Positions 1-54,490 of a stretch of DNA of 54,490 nt are shown one piece after another (positions within the stretch are counted from its first letter, which is position 1; the number at the start of each line of letters is the position of its first letter). Position numbers and translations under genes: made by a program. The notes under the pieces are model-generated. The model made no database searches and had not been told where the DNA came from. It was given only the letters and a program-made list of their open reading frames with translations. Source of the DNA: an uncultured Bacilli bacterium (GTDB lineage: Bacteria; Bacillota_I; Bacilli_A; RF39; UBA660); the NCBI GenBank assembly GCA_944358435.1, contig CALVRD010000002.1, positions 1 to 54,490 of the forward strand, written 5' to 3'.

Positions 1-818
1 AAAGCATTCTTTTGTAGACAGTTGTAATCATTAAAACCTAAAGGTTTCATATAATTTACTAATTCATTGAATTTATAATTTCCGGCTTCAATTTTTTTTC
101 TAGTTCTTGGATGAGCACTAAAAATAATTGGCATTTTATAGGTTTCGGCTACATCATTAATAGATTTAATTAAAGATTCAAAGTTTTTAGGATTATCAAC
201 ATTTTCTTCACGATGCATGCTTAGAACAAAATACTTTCCTTTTTCAAGATGTAGATTTTCTAGTACTTTACTATCTTCTATTGCTTTAGCATTTGTTCTA
301 AAAACTTCTTTCATACTTGAACCGGTTTTAATAATAGTTTCTGGTCTTATTCCTTCCGCTATTAAATAGCGTCTTGCATGTTCTGTTAAGACCATGTTTA
401 TATCACTTAAATGATCAACGATTTTACGATTAATTTCTTCTGGAACTCGTTCATCAAAGCAACGATTTCCTGCTTCCATATGGAATACTGGTACTTTGTT
501 TCTTTTTGCAGAAATTACTGATAAACAAGAATTAGTGTCACCATAAAGTAATATTGCATCTGGCTGATATTTTTTTATTAGTTCATCAGATTTAGCAATT
601 ACATTAGCAATTGTTTCAGCAGCAGTTGTGCCTGCTGCATCCATGTATACATCTGGAGCTCTTAGCCCTAAGTCCTTAAAAAACACTTCATTAAGTTCGT
701 AATCATAGTTTTGACCTGTATGAACTAAGATATGATCAGTATATTTATCTAATTCTTTTAAGGTGCTTGATAATTTAATAATTTCTGGTCTTGTTCCAAC
801 AATTGTCATTACACGCAT
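1..818 (-). CDS. UDP-N-acetylglucosamine 2-epimerase, non-hydrolysing (WecB / FnlC / WbvD-like); the 3' end runs off the window
   Basis: My own reverse-strand translation from the ATG at 816-818 reads MRVMTIVGTRPEIIKLSSTLKELDKYTDHILVHTGQNYDYELNEVFF...HMEAGNRCFDERVPEEINR. These are the N-terminal and catalytic-core motifs of the Epimerase_2 family. A GGAGG RBS lies about 9 nt upstream. The gene is absent from the ORF track because it is truncated by the window edge. Confidence 0.85.
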   Translation of the reverse strand, partial: MRVMTIVGTRPEIIKLSSTLKELDKYTDHILVHTGQNYDYELNEVFFKDLGLRAPDVYMDAAGTTAAETIANVIAKSDELIKKYQPDAILLYGDTNSCLSVISAKRNKVPVFHMEAGNRCFDERVPEEINRKIVDHLSDINMVLTEHARRYLIAEGIRPETIIKTGSSMKEVFRTNAKAIEDSKVLENLHLEKGKYFVLSMHREENVDNPKNFESLIKSINDVAETYKMPIIFSAHPRTRKKIEAGNYKFNELVNYMKPLGFNDYNCLQKNA

Positions 819-819
819 A

Positions 820-1671
820 TTAGTTTTCCTCCACTTCTATATTTGGATATAGTTCTTTATGGGAAAGAACCCAGTCTTTCATCTCTTTTACCATTTGGTC
901 ATAAGATGGGATATTAAAAGTAAATGAAGCTGGAGTTCTTACTAAGGTCTTCTCACTGGAAACAGAGTTATTTTCAGTTATTTCAATATCTTTGTTAAAG
1001 TGCTTTTTAAATAAGACTAGTAAATCATGCTTACTAATAAAGTCATTATTTACAACGTGATTTAGGCCAGCTAAATTATTTTTTATAGCAACTTCTATTT
1101 GTTTTGCTAGTTCAATAGTAGTAACACCTGTCCAAATTACTTTAGTATATCCACCAACTGTTTTATTTTGATTCATAAACCATTGAAATAAGCCTATTCC
1201 CTTTGGATTAGCATCAGGTCCAACTATTGATGTTCTTAAAGTTAGACTACGATTATTTATAACTTCACCTAAAGCTTTACTACGTCCATAAAAAGAAGTA
1301 GCATCAGTATAGCTTGCTTCATCATACTTACCTTTTGTGCCTTCAAAAACACAGTCAGTACTTATATGAATAAATTTAAAATTATATTTTTCTGTTAGTG
1401 AATCTAAGTAATGTGGTAATAGGCTGTTTAATTTTACAGCAAGAGGTTTATTTTCTTCACAAACTTGATTTAATATACCAATACAATTTACTACTACATT
1501 TGGTTTAACTTCTACTAAGATTTTTTCTATTCCTTCTAAATTAGTATAGGCATCATAGTGAAATGGTCCTTTTGCAGTAGTTGTTCCAAACACTTCATAA
1601 CCTTTTTCAATAAAATGAGTGTACACTACATGGCCAAGCATTCCAGTTTTTCCTAAAACTAAAATTCTCAT
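820..1671 (-). CDS. RmlD-type NAD(P)-dependent 4-reductase (dTDP-4-dehydrorhamnose reductase family, WbvR-like)
   Basis: The 283-aa product starts with the Rossmann motif MRILVLGKTGMLGH and contains a YGRSK (YxxxK) catalytic motif. Its size and layout fit the RmlD substrate-binding family. It overlaps the upstream gene by 4 nt and sits 1 nt from the downstream epimerase. Confidence 0.8.
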   Translation of the reverse strand: MRILVLGKTGMLGHVVYTHFIEKGYEVFGTTTAKGPFHYDAYTNLEGIEKILVEVKPNVVVNCIGILNQVCEENKPLAVKLNSLLPHYLDSLTEKYNFKFIHISTDCVFEGTKGKYDEASYTDATSFYGRSKALGEVINNRSLTLRTSIVGPDANPKGIGLFQWFMNQNKTVGGYTKVIWTGVTTIELAKQIEVAIKNNLAGLNHVVNNDFISKHDLLVLFKKHFNKDIEITENNSVSSEKTLVRTPASFTFNIPSYDQMVKEMKDWVLSHKELYPNIEVEEN

Positions 1672-2684
1672 TCTTCGATTTCTCCCATTTCTTTTAATAG
1701 TTCAATCATTCCATCAACATCTAATTGATGAGTATTGTTTGATGTATAAGCTTCATATTTTTTCACTTGTCCATCACCATTCTGATAGAAGTTATCATAA
1801 TTTAAATCTCTATTATCCATTGGAATTCTGAAGTAATTTCCCATATCTTGAGCTTTTGTCATTTCTTCTCTTGTAACTAAAACTTCATGATCTTTTTCAC
1901 CATGTCTTGTTCCAATAATTTTTACTTCAGCATCACTATTTTTATATTTTCTAACAGCGTCAGCTAATGTTTGAATTGTAGCACCTGGTGCTTTTTGAAC
2001 AAATAAATCACCTTGTTTACCATTTTCAAAAGCAAACATAACTAATTTTACAGCTTGTTCTAGAGTCATCATATATCTTGTCATGCTAGGATCTGTTACA
2101 GTTATTGATTTTCCTTCTTTTATCAATTTATAGAATAAAGGAATTACAGAGCCACGTGAACCCATAACATTTCCGTATCTTGTTAGACAGATAGTTGTTT
2201 TGGCATCATCGCCTAACATTCTTGCCTTAGCAACAATTATTTTTTCCATCAAAGCTTTGCTCATTCCCATGGCATTTATTGGATAAGCTGCCTTATCGGT
2301 ACTTAAACAAACAATTTTTTTAACACCATGTCTTGTTGCACAATCTAGAACATTATATGAACCAAAGACATTTGTTTTAGCTGCTTCTATTGGGAAAAAC
2401 TCACAAGATGGAACTTGTTTTAGGGCAGCGGCATGGAAGATATAATCTACTCCTGGCATAACATTTTCTAGAGTGTTTATATCTCTTACATCACCAATAA
2501 AAAACTTAATTTTAGGGTTATTATATTTTTTTCTCATGTCATCTTGTTTTTTTTCATCTCTTGAAAATATTCTAATTTCTTTTAAATCAGAATCCAAAAA
2601 CATTTCCAATACTTTGTTTCCAAATGATCCAGTCCCACCTGTAATTAGTAGAACTTTGTCTTTAAACATACTTTCTTTTTTCAT
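1668..2684 (-). CDS. fnlA: UDP-N-acetylglucosamine 4,6-dehydratase/5-epimerase (CapE / FnlA / WbvB type)
   Basis: The 338-aa product has LITGGTGSFG, HAAALKQVP and STDKAAYPINAMGMSKALMEK. The Met-for-Tyr MxxxK motif is typical of CapE/FnlA rather than PseB/FlaA1. This is the first gene of a three-gene nucleotide-sugar cassette. Confidence 0.85.
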   Translation of the reverse strand: MKKESMFKDKVLLITGGTGSFGNKVLEMFLDSDLKEIRIFSRDEKKQDDMRKKYNNPKIKFFIGDVRDINTLENVMPGVDYIFHAAALKQVPSCEFFPIEAAKTNVFGSYNVLDCATRHGVKKIVCLSTDKAAYPINAMGMSKALMEKIIVAKARMLGDDAKTTICLTRYGNVMGSRGSVIPLFYKLIKEGKSITVTDPSMTRYMMTLEQAVKLVMFAFENGKQGDLFVQKAPGATIQTLADAVRKYKNSDAEVKIIGTRHGEKDHEVLVTREEMTKAQDMGNYFRIPMDNRDLNYDNFYQNGDGQVKKYEAYTSNNTHQLDVDGMIELLKEMGEIEE

Positions 2685-2898
2685 TATTACTACCTCTTTC
2701 TATATGAAAATATAAACTATTATCTAAATTATCTTGTATAAATCATAGATTTTCACTTTATATTTTCTAATCATGATATTTTTACTGATAATAGACATTT
2801 TAATTTTAGCATACCTTTATTTATTTGTAAAACAAATGTACATTTTTATCGTTATTTTATAATGGTTTTAATCCTTTTTTCCCTTAAAAAAATGCCTT

Positions 2899-3657
2899 TT
2901 AAGACACTTTCTTTGGCATTTCTTCTCCCATTTGGGCTTTATAATATTCTTCAATAATTTTTTTAGCTGGACCAATTTTAACTACTTCTCCATGCTCTAA
3001 CCAAACTACACGATCGCATAAATCTTTTATTGATTCTAACGAATGTGATACATAAAGAACTGTTGTTCCACCTTTTATTAACTCCATCATCTTATTTTTA
3101 CTTTTTTCTTGGAATTTAATGTCTCCTACTGAAAGGATTTCATCAACAATTAAGATTTCGGGATTAACTATTGTTGCAATAGAAAAAGCTAACTTTGCAA
3201 CCATTCCTGAAGAAAAGTTTCTTACTGGAACATCTAAGAAATCACGTAGTTCTGAGAAATCAACTATCTCATCAAACTTTTCATCAATAAATTTTTTGGA
3301 ATATCCTAGGATTGCTCCATTTAGATAAATATTTTCTCTAGCAGTTAATTCCATATCAAATCCAGCACCTAATTCAATCATTGGGGAAATATCTCCATTT
3401 ACCTCAACTTTACCAGTAGTTGGTTTCATTACCCCACTTACTACTTTTAATAAAGTACTTTTACCGGCTCCATTACTTCCAATTAAGCCAATAACTTCTC
3501 CTTTTTTTACTTCAAATGATACATTTTTTAAGGCCCAAAAATCATTTCTTTTAGGTCTTCTTTTCTTATTGAAAGCAGAAATAAATGCTTCTTTTATGGA
3601 GAAGTTTTTTTCTATTCCCAAATTAAATTTCATTGAAACTTTATTTACTCTTATCAT
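2899..3657 (-). CDS. tagH: ABC transporter ATP-binding protein for polysaccharide/teichoic-acid export (TagH/Wzt-like, no C-terminal carbohydrate-binding domain)
   Basis: The product has Walker A GSNGAGKST, signature FSSGMVAKLAFS and Walker B ILIVDE. It sits directly downstream of an ABC-2 permease gene. Confidence 0.85.
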   Translation of the reverse strand: MIRVNKVSMKFNLGIEKNFSIKEAFISAFNKKRRPKRNDFWALKNVSFEVKKGEVIGLIGSNGAGKSTLLKVVSGVMKPTTGKVEVNGDISPMIELGAGFDMELTARENIYLNGAILGYSKKFIDEKFDEIVDFSELRDFLDVPVRNFSSGMVAKLAFSIATIVNPEILIVDEILSVGDIKFQEKSKNKMMELIKGGTTVLYVSHSLESIKDLCDRVVWLEHGEVVKIGPAKKIIEEYYKAQMGEEMPKKVS

Positions 3658-3670
3658 TTAATTACTCCTC

Positions 3671-4483
3671 CTATATATAATAAATAAATTTATCTTGATT
3701 TTTTTTAAAGATTACTGATCCAATTACAAGTGTTGCAACCCCTATTAGACCAATTAAACCTAAGGTACCAATTGAAGGACATTGTCCGTATAAGACAATG
3801 CTTCTTACCGCTGTTATAAATTGATATAATGGGTTAAATTTAAATAACTGTTGAAGATAATCCGGCAATATTTCTATACTATAAAATACTGGTGTAAAGT
3901 AATTCCAAATTGTTATAACAATTCCGTAGATATAAAAAACATCTCTTAAAAATACGGATACACAAGATAACAATAATCCTATTCCAACAGTAAATAAGAA
4001 GAAGCATAGAAATATATAGGGAATTACTAGATAATAAATATTAATACTTGCAGGATAAGTTCCTAAACCAAACTGTGTTAATAAAATTATTATTATCCAA
4101 GGAATTAAGGTTAATAAAAAGTTTATTCCAACAAAGATACATTTTGCTAAAGGGAAAATGTATTTTGGAATGTAAACTTTATTTATTAAACCAAAATTAG
4201 TAACTACTGAAGTCATGGCTGAATTTGACGCTTCACTAAAATAGTTAAACATAACTATACCAGTCATTAGGTAAACTAAGTAGTTAATTCCCTCTACTTT
4301 AAATCTAAACATTTGGGAAAAGACCATTGTCATAACAGCCATCATTAATATAGGATATAGCAAGCTCCAAACAATTCCTAATACAGAACGTTTATATTTT
4401 ACTTTAAAGTCCCTAGAAATTAGTTGTGACATTAAAAATTGATATTTTTTGAAATTGGCAAATATATTTTTTAGTGTTTTCAT
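3671..4483 (-). CDS. tagG: ABC-2 type permease for polysaccharide/teichoic-acid export (TagG/Wzm-like)
   Basis: The product is a six-TM protein with the N-terminal SRDFKVKYKRSVLGIVWSLL motif typical of ABC-2 exporters. I place the start at the ATG at 4481-4483 (MKTLKNIF...), which has a GGAG RBS 8 nt upstream. The ORF-track start at 4546 has no RBS. Confidence 0.85.
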   Translation of the reverse strand: MKTLKNIFANFKKYQFLMSQLISRDFKVKYKRSVLGIVWSLLYPILMMAVMTMVFSQMFRFKVEGINYLVYLMTGIVMFNYFSEASNSAMTSVVTNFGLINKVYIPKYIFPLAKCIFVGINFLLTLIPWIIIILLTQFGLGTYPASINIYYLVIPYIFLCFFLFTVGIGLLLSCVSVFLRDVFYIYGIVITIWNYFTPVFYSIEILPDYLQQLFKFNPLYQFITAVRSIVLYGQCPSIGTLGLIGLIGVATLVIGSVIFKKNQDKFIYYI

Positions 4484-4616
4484 TATTATGTCTCCATTTC
4501 TTTTTAATCTTTTAAAATTATAACATACATACTTTAGAGTCGTCAATTTGGTGATTTAGTAATTAATGTATACATAGTTTTTAGTAATGGTAATTTGATA
4601 TTTTAAGTTACTTTAA

Positions 4617-6458
4617 TTAGTCCTTTATTTCATAGTTTTCAATTACATTTTTATATAGTTCAGGATATAATTTGGATTCCTCATTTAAAGCATCTAAGTA
4701 AAGAGATATTTCTTCTTCATCTACTTTGGTAGTTCTTTCATAAATTAAAATATTAAAACCATCATTCATATCAAATTGTTCAATTAATTTAAATTTATTA
4801 TTTTCTACTAATTCTTTAAATACATCATTATATTTATATTCAATAGAAACAGATTCAAAAGGATCAATAGTTAGTATGTATTTAGCATCGAATAGGCCAT
4901 ATGGGAATTTGTGACTACCAATTATGGCTGAACCATATGCTAAGTAATTAGATATTGTTTTATCAGGCATAAAAATATTGCGAAATTTATCAGGATTATA
5001 TTTTCTATTATGACAAATCATATAGGCTATTTCATTTTCATTAATATGTTCTTCTAACCAAGTAGCTACTTCAACATACTGAGGATAGTTTTCTTCACTT
5101 AGAACAGTTAAATTTATTTTAGTAAATAAGTTATCTGTGGTATTAGATAAAAGGCCATTTAAGAAGTTAACTATTATAATAGAAAAAATTACTAGACAGC
5201 ACCTAATGTCATATGATTCTTTGGTATTAATAAAGTAAATAAAGCATAAATATAAGAAATATAAATAATTAGGTAGAAGAATTGGACTATGATGAAGTCC
5301 CATATTTTGAATTCTAGTAAATAAGAAAATCATAAGGAAATAATCTATAACATTTAAAATAGTTAGTAGTCGATATTTCTTTGAAACTAGTCCATATATG
5401 GCCCCCATTAACATTAGTATTAACATTAAATAACCTAGATGACTTAACTGAGAAGTCATTTCAGTTTTAAATCCACCATCCAAATAAAAAGCTGAATAAT
5501 TACCAATACTACCAAATAAGATATTTTTAAGCATTGGAAATAAAGTTAATATAAAGAAAATAATTACTATAATGGCATATAGACAAATATTTTTAAATAT
5601 TGCTTTTAGGGACTTTTTGTCTTTGAAGTTTAGAATAATAATTCCAATTAGATAACAGAAATAATAACTAACTATCCAATATATATACCATCTTCTAGAG
5701 ATAGTAAGCATAAATGTTATTAATAGTAAAAGAATTAATCTTAGCACTTCTAATTTTTTAAAATCATAATTTATAGTTAATGAAATAATTAGAAAAATAA
5801 AAGCTAAGCCAAAGAAGTCTGGTTGACCATAAATGGCTGTTGCATGAAAAATTGGAAATAGTACTGTAGTTAAAAGAGCTAGATTAAAGAAAAGTGTTTC
5901 TTTCTTTACTTGGAGCTTTTCAGATAATTTTTTTAGAAGAATTCCAAGAGTAATAATTAAATATGGTGTATAGGCTAAGATATAACTTAATATATAACTA
6001 TTTATTGTTTGATTCGTAAATCTAAAAATAATTTCTGGGAAAAATGATAGGAAATTACCATATTCTCCTGACCAAGTAGAACTAATAAAATATCTGATAC
6101 CATCAAGCAGACTAATTGCAAAATGTTCTTTAGATGCTAATCCTATATTGTAGTAGCAAGCATAGTCAAAAAAATACAAAAATTGACGATTTAAAATACT
6201 TATTATGTAGAAAAGATACATTAAAATTATAATTATAGTCATTCCAATAAGTTCTTTTTTGGTAAATTTTACTTTTAATAATTTTAGGACTTCTCTAACT
6301 ATTATAATTAAGAAGAAGTTAGCTAAGAAGCTAATTGATGTGAAACTATAACTATTAGGATAAATAAAATTAATTAGAAGTATTATGATAGTTAAAATAG
6401 TAAAAGTAGAATAAATTATTTTATCTTTTTTTGATAGTTTTTTTAAGTAGTCTTTCAT
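4617..6458 (-). CDS. Large polytopic membrane protein, putative GT-C-fold glycosyltransferase that would use a polyprenyl-phosphate sugar
   Basis: The 613-aa product has about 12-14 hydrophobic helices in its first ~430 aa and a ~170-aa soluble C-terminal domain. It lies 1 nt downstream of a GtrB-type polyprenyl-phosphate glycosyltransferase gene. The function is inferred from architecture and context only. Confidence 0.55.
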   Translation of the reverse strand: MKDYLKKLSKKDKIIYSTFTILTIIILLINFIYPNSYSFTSISFLANFFLIIIVREVLKLLKVKFTKKELIGMTIIIILMYLFYIISILNRQFLYFFDYACYYNIGLASKEHFAISLLDGIRYFISSTWSGEYGNFLSFFPEIIFRFTNQTINSYILSYILAYTPYLIITLGILLKKLSEKLQVKKETLFFNLALLTTVLFPIFHATAIYGQPDFFGLAFIFLIISLTINYDFKKLEVLRLILLLLITFMLTISRRWYIYWIVSYYFCYLIGIIILNFKDKKSLKAIFKNICLYAIIVIIFFILTLFPMLKNILFGSIGNYSAFYLDGGFKTEMTSQLSHLGYLMLILMLMGAIYGLVSKKYRLLTILNVIDYFLMIFLFTRIQNMGLHHSPILLPNYLYFLYLCFIYFINTKESYDIRCCLVIFSIIIVNFLNGLLSNTTDNLFTKINLTVLSEENYPQYVEVATWLEEHINENEIAYMICHNRKYNPDKFRNIFMPDKTISNYLAYGSAIIGSHKFPYGLFDAKYILTIDPFESVSIEYKYNDVFKELVENNKFKLIEQFDMNDGFNILIYERTTKVDEEEISLYLDALNEESKLYPELYKNVIENYEIKD

Positions 6459-6459
6459 C

Positions 6460-7416
6460 TTAATTCTCCTCTAAGTTTTCAGAAATAATATAACGTGGTC
6501 TTTGTTTGGTTTCATTATACATTTTTCCAATATATTCTCCAATAATACCAATACTAATCATTTGTAAACCACCAATAAACCAAATAGAAATTGATAAGAA
6601 AGTCCAACCATCTACTGTATTTCCTAGTACTTTTTGAACTAATGAATAGATCATTATAATAATACTAATTAAGAGAATTAAAAAGCCTGTTATACAAATA
6701 AATCTTAGAGGTTTAACACTAAAGGAAGTTATTCCATCCCAAGCAAAGTTTAGCATTTTCTTTAGGGGATATTTAGATTCTCCGGCAAATCTTTCATTTC
6801 TATCATAATAGATAATATCTGATTGATAACCAATTAAAGGAAACATTCCTCTTAAGAATAAATTTACTTCTTTAAAGTTAGAAAATTCGTCTAAGACTTT
6901 TTTTGATGTTAAGCGATAATCAGCATGATTATAAATAACATCAGCTCCTAAGAATTTCATAATTTTATAAAATGATTCCGCTGTAAAGCGTTTAAAGAAA
7001 GTATCTTTTTCACGGGATTTTCTAACTCCATAAACTACATCAGCTCCATTTAAATACTTTTTTAGCATTTGATCGATGGCATTAATATCATCTTGAAGAT
7101 CAGCATCCATACTAATTACAACATCAGCATACTCTTTAGCCGTCATTAAGCCAGCTAACAAAGCATTTTGATGGCCTCTATTTCGAGATAAAGTTATACC
7201 AGTAAATAATGGTTCTTTTTCATGATTTTGTTTGATAATTGACCAAGTATTATCTTTTGAACCATCATTAACATACATAACTTTACTATTAGGAGAAATA
7301 ATTTTATTCTTAATTAGACTAGTCATTTTCTCTTTCATTCTTTTTGTATTTTCTGGTAATACTTCTTCTTCATTATAGCAAGGTATTACAACATATAAAA
7401 TTGGTACTCTTTTCAT
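6460..7416 (-). CDS. Polyprenyl-phosphate glycosyltransferase (GT2, GtrB / CsbB / ArnC-like)
   Basis: Motifs are VVIPCYNEEEVL, VNDGSKDNTW and MDADLQDD. Two C-terminal TM helices (FICITGFLILLISIIIMIY and SIWFIGGLQMISIGIIGEYI) are diagnostic of the GtrB/DPM1-like subgroup. Confidence 0.85.
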   Translation of the reverse strand: MKRVPILYVVIPCYNEEEVLPENTKRMKEKMTSLIKNKIISPNSKVMYVNDGSKDNTWSIIKQNHEKEPLFTGITLSRNRGHQNALLAGLMTAKEYADVVISMDADLQDDINAIDQMLKKYLNGADVVYGVRKSREKDTFFKRFTAESFYKIMKFLGADVIYNHADYRLTSKKVLDEFSNFKEVNLFLRGMFPLIGYQSDIIYYDRNERFAGESKYPLKKMLNFAWDGITSFSVKPLRFICITGFLILLISIIIMIYSLVQKVLGNTVDGWTFLSISIWFIGGLQMISIGIIGEYIGKMYNETKQRPRYIISENLEEN

Positions 7417-7425
7417 TTTAACTAC

Positions 7426-8376
7426 CTACTTCCTATATAGTATCCAATATAATTTACAATATAATTTTGTTAAAAATTTGCTTTTCTCAATAGTTCTTCT
7501 AATAATTCCTCTATTTGGATAATACTTATTATTTTTATAGTCAGGGACAAATGTTTCTAGATATTCAAAGGAACAGTCAATGAATTTTAAGCCAACCTTT
7601 TTGTCTTTTTGATCACGTTGCTGAATTGTGTAATTAGTTAAAATTCTTACTGATAATTTTTTTACTACTTCATCTAAATTCTTCTTATCAAAGTATCCTC
7701 TTATCATATGAACAATTGTTATAATATCGAAGATACGATTATCTCTTACTGTAGTTTCACTTTGAGAATGAATAACATAATAATAAAGAAATTCATCTAG
7801 TTTACCTATTTTTTTAGAATTATTAATTGTCTCAATTACAAAAGTCATATCTTCATATTTCATATTATCTAGAAAAGTTATATTGTTTTTAGTAATGAGT
7901 TCGCGTTCATATAACTTATTACATGGTCCTAGATTTATATCTAATAATAAATTATTATTTTTTATTAATGATGAGTTATTAAAATGCGGAATTATTACTT
8001 CTTTTAGTTTATCTTTCTCTACTCGATAGAAGTCAAATACCACTAAGTCTAGATGTTCTTCTATTGCTTTATTATAAGCTTTTTCACAAGCATCAAGAGC
8101 TAAGTAATCATCACTATCTAAGAACATTATATATTTACCAGTTGCTTTAGTAATACCAAAGTTACGTGTTTTACCAATACCTTGATTTCTTTTTTTATAA
8201 TACTTTATACGATTATCTTGATATTTTTTAATAATCTTTTCACTATTATCTTTTGAACCATCATTTATTAAGATAAATTCTAATTCTTTTTTAGTTTGAT
8301 TTATTAAGGAATCAAGACATTTAGTTAAATATTTTTCAGAATTATAGATAGGAACAATTATACTTATATCTGGCAT
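7426..8376 (-). CDS. Family 2 glycosyltransferase
   Basis: Motifs are ISIIVPIYNSEKYLTKCLDSLINQT, ILINDGSKDNS and FLDSDDY (DxD). Confidence 0.85.
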   Translation of the reverse strand: MPDISIIVPIYNSEKYLTKCLDSLINQTKKELEFILINDGSKDNSEKIIKKYQDNRIKYYKKRNQGIGKTRNFGITKATGKYIMFLDSDDYLALDACEKAYNKAIEEHLDLVVFDFYRVEKDKLKEVIIPHFNNSSLIKNNNLLLDINLGPCNKLYERELITKNNITFLDNMKYEDMTFVIETINNSKKIGKLDEFLYYYVIHSQSETTVRDNRIFDIITIVHMIRGYFDKKNLDEVVKKLSVRILTNYTIQQRDQKDKKVGLKFIDCSFEYLETFVPDYKNNKYYPNRGIIRRTIEKSKFLTKLYCKLYWILYRK

Positions 8377-8380
8377 TTTA

Positions 8381-9301
8381 TCACCTACTTCTTTTTTGAT
8401 AATATAGTTTAGGACTTATAATTAGAAAAAGTTTTTTTATTTTTCTAGGTAGTGTATCTGTAAGTATATTATTATAGACTTTTTCTTTAAGTAAAAGTTT
8501 TTTATAATTTTTATAATCTTTATTATTTAATTCACAGATTTTTAAAATTAAATTATTAGCTATAAAACTTTTAAATATTTTACTATTTAAATTAGTTTTG
8601 TTTATCTCTTTAATTAAGTATTGATAATGATTATAAGTATCTTTAACTTTTTTTAGAGTTTTCTCATAGTTATTATTATTCATAATACTGCCTTGTCTTT
8701 TTAAGTAGTTATAACCGATATATGAAATACTATTTACTGTAGTGGCTTTAATTATAACTAGGGGAATTAAACCGAAGTCTTCATGAATCGTAGCTGGTTT
8801 AAAGGAAAATTTTTCTTTTTCATAATAGTCTCTTTTGATAGCATAGCACCAGGCATTTTCTACAAAATGATATTTTGTAATAAGTTCAAAGGCTTCTTCG
8901 CCGGATTTATTTTCAAATGGGTCTTCTGGATAGGTAGTTTTTTCTCCATTGTCAGTTACTTCTTGAATTTGAAATCTGACTAAATCGGGGTTGTTTTTTA
9001 AGGAAGAAGATATTTTCTTTAATAAGTCTTTTTCTAAGTAATCATCGCTATCTAAAAAGATAAGATAATCTCCTTGTGCTTTTTTTACTCCAGTGTTTCT
9101 GGCAACACTTAATCCTTGATTTTTTTGAGTAATTATTTTAACTGGATATTTTTTTGCAATAGCCATACTATTATCTTTAGTTCCATCATTAACAACAATT
9201 ACTTCAAATTCTTTTTCTGTTTGATTAAAAACACTACTTAAACATTTATCTAGGTACTTTTCAACATTATACACGGGAATTATGATACTAAATTTTGGCA
9301 T
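8381..9301 (-). CDS. Family 2 glycosyltransferase
   Basis: Motifs are FSIIIPVYNVEKYLDKCLSSVFNQT, VVNDGTKDNS and FLDSDDY. It is a paralog of the neighbouring GT2. Confidence 0.85.
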   Translation of the reverse strand: MPKFSIIIPVYNVEKYLDKCLSSVFNQTEKEFEVIVVNDGTKDNSMAIAKKYPVKIITQKNQGLSVARNTGVKKAQGDYLIFLDSDDYLEKDLLKKISSSLKNNPDLVRFQIQEVTDNGEKTTYPEDPFENKSGEEAFELITKYHFVENAWCYAIKRDYYEKEKFSFKPATIHEDFGLIPLVIIKATTVNSISYIGYNYLKRQGSIMNNNNYEKTLKKVKDTYNHYQYLIKEINKTNLNSKIFKSFIANNLILKICELNNKDYKNYKKLLLKEKVYNNILTDTLPRKIKKLFLIISPKLYYQKRSR

Positions 9302-11613
9302 TACTTCACCTCATCAAATAATTTTTCTAATTTTCTCATTCTTTGTTTTTGAATTTTTTCAAGATCAATAGTTTTATTTTGGGTTGGTTTAGTTAAAATT
9401 TTTGTTACTTCTTTTATCATTTTCTTTTCATCCTTAGAAACTATATAAGCATAATCTTTACCAATATTAATCTTATCATCACTAACATCTATAGTAGTAA
9501 TTATTGGTTTATTTAAAGTAATTGCTTCTAAGTAAATTACAGGGAAGCCTTCATAATCAGATGTTAAAATTACATAATCACTTTCTTTTATATAAGGGTA
9601 AGGATTAGTTTGTTTTCCACAGAATGTCACTTTACTTTCTAATTTTAGTCTTTTAACTTCTTCTTCATACATTTTACGATCTGGACCATCACCTACTATC
9701 CAAAGTTCTGCAGTTTCTAAATTATTAATTAGATTAATAATTCGAGATACTTTTTTGGAATGATCATCAAGTCGACCAACAAAGACAAATAATGTTTTAT
9801 CTTTAGGCTTGTAATAATTTATTTTTTCATGAGATAAATCTTTAATCTTTGAGACATTTATAAAATTATTAAAGACTAGGCATTTTTTCTTTAAATTTGG
9901 ATAAATAGCTAAAAAATCATCTTTTGCTTCATTTGATACAAAGATTAAGTGATTAAAAGAATTTATGTTTCTTATATCATAGAAGTTTCTTACTTCTTCT
10001 TCTGTTTTATATAAATACTTATAGTTACTGTGAACATATAGGGAACTATTCTTTGAAGCAATAAGAGCTAATTTATTAGAACTTAAACTATAGGTAGCGT
10101 AGCAACAACTAAAGTCATAATTTTGATAATTAAAAATAGTAAATAATAGTTTTTTAGTAAAGTTAAGAACTTTTCTAATAAAGATATTAGAGTGATTTGA
10201 AACCTTTAATTCTTTTACTTGGACAAATTCATTTACTTCTTGCATGAATATACCACTTTTTTGTTCTAAAAATAAGGCTACATTATATTTATCATAATTA
10301 ATATTATTTAATAAATTTATTAAAGCGGTTTCTATTCCTCCTAAATCTAAGTTATATGAAGCAAAGAAAAGACTTTTCTTTTTATTACGATCAGAAGATA
10401 AAATAATAATTATTAAAATAAGACTAACAGAAGGAGCGGTAATGATATGGCCTGTTAATAAGGATAAAATGATACCTAAAGATAAGCTAACATCAATCAT
10501 ATATGAATCAAAATTATATGGTCCTTTTTCTTTAGCAAGTTTTAATAAGACATAAAGTGGAATACTAAAGAAAATTAAAAAACCAATTAAACCATGACTT
10601 AAATAAATATCATAATAATCCATTTCAATCATCTTAGTAGTTTTATTATCATTAATATATCCAATTCCAAATAGTTTTTGATAAAAACTAGATTCATCAT
10701 AAATATGAGATTTTTCATTATAGAAAGTTAATCTTTCACTAAAGATAAAATGATCAATTAATAGTTCATCTTTTAAGACGTCAGTGATATTATCAACTTT
10801 TAAGTAATCTAGGTGTATCTTAATATTTTTATAAAAATTAGTTTTAGGTATTAGAATTATTATAGAAAGGCTTGTGGTAATTATAATTAAAGAAAATATG
10901 AATATTAATTTATATTTTCTATTTTTAAAGAAGTGTATTATTAGCCAAATAAAAGTTGCCCCTATAGTTATTAGAAGTGATAATAAAGGAGTTTTAGTAC
11001 CAACAGTTAAGATTACAAATAAGTATAATAGACTAAATAATATTTTAAGAATGAGATTTTTTTTATTATAAAAAACGATAAATACTATTGGAGTTAATAT
11101 AGAGATAATACCTCCAATTTCATTAGCTGAATTGAAAAAACCTAGATTACCTACTTTAGCAACTTCATAACTCTTAAAACCAGTGTTAAATATTATAGGA
11201 ATAAAGATAAGCGTTAAATAAAGAAATAAAGTAGTACAAAGAGTTAACTTACTTATTCTTATTTCAGCTTTTAATTCATATAAAGAGATAAGTAATAATG
11301 GAAAGTAAAACGTTCTTAATAATCCTTGACATTCACTAAGAATATTTATATCTTTAAAAATGATATTTCCTAATAAATAAAGAATAGAATATAAAATAAA
11401 AATAGTATAGTATATGAGAGGTCTTTTCTTTTTATAGATAAAGACGGTTATATACATAATAGATATTAAGAATAGCATTCTAATAATTATACCGATTGTT
11501 AAATTTATATCAAAAATATGAAGACAAAGACCTGTAATTAAATCAAGAATTGGTTGGAGAAGGATAAATATTCCTAAAAATAGATTTAGATTTTGTTTTA
11601 TTAGTTTATTCAT
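9301..11613 (-). CDS. Fusion protein: N-terminal O-antigen ligase/polymerase-like (Wzy_C) membrane domain plus C-terminal GT4 (Glycos_transf_1) glycosyltransferase
   Basis: The product is 770 aa. Residues 1-410 form about 10-12 TM helices with NSANEIGG, VGTKTPLL, SERL and GIGY...EMDYYDIYLSHGLIG, which are typical of Wzy_C/O-antigen-ligase-like proteins. Residues ~415-770 contain LGGIETALINLL, VGRLDDHSKKV and the EX7E motif EGFPVIYLEAI of retaining GT4 enzymes. Confidence 0.75.
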   Translation of the reverse strand: MNKLIKQNLNLFLGIFILLQPILDLITGLCLHIFDINLTIGIIIRMLFLISIMYITVFIYKKKRPLIYYTIFILYSILYLLGNIIFKDINILSECQGLLRTFYFPLLLISLYELKAEIRISKLTLCTTLFLYLTLIFIPIIFNTGFKSYEVAKVGNLGFFNSANEIGGIISILTPIVFIVFYNKKNLILKILFSLLYLFVILTVGTKTPLLSLLITIGATFIWLIIHFFKNRKYKLIFIFSLIIITTSLSIIILIPKTNFYKNIKIHLDYLKVDNITDVLKDELLIDHFIFSERLTFYNEKSHIYDESSFYQKLFGIGYINDNKTTKMIEMDYYDIYLSHGLIGFLIFFSIPLYVLLKLAKEKGPYNFDSYMIDVSLSLGIILSLLTGHIITAPSVSLILIIIILSSDRNKKKSLFFASYNLDLGGIETALINLLNNINYDKYNVALFLEQKSGIFMQEVNEFVQVKELKVSNHSNIFIRKVLNFTKKLLFTIFNYQNYDFSCCYATYSLSSNKLALIASKNSSLYVHSNYKYLYKTEEEVRNFYDIRNINSFNHLIFVSNEAKDDFLAIYPNLKKKCLVFNNFINVSKIKDLSHEKINYYKPKDKTLFVFVGRLDDHSKKVSRIINLINNLETAELWIVGDGPDRKMYEEEVKRLKLESKVTFCGKQTNPYPYIKESDYVILTSDYEGFPVIYLEAITLNKPIITTIDVSDDKINIGKDYAYIVSKDEKKMIKEVTKILTKPTQNKTIDLEKIQKQRMRKLEKLFDEVK

Positions 11614-11646
11614 AACGCACCCACCATCTTTTGTTTACTTAATTTG

Positions 11647-11675
11647 ATTATAGCACAACTATGAGTATTTTTCTA
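11647..11675 (-). promoter_or_regulatory. Candidate sigmaA-type promoter of the glycopolymer operon (extended -10)
   Basis: The minus strand reads TAGAAA-17 nt-TGcTATAAT about 30 nt upstream of the 770-aa gene start. The -35 is weak and the extended -10 is perfect. Confidence 0.45.
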
Positions 11676-11775
11676 TTCTATTATTTTGGACATTCTTTGA
11701 CATTTCATTTTAGGGTATTTGTTTCTATTTAGCACTATTTATTATATAATTATATTAAGATTGAGGTGATATGCT

Positions 11776-13698
11776 TTGGCAAAAAAAAAGAAGAAAAAGA
11801 ATAATAATAAAGATACTATAATTAAAGATATAAAAGTTGATAAGACTGATATAAAGACAAGTGAGGCTGAAAGTAAAGTTAATTCGAATAAGATTAGTCC
11901 AGTTAAGAGGAAAAATTCCCTATTTTTAGATTTCTTAATTTTATTAGTTTTAATTAGTAGTTTAGCCTATTTTACTTGTTCATTATTAAAGTTTAATTCT
12001 TTAGGTGATGTTGTTAATGGGTTATTAATGCTTGGAATTTCAATATTATTTATAGCAGCTTCGACTACTAATCCAAGTAAAAATAAGACAACTAGTTATT
12101 TAGCATTAGTTATACTATTTGGCTATCAAGTAGTTGGATGCTTAACAAGCTTTGAAATTATTACTTGGCCTAATAATGAAGTTGATAATTTTGTAGGAAG
12201 AAGTTTGACTGAAGTAGTTGAATGGTCAACTAATAATAATGTTAAGATCACTCAGGAATATGAATATAGTGATATGATTAAAGAATATCATGTTATTGGG
12301 CAGAATGTTCTTCCAGGAACAAAATTGAATAAGATTAAATCTTTAACCGTTTCAATTAGTGAAGGACCTAGTCCTTATAAAGATATAGTACTTCCAAATA
12401 TGATTGGTTGGGATACTGATAGAGTACTAGATTTTATTAAGAAAAACTATTTAACAAATGTAAATGTTGAGTTTGTACAAGGCAGTGAAAATGAAAATAC
12501 TCTTATAGAACAAAGTAAAAGTGGTAATGTTAAGAGAAATGATGAAATTAAGTTTACTTTCTCATTTGGAGATGAAAGACATTATAGTGAAGTTAAGTTA
12601 ATCGATTTAGTTAATAAAAGTAAATTTGAAGCTGAATTTTATTTAAAACAACATGGTATTAAATATGAATTTGATTATGACTTCTCTGATAAGATTAAAC
12701 GAGGTAATGTTGTTAAACAAGATGTTAAAGCTGGTACGATGGTTCCAATTACTGGGGAAGATATTAAGACTGTTAAAGTTACAATTAGTAAAGGTCCAAA
12801 AATTGTGATTCCAGATTTAAAAAAGATGAGTGTTATTGATATTACTAATTGGGTTATTAAGAACAAATTAAAGATAGAATTTAAAGATCAATATGATGAT
12901 TCAGTAAAAGAAAATAATGTGTTAAATGTTAATTATAAAAAAGATGATGTTGTTGAGGAAGGTACAGTAATTGTAGTTACTCTTTCTAAGGGTAAGTTAG
13001 TTATGGAAAGTTTTTCATCTTATGCTCAGTTTAGAGAATGGGCTGATAAGTATGGTGTTACATATGAAGAACAGCATGAATTTAGTAATGACGTTCCAGT
13101 TGGAGAAGTTATTAAATATTCTTATGATGTTGGTAGTACTATTAAGAATAATGATGTGGTAATTGTTACAATATCGGATGGTAAAAGAATTGAAGTTCCA
13201 AATCTTAAGGGGCTAACTAAAAATCAGGCAATTGATAAACTTGAGAAAGCTTCGCTTAATTATAGTTTCGTTTACAAATATAGTGATACAGTTGCTTCTG
13301 GTAAAGTTATAAGTCAATCGATTTCAGCAGGATCTGAGGTATCACAAGGAACAACGGTTACTGTTACCATTAGTAATGGCGTTAAACCTCCAACTAATAG
13401 TGGTTCAGATGGAGGAGCTAATTCAGAATCTAATAATCCTCCTACTCCTACTTGTACGCCTAAGACTTATACAATTGGTAGAAATTTAAATAATATATTT
13501 GCAAACTATTCAGGATTTGAAACTGTTAAGTCACAATTATATTCTTTCTTTGCTGCAAATTATTCCGATGTTAAAATTAATGTTGTCGGAGTTGACGGTG
13601 GAGATGCAACTAGCGGCTCTTATATCGGTGGTATTGGTCCAGGTTCATCAATTACCAGTTGCAACAGCTCGGCTTATACAATTCAGATTGCTAAATAA
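11776..13698 (+). CDS. Membrane protein with six extracellular PASTA repeats and a C-terminal Cys-containing domain; it has no kinase or transpeptidase domain
   Basis: The start is a TTG with a GAGGTGA RBS 6-9 nt upstream. The product has a Lys-rich N-terminus and three hydrophobic helices. Six repeats of about 65 aa follow, each ending in the PASTA-type pattern xVxVTISxGP or similar (SLTVSISEGPS, VKVTISKGPK, VIVVTLSKGK, VVIVTISDGK, VTVTISNGVK). The last ~100 aa is a distinct domain (TCTPKTYTIG...ITSCNSSAYTIQIAK). Confidence 0.8.
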   Translation: MAKKKKKKNNNKDTIIKDIKVDKTDIKTSEAESKVNSNKISPVKRKNSLFLDFLILLVLISSLAYFTCSLLKFNSLGDVVNGLLMLGISILFIAASTTNPSKNKTTSYLALVILFGYQVVGCLTSFEIITWPNNEVDNFVGRSLTEVVEWSTNNNVKITQEYEYSDMIKEYHVIGQNVLPGTKLNKIKSLTVSISEGPSPYKDIVLPNMIGWDTDRVLDFIKKNYLTNVNVEFVQGSENENTLIEQSKSGNVKRNDEIKFTFSFGDERHYSEVKLIDLVNKSKFEAEFYLKQHGIKYEFDYDFSDKIKRGNVVKQDVKAGTMVPITGEDIKTVKVTISKGPKIVIPDLKKMSVIDITNWVIKNKLKIEFKDQYDDSVKENNVLNVNYKKDDVVEEGTVIVVTLSKGKLVMESFSSYAQFREWADKYGVTYEEQHEFSNDVPVGEVIKYSYDVGSTIKNNDVVIVTISDGKRIEVPNLKGLTKNQAIDKLEKASLNYSFVYKYSDTVASGKVISQSISAGSEVSQGTTVTVTISNGVKPPTNSGSDGGANSESNNPPTPTCTPKTYTIGRNLNNIFANYSGFETVKSQLYSFFAANYSDVKINVVGVDGGDATSGSYIGGIGPGSSITSCNSSAYTIQIAK

Positions 13699-13702
13699 AA
13701 TT

Positions 13703-13730
13703 AAGAGTCTAATTTAGGCTCTTTTATTTA
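13703..13730 (+). terminator. Intrinsic terminator after the PASTA gene
   Basis: The stem is AAGAGTCT / AGGCTCTT (8 bp, one G-U pair) with a 5-nt loop, followed by TTATTTAT. Confidence 0.55.
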
Positions 13731-13800
13731 TATTCAGACATTTTTCGACAAATTTCGACTTTTATAGATAATATACTAGTATCTGCAAAAGGAGATTAGA

Positions 13801-14337
13801 ATGAAAAAAATTTATTTAACAAATCAAGAAGTAGATACTATTAATCTATTTATGGATGATATTACTACTATATCAATGGTAGAAGGAGTTTATATGCTTC
13901 CCTATTATGCGAAAAATTCAGGACAATCAGGTATTTATATTGTTACTGTTTATAATAATAGTAAAGATTATAATAACATGGTTAGTGTTGATGAGGCGGT
14001 CTGTAATTCTGACGAAGAATATAATAAGATAAATGAAAATATTAAAAGACTCAATACTATTTATAAGGATGAAAGAATAAGCTTTTCTATTCAAAATGCT
14101 GTTGATTTTTCTACTAAAGCAATAAATCAAAGAGAATTTTTAAGTAGGAGATTACTAGCAAGTGGAACAATTTTGTTTGATAGATTTGGTAATATTACTA
14201 GTGATCAAGAAGCCGCTAGAAGACTTGTTGGTACTATAAATAATGTTTACGAGGTAGATAATATTAAAAGTATTCTTCCAAGAAGAGAATATTATTTCCA
14301 ATATTCTAAGAGAAAAAGCGTTAGCTCTTTTGACTAA
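13801..14337 (+). CDS. Hypothetical cytoplasmic protein, 178 aa
   Basis: This is a clean ORF with a GGAG RBS (AAAGGAGATTAGAATG). It has no TM segment and no motif I can assign. Confidence 0.6.
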   Translation: MKKIYLTNQEVDTINLFMDDITTISMVEGVYMLPYYAKNSGQSGIYIVTVYNNSKDYNNMVSVDEAVCNSDEEYNKINENIKRLNTIYKDERISFSIQNAVDFSTKAINQREFLSRRLLASGTILFDRFGNITSDQEAARRLVGTINNVYEVDNIKSILPRREYYFQYSKRKSVSSFD

Positions 14338-14349
14338 GATTTTTGCAAA

Positions 14350-14395
14350 TAAAAAATGGCTTCAATTTTGATATGAAGTCATTTTTCTTTTTTAT
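14350..14395. terminator. Bidirectional intrinsic terminator between convergent genes
   Basis: A 9-bp stem ATGGCTTCA / TGAAGTCAT is flanked by an A-run on the left and a T-run on the right. It therefore works for both the plus-strand 178-aa gene and the minus-strand autolysin gene. Confidence 0.7.
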
Positions 14396-14404
14396 TTGTA
14401 ATTT

Positions 14405-17400
14405 TTATTCAACAACTAATTCAATTCTATTTAATCGATTTTTATTTAATACTACTCTATATTTCTTTCCAGAAATAGTTGCTTCAGCTTTATTAATACT
14501 TCCAAAAATATCACTTATTTCACCATAATCCTCAGAATCAATTGTTTTAGTATAAACAATTAGAGAATAAGTACCTTTTGGTAAATTAGAAATATCAATC
14601 TTTTTGTTATACCAAGCATAATCTTTACTTTTGCCATCAGTTGATATTACTTCATAACTACCAATTTTAGTACTATCTAAATCATAAGTATATTGTTTAT
14701 AAGTTTTAGTATCCTCAATAATTAGTTTTCTAGTAATATCTGATTCTTTACTATAGGTTCCATCATAATTATAAGAAGTTCCAACTAGTTGAAGTTTATT
14801 ATCAACAAATTTTATATCATCATAATTATTAATCATATTTCTAAATGTATTAGCAGTTTTAGTAGTTATAAGAGAATCTTTACGAATATTTAATTCAATT
14901 TTCTTTGTTTTTAATGATAGTTGAACTTTAAAATTATATCCATTTTCTTGATCCTCTGCTCTTCTATCGATTGGTTTATTAAATAAATTAGTTACTAATT
15001 GCTCAGTATGAAATTCATTCTTAGTAGCCTGCATATATAAATCATAATCTCCTGCTGGAATAGTACTTAAATCAATTTCTCCTTTAAACCAAGAACCATT
15101 ATAATCAAAACCATTATCAATACCAATATCGTATGGCACATCATTAGTCCAAGAAGGGATTTTTAATGAATATTCAGTTGAAGTAGACTTTTCTTTTAAG
15201 ACTAAATTATACTCAGCATTTTTATCATTATTATTAGTATTTAAAATAATTAGATATCCACTTATAGTATATTTTTTAGAAGTTTTATTCCAACTTAATT
15301 CATTTAGATAGAACTCACCATCTTTTTCAATTAATTTCTTTTCGATTACAGTTACTTTTATTTCTTTAGTTACTGAATTACCAAAACTATCAGTTACTTT
15401 GTAAATTACGTGATATTCTCCTAAAATTGAAGTATCAACATCATCTTTAATTACTTCAATATTAGTAATTTTTCCATCTTCAGGATCGGTTGCGGTAGCA
15501 TAATCTTTTGAATTAAATTCTGTTCCTAGTGCAATAGTTAAATCATTAGCGACAATTTCAGGTTTTTTATTTTCTGTTACAGTGACATTTATAGTTTTAG
15601 TTGTAGATTTATTTTTAGAGTCTGTTACTTTATAAGTTATTTGATAAGTACCAACAACATCAATATTTACATTTGATGATTCAACAATAATGCTTTTTGT
15701 AAGATCTCCATCTTCTTTATCAGTTGCTTTAACATCTTTTAATTCATCTAATTTTGTACCTTGAGCAACGGTTTTATCCATAGCAATAATTTCTGGAGCA
15801 GTGTTTTCCACAGTATATGTGTATAATGTTACAGTTATACCAGGGGAAGCTGCTAATGTCCAACCATATTCATTAGAAGTGCCAGTTAAGTTTACAGGGA
15901 CTTTATACCATAAGTCATTTCCTACTCGTCTTTCTTCAAGAACTGGTACATAAGAATTCGTAAATTGGCCACCAATTATAGTTGCTTCAGTATCCTCAGT
16001 AATAGAATTTACCCAAGTATATTGATTCCCAGGAACAGTTAGAGTAACGTGTCCATAGGCACAAGTTACAAAGTCAATACTATCGGCATTTACCCAATGT
16101 TTCTGATCATGCCAGTAATTTGAAGTTATTAAATAAGATATTGGTTTTCCTTCAGAATAAGCAGTCGCATAAACCATAACGTATTTGTTTTTTAAAACAA
16201 TACTACCTGTTTTACTTTGTAAACTAGAGTCATAGTAGTAACTACTATTTTTAGTAGTAATTGCTACTTTAGGTTTTAAATATTTTTCCGAATCATAAAA
16301 GTCATATTCATAATTTTTATCAAGATATTCAGTTACCTCATTTGGGGAAATATAACCATTTTTACCTTTGTTTATCTTTTTTACATAGGCAGATGGTACA
16401 TATACATAACTATTCCAATTATAATTTCCTGATGTTATTTCATTAAAAGCAGAATCAATGTTTAAATCACTTACTACTTTATACCAAATTCTTGAACCAT
16501 TAATCATTTCGCCTTCTTTTTCGCCAATAATTACAAGGGCGTCTTCTGCTTCAGGGTAAGTATAAATGAATTTAGAACTGTTTGAAGCATCACTCATAGC
16601 ATTTACGGGAGCGGTTACTACTCCTAGTTGATAAAAGTTATAATCTTGTAATCCTTTAGATTTATCAAAGGCATAATAGTTAGCGGCCATTTTTTCACTC
16701 CAATATGTATCCGACGCATAGTTTACGTTCATGCCTAAGCCCTTATCACCAAATTGGGGACCAAAATAACGCCAATCTCTTGGATGAGCATAACCATATG
16801 TAACATAATTTGAAGCATAACCTAAGATACTGCTTGGAAATGTTGCATACCAGTTGGCAGCTTCTGAAGGATTAGAATCAACAGCATTAAGACCAAAACC
16901 ATTATTTTTATTAATTGCTAAATTACTTCTACCATTTGATGTCTCATTACGGCTTAGGCTTAGGGCTAAAAGAGCATTAGCCCCATATTTTTCTTGGGCA
17001 TAGTAAAAAAATTGACCCTTTCCATAAAGCCTAGAGCTACCATTATTTGATTTGTTTCCATAGGCATCTTCACTAATTCCTAAGTTATTTCTGATATATT
17101 CATCAATATTTAAACTAGAATATGTTGTTCTAGTATGATTTGATAAATACATGTAATAGTTATAGTAAGGCTCATTTTTATTAACTGAATTAGTATGAAT
17201 ATTATTACGATAATCAAAAATCATTGTTTTTATATCAGTATAGAAATAATGTCCATCATAGCTATAATAAGTTCCTGGTTTTAACATATCTGGTTTAGGT
17301 CCTATTGTTGAACCAGCTGATCCATAATATGGTTCTTGAATCTTAGCTACGTAGTTATGTCTTATGTAGTCATTTGTAACAGTATAACTACTAGTCGATT

Positions 17401-17911
17401 TAACCCAAGTTATAGGAACCACTTCATAGGCTTCTTGGGGAACCCAACCAGTTTGATTACCAATTTTAACTAAAGCAGTCCAAATACCCTTAGAATTAAG
17501 AACTGTTTCAATAATAGCTCCATCTACTCCACCATAAAGAGAACCTGTATCCATATAAGTATATCGAAAAGTATTCATTTCACTAGTACGATAAAAATAA
17601 GTTAGAGTTGTTGGATTAACACTAAAATCTAATAAGGCAACATTGGCATCTAATATTTTAACAACACCATTAACATAAGTCATTATTCCTAAATCATCAG
17701 CACCATTTTTAATCATAGCCTGCTTTGCTTCTTCAAAAGTATTATGACAACTTACAACCTCAATAGAACCATTTGATTTAAAGGCAGATAATTCATAATT
17801 GCCACATAAAGAGCGATACTGGTAATCGGCAGATGAATAAGCTTTTACATCAATAGTACTTAGAATAAACATAGTACATATTATAAATGTTATATATAAA
17901 AACTTTTTCAT
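14405..17911 (-). CDS. Secreted multidomain peptidoglycan hydrolase: GH73 N-acetylglucosaminidase with SH3b-like modules, two Ig-like (DUF5011-type) repeats and a duplicated C-terminal module
   Basis: The signal peptide is MKKFLYITFIICTMFILSTIDVKA. The GH73 core is YGANALLALSLSRNETSNGRSNLAINKNNGFGLNAVD...GYASNY...YASDTYW. SH3b-like motifs include GWVPQEAYEVV and LWYKVPVN. Two ~78-aa Ig-like repeats (PEIIAMDKTVAQGT...VGTYQITYKVTDSKN and PEIVANDLTIALGT...LGEYHVIYKVTDSFGN) lie at about nt 15337-15805. Confidence 0.85.
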   Translation of the reverse strand: MKKFLYITFIICTMFILSTIDVKAYSSADYQYRSLCGNYELSAFKSNGSIEVVSCHNTFEEAKQAMIKNGADDLGIMTYVNGVVKILDANVALLDFSVNPTTLTYFYRTSEMNTFRYTYMDTGSLYGGVDGAIIETVLNSKGIWTALVKIGNQTGWVPQEAYEVVPITWVKSTSSYTVTNDYIRHNYVAKIQEPYYGSAGSTIGPKPDMLKPGTYYSYDGHYFYTDIKTMIFDYRNNIHTNSVNKNEPYYNYYMYLSNHTRTTYSSLNIDEYIRNNLGISEDAYGNKSNNGSSRLYGKGQFFYYAQEKYGANALLALSLSRNETSNGRSNLAINKNNGFGLNAVDSNPSEAANWYATFPSSILGYASNYVTYGYAHPRDWRYFGPQFGDKGLGMNVNYASDTYWSEKMAANYYAFDKSKGLQDYNFYQLGVVTAPVNAMSDASNSSKFIYTYPEAEDALVIIGEKEGEMINGSRIWYKVVSDLNIDSAFNEITSGNYNWNSYVYVPSAYVKKINKGKNGYISPNEVTEYLDKNYEYDFYDSEKYLKPKVAITTKNSSYYYDSSLQSKTGSIVLKNKYVMVYATAYSEGKPISYLITSNYWHDQKHWVNADSIDFVTCAYGHVTLTVPGNQYTWVNSITEDTEATIIGGQFTNSYVPVLEERRVGNDLWYKVPVNLTGTSNEYGWTLAASPGITVTLYTYTVENTAPEIIAMDKTVAQGTKLDELKDVKATDKEDGDLTKSIIVESSNVNIDVVGTYQITYKVTDSKNKSTTKTINVTVTENKKPEIVANDLTIALGTEFNSKDYATATDPEDGKITNIEVIKDDVDTSILGEYHVIYKVTDSFGNSVTKEIKVTVIEKKLIEKDGEFYLNELSWNKTSKKYTISGYLIILNTNNNDKNAEYNLVLKEKSTSTEYSLKIPSWTNDVPYDIGIDNGFDYNGSWFKGEIDLSTIPAGDYDLYMQATKNEFHTEQLVTNLFNKPIDRRAEDQENGYNFKVQLSLKTKKIELNIRKDSLITTKTANTFRNMINNYDDIKFVDNKLQLVGTSYNYDGTYSKESDITRKLIIEDTKTYKQYTYDLDSTKIGSYEVISTDGKSKDYAWYNKKIDISNLPKGTYSLIVYTKTIDSEDYGEISDIFGSINKAEATISGKKYRVVLNKNRLNRIELVVE

Positions 17912-17939
17912 TTTTCACCTCCGATATTTTATCAATTAT

Positions 17940-17968
17940 ATTATAGCAGTTTTTGACATGTAACTTAA
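17940..17968 (-). promoter_or_regulatory. Candidate promoter of the autolysin gene (extended -10)
   Basis: The minus strand reads TTAAGT-17 nt-TGcTATAAT about 25 nt upstream of the GGAGGTGA RBS. Confidence 0.4.
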
Positions 17969-18098
17969 GTTTTTTATTTTAAATATGAGTATTTTGACAA
18001 ATATTTGACAGGAAAATTTAGTTATTTTAAATTGATTATAATAAGGAATATAGGTTAAAATAAGCAATTTTGGGTAAATTAAGGTGCAATTATATGGC

Positions 18099-18127
18099 TT
18101 GATATATTTATAAAATATGAGTATAAT
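18099..18127 (+). promoter_or_regulatory. SigmaA-type promoter of the LCP gene
   Basis: The sequence is TTGATA-17 nt-TATAAT. It lies inside the ORF-track N-terminal extension, which supports the downstream ATG at 18162 as the real start. Confidence 0.6.
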
Positions 18128-18161
18128 TATAAGTATGATTTTGCGAATTGGAGGTTTTTTT

Positions 18162-20216
18162 ATGGCTAAAGAAAATGATGCAAAAAAGATAAATGTTTTA
18201 AAATTAATAATATTAATAATTACGGTGTTATCACTAGGTAGTAGTGCTTTTTTGATATATCAGTTGTTTAAGCTTTCTTCAATTGAAAACTTAATTAGAT
18301 ATATAGTTATTGGTATTTTAATACTTTTTAATTTGCTTATTATAATAAAGGGATTGTGTATATTTAAAAAGAAAGTTAAAAATAGACATTCTAAACATAT
18401 TGGTTTTATTGTATTTATGGTAATATATTCTATTATTTGTGGTGCAGTTGGATCAGTAATTTCTTACTTATATGGCCAATTGGAAAATATGAATACTGGT
18501 TATGTAACTTATTCATCTAGTTTAGTTACTATGAATACAAGTGGTGCTAAAAAAATTGGGGATGTTAAGAATTTTAAGATTGCAATTTTAAATGATGAAA
18601 AGTCTCCTGATGGATATATAATTCCACAGGATATTATTAAAGAATATAAGTTAAATGATAATAATGAGATTATTAATTATGATGATTATTCTAGTATGTT
18701 AACAGATTTATATGTTAATGAAATTAATGCTATGATTTTACCTACAAGTTATCCTGATATGTTTTCTAGTATTGCTGGATATGAAAATATTGCTAATGAT
18801 ACTCATATTATTGTTACTAAAGAAAAAGAAATGAAAAAAGCTGATGTTTCAAACTTTGAAACTAGTTCTAGTGGTAAGGATGTTACGGAACCATTTACAA
18901 TACTTTTAATGGGAATTGATTCGACAGCTGAAGTATTACAAAAGAATGCAGTTGCAAATGGTGATACTTTAATACTTATGACATTTAATCCTAAAACTTT
19001 AAATGCAACAATGCTTTCTATACCACGTGATAGCTATGTACCTATTGCTTGTTGGTCTAATAAGGCAGAAAACAAGATAACTCATGCAGCTGGATATGGT
19101 ACTGATTGTATGATGAACACAATTGAACAATATTTTGATGTTAATATTGATTATTATGCTAAGATTAATTTTAAAGGATTAGTAAAATTAGTTAACGCTG
19201 TTGGTGGCGTTGAGATTAATGTTGATAGAAGATTATGTACTGATAATTCTGATCGTGGTGGTGAAGTATGTATTGAACCAGGATATCAGACTTTAGATGG
19301 TGAGCAAGCATTAGTTTATGCTAGAAATAGACATGATTTGCCAAATGGGGATTTTGGAAGAAATCAACATCAACAAGAAATAGTTATGGCTATTGCGAAT
19401 AAGTTTAAAAATATTACTGATGTTTCTAAGTTTATGGAAATTATTAATACTATTTCTAATAGTTTAGATACAAATCTTACTACTAAGCAGATGTTATCAT
19501 TTTATAATGTTGGTAAAGATATTATTAAGAAAAGTTTATCTTCTGAAGAAGCAGATTTAATTAATATTCAACAATTATATTTAGAAGGTAATGGACAAAT
19601 GATTTATGATGAACGTATGCGTATGGTTCTTTATAATTATGTTCCTAATAAAAATAGTCGTAATGATATTGTTACAGCTATGAAACAAAATTTAGGTTTA
19701 ATCAATTATGAAATAGTTAAAAGCTTCTCTTTCTCTATTAATGATCCGTATGAAAGGCCGGTTATTGGTAAAGGACCTTATAGTTCAGCTAGTTTATATA
19801 AATTACTTCCTGATTTTACTGGTGATGATATGGCTACTGCTAGAGCTACGGCAAACAGACTTGGAATTTCAGTAGTATTTGAAGGGAATTCAGGATATGT
19901 AGTTGCTCAAAACTTTCCGGCAAATAAGCGAATTGATTTAATGAATGGAACTTTAAAACTTACTCTTTCTGGTAAGAAAGATGATAATAAAGATGACAAC
20001 AAAGATGATGGTAAGGACGATGATAAAAACGACAGTACCGATGGCGACAAAGACGATAGTAACAATAATAACGATAATAATGGTAATAATGAAGATAATT
20101 CAAATACAGGTGATAATGGCAATAGTGATAATGATAACTCTGGTACCGGTGATAATGGTGATACAAAACCTCCTACTGATAGCGGAGATAATAACACTGA
20201 TAAACCTAACGAATAG
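18162..20216 (+). CDS. LytR-CpsA-Psr (LCP) family glycopolymer-to-peptidoglycan ligase with a C-terminal PASTA-like domain and an Asp/Asn/Gly-rich tail
   Basis: The start ATG at 18162 has a GGAGG RBS 8 nt upstream. The product has three N-terminal TM helices. LCP core motifs are FTILLMGIDS, LSIPRDSYVPI, INFKGLVKLVNAVGGVEINV, ALVYARNRH and GDFGRNQHQQ. The PASTA-like segment is LPDFTGDDMATARATANRLGISVVFEGNSGYVVAQNFPANKRIDLMNGTLKLTLSG. Confidence 0.85.
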   Translation: MAKENDAKKINVLKLIILIITVLSLGSSAFLIYQLFKLSSIENLIRYIVIGILILFNLLIIIKGLCIFKKKVKNRHSKHIGFIVFMVIYSIICGAVGSVISYLYGQLENMNTGYVTYSSSLVTMNTSGAKKIGDVKNFKIAILNDEKSPDGYIIPQDIIKEYKLNDNNEIINYDDYSSMLTDLYVNEINAMILPTSYPDMFSSIAGYENIANDTHIIVTKEKEMKKADVSNFETSSSGKDVTEPFTILLMGIDSTAEVLQKNAVANGDTLILMTFNPKTLNATMLSIPRDSYVPIACWSNKAENKITHAAGYGTDCMMNTIEQYFDVNIDYYAKINFKGLVKLVNAVGGVEINVDRRLCTDNSDRGGEVCIEPGYQTLDGEQALVYARNRHDLPNGDFGRNQHQQEIVMAIANKFKNITDVSKFMEIINTISNSLDTNLTTKQMLSFYNVGKDIIKKSLSSEEADLINIQQLYLEGNGQMIYDERMRMVLYNYVPNKNSRNDIVTAMKQNLGLINYEIVKSFSFSINDPYERPVIGKGPYSSASLYKLLPDFTGDDMATARATANRLGISVVFEGNSGYVVAQNFPANKRIDLMNGTLKLTLSGKKDDNKDDNKDDGKDDDKNDSTDGDKDDSNNNNDNNGNNEDNSNTGDNGNSDNDNSGTGDNGDTKPPTDSGDNNTDKPNE
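19974..20213 (+). repeat. Low-complexity GAT/AAT/GGT-rich coding tract (the D/N/G/K-rich tail of the LCP protein)
   Basis: It encodes KDDNKDDNKDDGKDDDKNDSTDGDKDDSNNNNDNNGNNEDNSNTGDNGNSDNDNSGTGDNGD. The tract is open in several frames, which explains three spurious overlapping ORFs on the track. Confidence 0.8.
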
Positions 20217-20237
20217 TTTAAAAATATTTAGTTCATT

Positions 20238-20275
20238 GACAAATAGGTACATTTACTTATTTGTCTTTTATTATA
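20238..20275 (+). terminator. Intrinsic terminator after the LCP gene
   Basis: The stem is GACAAATA / TATTTGTC (8 bp) with a 12-nt loop, followed by TTTTATTAT. Confidence 0.55.
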
Positions 20276-20291
20276 ATTTTTTTTGCATAGT

Positions 20292-20325
20292 AAAAGGCTA
20301 TTAACTTTTTTGTTAATAGCCTTTT
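20292..20325. terminator. Strong hairpin terminator between convergent transcription units (the end of the rplU operon)
   Basis: A perfect 14-bp stem AAAAGGCTATTAAC / GTTAATAGCCTTTT with a TTTTTT loop lies 15 nt beyond the rpmA stop. Confidence 0.7.
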
Positions 20326-20339
20326 GAACTTTCTTTTTA

Positions 20340-20630
20340 TTATGCTTCTACTGGATAAACTGAAGCTTTTTTCTTATCTCTTCCTAAGTGTTCAAACTTA
20401 ACGATTCCGTCAACTGTTGAATATAGAGTATCATCATTTCCACGACGAACGTTAGTTCCTGGGAAAATCTTAGTTCCACGTTGACGATATATGATACTTC
20501 CAGCTGTGATGAATTCACCATCAGAAGCTTTAGCCCCTAATCTACGTCCTGCAGAATCACGACCATTAGATGTTGATCCTTGCCCTTTATGGTGAGCAAA
20601 TAATTGAATATCTAATCTTAAAAAATTCAT
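20340..20630 (-). CDS. rpmA: 50S ribosomal protein L27, with an N-terminal propeptide
   Basis: The sequence [26 protein letters not shown]... carries the Firmicute-type cleavable extension ahead of the conserved AHKK-like start. The rest is canonical L27. Confidence 0.95.
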
Positions 20631-20641
20631 AATTCTCCTCC

Positions 20642-20944
20642 TTATTTTACTTCTACATTAGTTGGATATTCTTTTTCCAACTCTTTCAAAAGATTAATCA
20701 TATTTTTGATTAATGTTTGGGTATTTTTTTCATTACTAATATTAGTAATTTCTAAACCTTTATCATTAACCTCATAACTTAGACTATCCTTATTTAATGA
20801 TAAAATACCATTTATTGTTGTAGTAACAATACTACTAGCAGCACTACAAACTATATCTTTTCCATAGTCAGCATATTCAGCATGACCAAAAACAGTTATT
20901 TTTTTATAATTGGTATTTTCTTTAGTAACCTTTACTTTAATCAT
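20642..20944 (-). CDS. prp: Ribosomal-processing cysteine protease Prp (YsxB family), which cleaves the L27 propeptide
   Basis: The 100-aa product has [21 protein letters not shown], the His/Cys dyad region. It sits between rplU and rpmA, as in Bacillus and Staphylococcus. Confidence 0.9.
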
Positions 20945-20946
20945 GA

Positions 20947-21249
20947 TTATCCATTGATTTTAGTTATTCTTACTTTTGTATAAGGTTGTCTATGTCCCTG
21001 AGTCTTACGATTTGATCTGTCTTTTGACTTATACTTGAAAACTTTAATTTTCTTTTGTTTACCGTTTTTGATTACTTCACCTTCAACAGTAACGTTAGTA
21101 AGATAAGGACTACCTATTTTACTATCAAGCATTAATACTTGATCAAATTTTACTGTGTCTCCAGCTTCTGCTTCTAATTTTTCAACGAAAATTTCACTAT
21201 TTTCTTGAACATAGTATTGCTTTCCACCGACTTTAATTACAGCATTCAT
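20947..21249 (-). CDS. rplU: 50S ribosomal protein L21
   Basis: The sequence MNAVIKVGGKQYYVQE...GHRQPYTKVRI is canonical. The start ATG at 21247-21249 has a GGAGG RBS 8 nt upstream. The ORF-track start at 21267 overlaps that RBS. Confidence 0.95.
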   Translation of the reverse strand: MNAVIKVGGKQYYVQENSEIFVEKLEAEAGDTVKFDQVLMLDSKIGSPYLTNVTVEGEVIKNGKQKKIKVFKYKSKDRSNRKTQGHRQPYTKVRITKING

Positions 21250-21347
21250 ATAATATACCTCCTTCATATTAACTTAAGACTCGCTCTTAAGGTACAAGTA
21301 AACTTGTTTTTACCTTTTCAATGCGGTTTGAGCATGAGGCGTCAAAC
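21250..21347 (-). promoter_or_regulatory. Structured 5' leader of the rplU operon (candidate L21 ribosomal-protein leader)
   Basis: The ~98-nt leader lies between the predicted TSS and the start codon. It contains several hairpins on the minus strand: GTTTGA..TCAAAC, CAAGT..ACTTG nested in GGTA..TACC, and CTTAAGA..TCTTAAG. Position and length fit the Firmicute L21 leader, but no covariance-model search was possible. Confidence 0.5.
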
Positions 21348-21353
21348 ACATTG

Positions 21354-21383
21354 ATTGTAACATATCAACTGGCATTTTGTCAA
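21354..21383 (-). promoter_or_regulatory. SigmaA-type promoter of the rplU-prp-rpmA operon
   Basis: The minus strand reads TTGACA-18 nt-TACAAT with a TGn extended -10. Confidence 0.65.
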
Positions 21384-21464
21384 ATAATTTGGTCCGTATT
21401 TCTATATATTTCAACGTTTTTATTTATTTTTAAGACCCTTAATCTTGAGATTTTTCTTTAACTG

Positions 21465-23327
21465 TTAAATTTTTTTACTTGGATTTAAGCAAGACTTTAA
21501 TTTTACATATTCTTGATCAGTTAAAGTACTACCAGATACAACACTAGATAATAAGCTTTCTGGTGTTAAAGATGGAGATTTTTCTAAATTACGTTTTACT
21601 TTATTCTTAGAAATTATTACTCCAGCAAAACTATAAGTACGTTTTGTATTGATGTAGTTTTCTAATGATTCAGTTGATTCTCTTGATGTTTCATTACTCT
21701 CTTCTATTACTTGTTCTTGATAGTCAACAGCATTATATAAGTAGTCATAAATTTCATCATTAGGAACATAGAACTTATCAGTTGTTAGAACAGCTAACAG
21801 TTCATCTTTTGTATCAATTGGAATATTTAGAGTTTTTACAAGTCTTAGTCTAGCAAAACGATCTTTATAATTTAATAAATTTAAGTCTTCTTCTAAGTAG
21901 TCTTCATATCCTAATTCTAATAATGTATCTATTGAATGAGATAAATCTTCTTGGGCTAAGAAAGAATGATTTAGGTCTGTTTTTAAAGATGAGATTAACT
22001 CATAGTCTAATAAAACTTGATAATTTTCTTGTAGTAGAACTGGTTCGGTTAAAAGAATACTACCGGTATTAAATGCTTTAGGATTGGCCTTTTGCTCAAC
22101 TAAGAAATCAAGATTATTCATAAGAGAGGCATACTCAGTTGAATATTTATCAAATAATGACTCATTATTAATAACTAAATCATTAGTTATAATTTCTTTA
22201 GAAATAAGTGATGTTAATCTAGCAATTGTTTCACTATCACTGGTTGATACTGCTTTTAGCAAAATACTTGGTGTAGTCAATCCAACGGAAGTTAAATCTT
22301 CAAATATTTTAGAGGCATCTACTAGTGATTTAGTCATTGCCATTTCTACGTTATGATCGTTTGATAAAATACCATATTTAGCTAAAAGTACTTGATAATG
22401 AGATTTGTTATTAGCAGAAAGTTCATTATATTCAGCTGCCATCTTAGAATAAATTTTTTTATTATGTTGATAGATTAATCTTAAAGCTTCTAATCTTACT
22501 TTAGGACTTGGAATTTTACTAAGTAACTCTTCGGCATTTCTTATTTCACCACCACTTAAGGCTTTGATAAGGTCTTGTTTTAGCCTATCATACATAATAT
22601 TGGCTTTAGCTAGTTTTTTTTTATTTTTTTGGTCAGTAATTATAGCATTCTCGCCTCTTTTAATGGCACAATTAATTATATCCATTAAAGTTTCAAAATT
22701 TATCTTTCCTTTCAAATCTTCTTTGACTAATTTTTTTATATTAGAATATGACATATTCTTATTAGCTTCTGAATAATTATTAAATGATGATAAAACAATT
22801 TGAAGGGCCATTTTTGTATGAATTGCTGTTGTAACTCCATCTAGACAAGCATGTAGTATTTTTAAAAATAGAGCAGTTTCTTCTTTTGACATATTCATTT
22901 TTTTTATTAAATTATCAATTTCTTTTAATCTTTCACTTTGAGCTTTTGATTTTTTATCTAAAAAAATTAATGGGAAAAATAAAAAACCATTAAGATAAGA
23001 AGATGCTTCTAAATATTTATCTTGGTCAACAACAATATCTTTTAATTTATCAAGATATAGATAAATTTTGCTTATTGATTTATCATTCATAAAAGTCAAA
23101 ATAGATGCCAAAATTGTTTCCATTTGATCATGACTCAGATTCGGGTAATAATCAAATATTATCGCAGTCATTAAATTTAAATCGTCTAATTTGGCAGCTT
23201 GTATAATGTCAGTTGGAGTACCATCTTTTAAGAGATTCTTATAAAAATCAATTCGTACATCTTCAGTATCTAATTCATCAATATTTTTTTGCTTTTCTTC
23301 GGCAATAGCATCTAAAAATCTAAACAT
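21465..23327 (-). CDS. Hypothetical 620-aa all-helical protein of unknown function
   Basis: This is a long uninterrupted ORF. Its ATG overlaps the stop of the upstream gene by 8 nt, which implies translational coupling. It has no TM segments and no catalytic motif I recognise. The C-terminal ~300 aa shows a Leu-rich ~30-35-aa periodicity. Confidence 0.7.
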   Translation of the reverse strand: MFRFLDAIAEEKQKNIDELDTEDVRIDFYKNLLKDGTPTDIIQAAKLDDLNLMTAIIFDYYPNLSHDQMETILASILTFMNDKSISKIYLYLDKLKDIVVDQDKYLEASSYLNGFLFFPLIFLDKKSKAQSERLKEIDNLIKKMNMSKEETALFLKILHACLDGVTTAIHTKMALQIVLSSFNNYSEANKNMSYSNIKKLVKEDLKGKINFETLMDIINCAIKRGENAIITDQKNKKKLAKANIMYDRLKQDLIKALSGGEIRNAEELLSKIPSPKVRLEALRLIYQHNKKIYSKMAAEYNELSANNKSHYQVLLAKYGILSNDHNVEMAMTKSLVDASKIFEDLTSVGLTTPSILLKAVSTSDSETIARLTSLISKEIITNDLVINNESLFDKYSTEYASLMNNLDFLVEQKANPKAFNTGSILLTEPVLLQENYQVLLDYELISSLKTDLNHSFLAQEDLSHSIDTLLELGYEDYLEEDLNLLNYKDRFARLRLVKTLNIPIDTKDELLAVLTTDKFYVPNDEIYDYLYNAVDYQEQVIEESNETSRESTESLENYINTKRTYSFAGVIISKNKVKRNLEKSPSLTPESLLSSVVSGSTLTDQEYVKLKSCLNPSKKI

Positions 23328-24312
23328 TTTCGTTCGCCACCTTTTCTTTTACTAATGGTGAATCTTTAGTAGTATTTCTAGAAAGAATTGAAAATAGTTC
23401 TTGTTCATATTGTTCATTTAAAGCTAAAAACTCGGCATTTAATAAATTATTTTTTAAAGTTCCTTTAATAGCTAAAAAATCCCGATACTTTTTTTCTAAT
23501 GTAGTTCTATAACCTAAATTATTGTTATCTTTCTTAGTAAAGGCTGTTATAGCTGCATAATAATTATCTTGTAATCTGACAAAAGCTACACGAACTTTGA
23601 AGGCCTTTACTTGACTTAAACCAGTTAGTTCACTGTTACCACTAAAACGTTTATATTTTTTAAAAGTTCCGTTTTTTATAGATTGGAATAAACTTAAAAA
23701 TCTATTGTAGTAAGCTGGATCAATATGTTCAATTTCTTCTAATACCTGAATATTTCCACTAGTAGTTGGAACAAATATTATTTTGTTTTCTATTGCTTCT
23801 TCTTTAGGTTGCTCTTCTTCTTTTTCATTAGAATTAAAACCTTTATCAATTAAAGCTAATCTTTTTTGTTCTAATAATAAATCGTCTTTAAATTCAATAG
23901 CTTCTTCGATAGTCATACCTTCATCGGCTACAACATCTCTTATCTCTTTAATATTTTTCATTACTTCAGCTTTAAGTCTATATAAAATTCTTTGATATTG
24001 ATAATCATCAGTTTCTGGTAAAATCTCTGTATCATCACTTTCAAGTTCTTCAATAGTGGCTTTTAATAATTGCTGGTAGTAGAAAGCTACTTCGTCTTCA
24101 AAGGCTTTATCAATATTTTGATTATCAATATTATTTTGTTTTTTCTTTCCTATTTTAGTTTCTTGCTCTTGACTTTGACCAATAGTTGATGTAGTTTTTC
24201 TTAATTTATCTATTTCACTAGCCATAAGTCTTGCAGTTTTTATATTATCAGAAATAGCGGCCATAAGTTCTTCTTCGGTTACATCATCTAAGTCTAATAC
24301 TGTAAAATCCAT
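23320..24312 (-). CDS. Hypothetical 330-aa protein: acidic/coiled N-terminal half and a C-terminal region with a RelE/HigB(Gp49)-like sequence pattern
   Basis: The start ATG at 24310-24312 (MDFTVLDLDD) has a GAGGGGG RBS. The longer ORF-track start would overlap the promoter. The C-terminal segment FKKYKRFSGNSELTGLSQVKAFKVRVAFVRLQDNYYAAITAFTKKDNN resembles the strand pattern of RelE/ParE-superfamily toxins. That resemblance is pattern recognition only. Confidence 0.65.
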   Translation of the reverse strand: MDFTVLDLDDVTEEELMAAISDNIKTARLMASEIDKLRKTTSTIGQSQEQETKIGKKKQNNIDNQNIDKAFEDEVAFYYQQLLKATIEELESDDTEILPETDDYQYQRILYRLKAEVMKNIKEIRDVVADEGMTIEEAIEFKDDLLLEQKRLALIDKGFNSNEKEEEQPKEEAIENKIIFVPTTSGNIQVLEEIEHIDPAYYNRFLSLFQSIKNGTFKKYKRFSGNSELTGLSQVKAFKVRVAFVRLQDNYYAAITAFTKKDNNNLGYRTTLEKKYRDFLAIKGTLKNNLLNAEFLALNEQYEQELFSILSRNTTKDSPLVKEKVANENV

Positions 24313-24340
24313 TGTAATCCCCCTCTTCAATTTCTTGTGT

Positions 24341-24369
24341 ATTATACCATAAAACATGATAATTTGCAA
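24341..24369 (-). promoter_or_regulatory. Strong sigmaA-type promoter of the 330-aa/620-aa operon
   Basis: The minus strand reads TTGCAA-17 nt-TGgTATAAT (perfect -10 with an extended TG), about 28 nt upstream of the start codon. Confidence 0.7.
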
Positions 24370-24413
24370 CAGTTTATTCGGTTGTTAGAAGTCTCTAAAA
24401 AAACAATTTCGTT

Positions 24414-24457
24414 AAAGAAAAAAATCAGTAATAACCTTTATAAATGATTATTACTGA
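24414..24457 (-). terminator. Intrinsic terminator closing the sigma-factor transcription unit
   Basis: A perfect 10-bp stem TCAGTAATAA / TTATTACTGA with a 13-nt loop is followed on the minus strand by TTTTTTTCTTT. It begins immediately after the last stop codon of the pseudogene. Confidence 0.8.
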
Positions 24458-25161
24458 CTATTTATTTTGCTTTGATGCTAATATTTTTTGATAAATTTTA
24501 GGAGTCTCTTTATAATAACTTGAAGTTAAACGAGATTTAGGTAAATATCTGCATGGTATCTTTGTTTTTAATCTTCGATTTAATTCATCAAGTGTTTCTG
24601 TTACGGCATCGGGATTATCCATGTAGATAGCTAAATATCTAGTTTCTTTATTTTTTTATTAATTTAGTTAAAGCTTTTTGTTGAATTTGATGACATCTTT
24701 CTTGAAAAATATCAAATATCTTTGCTGCATCTATAAGCAATACTGGTTCTTTATCATAAGTATCTAGGTCATATCTTAGTTTTAAAACTTCTAATTTTCT
24801 TGGAGTTAATTTGGTTGAGACAATTAATTTATCAACATTAATTACTAATGATGGTTTTTCTTCAAAGTTACTCATTTTTGAAAATAAGTAACGTTCAAAA
24901 TAATTATTTATTGATTTTTTAGGATCAATACTATTATTTTCATTTAATTCTAATTTTATTTAGGATTCTAGTTGTTCAATCATTTTTCTTCAATAAAATT
25001 TGTTAGCTTATATTGTGGATCTTCTTGAATCATATTAAGCATCTTCAAAACAATTTCTAGCTATTTTTAAATAGTCTTTTGATGATAGATTTATATATCC
25101 TATCAAAGAATAAAATTCTTCAAAAACAGGTATCACTTTATAGCTTGTTTTTTTTATTCAT
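24458..25161 (-). pseudogene. Decayed fourth sigma-70 paralog: N-terminal extension fused to region 4, with regions 2-3 deleted and multiple stops and frameshifts
   Basis: The RBS and ATG at 25159-25161 are retained. After MNKKNKL*, an A8 run shifts the frame. The next frame reads ..EEFYSLIGYINLSSKDYLKIARNCFEDA*YDSRRSTI*ANKFY*RKMIEQLES*IKLELNENNSIDPKKSINNYFERY.., with four in-frame stops. This is homologous to the N-terminus of the 594-aa sigma (FYNRYAFTGLSREEFNNFASNCLHDAKY...INNYLERI). A region-4 HTH follows (LTPRKLEVLKLRYDL...FQERCHQIQQKALTKLIKK*). After an A7-run frameshift the sequence continues ETRYLAIYMDNPDAVTETL, as in the intact copies. Confidence 0.8.
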
Positions 25162-25180
25162 AATATATTTCCCCTATTTT

Positions 25181-26638
25181 CTATTTTTTTGCTCTTACTT
25201 TTCTTTCTGTTTGACTTTTATTATTATTCTTTTCATTAATTTTTCTATCTAGTTCTTGTTCTTGGTGACGTAGTCTTGTTACTTGTTCTTGAAGTTCTAA
25301 TGTTTCTTGTAGTTTTTTACTACGTAGTTTTTTCTTTTCTTTTAGTGTTTCAGTTTCTGTTACAACGTTTGGTATATTTAAACGAATTACTTCTGGTTTT
25401 AACCTATCTATTATTTCTTTATGGAAGCGATTATGCATTTTTGGCGAAAGTGGGCCTTTTTCAGTACTTCTATAATTAATTAGCCAACACTCTTCTGGAC
25501 TTAATAATGGAGCAAGTAATCTTTCATAGTGTTCTTTTGAAATATTTAGAATTTCATATATATGTTTTCGTCTTTCTGGTAGCTTATCGGGTTCTATACC
25601 AGTTATTTTAGGATCATTTTGTTCATTTTCAGCAATTACAATTTCTTTAGGGATGCCATTTTTTTGAAATTCTTCATATACTTCTTCAGCAATGATATGC
25701 GAATAATCTCGATTACGATAAGGAGTTTTAGATAATTGTATTGAGGTTGCTCTTGCAATATCTGGTCGATCCATATAAATAGCTAATTCTCTTGTTTTAG
25801 GATGACTTACTAGTTTCCCTAATACTCTTTCAATTATCTTTTTGACCCCAGTATGTGTAATTCCTATTATGTTTCCAACTTCTTTTATACTTTTCATTGA
25901 TTGGTCAGGTTGGCCTATACCATATCTTAATTTAATAACGTTTATTTCTCTTTCCGATAACCCCGCTTCTTCAAGTAATTTTATAATTTCTGGGGTTGTG
26001 GCTTGATTAAAAAGTTTTTCAGATAAATCTTGATCATCAAGAGAAAATGTATCAATGAATCTATCTTCAGAATCAGTATTTATTATATCATTATAACTAA
26101 TAGTCGATGGCGTAGTTAGAAACTGTTCTAATTTAGATGTAGACATTCCTAATTTTTTAGCTAGTTCTTCAGTTGTATGTTCTTGATTATTATGCTCATT
26201 GCAGTCATTTATTACTTTTTCAATTTTTTGTAGTTTGAATTGTAATTCAATTGGAAGATGAATATTTCTACTTTTAAAAATTATGGCTCTTGAAATTGCA
26301 TTCGTAACCCAGCGAATTGCATAGGTTGATAGAGATATTTTACTATTACAATCATAATTATTAATGGCAAAGATTAATCCAAACACTCCTTCTTGAAACA
26401 TATCATCAAAGTCAAGTCCCCTATTTTGATAATTTTTAGCAATTCTTACTATTGTATGAAGGTTACTAATAATTAACTTATTTCTAGCATCATAATCTCC
26501 ATTTTGAGCTTTTATAACTAATTCATTTGTTTGTTTTTGATTAAGGACTGGGTACTCTTTTGTAGTTTCTAGATAAATTTGGATGCTTTCATCAGAAATG
26601 TTATCAAACGTCTTTTTTCTAAGATTAGTTTGAGTCAT
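25181..26638 (-). CDS. RpoD-like sigma-70 factor paralog (485 aa) with a ~195-aa extension after region 4
   Basis: Region 1.2 is IQIYLETTKEYPVLNQKQ. Region 2 is ISNLHTIVRIAKNYQNRGLDFDDMFQEGVFGLIFAINNYD...STYAIRWVTNAISRAIIFKSRNIHLP. Region 4 is LSEREINVIKLRYGIG...EVGNIIGITHTGVKKIIERVLGKLVSHPKTRELAIYM. The extension ends in LQETLELQEQVTRLRHQEQELDRKINEK. Confidence 0.9.
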   Translation of the reverse strand: MTQTNLRKKTFDNISDESIQIYLETTKEYPVLNQKQTNELVIKAQNGDYDARNKLIISNLHTIVRIAKNYQNRGLDFDDMFQEGVFGLIFAINNYDCNSKISLSTYAIRWVTNAISRAIIFKSRNIHLPIELQFKLQKIEKVINDCNEHNNQEHTTEELAKKLGMSTSKLEQFLTTPSTISYNDIINTDSEDRFIDTFSLDDQDLSEKLFNQATTPEIIKLLEEAGLSEREINVIKLRYGIGQPDQSMKSIKEVGNIIGITHTGVKKIIERVLGKLVSHPKTRELAIYMDRPDIARATSIQLSKTPYRNRDYSHIIAEEVYEEFQKNGIPKEIVIAENEQNDPKITGIEPDKLPERRKHIYEILNISKEHYERLLAPLLSPEECWLINYRSTEKGPLSPKMHNRFHKEIIDRLKPEVIRLNIPNVVTETETLKEKKKLRSKKLQETLELQEQVTRLRHQEQELDRKINEKNNNKSQTERKVRAKK

Positions 26639-26669
26639 TGTTTCACCTTCTCATTATTTTAGTTAAATG

Positions 26670-27869
26670 TTAATTTTTCATTTTAGTTAGAGGCTTATTT
26701 TCTGAAATGCAAGAGGTTCTTTTTTGGGCAATTGCTTCATCTAGTTCTTGTTCTCTTCTATGAAGTAATGTTCTTTGTTCTTGAAGACTTAATGTTTCAT
26801 CTAATTTTTGAGCTTTAGCAGCTTGTTTTTCTTGAAGTTCTTTTGAAATACCATTTTTTCTAATTTCTTCGTAGGTTTTTTCGGCTTTTGAATGATAATA
26901 ATGACTTACATATTTTTCAGTACTTATTATTTGTTCAGCAGTTGCTTTACCTACATCTGGACGTGCTAAATATATGGCAAGAGCTTTTGTCTTAGGATTA
27001 GTAATAAGTTTTCCTAAGGCTCTTTCCATAATTCTACTTGCTCCTGCTTTAGTAATTCCAAATTGTTTCCCTATTTCATCAAAACTATATGTTCTACCTT
27101 CTAGACTATCTATGCCAAATCTTAATTTTAAAACTTTAATTTCTGTTTCTGATAGATTTGTATCGTCAAAAAGTTTTTCAATTTCTTCTTTTGATATTTT
27201 CCCAAATAAAGCATCAGATAAATCTGAATCATCAGCAGTAAGATAATCGCCTATTTCTTCTTCAGATTCTTCACTTAATTTTTCATTATAACTTATAGTA
27301 TAAGGAGCTACTAATAGTTTTTCTAATTTATCTAGTGGCATTTTCAAACTTTGAGCTAGTTGTTTTGTTGTTGGTTCCGTATGATGATCATAAATATATT
27401 TTCTTCTAGCTTGCTCTACTTTATATATTTTAATTTGCTTTCTAATAGAAAGATGTATATTTTTACTTTTAAAAATTACGGCTCTTGCAATTTTATTCAT
27501 AATCCATTTTCCCGCATATGTTGATAGTTTTGCTTCTTCATTAATGTCATATTTTTGAATGGCAATTATCAAGCCAATTATTCCTTCCTGAATAAGGTCT
27601 TCTAGATCAAGTCCTTTATTTTTATAAAAATTTGCAATTTTAATTACTAAACGAATATTACTAAAAATTAGTAAGTCATTTGCTTCTTGATCGCCGTTTT
27701 GAGCTCTAATAACAAGGTCTTTTACTGTTTGTTGGTCAAGAACTGGATAGTTTTGAGTTTCTCTTATATATATTTTAGCTAGTCTATTAGGATTAGATGT
27801 TTTAAGTTCTTCAGTTAGTTCTTCAATTAATAAGTCTTCTTCTGGCTCTATCTGATTTAGTTCACTCAT
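26670..27869 (-). CDS. RpoD-like sigma-70 factor paralog (399 aa) with a ~97-aa extension after region 4
   Basis: Region 1.2 is AKIYIRETQNYPVLDQQ. Region 2 is FSNIRLVIKIANFYKNKGLDLEDLIQEGIIGLIIAIQKYD...STYAGKWIMNKIARAVIFKSKNIHLS. Region 4 is LSETEIKVLKLRFGID...IGKQFGITKAGASRIMERALGKLITNPKTKALAIYL. The tail is LDETLSLQEQRTLLHRREQELDEAIAQK. Confidence 0.9.
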   Translation of the reverse strand: MSELNQIEPEEDLLIEELTEELKTSNPNRLAKIYIRETQNYPVLDQQTVKDLVIRAQNGDQEANDLLIFSNIRLVIKIANFYKNKGLDLEDLIQEGIIGLIIAIQKYDINEEAKLSTYAGKWIMNKIARAVIFKSKNIHLSIRKQIKIYKVEQARRKYIYDHHTEPTTKQLAQSLKMPLDKLEKLLVAPYTISYNEKLSEESEEEIGDYLTADDSDLSDALFGKISKEEIEKLFDDTNLSETEIKVLKLRFGIDSLEGRTYSFDEIGKQFGITKAGASRIMERALGKLITNPKTKALAIYLARPDVGKATAEQIISTEKYVSHYYHSKAEKTYEEIRKNGISKELQEKQAAKAQKLDETLSLQEQRTLLHRREQELDEAIAQKRTSCISENKPLTKMKN

Positions 27870-27883
27870 TATTTTTTCTCCCC

Positions 27884-28051
27884 TTAATTTTTTTGATTTT
27901 TTAAAAGTTCTTCTAGTTCTAATTTTTGAAGAATTAATTCTTTCTTTTTAATTGACAATTCAAGGGCTTCTATTTCATCTTTTAGTTCTTTATTTACTAG
28001 ATCAATTGCTTTTATTTCACGATTTATTTTTTCTAATAGCTCTTGTTCCAT
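27884..28051 (-). CDS. 55-codon coiled-coil ORF overlapping the 3' end of the 594-aa sigma gene; probably the detached C-terminal tail of that sigma
   Basis: It is not on the ORF track because it is under 60 aa. My translation is MEQELLEKINREIKAIDLVNKELKDEIEALELSIKKKELILQKLELEELLKNQKN*. The same frame is open from 28102 and reads NVHYQKKLRKARLKF before the ATG, which aligns with KKLRSKKLQETLELQEQ in the 485-aa paralog. There is no convincing RBS of its own. Confidence 0.4.
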   Translation of the reverse strand: MEQELLEKINREIKAIDLVNKELKDEIEALELSIKKKELILQKLELEELLKNQKN

Positions 28052-29801
28052 AAACTTTAACCTTGCCTTTCTTAGTTTCTTTTGGTAATGTACGTTTTTG
28101 TTCTATTACTTCCTCAGTAATACTAGAACATAGCTCATTAATTGAATTATAATATTCTGCTAGTTCTTCATCACTTAAACTTTCTAATTCTTCAGCTGTA
28201 TAATTTTTTACTGGTTGATGGTCAGCAATCTCAGGAAATACTATAGGTCCATTTACTCTTATATCTTCATAGACATCATATGAATCTTGGAGAACATAAG
28301 TTGACTTTTTGGAATTTTCCTTTCTGAGTGCTTGAATTGTCTCTAAAGCAACCGTTGGACGTTGCATATAAATAGCAAAGGCTTCAGTGTCTGGACATTT
28401 AATTATCCTTGTAAATCCTGCTAAAATTATTTGACGAGCCCTTTCATCAGAAATACCCATAATTTGAGCAATATCTTTAAGTGCCATAATTTCTCCTGTT
28501 TCAAAGCCATATCTTAATCTTATGGCAAATTCTTGTCTTGGCGAAACATTGGCTTTTTTAAATAAATCAGATATTTCATTTGGAAGATTCTTTCTACTTA
28601 AGACATCTACTATATCATCAACATCTTCTGGAGTTAAATCTTCAATATCTTCATCATCTTCAAAAAAATCATTTTCTAAAGCAGGAGAATTAGAACTTAT
28701 TGTATGTGGATAACTATTTAGTTTTAGTATTTCTTCATCTGAGACTCCAAGTATGGCTGCAAATTCTTTTATAGTTGGCTCATGTCCATACTCTTTAATA
28801 TATCTTCTTTTAGTTTCTTCAAATTTATAAAATTTTGAATGAATATCAGCAGGAAGACGAATTGTTCTAGAATTGTCACGCAAAGTTTTTGTGATAAAAC
28901 TTTTTACCCACCAGACAACATAAGTTGAAAAGTTATTTGTACTATTTATGTCATATTTATCAATGGCACGCATTAAGCCAATTAATCCTTCTTGAAGTAA
29001 ATCATCTTGATCGTAACCTATTGCATAGTATTTTTGAACCATATGGGAAACTAAACTGATGTTACTTTCTATTAATAAATTACGGGCTTCTTCATTACCT
29101 TGTCTAGCTTGAGTAATAAGTTCTTTTATCTTTGCCTGACTTAGTTTTTTACTATGAAGCATTGTAGATTTGCAACCTTTAAAAACATTAGAGTTTTCTT
29201 TGCTACCTAATTCTCTAACTGTTTTTTTAGTAAAAAAACTTTTATCATCATAATCATTTACTTCTATTTCAGAAATGTCGAGCCCCTTTTTCTTACAGTA
29301 GGCTTGAATGAATATAGTGGTTATTGGAGCATATAAAAAGATATCACCATTAGTAAGTTCTTTAATATCATGTGTAAAAATAGCATCTAATGCTGAACTT
29401 AGTCTTTGATTACGTTCAATTAAAGTAGTAGCCATTTCTAAGGAAAGATTATACCCAAGAGACTCTAAGAAGTCATCGGCTTTAGAAAGCCGTTTTATAA
29501 ATTCATACCATTTTGCATTTATAGGAATAATTCTTTCTAAATAGTTATTTATAAGCTCTTCTTCTCTTTTTTCTAATTGTTTTTTAGTATAAGCATTCAT
29601 TCTTTCAGTTAAAATATCCGCATATAATTCTAAAATTGTTTTTGGAGAAGTATTTTCAGCATACTTAGCATCATGTAGACAATTAGATGCAAAGTTATTA
29701 AATTCTTCTCTAGAAAGGCCGGTAAAAGCATAACGATTATAGAAACTTTTTGTTATTAGTGATAGTTGAAATTTAATGCTTTTATTATGCTCTGATGTCA
29801 T
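28017..29801 (-). CDS. RpoD-like sigma-70 factor paralog (594 aa) with a ~230-aa N-terminal extension and a C-terminal extension
   Basis: The start ATG at 29799-29801 (MTSEHNK) has a GAGGGGG RBS. The ORF-track start would overlap the promoter. Region 2 is ESNISLVSHMVQKYYAIGYDQDDLLQEGLIGLMRAIDKYD...STYVVWWVKSFITKTLRDNSRTIRLP. Region 4 is VSPRQEFAIRLRYGF...IAQIMGISDERARQIILAGFTRIIKCPDTEAFAIYM. Confidence 0.9.
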   Translation of the reverse strand: MTSEHNKSIKFQLSLITKSFYNRYAFTGLSREEFNNFASNCLHDAKYAENTSPKTILELYADILTERMNAYTKKQLEKREEELINNYLERIIPINAKWYEFIKRLSKADDFLESLGYNLSLEMATTLIERNQRLSSALDAIFTHDIKELTNGDIFLYAPITTIFIQAYCKKKGLDISEIEVNDYDDKSFFTKKTVRELGSKENSNVFKGCKSTMLHSKKLSQAKIKELITQARQGNEEARNLLIESNISLVSHMVQKYYAIGYDQDDLLQEGLIGLMRAIDKYDINSTNNFSTYVVWWVKSFITKTLRDNSRTIRLPADIHSKFYKFEETKRRYIKEYGHEPTIKEFAAILGVSDEEILKLNSYPHTISSNSPALENDFFEDDEDIEDLTPEDVDDIVDVLSRKNLPNEISDLFKKANVSPRQEFAIRLRYGFETGEIMALKDIAQIMGISDERARQIILAGFTRIIKCPDTEAFAIYMQRPTVALETIQALRKENSKKSTYVLQDSYDVYEDIRVNGPIVFPEIADHQPVKNYTAEELESLSDEELAEYYNSINELCSSITEEVIEQKRTLPKETKKGKVKVYGTRAIRKNKS

Positions 29802-29828
29802 AAATCTTTCCCCCTCTAATCGGCACAT

Positions 29829-29857
29829 ATTATAGCACGGAGGACTTATTTAGTCAA
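29829..29857 (-). promoter_or_regulatory. Near-consensus sigmaA-type promoter of the sigma-factor array
   Basis: The minus strand reads TTGACT-17 nt-TGcTATAAT about 28 nt upstream of the first sigma start codon. Confidence 0.7.
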
Positions 29858-29899
29858 TATAACTTGTCTATAAAGAACATCCTATTAACTCGCAGTAAT

Positions 29900-29933
29900 A
29901 AAAACTTAAACAACAGACAGTGTCTGTTGTTTT
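29900..29933 (-). terminator. Intrinsic terminator of the addBA operon
   Basis: The near-perfect palindrome AACAACAGACA g TGTCTGTTGTT is followed on the minus strand by TTTAAGTTTTT, about 50 nt past the addA stop. Confidence 0.7.
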
Positions 29934-29983
29934 AAATAAGCAATATAAAATCTACGCATATATTTTATTCAATGTTTTGATTT

Positions 29984-32900
29984 TTATAAATTTTCATTGG
30001 AAACTTGTCGGAACTTAGAATCAATTATTGAATATAAGTAACAATAGGTTTCTTTACCTGTTTTTTCTTTAATTACTTTACGATAGCCATTTAATTGTTT
30101 ATCATAGTTTTCATCTGTAATACCTTTTAATTTATAATCAATAATTATCATTTTATCTTTACATTCAATTAGAAGATCAATTATTCCATGGAAGTAATTA
30201 TTATTTTCTTGATAAGTAAATTCGTATTCCTTATACATTTTATTAGATAAATTATTTTTAATAATATCAGTATTTAAGAAATCTTTTATATGATCAATTA
30301 TTGATTTTGAAAGATTTAGATTGTCAAGATCTGGATTGCTAAAATCTAATTGTTCTAGTACTTCGTGGACTATAGTACCAAATTTCATTAATTCTTCTTC
30401 CTCTTTTGTTATTATGTGAAGAGTATCTTTTGAATAATGAGATTCGTCTACATAACTATTTTCAATTGATTTAAATTCCGTTACTTCTAAATCATCTGAA
30501 GTAGTTAGTTCTTCATCTTTTAAATTATTTTCTGTTTTTTGATAATCCCTAGTTACTTTTATATCTGTTTTTTCTTCAAAGGGAAGAAGAGTTGAATAAA
30601 TACTTTTAATAATTGATAAGAAACTATTATATTTAGTTCTTTCATAATTTGGTACTAAATCAAATACTTCTCTAGTTTCTTCTTGTTCTGGTACTACTAG
30701 AATCATCTTTTCTTTAGCTCTTGTTACGGCAACATATAATAGACGTATTTTTTCAGATATTTCTTCTTTTTTAGTAGTTACTTTTAATAAAGTTTTTAAG
30801 ATAGTATCCTTATAATAACCAGATACTTTTTGAAGAACTAAACCATATTTATTATCATAAATAATTCTTTCTTTTAATTCTAAAGTATTAAATTTACTAA
30901 AGAAACCGGCAAAGTAACAAATTGGGAATTCTAAACCTTTAGATTTATGAATAGTCATTATTTTGCAACTATTAGAATTACTGGTATTAACTGAGAATTT
31001 TAAATCGTAGTCAGCATCAAACATTTCATCTAAGTAATTAGTAAAATCATAAATAGTATTTCCATTTTGTTCAAAATCTTTTACTAAATTATAAAAATAC
31101 TCAGTTCTTATTCTAAATGATTTAACATTACCAATAGTAATTAGTTTTTCTTCATAATTAAATGATTCTAAAACATAATTTAGGTAAGTAGATGCTGCCA
31201 TTAGATCAATATTTTCTAGTACTTCTAGACATTTTTTATAAAGATTTGTTTCTTTATATGTATTATTTACTAGATGATTATAAATATCTTTATCAGGAAT
31301 TTTAGCTAAGAAACTACGAGATACAGACATAAAACTATATTTAAAATCTTCTGAAAAATTCTTTTCTTTGATACAGATTAGTAATTTTAAAAGATTTTTT
31401 ATTACTAAGATATCTTGATCTTTACGAAGAGCTTCATCCTTTAAAATAGCAAGAGGTATATGTAAATACTCAAAAATCTTTTTGTATAAATCAAAGTTTT
31501 TACTTTTATCTAGAAGAATAACAAAATCTTTATATTCAATATTACGTAAGATACCTGTATCTTTATCAAATACTTGATATTTTGATGATACTTTATTTAT
31601 TATATCTTGTCCAATAATAAAAGCTTCTTGTTCATCTTTAGTGAATGGTTTTTCTACTTCTTTATAAGTTAATAAAGATAAATTATAATCTTGATTAGTT
31701 TTACCCTGTTCAATATAGGCATTATTACCAAATACCATTCTATGAGAGGCTTTATAGTCTGCCCCTCCTATTTCATCATCCATAAATAAATCAAATAAGA
31801 GATTTATATTATCTAGGACTTCTTTACGGGAACGGAAGTTTTTAACTAAATCAATTTTTATACCGGCATCAGTATCACGATAAGTATCATATTTGTTTTT
31901 AAAGATATAGGGATTAGCATTTCTAAAACGATAGATTGATTGTTTAATATCTCCTACCATATAAACATTATTATTAGAAATAAGAGAAATAAACTTTTCT
32001 TGAGTATCAGAAGTATCTTGATACTCATCAACTAAAATTTCATTAAAAGAATTAGTTAATTCTTTTTGGACATCTGGGTAATCACTTACTGCTTTTATAG
32101 CTAAACGGGCTATATCAGTAAAATTATATAACTCATTTTCTTGTTTATATGTAGATATAGCTTTATCTAAATCTTTTATAATGTCTATTATTACTTTGAC
32201 ATTTGATTTAGTAGATAGAATTTCTTCTTTCATTTCTTCTGTTGTTTCATAGATTAGAAGAGTTTTTAATTCTTTTATTTGATCTGATAAAGCTTCTTTT
32301 ACTTTTTTACCTTCTTCTGGGCTTCCTTTAGGAACTGCTTTTAATCTAAAGTCTACAGAACTGGCAATATCTTCATAACTTGTTGCTTGTAAGAGATTAG
32401 CTAATTGATCTTCTAAAGATGTAACGTAATCACCATCAAAATAATCATTTAATTCTGTTAAAAGATTAGAAATATTTATACGATAACTATCAATTAAATT
32501 TAAATATTCATTTACATATGAAGAGATCTTTTCATTAGTAAATTCTTGAGACATATATTCTTCTAAGTACTTTTCTTTATCATATTTTAATTCTATTTTT
32601 TTATAAGTATTTAGAATATAGTTTTTTAATTCTTTATCATCTTTTAGACAAAAATCTTGAATTAACTTAGTAAAGTCTTCTTTAGGAGATAAATAATTTT
32701 TATCCATTATTTCATCTAATAACTTATTCTTTTTAATATCAATTATAACTTCATCGGTAATTTTAATATTACTTGTTATGTTTAATCTAGTATGATATTT
32801 TTTTACAATTGATAGAGAGAATGAGTCAAATGTTGTGATGTATGCTCCATCAATTAGAGTAGCTTCTTCTTCTAGTCCTGGTGTTTTATTAATAGCTTTT

Positions 32901-33103
32901 CTAATACGTTCTTTCATTTCAGCAGCGGCAGCATTAGTAAATGTTAATACTAGTAATTCATTTATATGAATACCACTTTTTAGTTTACGTAATACTCGTT
33001 CAGTAAGAACAGCTGTTTTACCACTACCAGCACCAGCTGATACTATAATATTTTTTCCTTCTAAGTTTATCGCATCTAGTTGTTCACTAGTCCAACTTGG
33101 CAT
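29984..33103 (-). CDS. addA: ATP-dependent helicase/nuclease AddA (RexA)
   Basis: UvrD-type motifs are VSAGAGSGKT, TFTNAAAAEM, VDEYQDT, GDIKQSIYRFR and VAVTRAKEKM. The C-terminal RecB-type nuclease motif is GIIDLLIECKDKMIIIDYKLK. Confidence 0.9.
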   Translation of the reverse strand: MPSWTSEQLDAINLEGKNIIVSAGAGSGKTAVLTERVLRKLKSGIHINELLVLTFTNAAAAEMKERIRKAINKTPGLEEEATLIDGAYITTFDSFSLSIVKKYHTRLNITSNIKITDEVIIDIKKNKLLDEIMDKNYLSPKEDFTKLIQDFCLKDDKELKNYILNTYKKIELKYDKEKYLEEYMSQEFTNEKISSYVNEYLNLIDSYRINISNLLTELNDYFDGDYVTSLEDQLANLLQATSYEDIASSVDFRLKAVPKGSPEEGKKVKEALSDQIKELKTLLIYETTEEMKEEILSTKSNVKVIIDIIKDLDKAISTYKQENELYNFTDIARLAIKAVSDYPDVQKELTNSFNEILVDEYQDTSDTQEKFISLISNNNVYMVGDIKQSIYRFRNANPYIFKNKYDTYRDTDAGIKIDLVKNFRSRKEVLDNINLLFDLFMDDEIGGADYKASHRMVFGNNAYIEQGKTNQDYNLSLLTYKEVEKPFTKDEQEAFIIGQDIINKVSSKYQVFDKDTGILRNIEYKDFVILLDKSKNFDLYKKIFEYLHIPLAILKDEALRKDQDILVIKNLLKLLICIKEKNFSEDFKYSFMSVSRSFLAKIPDKDIYNHLVNNTYKETNLYKKCLEVLENIDLMAASTYLNYVLESFNYEEKLITIGNVKSFRIRTEYFYNLVKDFEQNGNTIYDFTNYLDEMFDADYDLKFSVNTSNSNSCKIMTIHKSKGLEFPICYFAGFFSKFNTLELKERIIYDNKYGLVLQKVSGYYKDTILKTLLKVTTKKEEISEKIRLLYVAVTRAKEKMILVVPEQEETREVFDLVPNYERTKYNSFLSIIKSIYSTLLPFEEKTDIKVTRDYQKTENNLKDEELTTSDDLEVTEFKSIENSYVDESHYSKDTLHIITKEEEELMKFGTIVHEVLEQLDFSNPDLDNLNLSKSIIDHIKDFLNTDIIKNNLSNKMYKEYEFTYQENNNYFHGIIDLLIECKDKMIIIDYKLKGITDENYDKQLNGYRKVIKEKTGKETYCYLYSIIDSKFRQVSNENL

Positions 33104-35424
33104 TATAAATCACCTCCTAAGAATGATAAATCATCAACTTTATCAAGATATACTTGATCAGGATCTTTCATATAACATAAGTCTTTATAAGTGCAAAATT
33201 CACAAGCAATATTTTTTCCAGCATAAACTTTAGGATTAATAGAAAAATCACTTTGAAGAATTGAATCAGTTTTAGAAGATATATGATTTTTAGTAAACTT
33301 AATTAAATTATATAAAGTATCATTACTTATTAATTTAGTGTTACTGCCAAAACCTTTATCTGGTGTATAAGACATACTCTTAATATATTCACTTTTTTCA
33401 TAGGTACTATCAAATCTTTCTAAAGTTAGAGTATTATCAGTAGAATACCCCTGTAACATTAGGTTTTCTTTATAGATTTGTTCTTGATCTTTTTTGCTTG
33501 TCCAAGTTGGATAATTAAATAAAATATTTTGATAATAAATACCAGTAAATATTGGATTAGAAAAGACTTTAGAATAATGAATTAAATATAAGTATACAGG
33601 TAGTTGCATATGAAGGCCATATTTCATTGGTTCTATATGAGTATCAATAGTTCCTGTTTTATAATCAATTATAGTAAAGTATGTATCCTCTACTTTTTGA
33701 TAATACATAATCTTATCAATAGTACCAGTAAAAATAACAGAAACATTTTTATCTAGAGGTACATCTATTTTTTTCTCATATAAAGCATTGTCATATCCAG
33801 TAAGAAGATTTTGTTTTTTTAGGGTTTCTATTAAGTGAAGAAGATCTTTTTTTATTCTTAAAAGAAGAAGACGTTCTTTTAATGATAATTCTCTAGTTTC
33901 TAAATATTTTTGATATTCTACTTCAAAATTAAAATTGGATCTTTGGTATAGTTGTAATATTTTATGATACATGGAACCAATAAAAGATTGGAAAGTATCT
34001 TCATACTTATCAAGCTTTACGACATATTTTATATAGTATTTAAAAGCACATTCATTATAAGTATTTAAACTAGTATAAGATAGTTTTAAAGGATATGGTA
34101 AATTAGTTAGATAGGTATTATTATCAATGCCATTAAACTTATTTGAGTAGGTATTATAAGGTATTTTATAATGACTATATAGTTTTTCTAAACCAAGATC
34201 TTTTTGGCCATATAAAAGATAATAATCTAATTTTTCAGCTAAGCGTAGTTTATTGTAGAGATTAGACTTATTAAAATTATCTTGATTGAAAGTTATTATT
34301 TCGAGATTTAAATCAGTAATTAGACTTGATTTATAATAACTGTTAAAGGGAGAAGATAATTTATAAGAGAGGTATAAATTTTTAATATTACTTAAAATAT
34401 AAGTAAGAGCTTCTTTATTACGCTTATTTAAGTATGATGTTTTATATAGTGATACTTCATCTTTAATAGAATCATTAATATAGAAAATATCTTTTTCCAT
34501 TCGTGGTAAAACATCTTGATTAAAGCCTAAAACAAAGACATATTCATCTTCTTGAAAGATTGATTCATATAAGTCTTTAATATTAATAGCATTAGCTTTT
34601 TTCTTAACAGAAAGATAAGTACTTTTTAATTTATCAATAAGAATAGTTTTATATTCAGATGAAGTTTCGTCTAGTGAAGATAGTGATGATAAGATATTAA
34701 CTAATTTACGATTGATAGGAAGTTTATTTTTATCTTCTAAGTCTAATTCATTAGTTTTTAGATAATCACTTACTACTTTAGTAGAATATATTGAATCTTT
34801 TGTATCTAAATTAAGGGGAATATTATAATAATTAAATAATTTATGAATTATATAATAATAATCATTAGAAATATTAGTAAGATAAATTTTATTAATATCA
34901 ATACCATTATCTAATAGTTCTAGTATTTTTAGACAAACGTAGTTTACTTCTTCTTCAATATTTATAGCTTCTACTACTTTAGCGTTTATTGTACTTTTAG
35001 GTATTTCAATTTTAGTATTTAACATTTCTTCTTCATATTTATCTAAATCATAATAATTAGTTGTGATAATATTTTTAGTCGAAATATATTTTTTAAAGTT
35101 AGGGTTTTCTTTTAATAAGTTTTCTTTTTTTAATTCTAGTTTTAAGTCTTTTAAGAACTTTAATTTAGGACTAGAATAGTCTTTTTTTTCATCAATTACA
35201 TATAAGTTTTTTAAATAAACTTTGGCTACATCTAAATTATAATGATATTTATGCATTAAATAAAATAAAGCTTTTTCATCATAGGAAAAAAAATAGTTGC
35301 TTTTGAACTCTTCTTTAGTCATGAATTTTAAATTATAAAGTTTTTTTTCAGTCATTAAGTTATTTAATATTTGCATTTTTACTGAGTTAGGGCAAATTAT
35401 TAAACTATTATCTTGATAGATCAT
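33103..35424 (-). CDS. addB: Helicase-nuclease subunit AddB (RexB), a short form without a Walker A motif
   Basis: The C-terminal nuclease/Fe-S module has YNECAFKYY, GTIDKIMYY...IIDYKTG and CEFCTYKDLC (the four Cys of the AddB cluster). Its stop overlaps the addA ATG (TAATG). I chose the ATG at 35424 (GGTGA 5 nt upstream); the alternative GTG at 35436 is the ORF-track start. Confidence 0.85.
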   Translation of the reverse strand: MIYQDNSLIICPNSVKMQILNNLMTEKKLYNLKFMTKEEFKSNYFFSYDEKALFYLMHKYHYNLDVAKVYLKNLYVIDEKKDYSSPKLKFLKDLKLELKKENLLKENPNFKKYISTKNIITTNYYDLDKYEEEMLNTKIEIPKSTINAKVVEAINIEEEVNYVCLKILELLDNGIDINKIYLTNISNDYYYIIHKLFNYYNIPLNLDTKDSIYSTKVVSDYLKTNELDLEDKNKLPINRKLVNILSSLSSLDETSSEYKTILIDKLKSTYLSVKKKANAINIKDLYESIFQEDEYVFVLGFNQDVLPRMEKDIFYINDSIKDEVSLYKTSYLNKRNKEALTYILSNIKNLYLSYKLSSPFNSYYKSSLITDLNLEIITFNQDNFNKSNLYNKLRLAEKLDYYLLYGQKDLGLEKLYSHYKIPYNTYSNKFNGIDNNTYLTNLPYPLKLSYTSLNTYNECAFKYYIKYVVKLDKYEDTFQSFIGSMYHKILQLYQRSNFNFEVEYQKYLETRELSLKERLLLLRIKKDLLHLIETLKKQNLLTGYDNALYEKKIDVPLDKNVSVIFTGTIDKIMYYQKVEDTYFTIIDYKTGTIDTHIEPMKYGLHMQLPVYLYLIHYSKVFSNPIFTGIYYQNILFNYPTWTSKKDQEQIYKENLMLQGYSTDNTLTLERFDSTYEKSEYIKSMSYTPDKGFGSNTKLISNDTLYNLIKFTKNHISSKTDSILQSDFSINPKVYAGKNIACEFCTYKDLCYMKDPDQVYLDKVDDLSFLGGDL

Positions 35425-35440
35425 TTTTATCACCAATATA

Positions 35441-35469
35441 ATTATAATATTTTATAATATTTTGAACAA
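35441..35469 (-). promoter_or_regulatory. Candidate promoter of addBA
   Basis: The minus strand reads TTGTTC-17 nt-TATAAT directly after the upstream terminator. In DNA this AT-rich, a chance match is possible. Confidence 0.4.
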
Positions 35470-35473
35470 GAGA

Positions 35474-35501
35474 AAAGACCGTTAATTGGATCACGGTCTT
35501 T
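35474..35501 (-). terminator. Intrinsic terminator after the 208-aa gene
   Basis: The stem is AAAGACCG / CGGTCTTT (GC-containing, 8 bp) with a 12-nt loop, followed on the minus strand by TCTCTTGTT. Confidence 0.6.
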
Positions 35502-35509
35502 ATGATTTT

Positions 35510-36136
35510 TTATTTTAATTCGACTAAGTATAATTTTTTATCTTTATGAACAAATATTAGAGTAGCACTTTTTTGATAATCATTAAATTCTTCGCCTTTA
35601 TAAGTCCAAGACGCTTTTACTGATAGAGCATTTTCATCAGTATTTTCTCCATACGTATAAGTAGTTTTTTCTACTGATTCAATAGTTACAGTATCAACTT
35701 CTGGTAATTTTTGAGTACGATTATTATAAATATCACTTTCTACATATTTATAAAAGGTATTTTCAGAATTATCTAAGAAGTTTCCTAAAATATCTGGATG
35801 AACTATATCTACTCCACCTATATCTGTTTTAGAGGACTTATCGACTAAGGAATAGAAATCTACAATAAACATTTCTGATAATTTAGAAACGTAAGATTCT
35901 TCATTTACTTCATCTTCTGTTAAAATTTTACTTAATTCTTTAAATAAAGACTGGTACTTTTTGCTTTTATTATCTTTTAGGACATAATTATAGGCTTCAA
36001 TAGTGTTAATTACTTTAGCTTTTTTTGTTTCTTCTTTTTTAGGAAGTAATTTTGATATGATAATACCTCCTGAAATTAGGACTGTGATGATTACTAAGAC
36101 AACTATTAGACGTTTTACACTTTTCTTTAATTTCAT
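35510..36136 (-). CDS. Hypothetical N-terminally membrane-anchored extracytoplasmic protein, 208 aa
   Basis: A single N-terminal TM (LIVVLVIITVLISGGIIISKLL) precedes a soluble domain. The start lies 1 nt after the ltaS-like stop, so the two are likely co-transcribed. Confidence 0.65.
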   Translation of the reverse strand: MKLKKSVKRLIVVLVIITVLISGGIIISKLLPKKEETKKAKVINTIEAYNYVLKDNKSKKYQSLFKELSKILTEDEVNEESYVSKLSEMFIVDFYSLVDKSSKTDIGGVDIVHPDILGNFLDNSENTFYKYVESDIYNNRTQKLPEVDTVTIESVEKTTYTYGENTDENALSVKASWTYKGEEFNDYQKSATLIFVHKDKKLYLVELK

Positions 36137-36137
36137 A

Positions 36138-38225
36138 TTATATTCCTTTCTCTACTTCTTTTAGTATTTTTTCATTTTCTTCGTCTTTTGCAAGTAAGTT
36201 GTAGACAATCATTTCATTTGAAACTTCAAGTAATTTATTAGTATACTCAGTATTGTATTTTATTTCTTCTTCACTTATGGCTTCGCCATTTAGTGATAAA
36301 TACTCTATTTTTTGACTATTAAAGTAAGCTTTATTAGTTACCCAGTTTCCATTAGGGAAACAAACAATATTTTGGCCAAGAACATTAAATATATCATGTC
36401 CTAGTTGATATTCATTATAAACTCCAAGCATATTGCCTAGCGTTGGCATGGCATCATACATTCCCATTGTTTCAGTTATTTCTTGATTGTATTTAGATCC
36501 AGCCATGTCTTTTGTCCAAATAATGAATGGTACTTTACGACCTAGTTCATATTGGTATGAACCATATTCTTTATAGTTAGGATCATCTTTATCTAATACT
36601 TTGTCATTTTCTTTATCATAATTATATAAACGATTATAATCATTTTTTGGTAATCTGGCATCATGATCTCCATAAATTACTAAGACTGTGTTTTCTAATA
36701 AGCCTGCTTCATCTAGTTGAGTAATAAAATTACCAATTGCACCATCAGCATAGTGAACTGATTTAAAGTAATTACCTAATTTAGTTCCTTCCATATATGG
36801 ATATACAACTTCTTCTGTTGTTCCATCTTCATGAATAATGGTTTCTTTTATGTCAACAGGAAATTCTCCATATTTTTCTATATCAGAGAATGGTGTGTGG
36901 TTACTTAACATAATCATTAGTCCATACCAGTTAGCATTTTCTTCATTAATTTTTTGAAGTTTAGGAATTGATTGTGTAAAGAACTCAATATCTGATAGTC
37001 CTAAACCAATTGTATTTTCTGGTGTTACTTCGTAGTCTTGTTTACTAAAGAATTTTTGATATCCTAGACTTTTATACATTGTTCGACGATTCCAGAAGTC
37101 AGCATTATTAGCATGCATACTGAAAGTATAATAGCCTTTTTCATTTAATAATTTTTGAAGTGAATTATATTCTCTATTTGGATATGATACGAATGCCGTA
37201 CCGCTCTTAGTTGGCATTAGAGATGTAGAAAATGTTAATTCAGCATCACTACTAGTTCCAACACTTACTTGGGAGAAGTAATTAGAAAAATACATTCCTT
37301 CAGAAGCTAGTTTATTCAGATTAGGACTTACTGGTTTACCATTAAACTCTAGTCCAATAACGTTTTGTTGGATACTTTCGGCATGAATTACTAAAACATT
37401 TTTATCTTTAAAGATATTTGTATATTCGTTAGTTTGGATTTCTTTTTTTTCATTAAAATAGTCATTAAAGTTCTTTTTAGCTTTATCATAACCAAACATG
37501 GAATTTATCTTTGGTTGAATTGCAGAAACTAAATCTGCACTTTGATAAATATAGATTCCAAAACGCATAACAATGTATTCTTTATTCCACTGTGAAATAA
37601 ATCTTGATACATCAAGAGAAGTCATAGTTACAAGGAATAATGCAAGTATACCACAACCGGTACATAGTGTTTTAATCATTTTCTTTTTACGTTCTGATTT
37701 GACTTCAACTTTTTTATAATAGTTTTTCTTCTTTAATTTATTATTTACTATTACTAAAATTATTGGTGGAATAATATAGACTAAGTCTTTTAATTGAATA
37801 ACATTTTCTACTACGGCGTCTCCTACTGCTCCAACGTATTGTGTTAGTGATAACATCGATACAGATGCGAATGAGGAATAGAATGTATAATATACTGAGT
37901 TAATCATACATATAGCACTAAAAAATATAGTAAATGATAAATAATACGTGAACCTATTTTTAGGCTTACATAGATAGCCAAATGCGCCAACAATAGAAAT
38001 TACAGCTAAATCACCCATTATAGCTTTTATTGATAAAAAATTGCTTACTGTTTGGATACTGAAAAATCTTAGTAATGTGGCATTTATTAAACACATTAAA
38101 ACATATGTTAAAAATAAGGAATTATTTTTAACATATTGTCGAACTATATGTTCCTCTTTGGCCTTTTTTATTGACTCTCGTACTTTATCTTTAATTTTAT
38201 CTAATTTAAATCTAATTCTCTTCAT
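36138..38225 (-). CDS. ltaS: LtaS-family lipoteichoic acid synthase / phosphoglycerol transferase (sulfatase fold)
   Basis: The 695-aa product has five N-terminal TM helices and an extracellular sulfatase-type domain. Motifs are NVLVIHAESIQQ, VSVGTSSDAELTFSTSLMP, MLSNHTPF and VIYGDHD. Confidence 0.85.
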   Translation of the reverse strand: MKRIRFKLDKIKDKVRESIKKAKEEHIVRQYVKNNSLFLTYVLMCLINATLLRFFSIQTVSNFLSIKAIMGDLAVISIVGAFGYLCKPKNRFTYYLSFTIFFSAICMINSVYYTFYSSFASVSMLSLTQYVGAVGDAVVENVIQLKDLVYIIPPIILVIVNNKLKKKNYYKKVEVKSERKKKMIKTLCTGCGILALFLVTMTSLDVSRFISQWNKEYIVMRFGIYIYQSADLVSAIQPKINSMFGYDKAKKNFNDYFNEKKEIQTNEYTNIFKDKNVLVIHAESIQQNVIGLEFNGKPVSPNLNKLASEGMYFSNYFSQVSVGTSSDAELTFSTSLMPTKSGTAFVSYPNREYNSLQKLLNEKGYYTFSMHANNADFWNRRTMYKSLGYQKFFSKQDYEVTPENTIGLGLSDIEFFTQSIPKLQKINEENANWYGLMIMLSNHTPFSDIEKYGEFPVDIKETIIHEDGTTEEVVYPYMEGTKLGNYFKSVHYADGAIGNFITQLDEAGLLENTVLVIYGDHDARLPKNDYNRLYNYDKENDKVLDKDDPNYKEYGSYQYELGRKVPFIIWTKDMAGSKYNQEITETMGMYDAMPTLGNMLGVYNEYQLGHDIFNVLGQNIVCFPNGNWVTNKAYFNSQKIEYLSLNGEAISEEEIKYNTEYTNKLLEVSNEMIVYNLLAKDEENEKILKEVEKGI

Positions 38226-38245
38226 TTGTATAACCTCACTAGTTT

Positions 38246-38274
38246 ATTATAGCATTATTATATCTAGATTTCAA
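38246..38274 (-). promoter_or_regulatory. SigmaA-type promoter of the ltaS-like gene
   Basis: The minus strand reads TTGAAA-17 nt-TGcTATAAT about 20 nt upstream of the start. Confidence 0.65.
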
Positions 38275-38384
38275 CTTGCAGATTTTTTGTACTTTATGTC
38301 TTTTTGTAGCGATATAAAAGTTACAATTTTGAAAAGAAAAAATAGATGGAAATAATTTGGTTTAATTGCCTTATAATTTATTGT

Positions 38385-39293
38385 TTATTTATTTTGTAAA
38401 ATGGTGTCAACTTTGTGTTCTGGTTCTAGTTCAGTGCTGTCATATTCATTCTTTTTCTCTTGATTTTTATTCTGTCTATTTCTATAAGATCCAGCATTAA
38501 TAATTAGTCCTAATACAAAGATATAGGATAAAACATATACCCATAGTAGAAGGATTAAGATATTAGATACACTTCCGTAGAATAAATCATATTTTGTAAA
38601 GGTATCTAAGTAGAATGAATATACTTCTGAGGAAATAATCCAACTTACAGTTGTGAAAACGGCTCCTTTGGTAGTAGTTACACTTTCGACTTGTTCATCT
38701 GGGGCAATTACATAGATTAGTTTTACATTGAAGTAAATTATGGCTAAAATTAGTGGATATTTTATTAATTTATATATACGATAAAATATATCAGCTGGTG
38801 CCTGATTATTTATGTTATTTCTTAGAAAGATAAATATATTATCACCAAATACTGGGATTGCGAGTAAGAATAATAATACTTCTACTAAAATTATGGTCAT
38901 TAATATAGCTTTTATTCTTCTTCTTATCCAATCTTTTTGTTTTATTTTATATATTTCATTTGACGCGACAATAATTGAATCAGTTCCATTTGAGGCTAAA
39001 ATAAACGCTGATATAAAGAAGACTCCAATATTAAATGTTAATCCTTGTCCATTAATTATACTTGATATAAATTCTCCTACACCACCTGGTACTGTAATGT
39101 TTATTCCCTCTTTAATTGTTTCAAAAGAGATCGAAAACCTAGACGCTATTGCACCTACAAGAGCGACAATAGGTATTAATGACATGACAAAGAAAAAAGC
39201 AAGATTTCCAGGTAAAATCCTCATTTCTGGTCTTTTGAATAATTCTATAACCTTTTTTAAGAATCCTCTAACTTGCTCCATTCCTATCACCAT
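38385..39293 (-). CDS. YihY/BrkB family membrane protein (formerly called ribonuclease BN-like)
   Basis: The N-terminus has RILPGNLAFFFVMSLIPIVALVGAIAS followed by six TM helices, as in the YihY family. The start is ambiguous: ATG at 39293 or ATG at 39281 (MEQVRGF). Confidence 0.75.
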   Translation of the reverse strand: MVIGMEQVRGFLKKVIELFKRPEMRILPGNLAFFFVMSLIPIVALVGAIASRFSISFETIKEGINITVPGGVGEFISSIINGQGLTFNIGVFFISAFILASNGTDSIIVASNEIYKIKQKDWIRRRIKAILMTIILVEVLLFLLAIPVFGDNIFIFLRNNINNQAPADIFYRIYKLIKYPLILAIIYFNVKLIYVIAPDEQVESVTTTKGAVFTTVSWIISSEVYSFYLDTFTKYDLFYGSVSNILILLLWVYVLSYIFVLGLIINAGSYRNRQNKNQEKKNEYDSTELEPEHKVDTILQNK

Positions 39294-39294
39294 C

Positions 39295-41334
39295 TTATTT
39301 TAAATCTTCTTTGTTAGCAATCATTTCAAGTGTTGCTTCATTGATAGCATCATCTAGTGTTTTAATCTTATCTAGAATCATACTATAACCAACTGCTGCT
39401 CCAAATTCGTGTGGAAGACTCTTCATTTCTTTAGATAACTTTTTAGCGTAAGTTTCAACTTGTCTTTCACTATAGCCGACTAAGTATACTAAGAATTCAT
39501 TGCCGTCTGTACGAATTATTTCACTATTTTCTAGTTGAGTATTTACTAATATTCCAGCCGTTTTAATAATTAGTTGATCTCCTTCTTCATGACCAAAATT
39601 ATCATTAACGTATTTAATATTATTTAAATCAACCATTACTATAGCTTGTGGATATACTTTATTTTCTTCCCATTCTGGCATTTTTGCATTTAAATAATTA
39701 CGATTTTTTAAGGAAGTTAACATATCAGTATATTTATGTCTTTCACTAGTTTTTACTTTTTTAATTTTCTTTTTCTGTTTATATATTAAATAGATAGTTA
39801 GAACAACTACTAATGGAATAAAGACAATAGCTAGGGCAATTATATATGCTTGTTCTAGTGTTGAATCTTCTAAAATTGAAGCATGTAAATTTTCTATTCC
39901 ACTATTACGATAATTATAATATGAATTTGTATTAATTATATAATTGAACAAATCATAGAAGGCTTCATTATTCTTTTTAACCATAAATTTATAGTCATTC
40001 ATCATGGTATCTAAATATAATAAATTATAATCTTTAAACTTAGTTGTTTGATAGTAATTATATATTTCACGATCTAAAACAATTAATTTATTTTTAGCTT
40101 TTGATAATAATTCATCAATATTTTTATAACCAGTAATATTGGCTCTAGAATTTGTTGAAAAATAATTAAATAGTGAATCATCTTCTAGCATAGCAATTTG
40201 TTTATCTTTTAAACTTTCAAATGATGTAATAACATGATTATCTTTTTGATATCCTAAGACAACATATTCTTCAATAAAGGTTGATAATGTTGCATAATAT
40301 TTATCATTATTATAGTTATAATAATCAAAGTAAACATCTATTTCTCCTTTATCAATAGCTTTTTGTAAGTCTTCTTTTGTTTCATATTCTTTGTAGTTAA
40401 AATTAACATCTGTAAGACGAGCTATTCTATCTACATATTCTCCAGCAATACCTGCGACTTTACCATTTACTTTTACTTCATATGGAGCATTTGTTACGTA
40501 ACCATATGTATAGTTTTTAGAAATTAAAGCAGTTTTAGTTTTAGCTGATAAATTATTTTTTTGGACATAGTAGTTTAAATAATTTTCATTATATTCATCA
40601 ACATATTTTGTTAAACGCCATTTATTATAATATTTTGTTACTATTTTATTTAATTCATCATTATCTTTACTTAGAGTTAGAACAATTTGTTTTTTCATTT
40701 CAGTTAAATAATAATTTATGAAATACTTATCTTTTTCAATTGTGTAATCTAAGTACATTATATTAGGCATAACTATCATATTTACTTCATTATTATCTAA
40801 AGCATTATACAAGTCTGTAATATTTTTATATTGTTTATAAGAAAGATTAGTTCCTCCTTTTAGATAATAACTAACTTCTTCAGCATCTTCTTCAAAAACC
40901 CCAAAAGTAATATTTTTCATATCTTTTGTATGATTAATACGTTCATATGTTTTTCCAACTACTATGTAATTATCATTAAATAAGAATAAGTTATCTTTTT
41001 TTAGACTTTTATCATTATCAAGTATTTCAATACGATATCCTGTTGTAGTTGGTGCTGATGATTTTAAATAAGGAATTATATTAAATTCTATACCAACATT
41101 TTGTTGAAAGTCATTTATAAAGTTAAAAATTACTCCTTCACCATTCATGGCATATAGTGGATAATCATTTACCACTTCAAAGTCATAAGTTTTACCATTA
41201 TTTTTTTCAACCCAGCGTTTTTCACTAACTGTTAGTGTTGTCGTTTTGTCTTCTTTATTATAGTATCGGTATACTAATAGAAAGACAACTGCAGCTATTA
41301 TGATGGGAATAAATATAATTAGTTTTTTTTTCAT
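39295..41334 (-). CDS. Membrane receptor: two extracytoplasmic solute-binding-protein-like domains, a TM helix, and a cytoplasmic GGDEF domain with a degenerate active site (DGNEF)
   Basis: There is an N-terminal TM and a ~460-aa extracytoplasmic region, followed by a second TM (YIIALAIVFIPLVVVLTIYLIY). The GGDEF domain then reads YTDMLTSLKNRNYL...VMVDLNNIKYVNDNFGHEEGDQLI...IIRTDGNEFLVYL. Confidence 0.75.
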   Translation of the reverse strand: MKKKLIIFIPIIIAAVVFLLVYRYYNKEDKTTTLTVSEKRWVEKNNGKTYDFEVVNDYPLYAMNGEGVIFNFINDFQQNVGIEFNIIPYLKSSAPTTTGYRIEILDNDKSLKKDNLFLFNDNYIVVGKTYERINHTKDMKNITFGVFEEDAEEVSYYLKGGTNLSYKQYKNITDLYNALDNNEVNMIVMPNIMYLDYTIEKDKYFINYYLTEMKKQIVLTLSKDNDELNKIVTKYYNKWRLTKYVDEYNENYLNYYVQKNNLSAKTKTALISKNYTYGYVTNAPYEVKVNGKVAGIAGEYVDRIARLTDVNFNYKEYETKEDLQKAIDKGEIDVYFDYYNYNNDKYYATLSTFIEEYVVLGYQKDNHVITSFESLKDKQIAMLEDDSLFNYFSTNSRANITGYKNIDELLSKAKNKLIVLDREIYNYYQTTKFKDYNLLYLDTMMNDYKFMVKKNNEAFYDLFNYIINTNSYYNYRNSGIENLHASILEDSTLEQAYIIALAIVFIPLVVVLTIYLIYKQKKKIKKVKTSERHKYTDMLTSLKNRNYLNAKMPEWEENKVYPQAIVMVDLNNIKYVNDNFGHEEGDQLIIKTAGILVNTQLENSEIIRTDGNEFLVYLVGYSERQVETYAKKLSKEMKSLPHEFGAAVGYSMILDKIKTLDDAINEATLEMIANKEDLK

Positions 41335-41347
41335 GTTGATACCTACC

Positions 41348-41797
41348 CTATCTATCCTTAGTCCATGATATTTTTTCTTTTGAATGATGTTTATAACCTA
41401 TTATAGGAAATTGTGGTGATTCTTCTTTTTTTTCAACATATATTTCAAAATCATAATATTTTTTTTGTTCTGCTGAAAATGGTTCTAGTGATTTATCTCC
41501 ATATGATTTAGCAGTTTCTAGTGAAACGTCATTATTAACAGTAATAAATATTTTTACAATTTTACCTGATAATTTTGTTGTTACTTTAGATACGGCATCT
41601 TCAGATAAAGATTTTTTTACTTTGTCATATGTTTCATTAGAAATTTGGACATTTTCTATTCCTTCTAAGCGATTTCCATAAATTGCTTTTCCGGTATTGG
41701 GGAAAAAGATAATTTTTAGTTGGAATAAAGCCACTACTAATACTAAAAATATGGCAATGGCAATAATAGTACCTTTATTTCTTTTAATAAAATTCAT
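41348..41797 (-). CDS. Hypothetical N-terminally anchored protein, 149 aa
   Basis: It has a single TM (IIAIAIFLVLVVALFQLKIIF) and a small soluble domain. I found no assignable motif. Confidence 0.6.
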   Translation of the reverse strand: MNFIKRNKGTIIAIAIFLVLVVALFQLKIIFFPNTGKAIYGNRLEGIENVQISNETYDKVKKSLSEDAVSKVTTKLSGKIVKIFITVNNDVSLETAKSYGDKSLEPFSAEQKKYYDFEIYVEKKEESPQFPIIGYKHHSKEKISWTKDR

Positions 41798-41852
41798 ATT
41801 CTCACATCCTAATATTTTTATTATACACTATAGGTATTTTTTTTTCAATTGG

Positions 41853-43274
41853 CTACTTTAATTCTTCTTTTAAAATATCCATAGCTAATTTAGGGTTAGC
41901 ACTACCTTTAGTTTCTTTCATTACTTGTCCCATAAAGAATTTTATAGCTCGATCATGACCAGCTTTATAATCAGAAACACTTTCGGGATTTTCAGAAATT
42001 ATCTTTTTAATTATTTCTCTAATAGTAGAATCATCAGTAATATTTTCTATTCCAGATTCTTTGATAATAGTAGATATAGAGATATCTTTTTCTAATATTA
42101 CGTCTAAAATGTCTTTTAAATTCTTACTAGTTAAAGTTCCATCATCTACTTTTTCAATTAATTCTAAGAACCTTTCTTTTGTTAGCGTTGTATCAGTAAT
42201 TTTCTTTTCATTTTTATTTAGGTAAGCAGAAATATCACCTAATATTAAGTTACTAGCAATTTTGAAATTAGTTTTTTCAGATAATAAGGTGTTGAAATAA
42301 TCACTAAGTTCCCTATTTTGAATTAGTTTTTTGGCATTAACGTCAGAAACTCCTTTTTCAATATAGATGGTTCTTCTTTCATCTGGTAACATACAAATAG
42401 TTTTTTCTACTTCAGTAATCATTTCATCTGTTATATATAAATATGGGATATCTGGTTCTGGGAAATAGCGATAATCATTTCCAGTTTCTTTAACACGCAT
42501 TAAAACTGTATCACAGGTTTTATTATCAAAACGTCTTGTTTGTTCTTTAAATGTTTCGCCTGAGTCTAGTAGTTTAGCTTGACGCTCTATTTCTTTTTCA
42601 ATACTTAAGCCAACATTAGAAATTGAACCAATATTTTTTATTTCACATTTTGTACCAAAGAGGTCTTGTTCATTTTTTCTGATTGAAACGTTAGCGTCAC
42701 ATCTCATTGAACCTTCTTCCATTTTACAGTCACTTATATCACTATAGAATAGTAATTCTTTTAGTTTTTCAAGATATAATTTAGCTTCTGTACTGCTACT
42801 GATACACGGTTTTGTAACAATTTCAATTAGAGGTACTCCAGCACGATTAAAATCTAGTAAAGTTTTATCTCCTCGGTGGGTACTTTTACAAGTATCCTCT
42901 TCAATATGCATTTCTTCAATATAAATCTTTTTCTTAGTTTTCTCTACTTCTATTTCTACATAACCATCATAACCAATTGGAGTACGACTTTGAGTAATTT
43001 GAAAGTTTTTAGGATTGTCTGGATAAAAGTAATTTTTACGATCAAAATGCATTTCACGTCTAATATTACAGTTTAAAACTTTAGCGGCTTTAATAGCAAG
43101 ATTAATTACTTCTTTATTTAGTGTTGGTAGAGTTCCAGGATAACCAAGATCAACTACGTTAGTTAATGAATTAGCCATTTGACCATAACCATTTATAGAA
43201 TTTGAGAAGATTTTAGTATTTGTTTTTAATTCAACGTGAACTTCAATACCAATTGTTGGAATGTAATTAGTCAT
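41853..43274 (-). CDS. gatB: Asp-tRNA(Asn)/Glu-tRNA(Gln) amidotransferase subunit B
   Basis: The sequence includes IPTIGIEVHVELKTNTKIFS and a C-terminal YqeY-like tail. The start ATG at 43274 has a GGAGGTGAG RBS and overlaps the gatA stop by 8 nt. Confidence 0.95.
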   Translation of the reverse strand: MTNYIPTIGIEVHVELKTNTKIFSNSINGYGQMANSLTNVVDLGYPGTLPTLNKEVINLAIKAAKVLNCNIRREMHFDRKNYFYPDNPKNFQITQSRTPIGYDGYVEIEVEKTKKKIYIEEMHIEEDTCKSTHRGDKTLLDFNRAGVPLIEIVTKPCISSSTEAKLYLEKLKELLFYSDISDCKMEEGSMRCDANVSIRKNEQDLFGTKCEIKNIGSISNVGLSIEKEIERQAKLLDSGETFKEQTRRFDNKTCDTVLMRVKETGNDYRYFPEPDIPYLYITDEMITEVEKTICMLPDERRTIYIEKGVSDVNAKKLIQNRELSDYFNTLLSEKTNFKIASNLILGDISAYLNKNEKKITDTTLTKERFLELIEKVDDGTLTSKNLKDILDVILEKDISISTIIKESGIENITDDSTIREIIKKIISENPESVSDYKAGHDRAIKFFMGQVMKETKGSANPKLAMDILKEELK

Positions 43275-44745
43275 TCTTCTCACCTCCATTAGGATTTAAA
43301 TCTAAATTTAATTCTTTTTCAATAAAACTAGCTAGTTGATACATTTTAGCTTCATCAAATGGTTTACCAATTATCTGCAATCCAATTGGTAATTTAGAAT
43401 CCGAAAAGCCAATTGGAACACTCATTCCAGGAAGTCCAGCCATATTTACAGGAATAGTTAAAATATCATCTAAGAATGATTTAATGGCATCATCTAGTCC
43501 TTTATCTAATTCATAGGCAGTTGTTGTGTTAGTTGGTCCAATAATTAAATCATATTTTTCAAAAGTAGCTAAGAAATTTCTGCGTAAGTCATCTCTTATC
43601 TTTAAAGCTTTATCATAATATTCTTTAGCATTTTTGCCACTTAGTAAATAACTGCCAATCATGATACGACGTTTTACTTCAGGACCAAATCCTATTTTTC
43701 GACTTTTTAAATATAAATCTTCAATATTTTCTGGTGTTTCATAACTATATCCATAACGAATGCCATCATATCTAGCTAGATTTGAACTAGCTTCTCCCAT
43801 AGCTATAATTTGATATAGTGGTACGGCTTTATCAATATAGTTAATGTCTACGTAATCAATTGTACAATTTTTCTTTTTTAATAGTTCAACTACTTCATTT
43901 AATTTATTTATTATTTCTTTATCAATAGCGTCATTAACATAATAGTTTGGAATGGCTATTTTCATATTTGATATGTCTTTACCAATTAATCTTGTAAAGT
44001 CCTCATTAGTTTCAACACTAGTTAAGTCATTAGAACTTTTTCCACAGATTGTGTTTAAAAGTAGAGCATTTTCATAGACATTTCTAGTCATAGGGCCAAT
44101 TTGATCTAGACTTGAGGCAAAGGCAATTAGTCCATATCTTGATACTCGTCCATAAGTAGGTTTTAATCCAACTACTCCACAGAAGCTTGCTGGTTGCCGA
44201 ATTGATCCACCAGTATCAGAGCCTATTGCTAGTGGTACTATTCGACTGCTTACTGCAGCAGCACTACCACCACTTGATCCTCCTGGAACACGGTTTTTAT
44301 CCCATGGGTTTTTAACTAGGCCAAAATATGAAGTTCTATTTGAAGACCCCATAGCGAATTCATCCATATTTGTCTTACCAATTATAATCATATTAGCATC
44401 TTTAATTTTCTTGATGACATCAGCATCATAAATTGGATTAAAATTTTCTAACATTTTAGAAGCGGCTGTTGTTCTTAAATCCTTAGTAACAATATTATCT
44501 TTAATAGCAATAGGTATACCAAATGTTAGACTATCAACTTCTTTTTGTTCTAGTTCTTTAGCTTGTTTTAATGCTTCTTCTTTGTTAAGCGTAATAAAAC
44601 TATTTAGTTCTTTATTTTTCTCAACTCGATCAAACGCTTCTAAAACTAAATCAGTTGGTGTTATTTTCTTTTCTTTAAATAATTTATTTATTTCAATTAA
44701 TGATAGATCTAAATAATTATGCACTTGCCTCACCTGTCTCTCCAA
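43267..44745 (-). CDS. gatA: Glutamyl-tRNA(Gln) amidotransferase subunit A
   Basis: The amidase signature is GGSSGGSAAAV...GSDTGGSIRQPASFCG. The exact start is uncertain: TTG at 44745 per the ORF track, or GTG at 44733 or 44724. All overlap the end of gatC. Confidence 0.9.
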   Translation of the reverse strand: MERQVRQVHNYLDLSLIEINKLFKEKKITPTDLVLEAFDRVEKNKELNSFITLNKEEALKQAKELEQKEVDSLTFGIPIAIKDNIVTKDLRTTAASKMLENFNPIYDADVIKKIKDANMIIIGKTNMDEFAMGSSNRTSYFGLVKNPWDKNRVPGGSSGGSAAAVSSRIVPLAIGSDTGGSIRQPASFCGVVGLKPTYGRVSRYGLIAFASSLDQIGPMTRNVYENALLLNTICGKSSNDLTSVETNEDFTRLIGKDISNMKIAIPNYYVNDAIDKEIINKLNEVVELLKKKNCTIDYVDINYIDKAVPLYQIIAMGEASSNLARYDGIRYGYSYETPENIEDLYLKSRKIGFGPEVKRRIMIGSYLLSGKNAKEYYDKALKIRDDLRRNFLATFEKYDLIIGPTNTTTAYELDKGLDDAIKSFLDDILTIPVNMAGLPGMSVPIGFSDSKLPIGLQIIGKPFDEAKMYQLASFIEKELNLDLNPNGGEKND

Positions 44746-45031
44746 TTACTACTGGTACTGAAAAATAATTTCCACTACTACGTGGAGCATTTTTTAGAGC
44801 TTCTCTTGGTTCTAACATTTCTCCAGCTGTGTCTTCTCTTAATTTGCATTTATTTTCTGTTGGGCAAATTAGCATTCCTTCATCATATGATGTTACTTCA
44901 TTTATTTTTTCAATTTCATTTAATATTTGTTTTAATTTTACTTGATACATAGCTAATTCTTCCTCATCTATTTCAATACGAGCAAGATTAGCTACATGTA
45001 ATACTTCTTCTCTTGTTAGTTTTTCTTCCAT
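44717..45031 (-). CDS. gatC: Glutamyl-tRNA(Gln) amidotransferase subunit C
   Basis: The ~100-aa protein begins LTREEVLHVANLARIEIDEEEL and is first in the gatCAB order. The RBS is AAAGGAGGG. Confidence 0.9.
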   Translation of the reverse strand: MEEKLTREEVLHVANLARIEIDEEELAMYQVKLKQILNEIEKINEVTSYDEGMLICPTENKCKLREDTAGEMLEPREALKNAPRSSGNYFSVPVVIGETGEASA

Positions 45032-45054
45032 AAAGGCCCTCCTTTAACTTCTAT

Positions 45055-45083
45055 ATTATACCATGTTGAATATTTGTTGTAAA
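45055..45083 (-). promoter_or_regulatory. SigmaA-type promoter of gatCAB
   Basis: The minus strand reads TTTACA-17 nt-TGgTATAAT about 23 nt upstream of the gatC start. Confidence 0.6.
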
Positions 45084-45120
45084 TTACAGATTTTCAAGTA
45101 GAAATATCTGAACTTAGTAA

Positions 45121-45157
45121 ATTATAAAACCCCAATTGAGTTTATTCAACTAGGGTT
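45121..45157 (-). terminator. Candidate intrinsic terminator after the 240-aa gene
   Basis: An imperfect 13-bp stem AACCCTAGTTGAA / CTCAATTGGGGTT (two G-U or mismatch positions) is followed on the minus strand by TTTTATAAT. Confidence 0.45.
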
Positions 45158-45172
45158 ATTTGGGTTTAGTTT

Positions 45173-45895
45173 CTACTGTTCATCAAAACAATTACTCATG
45201 TAAAGAGTTCTATTTTTAGTATCTGTTTTTGGTTCAAAATCTGTTACTGTTCCAACAACTGTTATTTGATTATTTCCTTCTGGGTATTCAGGAATATTAA
45301 TTTCTTCTCCCATTGTACATACAATATCTAAATTATATTTACCATCTTCATCAATGTACGCAAGAGTTAATTTATTGTTTGTCTCATCTTTATTTACAAA
45401 TGTACCATTTACTCTTAAGAATTTTTTATAAAATTTAAAATAAGCTTTTTTTGGATTGTTTGTAAATTCAATGGCTAAGTCTAGGGATGATAAATTAGTA
45501 GGATTTGAGTTATATTTTAAACCCCAAGTTCCAATTTCCATACCTTTTTTTCCGCGAATTAAATTATATTTAATTACTTTATAACCAATTCCATAGTATA
45601 CTTTACTTCCACCATCTTTATAGACTGCTGTTTTAATCGCAAAGAATGGTCCTTTATCATATTTAGCTACACAAACAATATCTATAGAAATTATAGTAAT
45701 TAATATAATTAAAATGACAAAAACTATGTTTATTATTAGTTTTGCTTTATTTTTCTTTTTTGGAGAAGATTTTTTTTCTGCTTCATTTAACTCTTCATCT
45801 TCAATTATTGGTTGATCAAACTCTTCTGCTTTCTCTAAATCGTCAAGTGGTTTTTCTTTATATTCTTCAATTGTTAAATTCTTCTTTTTATTCAT
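45173..45895 (-). CDS. Hypothetical bitopic membrane protein, 240 aa: acidic cytoplasmic N-terminus, one TM, extracytoplasmic domain
   Basis: The start ATG at 45895 has AGGTGA 5 nt upstream. The ORF-track GTG at 45904 lies inside that RBS. The TM is LIINIVFVILIILITIISIDIV. Confidence 0.65.
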   Translation of the reverse strand: MNKKKNLTIEEYKEKPLDDLEKAEEFDQPIIEDEELNEAEKKSSPKKKNKAKLIINIVFVILIILITIISIDIVCVAKYDKGPFFAIKTAVYKDGGSKVYYGIGYKVIKYNLIRGKKGMEIGTWGLKYNSNPTNLSSLDLAIEFTNNPKKAYFKFYKKFLRVNGTFVNKDETNNKLTLAYIDEDGKYNLDIVCTMGEEINIPEYPEGNNQITVVGTVTDFEPKTDTKNRTLYMSNCFDEQ

Positions 45896-45967
45896 TTTTT
45901 TCACCTATTTTCTTTCCCTTTAGCTGGTGCTAATTTTATCATATTTAAAGCATATTGTAAATATTTA

Positions 45968-47962
<1,995 letters not shown>

Positions 47963-47982
47963 TTAAAACTTTATTTGTTCTA

Positions 47983-48903
47983 TTAGTTTTCCCATAAATT
48001 ATTAGGATAAGTATTATCTGATACCATACTCGCTAAAGCTTTTTTTACACTATCGGCATCTTCTTTATAAGTTACACCATACCAAGTAGCTTTTGTTTTT
48101 AAGACTTTAGCAGTAGCATAATTTTCTTTAATTGCTTTAAATAGAACATCGGGTATTAGATATTCACACTTTTCCATATTATCTTTATTAGAATCTAAGA
48201 AATCTTTAAAGTTATTTTCAATGTAATTAAAGATACTTGGTGTAAATAATAACATGTTCATTGAAACAGTATCATTTTCATCCACTTCAAATGCAGCATT
48301 GCCATTTAATGGTGTCGCAATTATTTTTCCATTATCGACTCTTTCTATTGAACTTTCAATTATTTCTTTTAGATATTCATTTTCTACCTTACATACACCA
48401 CGTTTTACAGAACCATTTTCCGTAATAGTATTTTTAACTAAGTAACCAACCATTCCATATTGATAAGGAATTGTATCTTTAGTATTTCTTAAAAATTCTG
48501 CTGCTTTAACATAGGCATCTCGACCATAGAAGTCATCAGCATTTATCATCATAAATGGTTCATGAACTTTATCTTTACAGCAAAGTATAGCATGAGCTGT
48601 GCCTAATGGTTTTAGCCTATTTTTTGGCACTTCATATCCTATAGGTAAATTGTCATTTTTTTGGAAACAATATTCAACAGCAATATGTGGTTCTACTCTG
48701 GAACCAATTGTTTCTTTAAATAGTTTATAGTTTTCTTCTTTTATTAGGAAGACTATTTTGTTAAATCCTGCTTTAATGGCATCATATACTGAATAGTCAA
48801 TAATAAATTCACCATTTGGACCAAGTGGAGCAATTTGTTTTAGTCCTCCAAAACGGCTTCCCATACCAGCTGCTAAGATTACTAGGGTAAGATCTTTATT
48901 CAT
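47983..48903 (-). CDS. Sugar-phosphate nucleotidyltransferase (NTP_transferase family), specificity unknown
   Basis: The N-terminal motif VILAAGMGSRFGGLKQ and the MINADDFYG segment are present in a ~306-aa product. It lies between pcrA and ligA. Confidence 0.7.
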   Translation of the reverse strand: MNKDLTLVILAAGMGSRFGGLKQIAPLGPNGEFIIDYSVYDAIKAGFNKIVFLIKEENYKLFKETIGSRVEPHIAVEYCFQKNDNLPIGYEVPKNRLKPLGTAHAILCCKDKVHEPFMMINADDFYGRDAYVKAAEFLRNTKDTIPYQYGMVGYLVKNTITENGSVKRGVCKVENEYLKEIIESSIERVDNGKIIATPLNGNAAFEVDENDTVSMNMLLFTPSIFNYIENNFKDFLDSNKDNMEKCEYLIPDVLFKAIKENYATAKVLKTKATWYGVTYKEDADSVKKALASMVSDNTYPNNLWEN

Positions 48904-49073
48904 ATTCTTTTCTCCTTTAACAATAAAGTTATGTATTTTGATACGTAGCTTTATATTTTTTTATTTATTCAAACTAGTTAATTACTAGTTTTCATCATAC
49001 TTTTTATTAATGATGCTTGTTAGTCATTATAATTATAATGATAATTATGTTAGATAATTTTACATTTAGGTAT

Positions 49074-51170
49074 TTAAATCTTTGATAATTTTTTATGATT
49101 TTTCATTAGTTTTTTGATACCATGTGGATGTTTAAATGCAACGCTTACAAGGGTATTTGTTACTTCTACAACTTTACCGGTACCAAATGATTCGTGGTAA
49201 ACTAAGTCTCCTACTTTATAGTCAACTTCTTCTTCTCTAAACATTTCTTTAGTATTAATTTGTTCTTCTTTCTTTGGTAATTCATCCTGAATATTTGTCT
49301 CTATTAAGTTAGGGCTTATTTCACCAATAAAGCGACTTACTGGATTAATTTGTTCATTACCAAATAAAGTTCTACGTCTAGCATTAATCAAGTGAAGGTC
49401 ATCTTTAGCTCTGGTGATTGCTACGTAGCATAGGCGCCTTTCTTCTTCTAGTTCACTATTTTCCATAAGGGAATTCATGTGTGGAAATATTCCTTCTTCC
49501 ATTCCTACTACAAAAACATGATCAAACTCTAGACCTTTGACAGAGTGAACAGTCATTAAACTAATGCGATTAGGATCATCTTTATATTCTTCAACGTCAC
49601 TAATTAAACTTATTTCTAATAGGAAATCTTCTAGAGAGATTAGGCCTTCTCTTTCCTCAAATGATTTAGTTATTGATTTAAATTCTTCTAGGTTTTCTAA
49701 TCTTACTTCTGATTCAAGACTTTTTTCACTTTCTAGTTCGGCTTTCATGCCAGAAGCATCTAGGACTTTATCAATTAATTCAGTTAAGGTTAACTCTTCA
49801 GATATAGCTTTTAATTTTTCAATTGTCTCTTTAAATTCTAGTTCTTTTCCTGATGTTATTGCTTCATAAATACTTGTTCCTTCCTGGTCGGCTTTATCTG
49901 TTAAATTATTAATTGTTTTTAGTCCAATTCCTCTTTTAGGCGTATTGATTACTCTAAGTAAGCTGACATTGTCTTTAATATTATGGATTAATCTTAAGTA
50001 AGCAATTAAGTCTTTAATTTCTTTTCTAGAATAGAAATAGAAACTGCCAATAACACGGTACGGAATATTTTCTTTTAACATTTCTTCTTCTATTACACGA
50101 GACTGGGCATTAGTCCGATAAAGAACGGCTATATCTTTATACTCAACACCACAATTTACTAATTCTTTTGTCTTTCTAATTATGTACTGTGCTTCATCTT
50201 TTTCGTTATAAGCACGATAGTATTTAATTTTTTCTCCTATACCACGAGATGTCCAAAGATTTTTATCTTTACGTTGCTTGTTATTTCTAATAACTTGGTT
50301 AGCAGCATCTAGTATATTACTAGTAGAACGATAATTTTCTTCTAGAAGAATGGTTTTAGCATCTTTATAATCTTTTTCAAAATTTAAAATATTTTTATAA
50401 TTAGCACCTCTAAAACTATAAATACTCTGAGAATCATCACCGACACAAGTAATTTTACGATTTTTCTCACTAATCATCTTTGTTAGAATATACTGAGCTT
50501 CATTAGTATCTTGATACTCATCAATTAAAATATATTGATATAAGTTTTGATATCTTTCTAAAATATCTGGATGTTCTTTAAATAGTTTGATTGGTAAAAG
50601 TAGTAAATCATCAAAATCTACGGAATTATTCTTGCGCAGTTTTTCATCATACTTTTCATAAACTTCATGAACTATCTTTTCATATTCGCTGATTGCATAT
50701 CTTTCATATACTTGAGGCGACATCATTTCATTTTTACAACTACTTATCTTATTTCTAATAGCTCGTGGATTATATGATTTAGGATCACAATTCATGTCCT
50801 TTAATATCTTCTTTACTACAGTTAAAGAATCATCACTATCCATAATTACAAAATTAGATTCATAACCTAATGCACTGTAATTTTCACGTAAAAGTTTTAA
50901 TCCAAAACTATGAAAAGTTGAAACTTGAACATTTTTAGCTATATCACCTATTAATAGATAAAGTCTATCTTTCATTTCTTTAGCAGCTTTATTAGTAAAA
51001 GTAATTGCTAAAACATTGTATGGTCGAGCATAATTTTCTTCAATTAAATAGGCTATTTTAGTAGTTAATGTCTTGGTCTTTCCCGCACCAGCTCCAGCTA
51101 TTATTAATAGTGGTCCATCATTATATAAAACTGCTTCTTTTTGTCTATCATTTAAATTATCTATATTCAT
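49074..51170 (-). CDS. pcrA: ATP-dependent DNA helicase PcrA (UvrD family)
   Basis: Motifs are IIAGAGAGKTKTLT, TFTNKAAKEM, IDEYQDTN, GDDSQSIYSFRGA, YRSTSNIL, TVHSVKGLEF and VAITRAKDDL. Confidence 0.95.
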   Translation of the reverse strand: MNIDNLNDRQKEAVLYNDGPLLIIAGAGAGKTKTLTTKIAYLIEENYARPYNVLAITFTNKAAKEMKDRLYLLIGDIAKNVQVSTFHSFGLKLLRENYSALGYESNFVIMDSDDSLTVVKKILKDMNCDPKSYNPRAIRNKISSCKNEMMSPQVYERYAISEYEKIVHEVYEKYDEKLRKNNSVDFDDLLLLPIKLFKEHPDILERYQNLYQYILIDEYQDTNEAQYILTKMISEKNRKITCVGDDSQSIYSFRGANYKNILNFEKDYKDAKTILLEENYRSTSNILDAANQVIRNNKQRKDKNLWTSRGIGEKIKYYRAYNEKDEAQYIIRKTKELVNCGVEYKDIAVLYRTNAQSRVIEEEMLKENIPYRVIGSFYFYSRKEIKDLIAYLRLIHNIKDNVSLLRVINTPKRGIGLKTINNLTDKADQEGTSIYEAITSGKELEFKETIEKLKAISEELTLTELIDKVLDASGMKAELESEKSLESEVRLENLEEFKSITKSFEEREGLISLEDFLLEISLISDVEEYKDDPNRISLMTVHSVKGLEFDHVFVVGMEEGIFPHMNSLMENSELEEERRLCYVAITRAKDDLHLINARRRTLFGNEQINPVSRFIGEISPNLIETNIQDELPKKEEQINTKEMFREEEVDYKVGDLVYHESFGTGKVVEVTNTLVSVAFKHPHGIKKLMKNHKKLSKI

Positions 51171-51193
51171 TTTTATACCTACTTCCTAATAAT

Positions 51194-51222
51194 ATTATAA
51201 CTTACTTCAGATAGATTGGCAA
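51194..51222 (-). promoter_or_regulatory. SigmaA-type promoter of pcrA
   Basis: The minus strand reads TTGCCA-17 nt-TATAAT about 23 nt upstream of the pcrA ATG. Confidence 0.6.
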
Positions 51223-51231
51223 TTTTAAGGT

Positions 51232-51260
51232 AAAGAAAAAATCCCTAAATTTTTAGGGAT
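51232..51260 (-). terminator. Intrinsic terminator after the 290-aa membrane protein gene
   Basis: The stem is ATCCCTAAA / TTTAGGGAT (9 bp), followed on the minus strand by TTTTTTCTTT. Confidence 0.7.
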
Positions 51261-51283
51261 AATTTACTACAATATAAATATTT

Positions 51284-52156
51284 TTATCTTACAGTTTTAT
51301 ATAATTGTTGTAACTCATAAAATTTTGCATTTTCCTTATCAAGTTTAGCGGCTCTTTCTTTTTCTTGTTGTTCTTTTTGCTTCTGTTTTTTTAAAAGACT
51401 TAATAGTAATTTATAATCATCTAGTGTTAATAAATCATCGTAAGACTTAGTATCTACTTTTTCAACTTCTACCTTGTTTGTATTAGTTTTTACAACATAT
51501 GGTACTGGAATTTGACGATATAATTTTGGTTCTTCTTTTATTAATGTTTTTTCAGTTTTTACTTGAAGTGGTTTTGTAATTTTAGGCTGTGGTTTTATAA
51601 TTAACGATTTAATAACTTTATATATTGTTAAAAACAATAGCCAAACTATAAATATGAGGCTTGATAGTTCAATTAAAGCTTGGGCATTTAAATTACTATA
51701 AACTGAGCTTTGATTAAAGACATCTAGTTTATTTTCACTAATTATATTTAAGATTATAATTAGTAAATAAGTCATTGCACAATATACTATAGTATTTATG
51801 TTTTTTATGAAGTTAGGTATTTTATAATTGAATATACTAATCCACATTACAATATTTACTGTAATTATTGCACCTAAGTATATGGCTAAGTTAGGGAAAT
51901 AGATAACTACGAATAAATTGTTCATCATATAATCAAACATATTTCCTAGACTATTACGATATGCATAAATCATTAGTCCAACTATAATTAGATAAATTCC
52001 TAAAGATATTTTTTTAGTATTTTTGGCATATTTTTTCTTTGACGTTAGAATATAGCAGACAAATAGTAATGCTAAGAAAACTAAAATGTATTCTTTTGAT
52101 GAATTAATTATATCTAGTAAGACACTTAATTTGTCTATGAATGATAATTTCATCAT
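51284..52156 (-). CDS. Hypothetical polytopic membrane protein, 290 aa, with a charged coiled-coil C-terminus
   Basis: It has five or six hydrophobic helices and a K/E/Q-rich tail (LLKKQKQKEQQEKERAAKLDKENAKFYELQQ). I found no assignable motif. Confidence 0.6.
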   Translation of the reverse strand: MMKLSFIDKLSVLLDIINSSKEYILVFLALLFVCYILTSKKKYAKNTKKISLGIYLIIVGLMIYAYRNSLGNMFDYMMNNLFVVIYFPNLAIYLGAIITVNIVMWISIFNYKIPNFIKNINTIVYCAMTYLLIIILNIISENKLDVFNQSSVYSNLNAQALIELSSLIFIVWLLFLTIYKVIKSLIIKPQPKITKPLQVKTEKTLIKEEPKLYRQIPVPYVVKTNTNKVEVEKVDTKSYDDLLTLDDYKLLLSLLKKQKQKEQQEKERAAKLDKENAKFYELQQLYKTVR

Positions 52157-52198
52157 AGCCCATCCCCCCTAAATTTATTCTTTTTATCTTTTTATTCT

Positions 52199-52840
52199 TT
52201 ATTGTTCAGTAACTTCTTGTAACTCAGCAATATAAATTGTTTGTGTTTTTGAGTCGTTATTTGTACAAGTTACTAGTGTTAAGGTTGTTTTATCGTAGTT
52301 ACGATAAATTGCTATTGTACCTATCTTTGGATGTTGATATATATTAACAATTTTATAAGTATATTTTTTATTTTTATATGTTACGGTGGCTACATCACCT
52401 TTGTTTAGTTTATATAGGTCGTTAAAAAAAGCATTCCAACCAGTACCTGAGTGTCCTGCTATGATAAAGTTTCCTTTTTCAACGTCAGGATAGTTTGATC
52501 CTTCAACTACTAAAATGTTTTTATCAACATTGTTTTCAGTTGAACGTTTATCAAGAAATCCTTTTGTCAAATTGATTTTAGGTATATTTAAATATCCTAT
52601 GTAATCATTTGTAACTGGTCCTTCATCGGTCCCTTCTGTAATCTTTCTTCCGTCTTCTTCTATAAAGAAGTCTTCATTATTGGTATAGAAGATATTAGCC
52701 ATATAGTCAAAGGCCATTATCTTTTTAGATTGAATATAGTTATAAGAAAGAAAGAATCCTCCAATAAGTATTGTCACGGCAGAAATTGCTGCTAAAACAC
52801 TAGGAGAAATTCTTTTTTCATTTTTATTATCTATTGGCAT
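52199..52840 (-). CDS. Sortase-family transpeptidase (dedicated to the upstream adhesin)
   Basis: It has an N-terminal TM, the catalytic His in FIIAGHSG and the Cys in TLTLVTCT (TLxTC motif). It overlaps the adhesin gene by 14 nt. Confidence 0.8.
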   Translation of the reverse strand: MPIDNKNEKRISPSVLAAISAVTILIGGFFLSYNYIQSKKIMAFDYMANIFYTNNEDFFIEEDGRKITEGTDEGPVTNDYIGYLNIPKINLTKGFLDKRSTENNVDKNILVVEGSNYPDVEKGNFIIAGHSGTGWNAFFNDLYKLNKGDVATVTYKNKKYTYKIVNIYQHPKIGTIAIYRNYDKTTLTLVTCTNNDSKTQTIYIAELQEVTEQ

Positions 52841-54347
52841 ATTTATAAATAAATACAGCTGTAGAACCGATTATTATTAGACCAATTATTGTCATTATTA
52901 TTGAGTTATCACTAGCAGTATCAGGTACTTTTACTTTTGGATAGTTATAGAAATTAACTTGGAATGATAAATGTTCATCATTAATTGTAAATTTTATAAC
53001 ATCGTTTACTTTTTCATATCCTTCAGGTGCTTTTTCTTCTTCTACTGTATATGTATCGTATGGTAATCCTGTAATTGAATATGATTCAGTAGTTGTTTCA
53101 AATCTTGTAATAACTTCACCTTTAGAATTTTTTAAAACGAGAACTGCACCAGCTAATGGTTTATCTGTTGATTTATCAAGTTTTGTTATTGTTACAACAC
53201 TTACTTTTGGCTCATTATTTACTTTTACTAAAATATTTTTTGTTTCATCTGTAATTGTAAATTTAATTGGTGTTGTAATTTTTTTGTATCCATTTGGTGC
53301 TTTCTTTTCTTCTACTGTATAGGTACCATTGCTTAAATTTCTTATTACATGATTATTAGTTGTAGAAGTCCAACTTGTAATTACATTTCCAGCAGCATCT
53401 TTTAATACTAATTCTGCTCCAGCTAATGGTTTACCTGTTGTTTTATCCAACTTTACAATAGAAACTTTTGATGAAGATATATTTAAGTTTAGACTTGATG
53501 ATACATCTTCTGTTGTTGGATAAAGAATTGCTGGCATAACATTTTGCATTCCAGGATTTGTTGGTTTATATTCATATGCTTTATTAATTGTTGCTTTGGC
53601 ATTTACTGTTACTTTTATAGTTGTTGTGGTATTGTTAATTTCAGATACAGGTATTTTTACTTTGAACTTTTCTGTTGGAGCAAACGTTGTTTTTTCTTCT
53701 CCATTGGCTCCTATTACAATTGCTCCTTTTGATACTGAAACTGTATATGCTGTAATATTTGATGCTGTTACTGATAAGTTTCCAGATATGTAATATTTTT
53801 TATCTGATGATAATTCCATATTTTCAGATGTTGCATTTACTTTTATTGCCCCTTTAGGGTATCCTTCTTCTTTTCTTTTTTTAGCATTATCAACTAAGGA
53901 TTTTACATGCTTACGGATTCCATTTGGATCAGCGGCATTTACTTTGAAATCTGAGCCTAGGTTACCAGTACCAGCAGTTTCATCTAAATACCACCATATT
54001 GCTGTTTGAGTAATATAGTAATCTTTTAGACGATCTCCTGTAATACTTTTATGTGGATAACCATTTTCGATTATGTAGGCAAATCCTGCATCTTTTTCAC
54101 CTACTAATGTGGCTGTTATATTTTCAGCTGTTAATTTTGTTCTATCTAAGCAGTATACATAATCTCCAGATGTTGTCATTTTAGTTTGAAATCCAATTCC
54201 TGCTAAATAGGCATCTACTTTTTCACCACTACCTAAATTAATAGTTTGTGGTACAGCATTAACGTTAATAGCATTTCCAAAAAATAAAACGCAAGTTAAC
54301 ATTAAAGATAAAATTGAATTTAAATTTTTAATTATGTTCTTTTTCAT
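52827..54347 (-). CDS. Cell-surface adhesin: signal peptide, TQxA/thioester-type N-terminal domain, Ig-like middle domain, two SpaA/Cna-B-type repeats, and a C-terminal sorting signal with VPDTA instead of LPXTG
   Basis: The signal peptide is MKKNIIKNLNSILSLMLTCVLFFGNAINVNA. The thioester-type motifs are VYCLD (Cys66) and YITQTAIWWY (Gln114). The C-terminus has KVPDTASDNS, then the hydrophobic IIMTIIGLIIIGSTAVFIY, then KYANR. Confidence 0.8.
   Translation of the reverse strand: MKKNIIKNLNSILSLMLTCVLFFGNAINVNAVPQTINLGSGEKVDAYLAGIGFQTKMTTSGDYVYCLDRTKLTAENITATLVGEKDAGFAYIIENGYPHKSITGDRLKDYYITQTAIWWYLDETAGTGNLGSDFKVNAADPNGIRKHVKSLVDNAKKRKEEGYPKGAIKVNATSENMELSSDKKYYISGNLSVTASNITAYTVSVSKGAIVIGANGEEKTTFAPTEKFKVKIPVSEINNTTTTIKVTVNAKATINKAYEYKPTNPGMQNVMPAILYPTTEDVSSSLNLNISSSKVSIVKLDKTTGKPLAGAELVLKDAAGNVITSWTSTTNNHVIRNLSNGTYTVEEKKAPNGYKKITTPIKFTITDETKNILVKVNNEPKVSVVTITKLDKSTDKPLAGAVLVLKNSKGEVITRFETTTESYSITGLPYDTYTVEEEKAPEGYEKVNDVIKFTINDEHLSFQVNFYNYPKVKVPDTASDNSIIMTIIGLIIIGSTAVFIYKYANR
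52937..53474 (-). repeat. Tandem duplication encoding two ~88-aa SpaA/Cna-B-type (prealbumin-like) domains within the adhesin
   Basis: The first repeat is VSIVKLDKTTGKPLAGAELVLKDAAGNVITSW...GTYTVEEKKAPNGYKK. The second is VTITKLDKSTDKPLAGAVLVLKNSKGEVITRF...DTYTVEEEKAPEGYEK. Coordinates are approximate. Confidence 0.7.
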
Positions 54348-54380
54348 TTTCTATCCCCCTCATTTATTTAATGTGGCTTT

Positions 54381-54409
54381 ATTATAACACTTTTTGCTCA
54401 AAAAAGCAA
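54381..54409 (-). promoter_or_regulatory. Candidate promoter of the adhesin-sortase operon
   Basis: The minus strand reads TTGCTT-17 nt-TGtTATAAT about 30 nt upstream of the start. The -35 overlaps the upstream terminator stem. Confidence 0.5.
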
Positions 54410-54425
54410 GTAGAACTTGCTTTCA
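54397..54425 (-). terminator. Intrinsic terminator of the gene that ends at the right window edge
   Basis: The stem is AAAGCAAGT / ACTTGCTTT (9 bp, 3-nt loop), followed on the minus strand by a T-run (TTTTTTGAG). Confidence 0.65.
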
Positions 54426-54445
54426 GAACTCTTTTAACCTATCTT

Positions 54446-54490
54446 TTATGAGTTTTTTAACTCAGCAATTGTTGAATCATTGACATCATA
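54446..54490 (-). CDS. Last 14 codons of an unidentified minus-strand gene (5' part lies outside the window)
   Basis: The reverse translation is ...YDVNDSTIAELKNS* and is followed by the terminator above. It is too short to identify. Confidence 0.3.
   Translation of the reverse strand, partial: YDVNDSTIAELKNS

Follow-up and report, generated by a model that had tools for sequence, protein, structure and literature searches.

Among bacterial growth regulators and effectors of phage defence, RelE/HigB toxins are some of the most thoroughly studied, and small DNA-binding antitoxins nearly always serve as their partners. In gp49 modules the toxin gene comes first (T/A order) and the toxins are ribosome-dependent mRNases (PMC11980606). 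Residues R68, R73, F90, and K92 are required for the activity of Streptococcus pneumoniae HigB (PMC7984235). Here we describe a genuine two-gene operon, A-B, of an uncultured chicken-gut bacterium, located in a window of 54,490 nucleotides (the whole stretch of DNA that was analysed). Protein A carries a putative RelE/HigB RNase domain with intact catalytic residues within a two-domain protein coupled to a large helical family without annotation, and the module keeps a fixed place next to a ribosomal-protein operon across a clade of uncultured, genome-reduced gut Bacilli.

Operon structure and expression signals

Gene A (24312..23320, minus strand) encodes 330 aa and gene B (23327..21465, minus strand) encodes 620 aa. 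Both ORFs and their 8-nt overlap had been proposed in an earlier note made from the sequence alone, and were borne out by the ORF coordinates and by the shared stop/start sequence ATGTTTAG (23320..23327, minus strand), an arrangement of translational coupling. Among relatives, the A stop and B start overlapped or abutted at about 59 junctions. The ORF list gave a 349-aa, TTG-start version of gene A that begins within the -35 box; we placed the start at ATG 24312 because homologues and the ribosome binding site fix it there. The Shine-Dalgarno sequence of gene A, GAGGGGG (24319..24325, minus strand), lies 6 nt before the ATG, and an AAGGGGG-type site was kept in relatives. Gene B has an internal Shine-Dalgarno sequence, AAGGTGG (23337..23343, minus strand), within the 3' end of gene A, and relatives had an equivalent GGTG or GGAGG element ahead of the B start.

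The promoter claimed for the operon is present as a sigma-70-type, promoter-like site (TTGCAA-17-TGgTATAAT; 24341..24369, minus strand) with a TG-extended -10 and 10/12 consensus matches plus the TG. A consensus promoter scan found 33 such sites versus 29 expected, so the site alone is weak evidence; the layout TTGnnA-17-TGnTATAAT...AAGGGGG-ATG was kept upstream of 32 of the 54 A copies in relatives. Just ahead of the promoter, where the earlier note had placed a sigma-unit terminator, we found an intrinsic-terminator-like hairpin (24417..24459, minus strand) with a 14-bp A+T-rich stem followed by a U7 run (MFE -14.9 kcal/mol, z = -5.0; 0/200 shuffles folded equally well). The stem contains too few G-C pairs for the consensus scan to have picked it up. 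This hairpin ends the sigma-remnant unit that precedes the operon and sets the operon's upstream limit. A search for RNA-seq data returned no run covering the locus, only DNA or untyped runs and one wetland metatranscriptome with 5% of words.

Protein A

Full-length A and B had no match in Pfam, PHROGs, NCBIfam, or PADLOC, in agreement with the initial view that neither could be placed in a known family. A has no signal peptide and no TM segment. Its structure was predicted to consist of two domains.

The C-terminal domain (aa 173-330; 23320..23796 including the stop codon, minus strand) was modelled as a Gp49/HigB-type RelE fold, with the fold core at aa 175-262 followed by two long helices. 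Predicted elements were a strand at 177-180, helices at 189-195 and 199-214, and strands at 233-237, 240-248, and 251-259. Foldseek searches of the PDB with the AlphaFold2 model of A gave S. pneumoniae HigB as the best match (6af4/6af3, E 1.6e-4 to 4e-3, TM up to 0.71), with Mycobacterium tuberculosis RelE1/2, Methanocaldococcus jannaschii RelE, PfiT, HigB2, Cami1, and ParE2 among the further top matches. The entries matched were 6af4/6af3, 9g12, 3g5o, 3bpq, 5jaa, 8phb, and 7r5a, and the probability was 1.0 for the top 11. By structure, the domain thus belongs to the RelE/ParE (BECR-fold) superfamily. Profile similarity was fainter. Pfam Gp49 (PF05973, gathering cut-off 23.9 bits) matched 8 of 16 A homologues in the expected place and over profile positions 1-82 of 90, all below the gathering score; the best match was E 6.4e-4 for isolated C-terminal domains, and full-length A members scored 13-16 bits. 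The A protein of this window did not match Gp49 at E <= 1, let alone at the gathering score, and sequence-profile searches of the PDB with A1, A2, and A3 gave chance matches only.

The four residues needed by S. pneumoniae HigB, R68, R73, F90, and K92, aligned with [KR]236, R241, F258, and K260 of A through a transitive alignment via phage N15 gp49, an equivalence based on alignment and not on structural superposition. R241, F258, and K260 were invariant and position 236 was K or R in all 20 aligned A sequences. The RelE core was also the best-conserved part of A (53% vs 35-41% elsewhere), and the C-terminal domain is basic (charge +6). The model, the sub-threshold Gp49 matches, and the retained active-site residues together uphold the suggestion of a RelE/ParE/HigB(Gp49)-type fold at the C-terminus of A, where such a domain takes up the last ~150 aa. 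We infer that the domain is probably an RNase.

The N-terminal half of A is a separate domain (aa 1-172; 23797..24312, minus strand). This acidic helical module has a pI of 4.4, a charge of -21, and predicted helices at 13-51, 69-84, 106-130, and 135-163, which fits its first description as acidic. Domain modularity was evident from A copies that consist of the N-terminal domain only (L014, L018, L023, L043, L044, L046, and L047). A B paralogue always followed them, and such pairs were under purifying selection (dN/dS 0.41 and 0.27).

Protein B

B is large, acidic, and, as had been stated, almost entirely helical (predicted structure pLDDT 86). Its family comprises at least 678 representative clusters at 50% identity without annotation, and a cluster look-up returned no names. 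The N-terminal 260 aa are hypervariable and the C-terminal 360 aa conserved, with a value of 14-17% for the N-terminal half. The proposal that B contains Leu-rich repeats of 30-35 aa resembling an mTERF- or HEAT-like solenoid was not borne out. Profile self-comparison found no internal repeat in two hhalign tests (off-diagonal probability <= 2%), and Foldseek found nothing significant for B in the PDB or in BFVD (viral). Neither mTERF nor HEAT proteins appeared among its matches, which were weak TAL-effector hits only (E >= 0.2, range 0.2-1), the top one being the non-significant dHax3 (E 0.22, probability 0.54). A Pfam scan of 49 diverse B members gave no recurrent family, no repeat family, and no HTH or antitoxin domain. 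An mTERF, HEAT, or TAL solenoid is therefore not supported for B.

Distribution and evolution of the pair

In the clade of uncultured gut Bacilli the order was always A then B, between addBA and rplU. Linkage was obligate: B lay downstream of A in every locus with downstream sequence, that of the most diverged A included. When compared with the B profile, the small ORFs that follow A-like genes in L070, L110, and L113 were not B-like. The pair was frequently in tandem duplicate, and tandem paralogue pairs were 24-43% identical. Both genes evolve fast. Relatives shared 32-47% identity in A and 25-45% in B, versus 57-79% in AddA and 79-94% in L21, and dN/dS of the A/B parts was 2-5 times that of AddA with all parts under purifying selection. 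The pair was missing from sister lineages that keep addBA...rplU (L069, L075-L077).

The position directly upstream of the L21 operon was fixed in almost all carriers, and at this single chromosomal site the pair has passed vertically through a deep clade, in which AddA identity falls as low as 57%. Vertical inheritance at one fixed site is unusual for toxin-antitoxin modules. The pair does not show the patchy, mobile distribution over plasmids, phages, and islands of type II toxin-antitoxin systems: no match to the A C-terminal domain was found by tblastn in phage or plasmid records, and motif scans of IMG/VR with the A and B families found no relative. A toxin-like or defence-like pair inserted between the sigma array and the rplU operon had been one suggestion. 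Comparative data favour its toxin-like or defence-like part, but because the G+C of the pair equals that of the genome and the position is the same across the whole clade, it is not a recent insertion.

Variable genes between addA and A encoded an LMW phosphatase, PyrH, an oxidoreductase, and a DinG-like helicase, and rplU has its own promoter and an L21 leader. A defence-island or mobile-element context was rejected, as the genes around the pair are housekeeping genes, and searches with A and B against the PADLOC-DB 2.0 defence models matched no family. Strain-level hypervariability was likewise rejected, since across 21.3-31 kb the X3 and X5 strains were colinear, with about 99% identity.

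Relation to the sigma genes

In this window the operon directly adjoins three sigma genes and a sigma remnant, which had suggested that the pair could serve the adjacent sigma-70 array as a partner or regulator. Among 26 genome loci, however, only one (L011) had a sigma gene adjacent to the pair, a single one, and none of about 20 metagenome loci carrying the pair did. A began 40-80 bp after addA in five loci, and here the terminator separates the sigma unit from the A-B operon. The pair has nothing specific to do with the neighbouring sigma genes; co-occurrence has already largely refuted the idea of a sigma partner, which we reject on those data and regard as extremely improbable.

A proposed toxin-antitoxin-like module and its alternatives

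At roughly even confidence, we interpret A-B as a non-canonical, chromosomally fixed HigB-type toxin-antitoxin-like module. A and B would form one transcription unit in which translational coupling sets a fixed ratio of two cytoplasmic proteins. The basic C-terminal domain of A would be a Gp49/HigB-type RelE/ParE (BECR) member with the Arg/Lys, Arg, Phe, and Lys needed by S. pneumoniae HigB for mRNA cleavage, and the acidic helical N-terminal domain an adaptor pairing with B. Bound through this adaptor, B would hold the RNase domain inactive, and the acidic N-terminal domain may also inhibit it in cis. The hypervariable N-terminal half of B would probably sense a trigger, for instance stress or phage, that frees the RNase domain, which would then cleave mRNA in the ribosomal A site and arrest translation.

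We favour this toxin-like or defence-like reading because the toxin gene precedes its partner, as it does in gp49 modules, and because of the coupling, the fast evolution, the diverged tandem paralogues, the toxin-less variants, and the absence from sister lineages. HigB/RelE proteins as top Foldseek matches, Gp49 similarity in 8/16 homologues, and active-site residues kept in 20/20 members point the same way, as does the charge contrast between the N-terminal (-21) and C-terminal (+6) domains of A. A-B linkage in every locus with a conserved stop/start overlap, purifying selection on pairs of N-domain-only A with B, and dispensability (absence from L069 and L075-L077) are also consistent with it, and the A/B divergence, tandem paralogues, and hypervariable B N-terminal half resemble evolution under conflict. 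Against it, the known gp49 antitoxins are six times smaller than B, in which no HTH or antitoxin domain was detected, every Gp49 match is below the Pfam gathering score, and neither protein matches a PADLOC defence model. The absence of relatives from phages, plasmids, and viral contigs, the housekeeping neighbours in place of a defence island, and vertical inheritance at one site over a deep clade also fit it poorly.

An alternative is a housekeeping ribosome-linked factor. The RelE-fold domain would then dock in the A site of the ribosome and serve mRNA surveillance, ribosome rescue, or control of translation, with B as an RNA- or ribosome-binding partner, and adjacency to rplU-prp-rpmA-obg would reflect shared function. 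The fixed position upstream of the L21 operon, the long vertical inheritance with genome-typical G+C, the housekeeping neighbours (pyrH among them, obg downstream), and purifying selection on all parts agree with such a role. We nevertheless consider it rather unlikely, given sister lineages that lack the pair in the same synteny, divergence of A and B far beyond that of all neighbours (dN/dS 2-5 times AddA), the occurrence of deeply diverged tandem paralogue pairs and of variants that lack the RelE domain, and the separate promoter and L21 leader of rplU. The RelE-fold domain could also have become a binding or scaffold module that is no longer a nuclease, making the pair a nucleic-acid-binding regulator. 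The large, helical, acidic B with its weak TAL-effector-like structural matches, the sub-threshold Gp49 similarity, and the persistence of some paralogue pairs without the RelE domain would suit this, but retention of the four HigB catalysis residues in all 20 members and the RelE core as the most conserved segment of A make it doubtful. A secreted, LXG-like polymorphic toxin, with a helical trafficking domain, a BECR-fold RNase tip, and B as the immunity protein, would account for the helical N-terminus and C-terminal RNase domain of A, the linked gene that follows, and the tandem arrays of diverged pairs. We regard it as very unlikely: A has no LXG/WXG match, signal peptide, or TM segment, its C-terminal toxin domain is constant and not swapped across the family, the 620-aa B is far larger than known immunity proteins, and type VII secretion genes are absent from the window.

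Returning to the toxin-antitoxin-like module, we tentatively suggest that A-B could be a vertically inherited system for conflict or translation control, of a class not yet described and composed of a gp49/HigB-type ribosome-dependent RNase, an acidic adaptor, and a 620-aa all-alpha partner with a hypervariable N-terminal half as sensor. If so, the B family would be a new kind of antitoxin or sensor that also works without a toxin domain. Should the pair work as proposed, it would add a new architecture and a new neutraliser or sensor family to the RelE/ParE world, provide a case of long-term vertical retention of toxin-antitoxin-like modules, and supply a function for hundreds of proteins annotated as hypothetical in the gut metagenomes of animals and humans.

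Comparison with known systems

B shares an all-alpha, elongated architecture with TAL-effector, mTERF, and HEAT proteins, but differs in having neither significant internal repeats nor a Pfam repeat family. TAC HigBAC modules resemble the proposed A-B module in pairing a HigB-type toxin with a third control function beyond simple antitoxin binding, and are activated by phage proteins; A-B differs in having two genes only and no SecB-like chaperone, and B is unrelated in sequence and fold. RelBE/RelE toxins (M. tuberculosis RelE1/2, M. jannaschii RelE) have the same fold as A (TM 0.6-0.76 on target). The likeness is one of fold, and ribosome-dependent mRNA cleavage would be shared by inference only; the gene order is reversed relative to RelBE, and A-B is without a RelB-like antitoxin. 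Like A, the multidomain BECR-fold defence proteins (Cami1 CARF-RelE, PtuZ, gp49-HTH, and further fused toxin-antitoxins; PMC11980606) join a RelE-fold effector and a regulatory or sensor domain within a single polypeptide, and Cami1 was among the Foldseek matches of A. Unlike in these proteins, the N-terminal domain of A is not CARF, PIN, or HTH and a separate large partner would be needed, and the A-B architecture is missing from the fused BECR architectures of the Gerdes 2025 survey (PMC11980606).

The best structural match is to Gp49-type HigBA (PF05973; S. pneumoniae HigBA 6AF3/6AF4; N15 gp49-gp48). A-B departs from it in several ways. In A, a 172-aa acidic helical domain precedes the toxin domain, which has two additional C-terminal helices; the place of a ~100-aa Xre-type antitoxin is taken by a 620-aa all-alpha protein without HTH; and the pair is not mobile but fixed in the chromosome and passed on vertically, with similarity below the Pfam gathering score. 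Common to both are the RelE/BECR fold, the colinear motif E-[LV]-[RK] ... R-[IV]-x-F ... F-x-K-K with its catalytic residues kept, and a toxin gene that lies upstream of its partner and is translationally coupled to it.

Operon structure and surroundings

Gene A (24312..23320, minus strand; 330 aa) and gene B (23327..21465, minus strand; 620 aa) overlapped by 8 nt between the A stop and the B start (ATGTTTAG), bearing out the arrangement proposed in the earlier note. We placed the start of A at ATG 24312, which follows GAGGGGG and whose equivalent Met is used by all homologues. The TTG at 24369 in an automatic ORF list was rejected as a start, being the -35 hexamer itself. AAGGTGG sits within the 3' end of A ahead of B, and A stops and B starts overlapped or abutted in ~59 junctions in relatives. 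A consensus scan located a promoter-like site, TTGCAA-17-TATAAT with a TG extension (24369..24341, minus strand). As a sequence match this site proves nothing on its own, since the scan returned 33 promoter-like sites vs 29 in shuffled sequence. The promoter-like site gained support from relatives, where TTGnnA-17-TGnTATAAT, a ~20-nt leader, and AAGGGGG-ATG recurred at 32/54 A copies. Directly upstream of the site lies a hairpin whose 14-bp stem is rich in A+T and is trailed by a U7 run (24459..24417, minus strand; z = -5.0 vs shuffles). The closest relatives (loci L005-L008 and L040) have an inverted repeat between ~40 and 10 nt before gene A begins, after the -10 box (for example, ATATGTGCCACATAT in L008 and L040), that could be a candidate operator for autoregulation; it is absent from the window itself.

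The next unit after B is rplU-prp-rpmA, with its own promoter-like site in the consensus scan (TTGACA-18-TACAAT with TG, 21383..21354, minus strand) and an L21 leader upstream of rplU (RF00559, 21267-21338, minus strand; 35.5 bits vs a gathering score of 36). A search downstream of B found no terminator, and read-through from A-B into rplU is possible because the interval between B and the rplU promoter lacks one. The window is otherwise ordinary chromosome with pcrA, ligA, gatAB, addBA, three sigma-70 genes, the L21 operon, an LCP protein, and PASTA-domain proteins. The LCP (LytR_cpsA_psr) protein (18117-20216, plus strand) also carries a PASTA domain and has a long, low-complexity C-terminal tail rich in Asp, Asn, Lys, and Gly. 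A and B occur once each in the window and match the G+C of the host genome (27%), whose organism is present in chicken-gut metagenomes.

Protein A

Full-length A had no match in Pfam, PHROGs, NCBIfam, or PADLOC. We modeled A with AlphaFold2 from 20 homologues and obtained a mean pLDDT of 79 (~90 in the C-terminal domain). The N-domain (aa 1-172) was helical (13-51, 69-84, 106-130, 135-163). In the C-domain (aa 173-330), a strand (177-180) and two helices (189-195, 199-214) preceded three strands (233-259) and a pair of long helices (265-314). The top Foldseek match in the PDB was Streptococcus pneumoniae HigB (6af4/6af3; E 1.6e-4 to 4e-3, TM up to 0.71 on the target), followed by M. tuberculosis RelE1/RelE2, M. 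jannaschii RelE, PfiT, Vibrio cholerae HigB2, the CARF-RelE protein Cami1, and ParE2. C-terminal domains of 8/16 family members matched Pfam Gp49 (PF05973) at the expected place over profile positions 1-82 of 90, each under the gathering cut-off (best E 6.4e-4).

R68, R73, F90, and K92 have been identified as important for both the RNase activity and the toxicity of S. pneumoniae HigB (PMC7984235). We mapped these residues onto A transitively through phage N15 gp49, namesake of the Gp49 family, which aligned with 6af3 over ELR...R-I-L-F...H-F-M-K and with the A-domain profile over E-V-[KR]...R-V-x-F...A-F-x-K-K, the latter colinear at low hhalign probability. They corresponded to position 236 (K/R), R241, F258, and K260, with the same spacing of 5, 17, and 2 in both proteins. 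The last three were invariant, and position 236 was always K or R, in 20/20 aligned A sequences. Conservation within A peaked in the RelE core (mean pairwise identity 53%, vs 35-41% elsewhere and 17% in the linker). Together, the fold matches and kept active-site residues show that the RelE/HigB assignment in the earlier note was correct, and on its residues the domain looks catalytically competent. This RNase domain belongs to a known superfamily, within which it is divergent. The N-domain was strongly acidic (pI 4.4, charge -21) and the C-domain basic (pI 9.4, charge +6). Neither A nor B had a TM segment or signal-like N-terminus.

Protein B

B was nearly all helical in its AlphaFold2 model (pLDDT 86), with one small hairpin at 564-573. 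Foldseek gave no significant PDB match; the best were TAL-effector dHax3 variants (E 0.2-0.4, probability ~0.5), with no mTERF or HEAT protein among them. A BFVD structural search returned no significant match, and sequence-profile searches of the PDB gave chance matches only. Two profile self-comparisons detected no internal repeats, so the 30-35-aa repeats and mTERF/HEAT likeness suggested earlier were unsupported. When 1.84 billion cluster representatives were searched exhaustively by HMM, 678 proteins passed E <= 1e-3, and 313 reached E <= 1e-30. Most of the top 150 were full-length (~600-650 aa), alongside some shorter fragments. Relatives that we looked up carried no names, and no Pfam family recurred among 49 diverse members. 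B is thus a large unannotated family without a known structural neighbor. The N-terminal 260 aa were hypervariable (14-17% mean pairwise identity) and the C-terminal 360 aa conserved (~31%). Polar residues such as N289 and S573 were invariant, and N405, D467, E471, and R579 nearly so.

Distribution and paralogy

B was directly preceded by A at all 26 B-carrying loci from one-genome-per-species MAGs of uncultured gut Bacilli labeled Mycoplasma, Tenericutes, or Erysipelotrichaceae, including 'Candidatus Faecimonas intestinavium'. Gene order, where flanks were present, was addB-addA-(0-4 kb)-A-B-rplU-prp-rpmA. The addA-A gap held variable housekeeping genes (LMW phosphatase, pyrH, an oxidoreductase, a DinG-like helicase), and in L012, L015, L019, L020, and L024 A begins 40-80 bp past addA. 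Metagenome contigs picked through L21 provided an unbiased sample, in which A-B lay directly upstream of rplU in 20/21 informative loci with L21 identity of at least 86%. The pair was missing from relatives retaining addBA...rplU (L069, L075, L076, L077) and from all more distant lineages in this sample. No relatives of A or B were found in phage records, plasmid records, or IMG/VR.

Three tandem paralogous sigma-70-family genes (25181-29828, minus strand; 603, 399, and 485 aa) neighbor the operon in the window, with 32-46% mutual identity and long non-sigma extensions. After them comes a fourth, degenerate copy (24400-25180, minus strand) with a 75-aa region-4 fragment (24648-24875) and faint similarity to the N-terminus of the 603-aa sigma and to residues 282-304 of the 485-aa one. 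Same-species strains were colinear and ~99% identical across the A-B locus and array. Among the 26 genome loci only L011 had a sigma gene adjoining the pair; the array is therefore species-specific, and co-occurrence essentially refuted the idea that A-B is a partner or regulator of the sigmas.

Two to four tandem A-B pairs occurred in L006, L010, L013, L014, L017, L018, L023, and L113, with paralogue identities of 34-43% for A and 24-40% for B; the rplU-proximal copy was the ortholog across genomes. L113 also has a 211-aa ORF (7795-8430) between its second pair and rplU, without family matches and fitting neither the profile of A nor that of B. N-domain-only copies of A, without a RelE domain but in each case with a full B behind them, were present in L014 (8730-9308), L018 (1325-2104), L023 (8004-8579), L043 (4520-5098), L044, L046, and L047. 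Between L014 and L023, dN/dS was 0.41 and 0.27 for the N-domain-only A and its B, 0.17 and 0.19 for the full pair, and 0.09 for AddA, values at which the N-domain-only pairs are apparently under purifying selection. Identity to the window was 32-47% for A, 25-45% for B, 57-79% for AddA, 62-73% for Prp, and 79-94% for L21.

The most divergent A (P0225, E 1.9e-27) was still followed by an overlapping B. P0226 (L110, 6001-7425) is a 474-aa protein of a sporulating Firmicute, and the genes next to it encode SpoIIIAH, GerE, and Germane domains. Its N-terminus is long and helical, its resemblance to A is confined to the gp49-like C-domain, and no B accompanies it; proteins that join a helical N-terminus to a gp49-type C-domain thus occur outside the A-B clade. 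Upstream of rplU, where other loci have A-B, L070 (37-778) carries a short gp49-like ORF that the contig end truncates (126 aa or longer). An unrelated ORF of 130 aa stands in for B and overlaps it, and the two may represent a small toxin-antitoxin pair of more canonical type at the same locus.

Interpretation

These features fit an unusually built HigB-type toxin-antitoxin-like module, favoring the toxin-like reading offered in the earlier note. The fit comes from a toxin gene placed first and translationally coupled to B, an RNase domain, basic and with its active-site residues intact, opposite acidic candidate neutralizers, fast evolution with old, insulated paralogue pairs, toxin-less derivatives, and dispensability in sister lineages. 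As the N-domain-only paralogues show, B goes with the N-domain of A and not with the RNase domain. Because these paralogues keep B, we propose that B would bind the N-domain and keep the RNase domain inactive, either by itself or jointly with the N-domain. The hypervariable half of B might then read the trigger.

A housekeeping, ribosome-linked role is a less probable explanation of the pair, to which we would give perhaps one chance in a handful. Four features favor it and at the same time speak against a classical toxin-antitoxin or defence island: the large B without an antitoxin or HTH signature, the lack of PADLOC matches to A or B, the housekeeping genes around the pair, and its prolonged vertical inheritance at a single site. 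That A is a secreted polymorphic toxin with B as its immunity protein is unlikely, as neither protein has an export signal, the toxin tip does not vary, and B is far oversized for an immunity protein.

The A-B module is real, widespread in gut metagenomes, and amenable to experiment, with its mechanism inferred. Gp49 modules, whose toxins are ribosome-dependent mRNases, share the toxin-first order with A-B (PMC11980606). The two-domain A is not among the multidomain RelE/ParE architectures in that 2025 survey, which also contains neither the 620-aa partner family nor a chromosomally fixed, tandemly expanding arrangement like that of A-B.

Follow-up and report, generated by a model that had tools for sequence, protein, structure and literature searches.

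What is a run of RpoD-like sigma factor genes, set head to tail on one strand, doing in the chromosome of an uncultured low-GC gut Bacilli bacterium? The window (the whole stretch of DNA that was analysed, 54,490 nucleotides) contains on its minus strand three intact, fast-evolving RpoD-derived sigma genes (s1, s2 and s3), a conserved 55-codon gene (ORF55) and a dead copy, in an operon-like order of s1, ORF55, s2, s3 and dead copy. ORFs, Pfam matches and family-profile fragments agree with an earlier note, which had described three complete sigma-70 genes and a dead fourth, head to tail. We favour, with some confidence, the reading that a conserved two-gene module has undergone lineage-specific amplification in tandem at this locus, with its sigma proteins acting as alternative sigmas.

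Organization of the sigma gene array

The features of the locus, in the direction of transcription, are as follows.

29908-29932, minus strand: intrinsic terminator of the upstream addA gene (11-bp stem and U-run), the upstream boundary of the unit
29829-29857, minus strand: sigmaA-type promoter with extended -10 (TTGACT-17-TGcTATAAT)
28017-29801, minus strand: s1, 594 aa, from Met10 of a longer ORF
27884-28051, minus strand: ORF55, a 55-aa predicted coiled-coil protein
26670-27869, minus strand: s2, 399 aa
25181-26638, minus strand: s3, 485 aa
24458-25161, minus strand: dead fourth copy: remnant of the N-domain, interrupted by stops, then region 4 and the post-region-4 helix, regions 1.2-3 having been deleted internally
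25038-25157, minus strand: fourth-copy fragment, N-domain start (family profile, E 4e-4)
24651-24959, minus strand: fourth-copy fragment, end of region 3 and region 4 (family profile, E 3e-11)
24461-24655, minus strand: fourth-copy fragment, post-region-4 helix in another frame (family profile, E 7e-6)
24414-24457, minus strand: intrinsic terminator closing the unit (14-bp AU-rich stem and U7)
24341-24369, minus strand: separate promoter (TTGCAA-17-TGgTATAAT) of a downstream 330-aa/620-aa gene pair, not part of the array and its downstream boundary

The array promoter has 11 of 12 consensus matches plus the TG, and the closing terminator has a dG of -14.9 kcal/mol (z = -5.0), so the genes are indeed bracketed, as the earlier note had it, by a near-consensus promoter and a strong terminator. 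Between 29990 and 24380, the only hairpins with U-runs that a minus-strand scan found were this terminator and that of addA (∼29904-29932), with none internal to the array. The intergenic gaps of 147, 31 and 19 nt given earlier match the ORF coordinates. The array is very probably one transcription unit, as had been proposed, because a single sigmaA-type promoter precedes it, terminators are absent from its interior and its ribosome-binding sites are strong (AGAGGGGGA for s1, GGGGAG for s2), and because of where the terminator lies in single-copy relatives; its genes are presumably co-transcribed. Analogous promoters (TTGxxx-17-TGnTAxTAT) can be read from the sequence upstream of the orthologous sigma genes in three related loci, L030, L032 and L033. 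The longer s1 ORF (603 aa) would start at 29828, abutting the -10 box; in a sister contig, too, the gene was called at 594 aa.

The three fragments of the fourth copy, found by tblastn and HMM matches, are collinear; regions 1.2-3 are deleted and in-frame stops are present. Its region 4 is a 75-aa ORF at 24648-24875 (Pfam Sigma70_r4, E 2e-6), and the post-region-4 helix lies in an ORF at 24458-24622 in another frame.

Domain architecture and comparison with RpoD

Pfam Sigma70_r2 and Sigma70_r4 score above cut-off in s1, s2 and s3, and Sigma70_r3 does so in s2 and s3 but falls just short in s1 (21.4 versus 25.3 bits). The earlier statement that all three proteins have regions 2, 3 and 4 thus stands, with region 3 of s1 borderline. 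Region 1.2, which had been described as clearly kept in two of the proteins, went undetected by Pfam r1_2 in s1-s3 at E≤0.01, but aligns to SigA in the best PDB match. The best matches of the array proteins are of the RpoD/SigA type and not ECF, sporulation or TcdR sigmas, again as first described. In sequence and structure databases these are SigA chains of S. aureus, C. difficile and B. subtilis type with E values of 1e-37 to 1e-40 (6.5e-40 for s2, to SigA of Firmicutes). As in group 1 sigmas, regions 1.2, 2, 3 and 4 are collinear and an RpoD-type helix follows region 4.2.

However, the array sigmas score only ∼125-160 bits on all RpoD models against cut-offs of 354-572, missing the equivalog cut-offs by a factor of 2-4, have 28-33% of their core residues in common with ordinary RpoD and replace normally near-invariant contact residues. 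Their description as primary-type (group 1/2) sigmas was therefore overstated, although the RpoD/SigA affinity holds. Furthermore, they are not dnaG-linked (no dnaG-rpoD was found in the 54-kb window, in accord with the dnaG absence noted earlier), s2 and s3 have no region 1.1, and in all three, region 4 is followed by an extension of 100-200 aa that RpoD does not have.

s1 consists of the N-terminal domain typical of its family (aa ∼3-180, window ∼29262-29801; 142-144 bits on the domain profile), regions 1.2-4, an AIYMQRPT helix and a tail that ends in KVKVYG and, in the alignment, is without ∼30 aa of the terminal coiled coil of its family. It has 8 of 13 canonical promoter-contact residues, including most -35 determinants (E585, R586, R588 and Q589), with substitutions Q437 to S, R436 to K and R584 to D. 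Neither s2 nor s3 has the N-domain. In s2, regions 1.2-4 are followed by an AIYLARPD helix and a terminal coiled coil, with no sigma-4.1-like module, and in s3 by an AIYMDRPD helix, one such module (aa ∼355-420, supported by the module profile) and a terminal ∼60-residue helix. The AlphaFold2 model of s3 has pLDDT values of ∼90 for sigma2, ∼85 for sigma4, 67-79 for the module and 69-88 for helix 425-484. s2 and s3 each have 4 of the 13 canonical -10/-35 contact residues, the lowest count among 170 relatives compared (W433 to K/R, Q437 to N, E585 to A/T, R588 to S/K), while the fold-critical T429, Y430, W434 and EG..GL motif are retained.

A family of extended RpoD-like sigmas

Judging from profile matches, s1-s3 belong to a large, uncurated and uncharacterised family of extended RpoD-like sigmas that is widespread in AT-rich uncultured Bacilli. 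The family is marked by an N-terminal domain of ∼190 aa, an "AIYMDNPD" helix after region 4, sigma-4.1-like modules (the module profile matches sigma region 4.1) and a long terminal helix. A search with a profile of the three proteins returned, after the window's own proteins, ∼146 cluster representatives at 205-258 bits, of which ∼110 have the same N-domain, and the tail architecture is common to array sigmas and family members. The array sigmas are not orphans: the family to which they belong is large and has N- and C-terminal domains of its own. Over the core, many family members share 51% identity with ordinary RpoD, and they keep the canonical FSTYATWWIRQAI and TRERIRQIE motifs, and some are fused to helicase or TPR domains. 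Tandem arrays of extended sigmas recur elsewhere, in a contig of GCA_016648615.1 and in the metagenomic contigs L016, L034 and L035; the present array is known from one species-level group of contigs only.

Comparison with known multi-sigma systems

Group 2 sigmas (cyanobacterial SigB-E, Streptomyces HrdA-D, RpoS) are non-essential RpoD paralogues with regions 1.2-4, several of which occur per genome, and they are the nearest functional analogy for a paralogous sigma set tuning global transcription. Their genes are normally dispersed, with no operon arrangement, and we know of no group 2 sigma with an N-domain, a C-terminal tail or an overlapping micro-ORF of this kind. Their regions 2.4 and 4.2 are almost identical to those of the primary sigma, whereas these regions have diverged in s2 and s3. 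In B. subtilis spoIIGA-sigE-sigG, two sigma genes are adjacent on one strand with partial read-through; these sporulation sigmas belong to group 3, have a protease dedicated to them and regulons that are known and, unlike the array proteins, are not RpoD-like, are not recent mutual paralogues and have no tail.

The earlier note knew of no described operon of several primary-like sigmas. Extra SigA-like genes do have precedents in sigA1/sigA2 of C. difficile, a Firmicute, where sigA2 is listed as a stationary-phase SigA, has a SigH-dependent promoter and is 56% identical to B. subtilis SigA (PMC7438776), and in the three sigA paralogs of Turicibacter sanguinis (PMC13492147). In both papers, however, the locus tags of the extra genes are separate and non-adjacent, and neither a tandem array nor accessory domains are described for them (PMC7438776, PMC13492147). 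C. difficile sigA2 is also much closer to canonical SigA than are the array copies.

MzaA, the sigma-70 component of the MZA anti-phage system (NF041931/PDLC02203), resembles the array sigmas in its length and in the large additional N-terminal region attached to an RpoD-like core, and its models match s1-s3. Membership was rejected: the models give 84-149 bits where 800 is the cut-off, the generic core alone aligns and no other Mza components lie nearby.

A conserved sigma/micro-ORF module

In L032 and L033 the gene order is addBA, a low-molecular-weight phosphatase gene (LMWPc), a sigma gene of 709 or 983 aa, an overlapping 50-52-aa ORF, 330-like and 620-like genes and rplU. s1 is the positional orthologue of the single sigma of these relatives and occupies the same slot as P0147 and P0142. 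The ATG of ORF55 can be read within the s1 codons for the C-terminal V-Y-G, and ORF55 homologues lie directly after or overlap the sigma gene in L030/L031 (66% identity), L032 (52%) and L033 (51%). The local alignment score is 123 compared with 43±6.6 for shuffled sequences (0 of 2,000 shuffles reach 123). The 147-nt gap is therefore, as noted before, largely filled by a 55-codon ORF, which is not filler but a conserved gene, by sequence the partner of A-type extended sigmas. It is better conserved than the accompanying sigmas, which are only 27-29% identical at this locus, versus 76% for AddA between L032 and the window.

A terminator lies directly 3' of the small ORF in L030, L032 and L033. 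The ancestral state would thus have been a single copy between addBA and the rplU operon, comprising promoter, extended sigma gene, a ∼50-aa coiled-coil micro-protein gene whose start codon is embedded in the last sigma codons, and terminator. Three further sigma copies (s2, s3 and the dead copy) would have been inserted between micro-ORF and terminator, so that all would be transcribed from the one sigmaA-type promoter. The 330-aa/620-aa gene pair upstream of rplU is conserved in relatives with and without a sigma gene, and the slot flanked by addA and the 330-aa gene variably holds LMWPc, His_Phos_1, DinG-like helicase, NUDIX or oxidoreductase genes. A further relative (AddA 70% identical) has no sigma gene in its addBA...rplU slot.

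Duplication and selection

The local duplication put forward earlier is borne out by neighbour-joining trees, in which s2 and s3 are sisters in 200 of 200 bootstraps; s1, s2 and s3 group in 123 of 200, a value of only 62% that long branches may influence. The identical nucleotide string cited as its trace is present, at 16 nt the longest exact match, within an 80-nt stretch of 74% identity. The accompanying suggestion of gene conversion is unsupported, given this short match and the use of identical codons at identical residues (0.67 observed versus 0.57 expected from codon usage).

Between two strains the fourth copy has diverged by 7.7% with 30 indel columns, whereas s1-s3 differ by 0.4-1.9% and have no indels across four contigs. 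Pooled dN/dS of the array sigmas is ∼0.29, from only ∼43 substitutions, and the values from these few substitutions are 0.63 for s1 alone and 0.20 and 0.27 for s2 and s3. Thus, the genes are under purifying selection, relaxed relative to addAB (0.2-0.6 versus 0.07-0.14).

Proposed function and alternative explanations

Could one array protein, most plausibly s1, be the housekeeping sigma, with the others as back-ups and the family as the SigA of this lineage? s1 is complete from N-domain through region 4 with its -35 contacts largely kept, many family members look canonical, P0312, a related long sigma, occurs as a single copy among housekeeping genes, and the window has no dnaG-rpoD. We nevertheless consider this improbable. 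Over the core, s1 shares only 28% identity with ordinary RpoD; it reaches 131-153 bits with RpoD models and has replaced Q437, R436 and R584, and the locus orthologues evolve far too fast, compared with AddA, for a housekeeping sigma. The relative with no sigma at the locus must use another primary sigma, and a Bacilli MAG has a canonical dnaG-sigA-trmK with an RpoD-like paralogue adjoining. It is likely that none of s1-s3 is the housekeeping sigma, and the host presumably has a canonical dnaG-linked sigA. We consider it highly improbable that a variable chromosomal slot here holds a mobile, phage-derived or anti-phage (MzaA-like) cassette: the MzaA models do match (137-149 bits with NCBIfam, 84-109 bits with PADLOC), slot content varies and some family members are fused to helicase or TPR domains, but the neighbours have no other PADLOC or PHROG match, no integrase, repeats or tRNA lie nearby, and GC content is like that of the flanks. 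Phage and plasmid collections match the sigma core only (36-53% coverage, <35% identity), and a phage origin is unsupported, the AIYMDNPD pattern being absent from 2.9 M viral contigs.

The extra copies might instead be functionless by-products of recent tandem duplication, drifting to pseudogenes, with only the ancestral s1-ORF55 module of importance. The dead copy, the confinement to one species-level group, the relaxed constraint and the loss of N-domain and most canonical contacts from s2 and s3 agree with this, and with one copy already dead s1-s3 could be on the same path. We regard it as doubtful, since s2 and s3 are only 46% identical in the core and so are old duplicates, still intact, with no indels or stops in four contigs, unlike the dead copy. 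They also have strong ribosome-binding sites, sigma2 and sigma4 folds predicted at high confidence, retained fold-critical residues and low dN/dS, albeit from few substitutions. Under the preferred reading of an amplified module, s1 would retain the N-terminal domain and most -35 determinants, while s2 and s3 would have shed the domain and had most -10/-35 contact residues replaced; from these retained and lost features, the most likely role of s1-s3 is that of alternative sigmas that bind core RNA polymerase and differ in promoter specificity. The micro-protein probably serves in regulation or partner binding, as does the C-terminal extension (post-region-4 helix, sigma-4.1-like module and long terminal helix).

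Organization of the sigma gene array

The window is AT-rich (GC ∼27%) and contains pcrA-ligA-gatCAB, addBA, rplU-prp-rpmA and genes for LTA synthase, PASTA and LytR proteins, a sortase and a pilin; the DNA is chromosomal and from a walled Firmicute. The window also encodes a 679-residue GGDEF-domain protein (39295-41334, minus strand), and the sortase gene adjoins a SpaA/thioester-domain pilin gene (52199-54347, minus strand); both are unrelated to the array. Scanning the window for Rfam families and tRNAs gave no match. The array consists of three intact minus-strand sigma genes encoding 594, 399 and 485 amino acids (s1, s2 and s3) and a decayed fourth copy, with gap sizes exactly as the earlier note had them. 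It is delimited as follows.

29908-29932, minus strand: addA terminator, upstream limit of the array
24458-25161, minus strand: decayed fourth copy
24341-24369, minus strand: promoter of the next gene pair, TTGCAA-17-TGgTATAAT, downstream limit of the array

The promoter proposed for the array, TTGACT-17-TGcTATAAT, is the best sigma-70-type site within the 9.5 kb scanned. The proposed closing terminator comprises a 14-bp stem followed by U7 (dG −14.9 kcal/mol, z = −5) and was overlooked by a standard terminator scan because its stem is AU-rich. A scan of minus-strand positions 29990 to 24380 for hairpins of dG ≤ −7 ending at a U-run found only this terminator and that of addA. Strong Shine-Dalgarno sequences precede each of s1, s2 and s3. 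The mechanically called s1 reading frame begins at an ATG at 29828, directly against the −10 box; the true start codon is the ATG at 29801 (Met10), served by the ribosome binding site AGAGGGGGA, and the s1 5' UTR would span just ∼20 nt. The fourth copy is both real and dead, as had been claimed: the profile of the sigma family described below matches three collinear fragments (the start of the N-terminal domain, region 4 and the post-region-4 helix) that lie in different frames, with in-frame stops and with regions 1.2–3 deleted.

Domain content and class of the three sigma factors

Proteins of the sigma-70 family have profile-detectable regions 2 and 4, and those of groups 1–3 also have region 3. 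The Pfam check gave 50–57 bits for Sigma70_r2 and 33–36 bits for Sigma70_r4 in s1, s2 and s3, while Sigma70_r3 was detected in s2 (29.5 bits) and s3 (25.8 bits) and is borderline in s1 (21.4 bits, slightly under the cut-off of 25.3). In an AF2 model of s3, sigma2 and sigma4 are confident, the C-terminal module is moderately so, and the C-terminus is a single 60-residue helix. All three proteins match best to models of RpoD/SigA type and to SigA structures from Firmicutes, with best per-protein scores on RpoD-named models of 144–160 bits and overall best scores of 149–160 bits. Against RpoD models they reach ∼125–160 bits where the curated cut-offs are 354–572, and hence they are not group 1 equivalogs by this test. 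Group 3 models (SigB/F/G, SigE/K and RpoH) gave 87–113 bits, which is under both the RpoD-type scores and their own cut-offs. Since s2 and s3 begin at region 1.2 they are without region 1.1, and in two relatives (P0150 and P0312) alignment with the Firmicute RpoD model reaches no further than the C-terminal half of the N-terminal domain. Linkage of rpoD to dnaG is typical of Firmicutes; dnaG does not occur in the 54-kb window, where the neighbours of the array are addBA and the rplU operon.

Group 2 sigmas are non-essential and almost identical to the primary sigma in regions 2.4 and 4.2. Near-invariant contacts of RpoD in regions 2.3/2.4 and 4.2 are Y430, W433, W434, Q437, T440, R584, E585 and R588. 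At 13 positions that we take, from established structural knowledge, to be the −10/−35 contacts in RpoD (E. coli numbering), the canonical residue is kept at 8 in s1 and at 4 in each of s2 and s3, the latter being the lowest value among 170 aligned sequences and shared with one relative (P0224). Substitutions in s2 and s3 include W433 to K/R, Q437 to N, E585 to A/T and R588 to S/K. The DNA-recognition regions of s2 and s3 are thus not of the group 2 kind, and s1 is intermediate, retaining the −35 residues E585, R586, R588 and Q589. Because the contact residues are so diverged, we file s1–s3 under neither group 1 nor group 2. The earlier reading of the genes as RpoD-derived, locally duplicated and probably co-transcribed stands; its primary-type (group 1/2) label does not. 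Most likely, to judge from these residues, the three proteins would act as alternative sigmas with diverged promoter specificity.

Over a 267-column core, s2 and s3 are 46% identical and s1 and s2 34%. Each of the three is 36–37% identical to its nearest other family member and 28–33% identical to ordinary RpoD, compared with about 51% between ordinary RpoD and those family members that have a B-type C-terminal ending. Neighbour-joining (NJ) trees grouped s2 with s3 in 200 of 200 bootstraps and all three in 123 of 200, which agrees with local duplication. Gene conversion between the copies, also suggested earlier, was rejected: no exact match exceeds 16 nt and the excess of codon identity is small.

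An extended sigma family with additional domains

An exhaustive profile search with the three proteins, the hits being 50%-identity cluster representatives, returned about 146 representatives at 205–258 bits behind the window's own three. Most are 500–1400 residues long, with a sigma core that begins near residue 200, and about 110 of the 146 carry a ∼190-residue N-terminal domain (N-domain) that has no Pfam, NCBIfam or PDB match. Reading, alignment and scoring of the representatives gave the order N-domain, regions 1.2–4, AIYMDNPD helix, modules and C-terminal ending. Most representatives have the motif A-[IV]-Y-[MT]-x-x-P-[DE], and none of the 19 ordinary RpoDs in the comparison has it. The modules number from one to five, are ∼70 residues each (KTIYEYFxxYTKEEIDxxxxxLxxEEKxLIxLRYGxDLxNP...FYxxLIPKMKRxL) and have a profile that matches SigA sigma region 4.1 (E 2.6e-4). 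The ending is either a coiled coil finishing in ...KVYG (A-type) or a region-4-like domain (B-type).

Table. Post-region-4 helix, architecture and strain divergence of the four copies. Divergence is between the window and its most divergent sister contig (97.8% identity).
s1: AIYMQRPT; N-domain (142–144 bits with the N-domain profile A4) and A-type end with a ∼30-residue deletion in the coil; 0.39%, 0 indel columns
s2: AIYLARPD; terminal coil/helix kept, no N-domain; 0.75%, 0 indel columns
s3: AIYMDRPD; one module and terminal coil/helix, no N-domain; 1.85%, 0 indel columns
Dead copy: AIYMDNPD; N-domain remnant (E 2e-4) and this helix; 7.7%, 30 indel columns

The CxxI..E segment and a KVKVYG end are present in the tail of s1. 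The N-domain is also missing from other short members of the family (P0222, P0224 and P0256). The single-sequence AF2 prediction for the s1 N-domain was of poor quality (pLDDT 53), and even the best Foldseek match to it was not significant (E 0.08). Its first ∼75 residues weakly resemble the SigE N-terminal domain (TM 0.62 by target, E 5.6), which is a lead only. That the N-domain and the C-terminal modules share one building unit was considered and rejected (hhalign probability 1.9%).

With s2 as query, a word-indexed search across 5.8 billion proteins yielded only near-identical same-species copies, followed by ordinary RpoD at 31–38% identity. Such searches with s2 and with the family alignment A3 were dominated by ordinary RpoD, the informative hits being P0312, P0323 and P0339, and nothing scored in a word-indexed protein search with the N-domain alignment. 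A scan of genome contigs with s2 gave only ordinary rpoD or small sigmas of ∼222–227 residues at 27–32% identity. An amplified module from an uncharacterised extended sigma family of uncultured AT-rich Bacilli is, in our view, the better description of s1–s3.

Domain fusions also occur in the family, with a ResIII/DEAD helicase (P0185, 1185 residues) and with TPR repeats (P0176, 1190 residues). P0146, a 3581-residue protein of non-AT-rich type, contains five stretches resembling sigma and ends in a glycosidase-like region; it probably represents a different lineage.

A conserved micro-ORF at the end of A-type sigma genes

The 55-codon ORF between s1 and s2 (ORF55), which the earlier note had treated as filler of the gap, is rather a conserved micro-protein gene, 51–66% identical across genomes with A-type sigmas as against 27–29% for the sigmas themselves. 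A ∼50-residue coiled-coil ORF overlaps or abuts the 3' end of the A-type sigma gene in s1/ORF55 and in contigs of relatives (P0160 in L030, P0147 in L032 and P0142 in L033), and no such micro-ORF follows s2 or s3. The micro-ORF consensus reads LDxEIKAIDxVNxxLxxxIxxLELSIKKKxLILxKLELExL. The K(V/T)YG end of A-type sigmas coincides with the ribosome binding site and ATG (T-ATG-G) of the micro-ORF at the following positions.

28017-28051: window
12117-12130: L032
12936-12952: L033

In the window, L032 and L033 the micro-ORF ATG is embedded where the sigma gene encodes its C-terminal (V/T)-Y-G. This position implies translational coupling and helps to explain the conservation of the sigma C-terminal motif, part of which may serve the translation start of the micro-ORF.

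Any roles of the tail, the N-domain and the micro-ORF are putative. In a speculative and rather improbable scenario, uncultured AT-rich gut Bacilli would have evolved a new regulatory layer of fast-diversifying RpoD-derived sigmas that have their own N-domain and a sigma-4.1-like/coiled-coil tail, are frequently amplified in tandem and, in the A-type, are coupled translationally to a ∼50-residue micro-protein. Through binding to the sigma tail, the latter would be an anti-sigma or co-sigma partner of a new kind, a single one here serving or titrating three co-transcribed sigmas of different specificity.

Origin and maintenance of the array

Four contigs, all of the same species-level group, carry the array together with its dead copy. 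The L27 encoded nearby clusters with that of "Bacilli bacterium" MAGs. L032, with an AddA 76% identical to that of the window, and the syntenic L033, both NCBI MAGs, have the order addB, addA, (other genes), a low-molecular-weight phosphatase gene (LMWPc), one A-type sigma, a 50–52-residue ORF, homologues of the 330- and 620-residue proteins encoded between the array and the rplU operon (the 330/620 pair), and rplU. The single sigma is 709 or 983 residues long and its 3' end is overlapped by the 50–52-residue ORF. In a further relative (AddA 70%, L21 94%) the slot is without a sigma and the 330/620-like pair is kept, while a third A-type sigma, P0160, has another neighbourhood and the same small ORF again directly after it. 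Single-copy genomes have a terminator immediately 3' of the small ORF, where the window has the s2 ribosome binding site, its terminator coming only after the dead copy; s1 and ORF55 are therefore ancestral. The genes s2, s3 and the fourth copy would have been inserted inside the transcription unit of this ancestral module.

A candidate phage, plasmid or defence origin of the array was rejected after PADLOC, PHROGs, viral, phage and plasmid searches. PADLOC and PHROGs gave generic sigma matches only; membership of MzaA was dismissed (NF041931, 137–149 bits against a cut-off of 800), and there was no other PADLOC match among the neighbours. In tblastn of phage and plasmid collections the sigma core alone matched. 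The DNA pattern for AIYMDNPD occurred in none of 2.9 M viral contigs, and in metagenomes in seven short contigs, two of which have family genes.

The strain comparison gave a dN/dS of 0.29 for s1–s3 pooled, compared with 0.07–0.14 for addBA and 0.30–0.41 for the two downstream genes, all from small counts. The segment 24313-25180 (dead copy and terminator/promoter spacer) is 7.7–8.3% diverged between two strains with many indels, which is above even the synonymous divergence seen in the genes on either side (dS 0.6–4.5%) and suggests that the segment is recombined or hypervariable, not simply drifting neutrally.

Among close relatives the slot downstream of addA forms a minor hot spot for gene turnover, containing nothing (window), LMWPc, an oxidoreductase and LMWPc, or His_Phos_1 (with or without NUDIX) and a DinG-like helicase. 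From addA to the sigma or 330-residue gene it extends as follows.

29802-29983: window
4357-7154: L023-L027
9483-9932: L032
7384-9898: L033

The 330/620 pair (window 21465-24312, minus strand) lies directly upstream of rplU-prp-rpmA in all relatives examined, including L023-L027, L032 and L033. It is fast-evolving (28–40% identity against 86–94% for L21); the window proteins have no PDB, Pfam, NCBIfam, PADLOC or PHROG match, and the 330-residue homologue in L033 has a faint Pfam match to Gp49 (RelE/HigB-like). The pair was rejected as part of the sigma system, being found upstream of rplU also in relatives without a sigma there.

Recurrence of tandem RpoD-derived sigmas

Sigma factors set the global transcription programme, and the RpoD-like class of Firmicutes is regarded as essentially single-copy and highly conserved. 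The uncultured gut Bacilli lineage differs in that its RpoD-derived sigmas are numerous, fast-evolving, repeatedly in tandem and equipped with unrecognised accessory domains, with at least one subtype coupled to a conserved micro-protein missed by gene callers and databases. The family, labelled merely "sigma-70 family" in current annotation, is now flagged. If the copies truly differ in promoter specificity, they would form a compact, naturally occurring set of orthogonal RpoD-type sigmas and offer a route to the study of how −10/−35 recognition diverges after duplication.

No description of the extended family or of tandem RpoD-like arrays was found in the literature, the nearest precedents being sigA1/sigA2 of C. 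difficile (PMC7438776) and the three sigA paralogs of T. sanguinis (PMC13492147). Among the sequences collected here, two family genes are in tandem in L016, and a contig of GCA_016648615.1 has tandem sigma genes of 416 and 399 residues. In L034 (8722-12853) a 383-residue sigma is followed by a 950-residue B-type sigma with four sigma-4.1-like modules, the two genes lying after pheST. In one genome an RpoD-like paralogue directly follows the canonical dnaG-sigA-trmK operon. The tandem sigma genes of L035 (10001-14035) sit between tsf and frr and encode a 927-residue protein (P0139), which has two complete sigma cores in one ORF, and then a 394-residue sigma. The first core of the 927-residue protein has a very aberrant region 2.3/2.4, FSTYVYKCIDSYL.

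Follow-up and report, generated by a model that had tools for sequence, protein, structure and literature searches.

The window, that is, the whole 54,490-nucleotide stretch of DNA analyzed here, originates from an uncultured Bacilli bacterium whose genome has a GC content of 27%. Its minus strand carries three co-directional sigma-70 ORFs in tandem (28017-29828, 26670-27869 and 25181-26638), encoding proteins of 594, 399 and 485 amino acids (aa) with pairwise identities of 29-46%. The three genes are tandem paralogs that have diverged; they belong to a so far undescribed family of long sigma-70 proteins found in uncultured gut Bacilli of low GC content. The cluster comprises the following features:

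29908-29932: terminator-like hairpin after addA
29829..29857, minus strand: SigA-type promoter-like site just upstream of the first sigma gene
28017..29801, minus strand: sigma paralog 1, 594 aa from M10, with a ~225-aa N-terminal extension, regions 2-4 and a 114-aa tail
26670..27869, minus strand: sigma paralog 2, 399 aa, with regions 2-4 and a 97-aa tail
25181..26638, minus strand: sigma paralog 3, 485 aa, with regions 2-4 and a 195-aa tail
24458..24875, minus strand: decayed fourth sigma copy, consisting of a region-4 ORF, a frameshift and a tail start, with regions 2-3 missing

The promoter-like site is strong by sequence (TTGACT-17 bp-TATAAT preceded by TG, 11/12 matches); it derives from a consensus scan only, in a region that overall shows no enrichment in such sites. 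The ORF of paralog 1 yields 603 aa from its first ATG (29828) and 594 aa from M10 (29801). M10 is most likely the start, since the -10 hexamer ends at 29829, immediately before the first ATG, and a transcript from this site would probably start downstream of that codon; gene calls of other assemblies likewise give 594 aa.

Pfam recognizes only regions 2, 3 and 4 in each ORF, with region 4 ending at aa 276 of the 485-aa, aa 288 of the 399-aa and aa 473 of the 603-aa ORF. In profile searches the sigmas score best against RpoD, RpoS and SigB-type models, and none of them reaches the NCBIfam equivalog cut-offs. The -10 and -35 recognition residues are diverged both in the 399-aa copy (STYAGKWIMNK; ITKAGASRI) and in the 485-aa copy (STYAIRWVTN; ITHTGVKKI), changes that make them alternative sigmas with new promoter specificity. 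An assignment to RpoD was rejected on these residues together with the profile matches; the window genes are diverged alternative sigmas, for whose tails RpoD/SigA is only a loose yardstick. They resemble group 2/3 alternative sigma-70 factors (RpoD-like paralogs) in having regions 2, 3 and 4, in being duplicated and in their altered recognition residues. MzaA of the MZA anti-phage system, also a long sigma-70-family protein, is a further similar case; E-values of the window proteins against the MzaA model are 1e-40 to 1e-43 (NCBIfam) and 3e-24 to 5e-32 (PADLOC). The resemblance goes no further: at 137-149 bits the scores fall short of the cut-off of 800, the match is confined to the generic sigma part (model positions ~430-716), and the extra mass of MzaA is N-terminal. 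No other defence-system protein was detected by PADLOC among the five cluster proteins scanned.

To our knowledge, sigmas of groups 1-3 stop within a few residues of region 4.2, in agreement with the NCBIfam RpoD C-terminal model (238 positions), which is exhausted at aa 288 of the 485-aa and aa 301 of the 399-aa protein. In contrast, the window sigmas continue for 97-195 aa, and the tails of relatives reach up to ~860 aa past region 4.2. The preliminary description had put the extensions beyond the canonical RpoD C-terminus at ~114 aa (594-aa copy), ~97 aa (399-aa copy) and ~195 aa (485-aa copy), lengths that the Pfam region-4 ends and the end of the RpoD model bear out; the interval that it delimited, 25184-28361, is bounded exactly by the end of the 485 tail on one side and by the start of the 594 tail on the other. 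Two elements that it had reported, a segment directly after region 4.2 (element i) and a short YE-containing box (box ii), are indeed found in all three copies at the sequences given. The tails are organized as follows:

28020..28361, minus strand: tail of the 594-aa copy, with element (i), box (ii), an acidic helix (TAEELESLSDEELAEYYNSINELCSSITEEVIEQK) and a basic end; zipper motif absent
28323-28361, minus strand: element (i) of the 594-aa copy, RPTVALETIQALR
28248-28274, minus strand: box (ii) of the 594-aa copy, VYEDIRVNG
26673..26963, minus strand: tail of the 399-aa copy, with element (i), box (ii), a zipper-like helix and a basic end
26925-26963, minus strand: element (i) of the 399-aa copy
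26850-26876, minus strand: box (ii) of the 399-aa copy, TYEEIRKNG
26721-26810, minus strand: zipper-like helix of the 399-aa copy, QKLDETLSLQEQRTLLHRREQELDEAIAQK
25745..25783, minus strand: element (i) of the 485-aa copy, AIYMDRPDIARAT
25655..25681, minus strand: box (ii) of the 485-aa copy, VYEEFQKNG
25379..25573, minus strand: insert specific to the 485-aa copy, one degenerate ~70-aa region-4-derived module, RRKHIYEILNISKEHYERLLAPLLSPEECWLINYRS...RFHKEIIDRLKPEVIRL
25187..25366, minus strand: terminal 60-residue helix of the 485-aa copy, with zipper core KKLQETLELQEQVTRLRHQEQELDRKINEK at 25229-25318 and a net charge of +6 over the last 20 aa

In BLASTP comparisons of the tails only, the 485 and 399 copies match in the proximal part (E 1.6e-10, 46% identity) and in the terminal helix (E 4e-9, 50% identity), while the 594 tail gives only marginal matches to the others (E 0.004-0.5). 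On these alignments the homology of the paralog tails goes far beyond chance. Between two strains, pN/pS is 0.29 for the tails and 0.31 for the sigma core, and the tails evolve under constraint similar to that of the core, as judged from few substitutions (11 synonymous and 12 non-synonymous in the tails). The extension described earlier is real; it is helical, and deep paralogs have conserved it. An artefact, such as a misassembly that joins sigma to a downstream ORF, a frameshift or stop-codon read-through, could in principle create such tails, an explanation with a negligible chance of being correct: the sigma ORFs are intact, uninterrupted and identically arranged in at least five independent assemblies from different samples, and the paralog tails are homologous in frame to each other and to other family members, which refutes it. 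Every sigma paralog had been said to carry the extension; this can be stated only for the cluster copies and for one further gene. The further gene encodes a 795-aa paralog, probably located elsewhere in the same genome, a placement drawn from co-occurrence in 4/4 samples and not from a closed genome. The decayed copy, too, keeps element (i), as claimed. Its region-4 ORF (24648-24875) matches the 399-aa copy (E 1.4e-7), and after the frameshift the segment 24458-24622 carries ..AIYMDNPDAVTETL.. and matches the 485 tail (E 5e-4); this tail start reads ..AIYMDNPDAVTETLDELNRRL.. and includes a possible module start, PKIYQKIL.

Element (i) extends beyond this species. In the 485-aa copy it overlaps both the end of the canonical sigma C-terminus and the beginning of a family-wide helix after region 4.2, and the AlphaFold2 model of the 485 tail shows it as helical (tail residues 6-14 and 16-28). 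A profile built solely from other species matches it in the 594-aa copy (E 3.9e-5), the dead copy (E 1.4e-4) and the 485-aa copy (E 6e-4), so element (i) is the segment that long sigma-70 proteins of uncultured Bacilli share, family-wide, after region 4.2. Meanwhile, box (ii), which lies within a predicted helix in the 485-aa copy (tail residues 34-51), occurs in strict form only in paralogs of this species and in degenerate form in the 795-aa paralog; database searches found no match outside the species.

The terminal helix of the 485 tail is predicted as a single helix (residues 149-208, pLDDT ~97-98). In a three-way alignment, leucine is invariant at three successive d positions, and some of the a positions (T/A, V/R, E, I) hold polar residues. 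Zipper identity is 43-50% across paralogs that are only 30-46% identical overall. The zipper profile matches only the 399-aa and 485-aa copies and the 795-aa paralog, and profile and database searches did not find the zipper in other organisms; a search of 1.84 billion representative proteins returned only four hits, of which one was a spurious repeat protein and the others were the 399-aa and 795-aa paralogs and a strain variant of the query itself. Three invariant leucines seven residues apart, a long predicted helix and charged flanks are shared with leucine zippers and short parallel coiled coils; by comparison, the window helix has only about three clean heptads, with two of the four a positions polar or charged. 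A coiled coil is plausible from the predicted helix, and a stable one is not assured by such a heptad pattern. Of the earlier proposal that the extension ends in a shared charged coiled coil, the helix common to the 399-aa and 485-aa copies stands; the 594-aa copy lacks the zipper. Its acidic helix resembles the segment preceding the zipper in the 795-aa paralog (E 0.02), and its basic end has a net charge of +7 over the last 20 aa.

The insert of the 485-aa copy matches a module of the 795-aa paralog (E 5e-11, BLASTP), which in turn matches the family module profile (E 4.9e-10); against that profile directly the insert reaches only E ~0.08, and the RYGxDLxNP core of the module is lost. It is predicted as four short helices (block pLDDT mostly 82-89, ~65 in mid-module), preceded by a poorly predicted linker (pLDDT ~52, tail residues 61-80; below 50 at residues 328-355 of the full-length model). 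By this chain of matches the insert is one degenerate version of the ~70-aa module, which itself goes back to sigma region 4. The tail had been described as matching no known domain. This is upheld for Pfam, which gives no match to the tail even at E up to 10, and Foldseek finds no structural analogue (best E 4.8); element (i) and the 485 insert nevertheless match a wider family of long sigma-70 proteins.

This family emerged from a profile search, and its 44 genome loci with the tail all come from uncultured gut MAGs, nearly all labelled Bacilli, Tenericutes or Mollicutes; like the window genes, its members belong to low-GC uncultured gut Bacilli. Shared with the window genes, and placing them in the family, are the N-terminal extension of the 594-aa copy (E 1e-9 to 1e-6 against typical long sigmas, 4e-21 against the 795-aa paralog), the post-4.2 helix and the one module of the 485-aa copy. 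A typical tail comprises, in order, this hallmark helix, (F/L)A.YM..P(D/E)..L.NI, one to eight copies of the ~70-aa module and a second, acidic sigma-4-like domain. In hhalign comparisons with sigma region 4, the module profile scores 95.5% probability (E 1.6e-8; region-2 control 0.1%) and the terminal domain 97% (controls below 1%), so both descend from region 4. Relative to typical members, all window copies lack the terminal domain and carry box (ii), two of the three (and the 795-aa paralog) carry the zipper, and the 399-aa and 485-aa copies lack the N-terminal extension and canonical promoter-recognition residues. Sequence comparison thus shows an appendage remodelled in this species: a post-4.2 helix in all copies is followed by a species-specific box (ii) helix, one degenerate module is kept only in the 485-aa copy among the window genes, and the terminal domain has been swapped for a conserved leucine-every-seventh helix with a basic end in the 399-, 485- and 795-aa paralogs. 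The window tails are a reduced, species-specific version of an undescribed appendage made partly of region-4 copies; we found no published description of it. The preliminary description had also considered that the tails might be the ordinary C-terminus of SigA orthologs in the lineage, or lack conservation across related genomes. Both apply in part: element (i) and the module are lineage-wide on RpoD-like sigmas of related MAGs, some of which adjoin housekeeping genes (frr-sigma-nusB, polC-sigma-rpmB), and box (ii) and the zipper did not turn up outside this species.

That confinement would also suit tails that are shrinking remnants with little present function, kept mainly by inertia after duplication, different copies having lost different pieces. 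The patchy content (a degenerate module only in the 485-aa copy, no zipper in the 594-aa copy, one copy dead) and the poorly predicted linker before the 485 module fit this account. We consider it quite improbable, as the proximal tail and the zipper are at least as conserved between paralogs as the sigma core, tail pN/pS is 0.29, the frames are intact in every assembly seen and the helices are predicted with high confidence.

The appendage is found on many sigma factors of gut bacteria that are uncultured and low in GC, and it is a putative docking device. SigK/E-like sigmas carry the same tail, and the module also occurs at the head of metallophosphoesterase proteins, a distribution that suggests a portable interaction domain. 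As the tail directly follows region 4.2, the earlier proposals of oligomerisation, tethering or self-inhibition are reasonable. Our tentative preference, held at somewhat less than even confidence, is a protein-docking or oligomerisation device that would not read promoters. Hanging from region 4 on the upstream face of the holoenzyme, the tail could pair its leucine stripe with the matching helix of a second tailed paralog or with another partner, and such pairing might set the share of each sigma that is free for core polymerase, or its site of action; non-specific binding of upstream DNA by the basic end may contribute. One mechanism would not cover all copies, since the 594-aa copy lacks the zipper.

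Alternatively, the tail could fold onto regions 2 or 4 and keep sigma inactive in cis until a signal releases it; in typical members, a region-4-like decoy would compete for the beta-flap tip. The nearest functional analogy is offered by ECF41, ECF42, ECF44/CorE and ECF56, in which regulation of the sigma is ascribed to a fused domain that follows region 4, no separate anti-sigma factor being needed (PMC3426412, PMC8999054, PMC7730460); fused C-terminal extensions modulate ECF41, ECF42 and related ECF sigmas in this way (PMC3426412, PMC8999054). A derivation of module and terminal domain from region 4 is as expected of a decoy, and Pfam, NCBIfam and PADLOC scans of the cluster proteins recognized no anti-sigma-like gene adjoining the cluster. 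However, those sigmas belong to group 4, with regions 2 and 4 only and SnoaL-like, TPR or Cys-rich extensions, whereas the window proteins have region 3, and so are not ECF sigmas, and their tails combine region-4 derivatives with a zipper-like helix. Moreover, the window copies lack the region-4-like terminal domain, two of the three have lost the module, and the full-length AlphaFold2 model of the 485-aa copy (mean pLDDT 68.8, pTM 0.31) shows no confident packing of the tail against the sigma body. We regard autoinhibition as unlikely.

The charge of the tails raises a further explanation, to which we assign a similarly low likelihood: AT-rich upstream DNA would be bound, with no sequence specificity, by the basic C-terminal peptide and by the K/R-rich flanks of the zipper, perhaps in the form of a zipper dimer, and this contact would stabilize the closed complex in the manner of the alpha C-terminal domain at UP elements. 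Over their last 20 aa all three tails have a net charge of +4 to +7, K/R-rich stretches precede the zipper, the upstream DNA is AT-rich in this low-GC genome, and the tail begins at region 4, which sits on the -35 element. Against this stands the typical tail end, an acidic domain (-3.2 per 100 aa, compared with +7.2 for true region 4) whose recognition-helix equivalent is acidic and has lost the basic DNA-contact residues; a typical tail is thus unlikely to be a sequence-specific DNA reader, and DNA binding was not the ancestral role of the appendage. The fusion of the module to an enzyme argues in the same direction, and the segment N-terminal to the zipper does not, by eye, resemble a bZIP basic region. 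As a separate observation, the strongly basic tail ends fit DNA contact as well as docking.

The window comes from the chromosome of a walled Firmicute and has a GC content of 27%; it carries PASTA, LytR and LtaS-type genes together with addAB, gatAB, ligA and rplU. The sigma cluster is flanked by addA and rplU, with all genes on the minus strand, and comprises the following features:

28017-29801, minus strand: sigma gene 1, ORF of the 594-aa copy
26670-27869, minus strand: sigma gene 2, ORF of the 399-aa copy
25181-26638, minus strand: sigma gene 3, ORF of the 485-aa copy
24458-24875, minus strand: decayed fourth sigma copy, with a region-4 fragment, a frameshift and then a tail start
21465-24369, minus strand: two orphan genes (349 and 620 aa) directly downstream of the sigma cluster

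The sigma ORFs are uninterrupted and keep the same arrangement in at least five independent assemblies, and are therefore not artefacts; the decayed copy of the preliminary description is likewise real. Upstream of the first sigma gene lie a terminator-like hairpin and a strong SigA-type promoter-like site, whose -10 hexamer ends 1 base upstream of the first ATG of a 603-aa ORF. Because the hexamer abuts this ATG, the true product is most likely the 594-aa protein, as called in other assemblies. The tail fragment of the decayed copy (24458-24622) contains ..ETPKIYQKIL.., resembling the start (TIYEYF or RIYELL) of the repeated tail module described below, and this lost gene may once have carried a module.

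Regions 2, 3 and 4 occur in order in all three copies, in which no further Pfam domain was found. Sigma70_r2 and Sigma70_r4 exceed the Pfam cut-offs in every copy; region 3 does so in the 485 and 399 copies and falls slightly short in the 594 copy (21.4 vs 25.3 bits), and the Pfam models of regions 1.1 and 1.2 have no match. Against the RpoD models, the copies score 143-160 bits for RpoD_Cterm (cut-off 354) and 129-154 for PRK09210 (cut-off 572). None conforms to the canonical recognition residues of group 1 sigma factors, WWIRQ..T in region 2.4 and TRERIRQIE in region 4.2: these conserved motifs are replaced by KWIMNK and TKAGASRIM in the 399 copy and by RWVTNA and THTGVKKII in the 485 copy, and the 594 copy carries WWVKSF and SDERARQII. 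The scores and the recognition residues together rule out an identity as housekeeping SigA. Housekeeping rpoD in Firmicutes is usually arranged in a dnaG-rpoD operon, an arrangement not found at the cluster. As all three copies fall short of every RpoD cut-off, they are alternative sigma factors with new specificity. The MzaA model covers the sigma part alone, at 137-149 bits against a cut-off of 800, and PADLOC found nothing in the two downstream neighbour proteins; score and gene context thus rule out membership of MzaA or a defence system.

To delimit the tails, the NCBIfam RpoD C-terminal model was used, whose match runs out at residues 288 of 485 and 301 of 399. The resulting lengths of ~195 (485 copy), ~97 (399 copy) and ~114 aa (594 copy) agree with those originally claimed, and the coordinates first proposed bracket the tails. 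The two shared motifs, element (i) directly after region 4.2 and box (ii) with the pattern [VT]YE[ED][FI][QR]xNG[IP], are present in all three copies. In tail-only BLASTP, the sequence similarity between the 485 and 399 tails is far above chance (E 1.6e-10 for the proximal part, 4e-9 for the terminal helix), and that of the 594 tail to the others is marginal (E 0.004-0.5). The claim that all copies end in the same coiled coil did not survive: a profile of the zipper, the charged terminal helix with a leucine at each seventh residue, matches only the 399 and 485 copies and one other protein, and the 594 tail ends in a distinct acidic helix followed by a very basic peptide.

We generated a structural model of the tail using AlphaFold2 (14-row alignment, mean pLDDT 79.6). 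Predicted helices run through elements (i) and (ii), followed by a poorly predicted linker; the module of the 485 tail is predicted as four short helices and its terminal segment as a single 60-residue helix (pLDDT ~97-98). In all three zipper-bearing proteins, leucine occupies the d positions of three successive heptads, and a stable coiled coil is plausible and not assured, because the a positions hold T/A, V/R/R, E and I; such a structure calls for hydrophobic residues at both a and d across a minimum of 3-4 heptads. Between two strains, with few substitutions to count, pN/pS is 0.29 in the tails and 0.31 in the cores. Beside these values, the reading that the tails are a decaying remnant appears quite improbable.

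Searches with the tails were largely empty. Pfam at E up to 10 gave chance-level weak matches only, the PDB by sequence and PHROGs gave none, and for the folded module postulated in the preliminary description, Foldseek of the tail model against the PDB returned no analogue (best E 4.8). Neither tblastn against phage and plasmid collections nor two scans of IMG/VR produced a match, and these empty phage, plasmid and viral searches argue against a phage or plasmid origin. Patterns of the subgroup tail and zipper, run against GTDB species representatives and in two scans of JGI metagenomes, gave pattern matches and no confirmed relatives. The HMMER protein search and the GTDB, JGI and IMG/VR scans turned up neither box (ii), whose occurrence beyond sigma factors had been raised, nor the zipper in any other species. 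A word-index search with the 485 tail returned no matches despite a 93%-identical strain variant in the same database; because an exhaustive HMMER search recovered this variant, the blank is judged a limitation of the tool, and such negatives with short charged queries should not be trusted.

The exhaustive search, with the 485 tail minus its terminal helix as query against 1.84 billion representative proteins, returned four proteins: the 485 strain variant, the 399-aa paralog, a 795-aa sigma factor (P0129) and one spurious repeat protein. The N-terminal extension of the 795-aa protein shares homology with its counterpart in the 594 copy (E 4e-21); canonical regions 2-4 come next, followed by AFASYMDNPDVALKT and a degenerate box (ii). 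The module after this box matches the 485 insert (E 5e-11). Beyond it lie a long linker, a helix similar to the C-terminal end of the 594 copy, and the zipper shared with the 399 and 485 copies (E 4.6e-8). In all four samples with the window cluster, a separate contig carries P0129 or its 795-aa cluster-mate P0271 beside a zinc peptidase gene; given this co-occurrence, the 795-aa sigma most probably belongs to the same genome as its fourth intact paralog, and is not an orthologue of another organism. The gene is located as follows:

L053, 7300-9687 (also L054-L056 and L003): 795-aa paralog, preceded by the zinc peptidase gene and followed by four small orphan genes (367, 178, 120 and 93 aa)

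In the strain comparison its tail is not fast-evolving, on few substitutions. With canonical SigA-type -10/-35 recognition residues, which typical members of the wider family also retain, the 795-aa paralog could be the organism's principal RpoD-like sigma factor.

A profile built from the four proteins recovered a larger sigma-70 family of ~480 to 1347 aa. The typical architecture consists of a conserved N-extension of ~220 aa (about 200-230), regions 1.2 to 4, a post-4.2 helix, one to eight modules of ~70 aa each and a terminal domain of ~90 aa. The post-4.2 helix, (F/L)A.YM..P(D/E)..L.NI..FR..Y, corresponds to element (i), and the module consensus is TIYEYF..YTKEQVD..L..LTEEEK.LL.LRYG.DL.NP...KLTKEQ..KFYG.LIPKMRRLL. 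In profile-profile comparison, the module matches region 4 with 95.5% probability (E 1.6e-8; region 2 control 0.1%), and the terminal domain does so with 97% (E 9e-11), collinear over 58 columns (region 2 control 0.6%). The terminal domain carries a charge of -3.2 per 100 aa vs +7.2 for true region 4, and its recognition-helix equivalent is without the basic DNA-contact residues. The post-4.2 helix, the module and this acidic sigma-4-like domain have no existing Pfam, NCBIfam or PHROG model and offer three clean signatures for annotating MAGs.

Scanning GTDB species representatives with typical tails yielded 44 loci, all from uncultured gut MAGs of 22-32% GC and labelled nearly always as Bacilli, Tenericutes, Mollicutes or Erysipelotrichaceae. 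All family members score below the RpoD equivalog cut-offs, and a DnaG-like zinc-finger motif is absent beside every member in loci L001-L056; some of the sigma genes lie among housekeeping genes (frr-sigma-nusB, polC-sigma-rpmB). The phage, plasmid and viral collections searched contain no member. Directly upstream of the tailed sigma gene, two loci have a phage-type tyrosine integrase gene (L004 3232-4323, L021 2208-3302); some members may ride on integrated elements, though none appears in those collections. One locus (L006, CANQZY010000110.1) comes from a bin labelled uncultured Methanobrevibacter, where a bacterial sigma-70 most likely reflects binning contamination. Tandem duplication within the family is not unique to the window, since in L027 a pair of long tailed sigma genes lies in tandem (2756-4561 and 4588-6378). 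In P0132 (1347 aa, on a 24.9-kb NCBI MAG contig), eight near-identical tandem modules with spacers precede two terminal sigma-4-like domains, which suggests that module number may expand and contract by tandem duplication.

The module also occurs outside long RpoD-like proteins, in two further groups:

L008, L015, L016, L018, L019, L021 (e.g. L018 5182-6723): shorter tailed sigma factors, 463-516 aa
L029-L046 (e.g. L046 5992-7266): module-headed proteins, ~410-465 aa, in 18 MAG loci

The shorter sigmas are SigK/SigE-like and bear the same module and acidic terminal domain; the one scanned, from L018, has regions 2 and 4 only, and MAG SUG1454 holds both types, a shorter sigma (L015) and a long RpoD-like one (L023). 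In the 18 module-headed proteins, the module makes up the N-terminal ~75 residues (E 1e-20 to 1e-26), followed by a putative HTH segment, recognised by eye, and a calcineurin-like metallophosphoesterase domain, so the module is not confined to sigma factors.

The window genes fit this family unevenly. Among the three copies, the N-extension is found in the 594 copy, where it also matches members from other species (E 1e-9 to 1e-6), and is absent from the 399 and 485 copies. A profile of element (i), built from 24 members of other species and searched against 276 window ORFs, matches the 594 copy (E 3.9e-5), the decayed copy (1.4e-4) and the 485 copy (6e-4); the 399 copy is undetected, yet aligns. 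The module of the 795-aa paralog matches the family module profile at E 4.9e-10 and the 485 insert does so weakly (E 0.08-0.4), so that the module link of the 485 copy to the family runs only through the 795-aa paralog; no module was detected in the 399 and 594 copies. Neither the window copies nor the 795-aa paralog contain the terminal sigma-4-like domain; their ends are formed by other helices, and in place of this domain the window genes bear box (ii), with the zipper added in two copies. The appendage formed by the window tails is real and under constraint, and part of it derives from region 4; it represents a sigma tail common to the lineage, in reduced and species-specific form.

As to function, a protein-docking or oligomerisation role is tentatively preferred, at somewhat less than an even chance, because the residues for reading DNA have been lost from the family's terminal domain and the module can be carried by different sigma classes and by an enzyme; the zipper would pair paralogous sigmas or bind a further, putative partner. 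Contact of basic tail segments with upstream DNA would agree with the net charge of +4 to +7 in the C-terminal peptides of all three tails, and is considered unlikely beside the loss of those residues. Full-text literature searches found C-terminal extensions described for ECF sigmas only, and no region-4-derived or zipper tails on group 1-3 sigmas. ECF sigmas with such extensions have regions 2 and 4 only, joined to a SnoaL-like, TPR or Cys-rich domain, whereas the window copies possess region 3 and have no recognised extension domain in their tails; autoinhibition in cis of the ECF41/42 kind is similarly doubtful here.

Beyond the docking role tentatively preferred for the window tails, the region-4-derived appendage might, across the lineage, dock RpoD-like and SigK/E-like sigmas and the enzyme to one shared site or partner in the transcription apparatus that is specific to the lineage, a broader proposal that we hold to be a long shot. 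If true, sigma itself would hold a further, new level at which sigma factors compete or are regulated, with the window zipper tails as a variant in which paralogous sigmas pair together. Almost all that is known and understood of C-terminal sigma additions concerns ECF sigmas. In this family, RpoD-like and sporulation-type sigmas bear a modular tail of recycled region-4 pieces, and in one species several paralogs have exchanged the tail end for a conserved zipper-like helix. Should the tail dock to polymerase, another sigma or a regulator, it would offer a new way to control sigma choice in reduced-genome, uncultured gut bacteria whose regulation is little known.

The 349-aa and 620-aa proteins encoded downstream of the cluster have no Pfam, NCBIfam, PADLOC, PHROG or PDB match and no zipper motif, and no homologues of them adjoin other family sigmas; on these three grounds they are rejected as recognisable anti-sigma factors or partners. 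Both genes are conserved in a close strain. The C-terminal third of the 349-aa protein resembles, by eye, a RelE/ParE- or Gp49-type toxin motif. Elsewhere in the window, among housekeeping genes, a 679-aa protein (39295-41334, minus strand) combines a C-terminal GGDEF domain with a ~530-aa N-terminal region without assignment.
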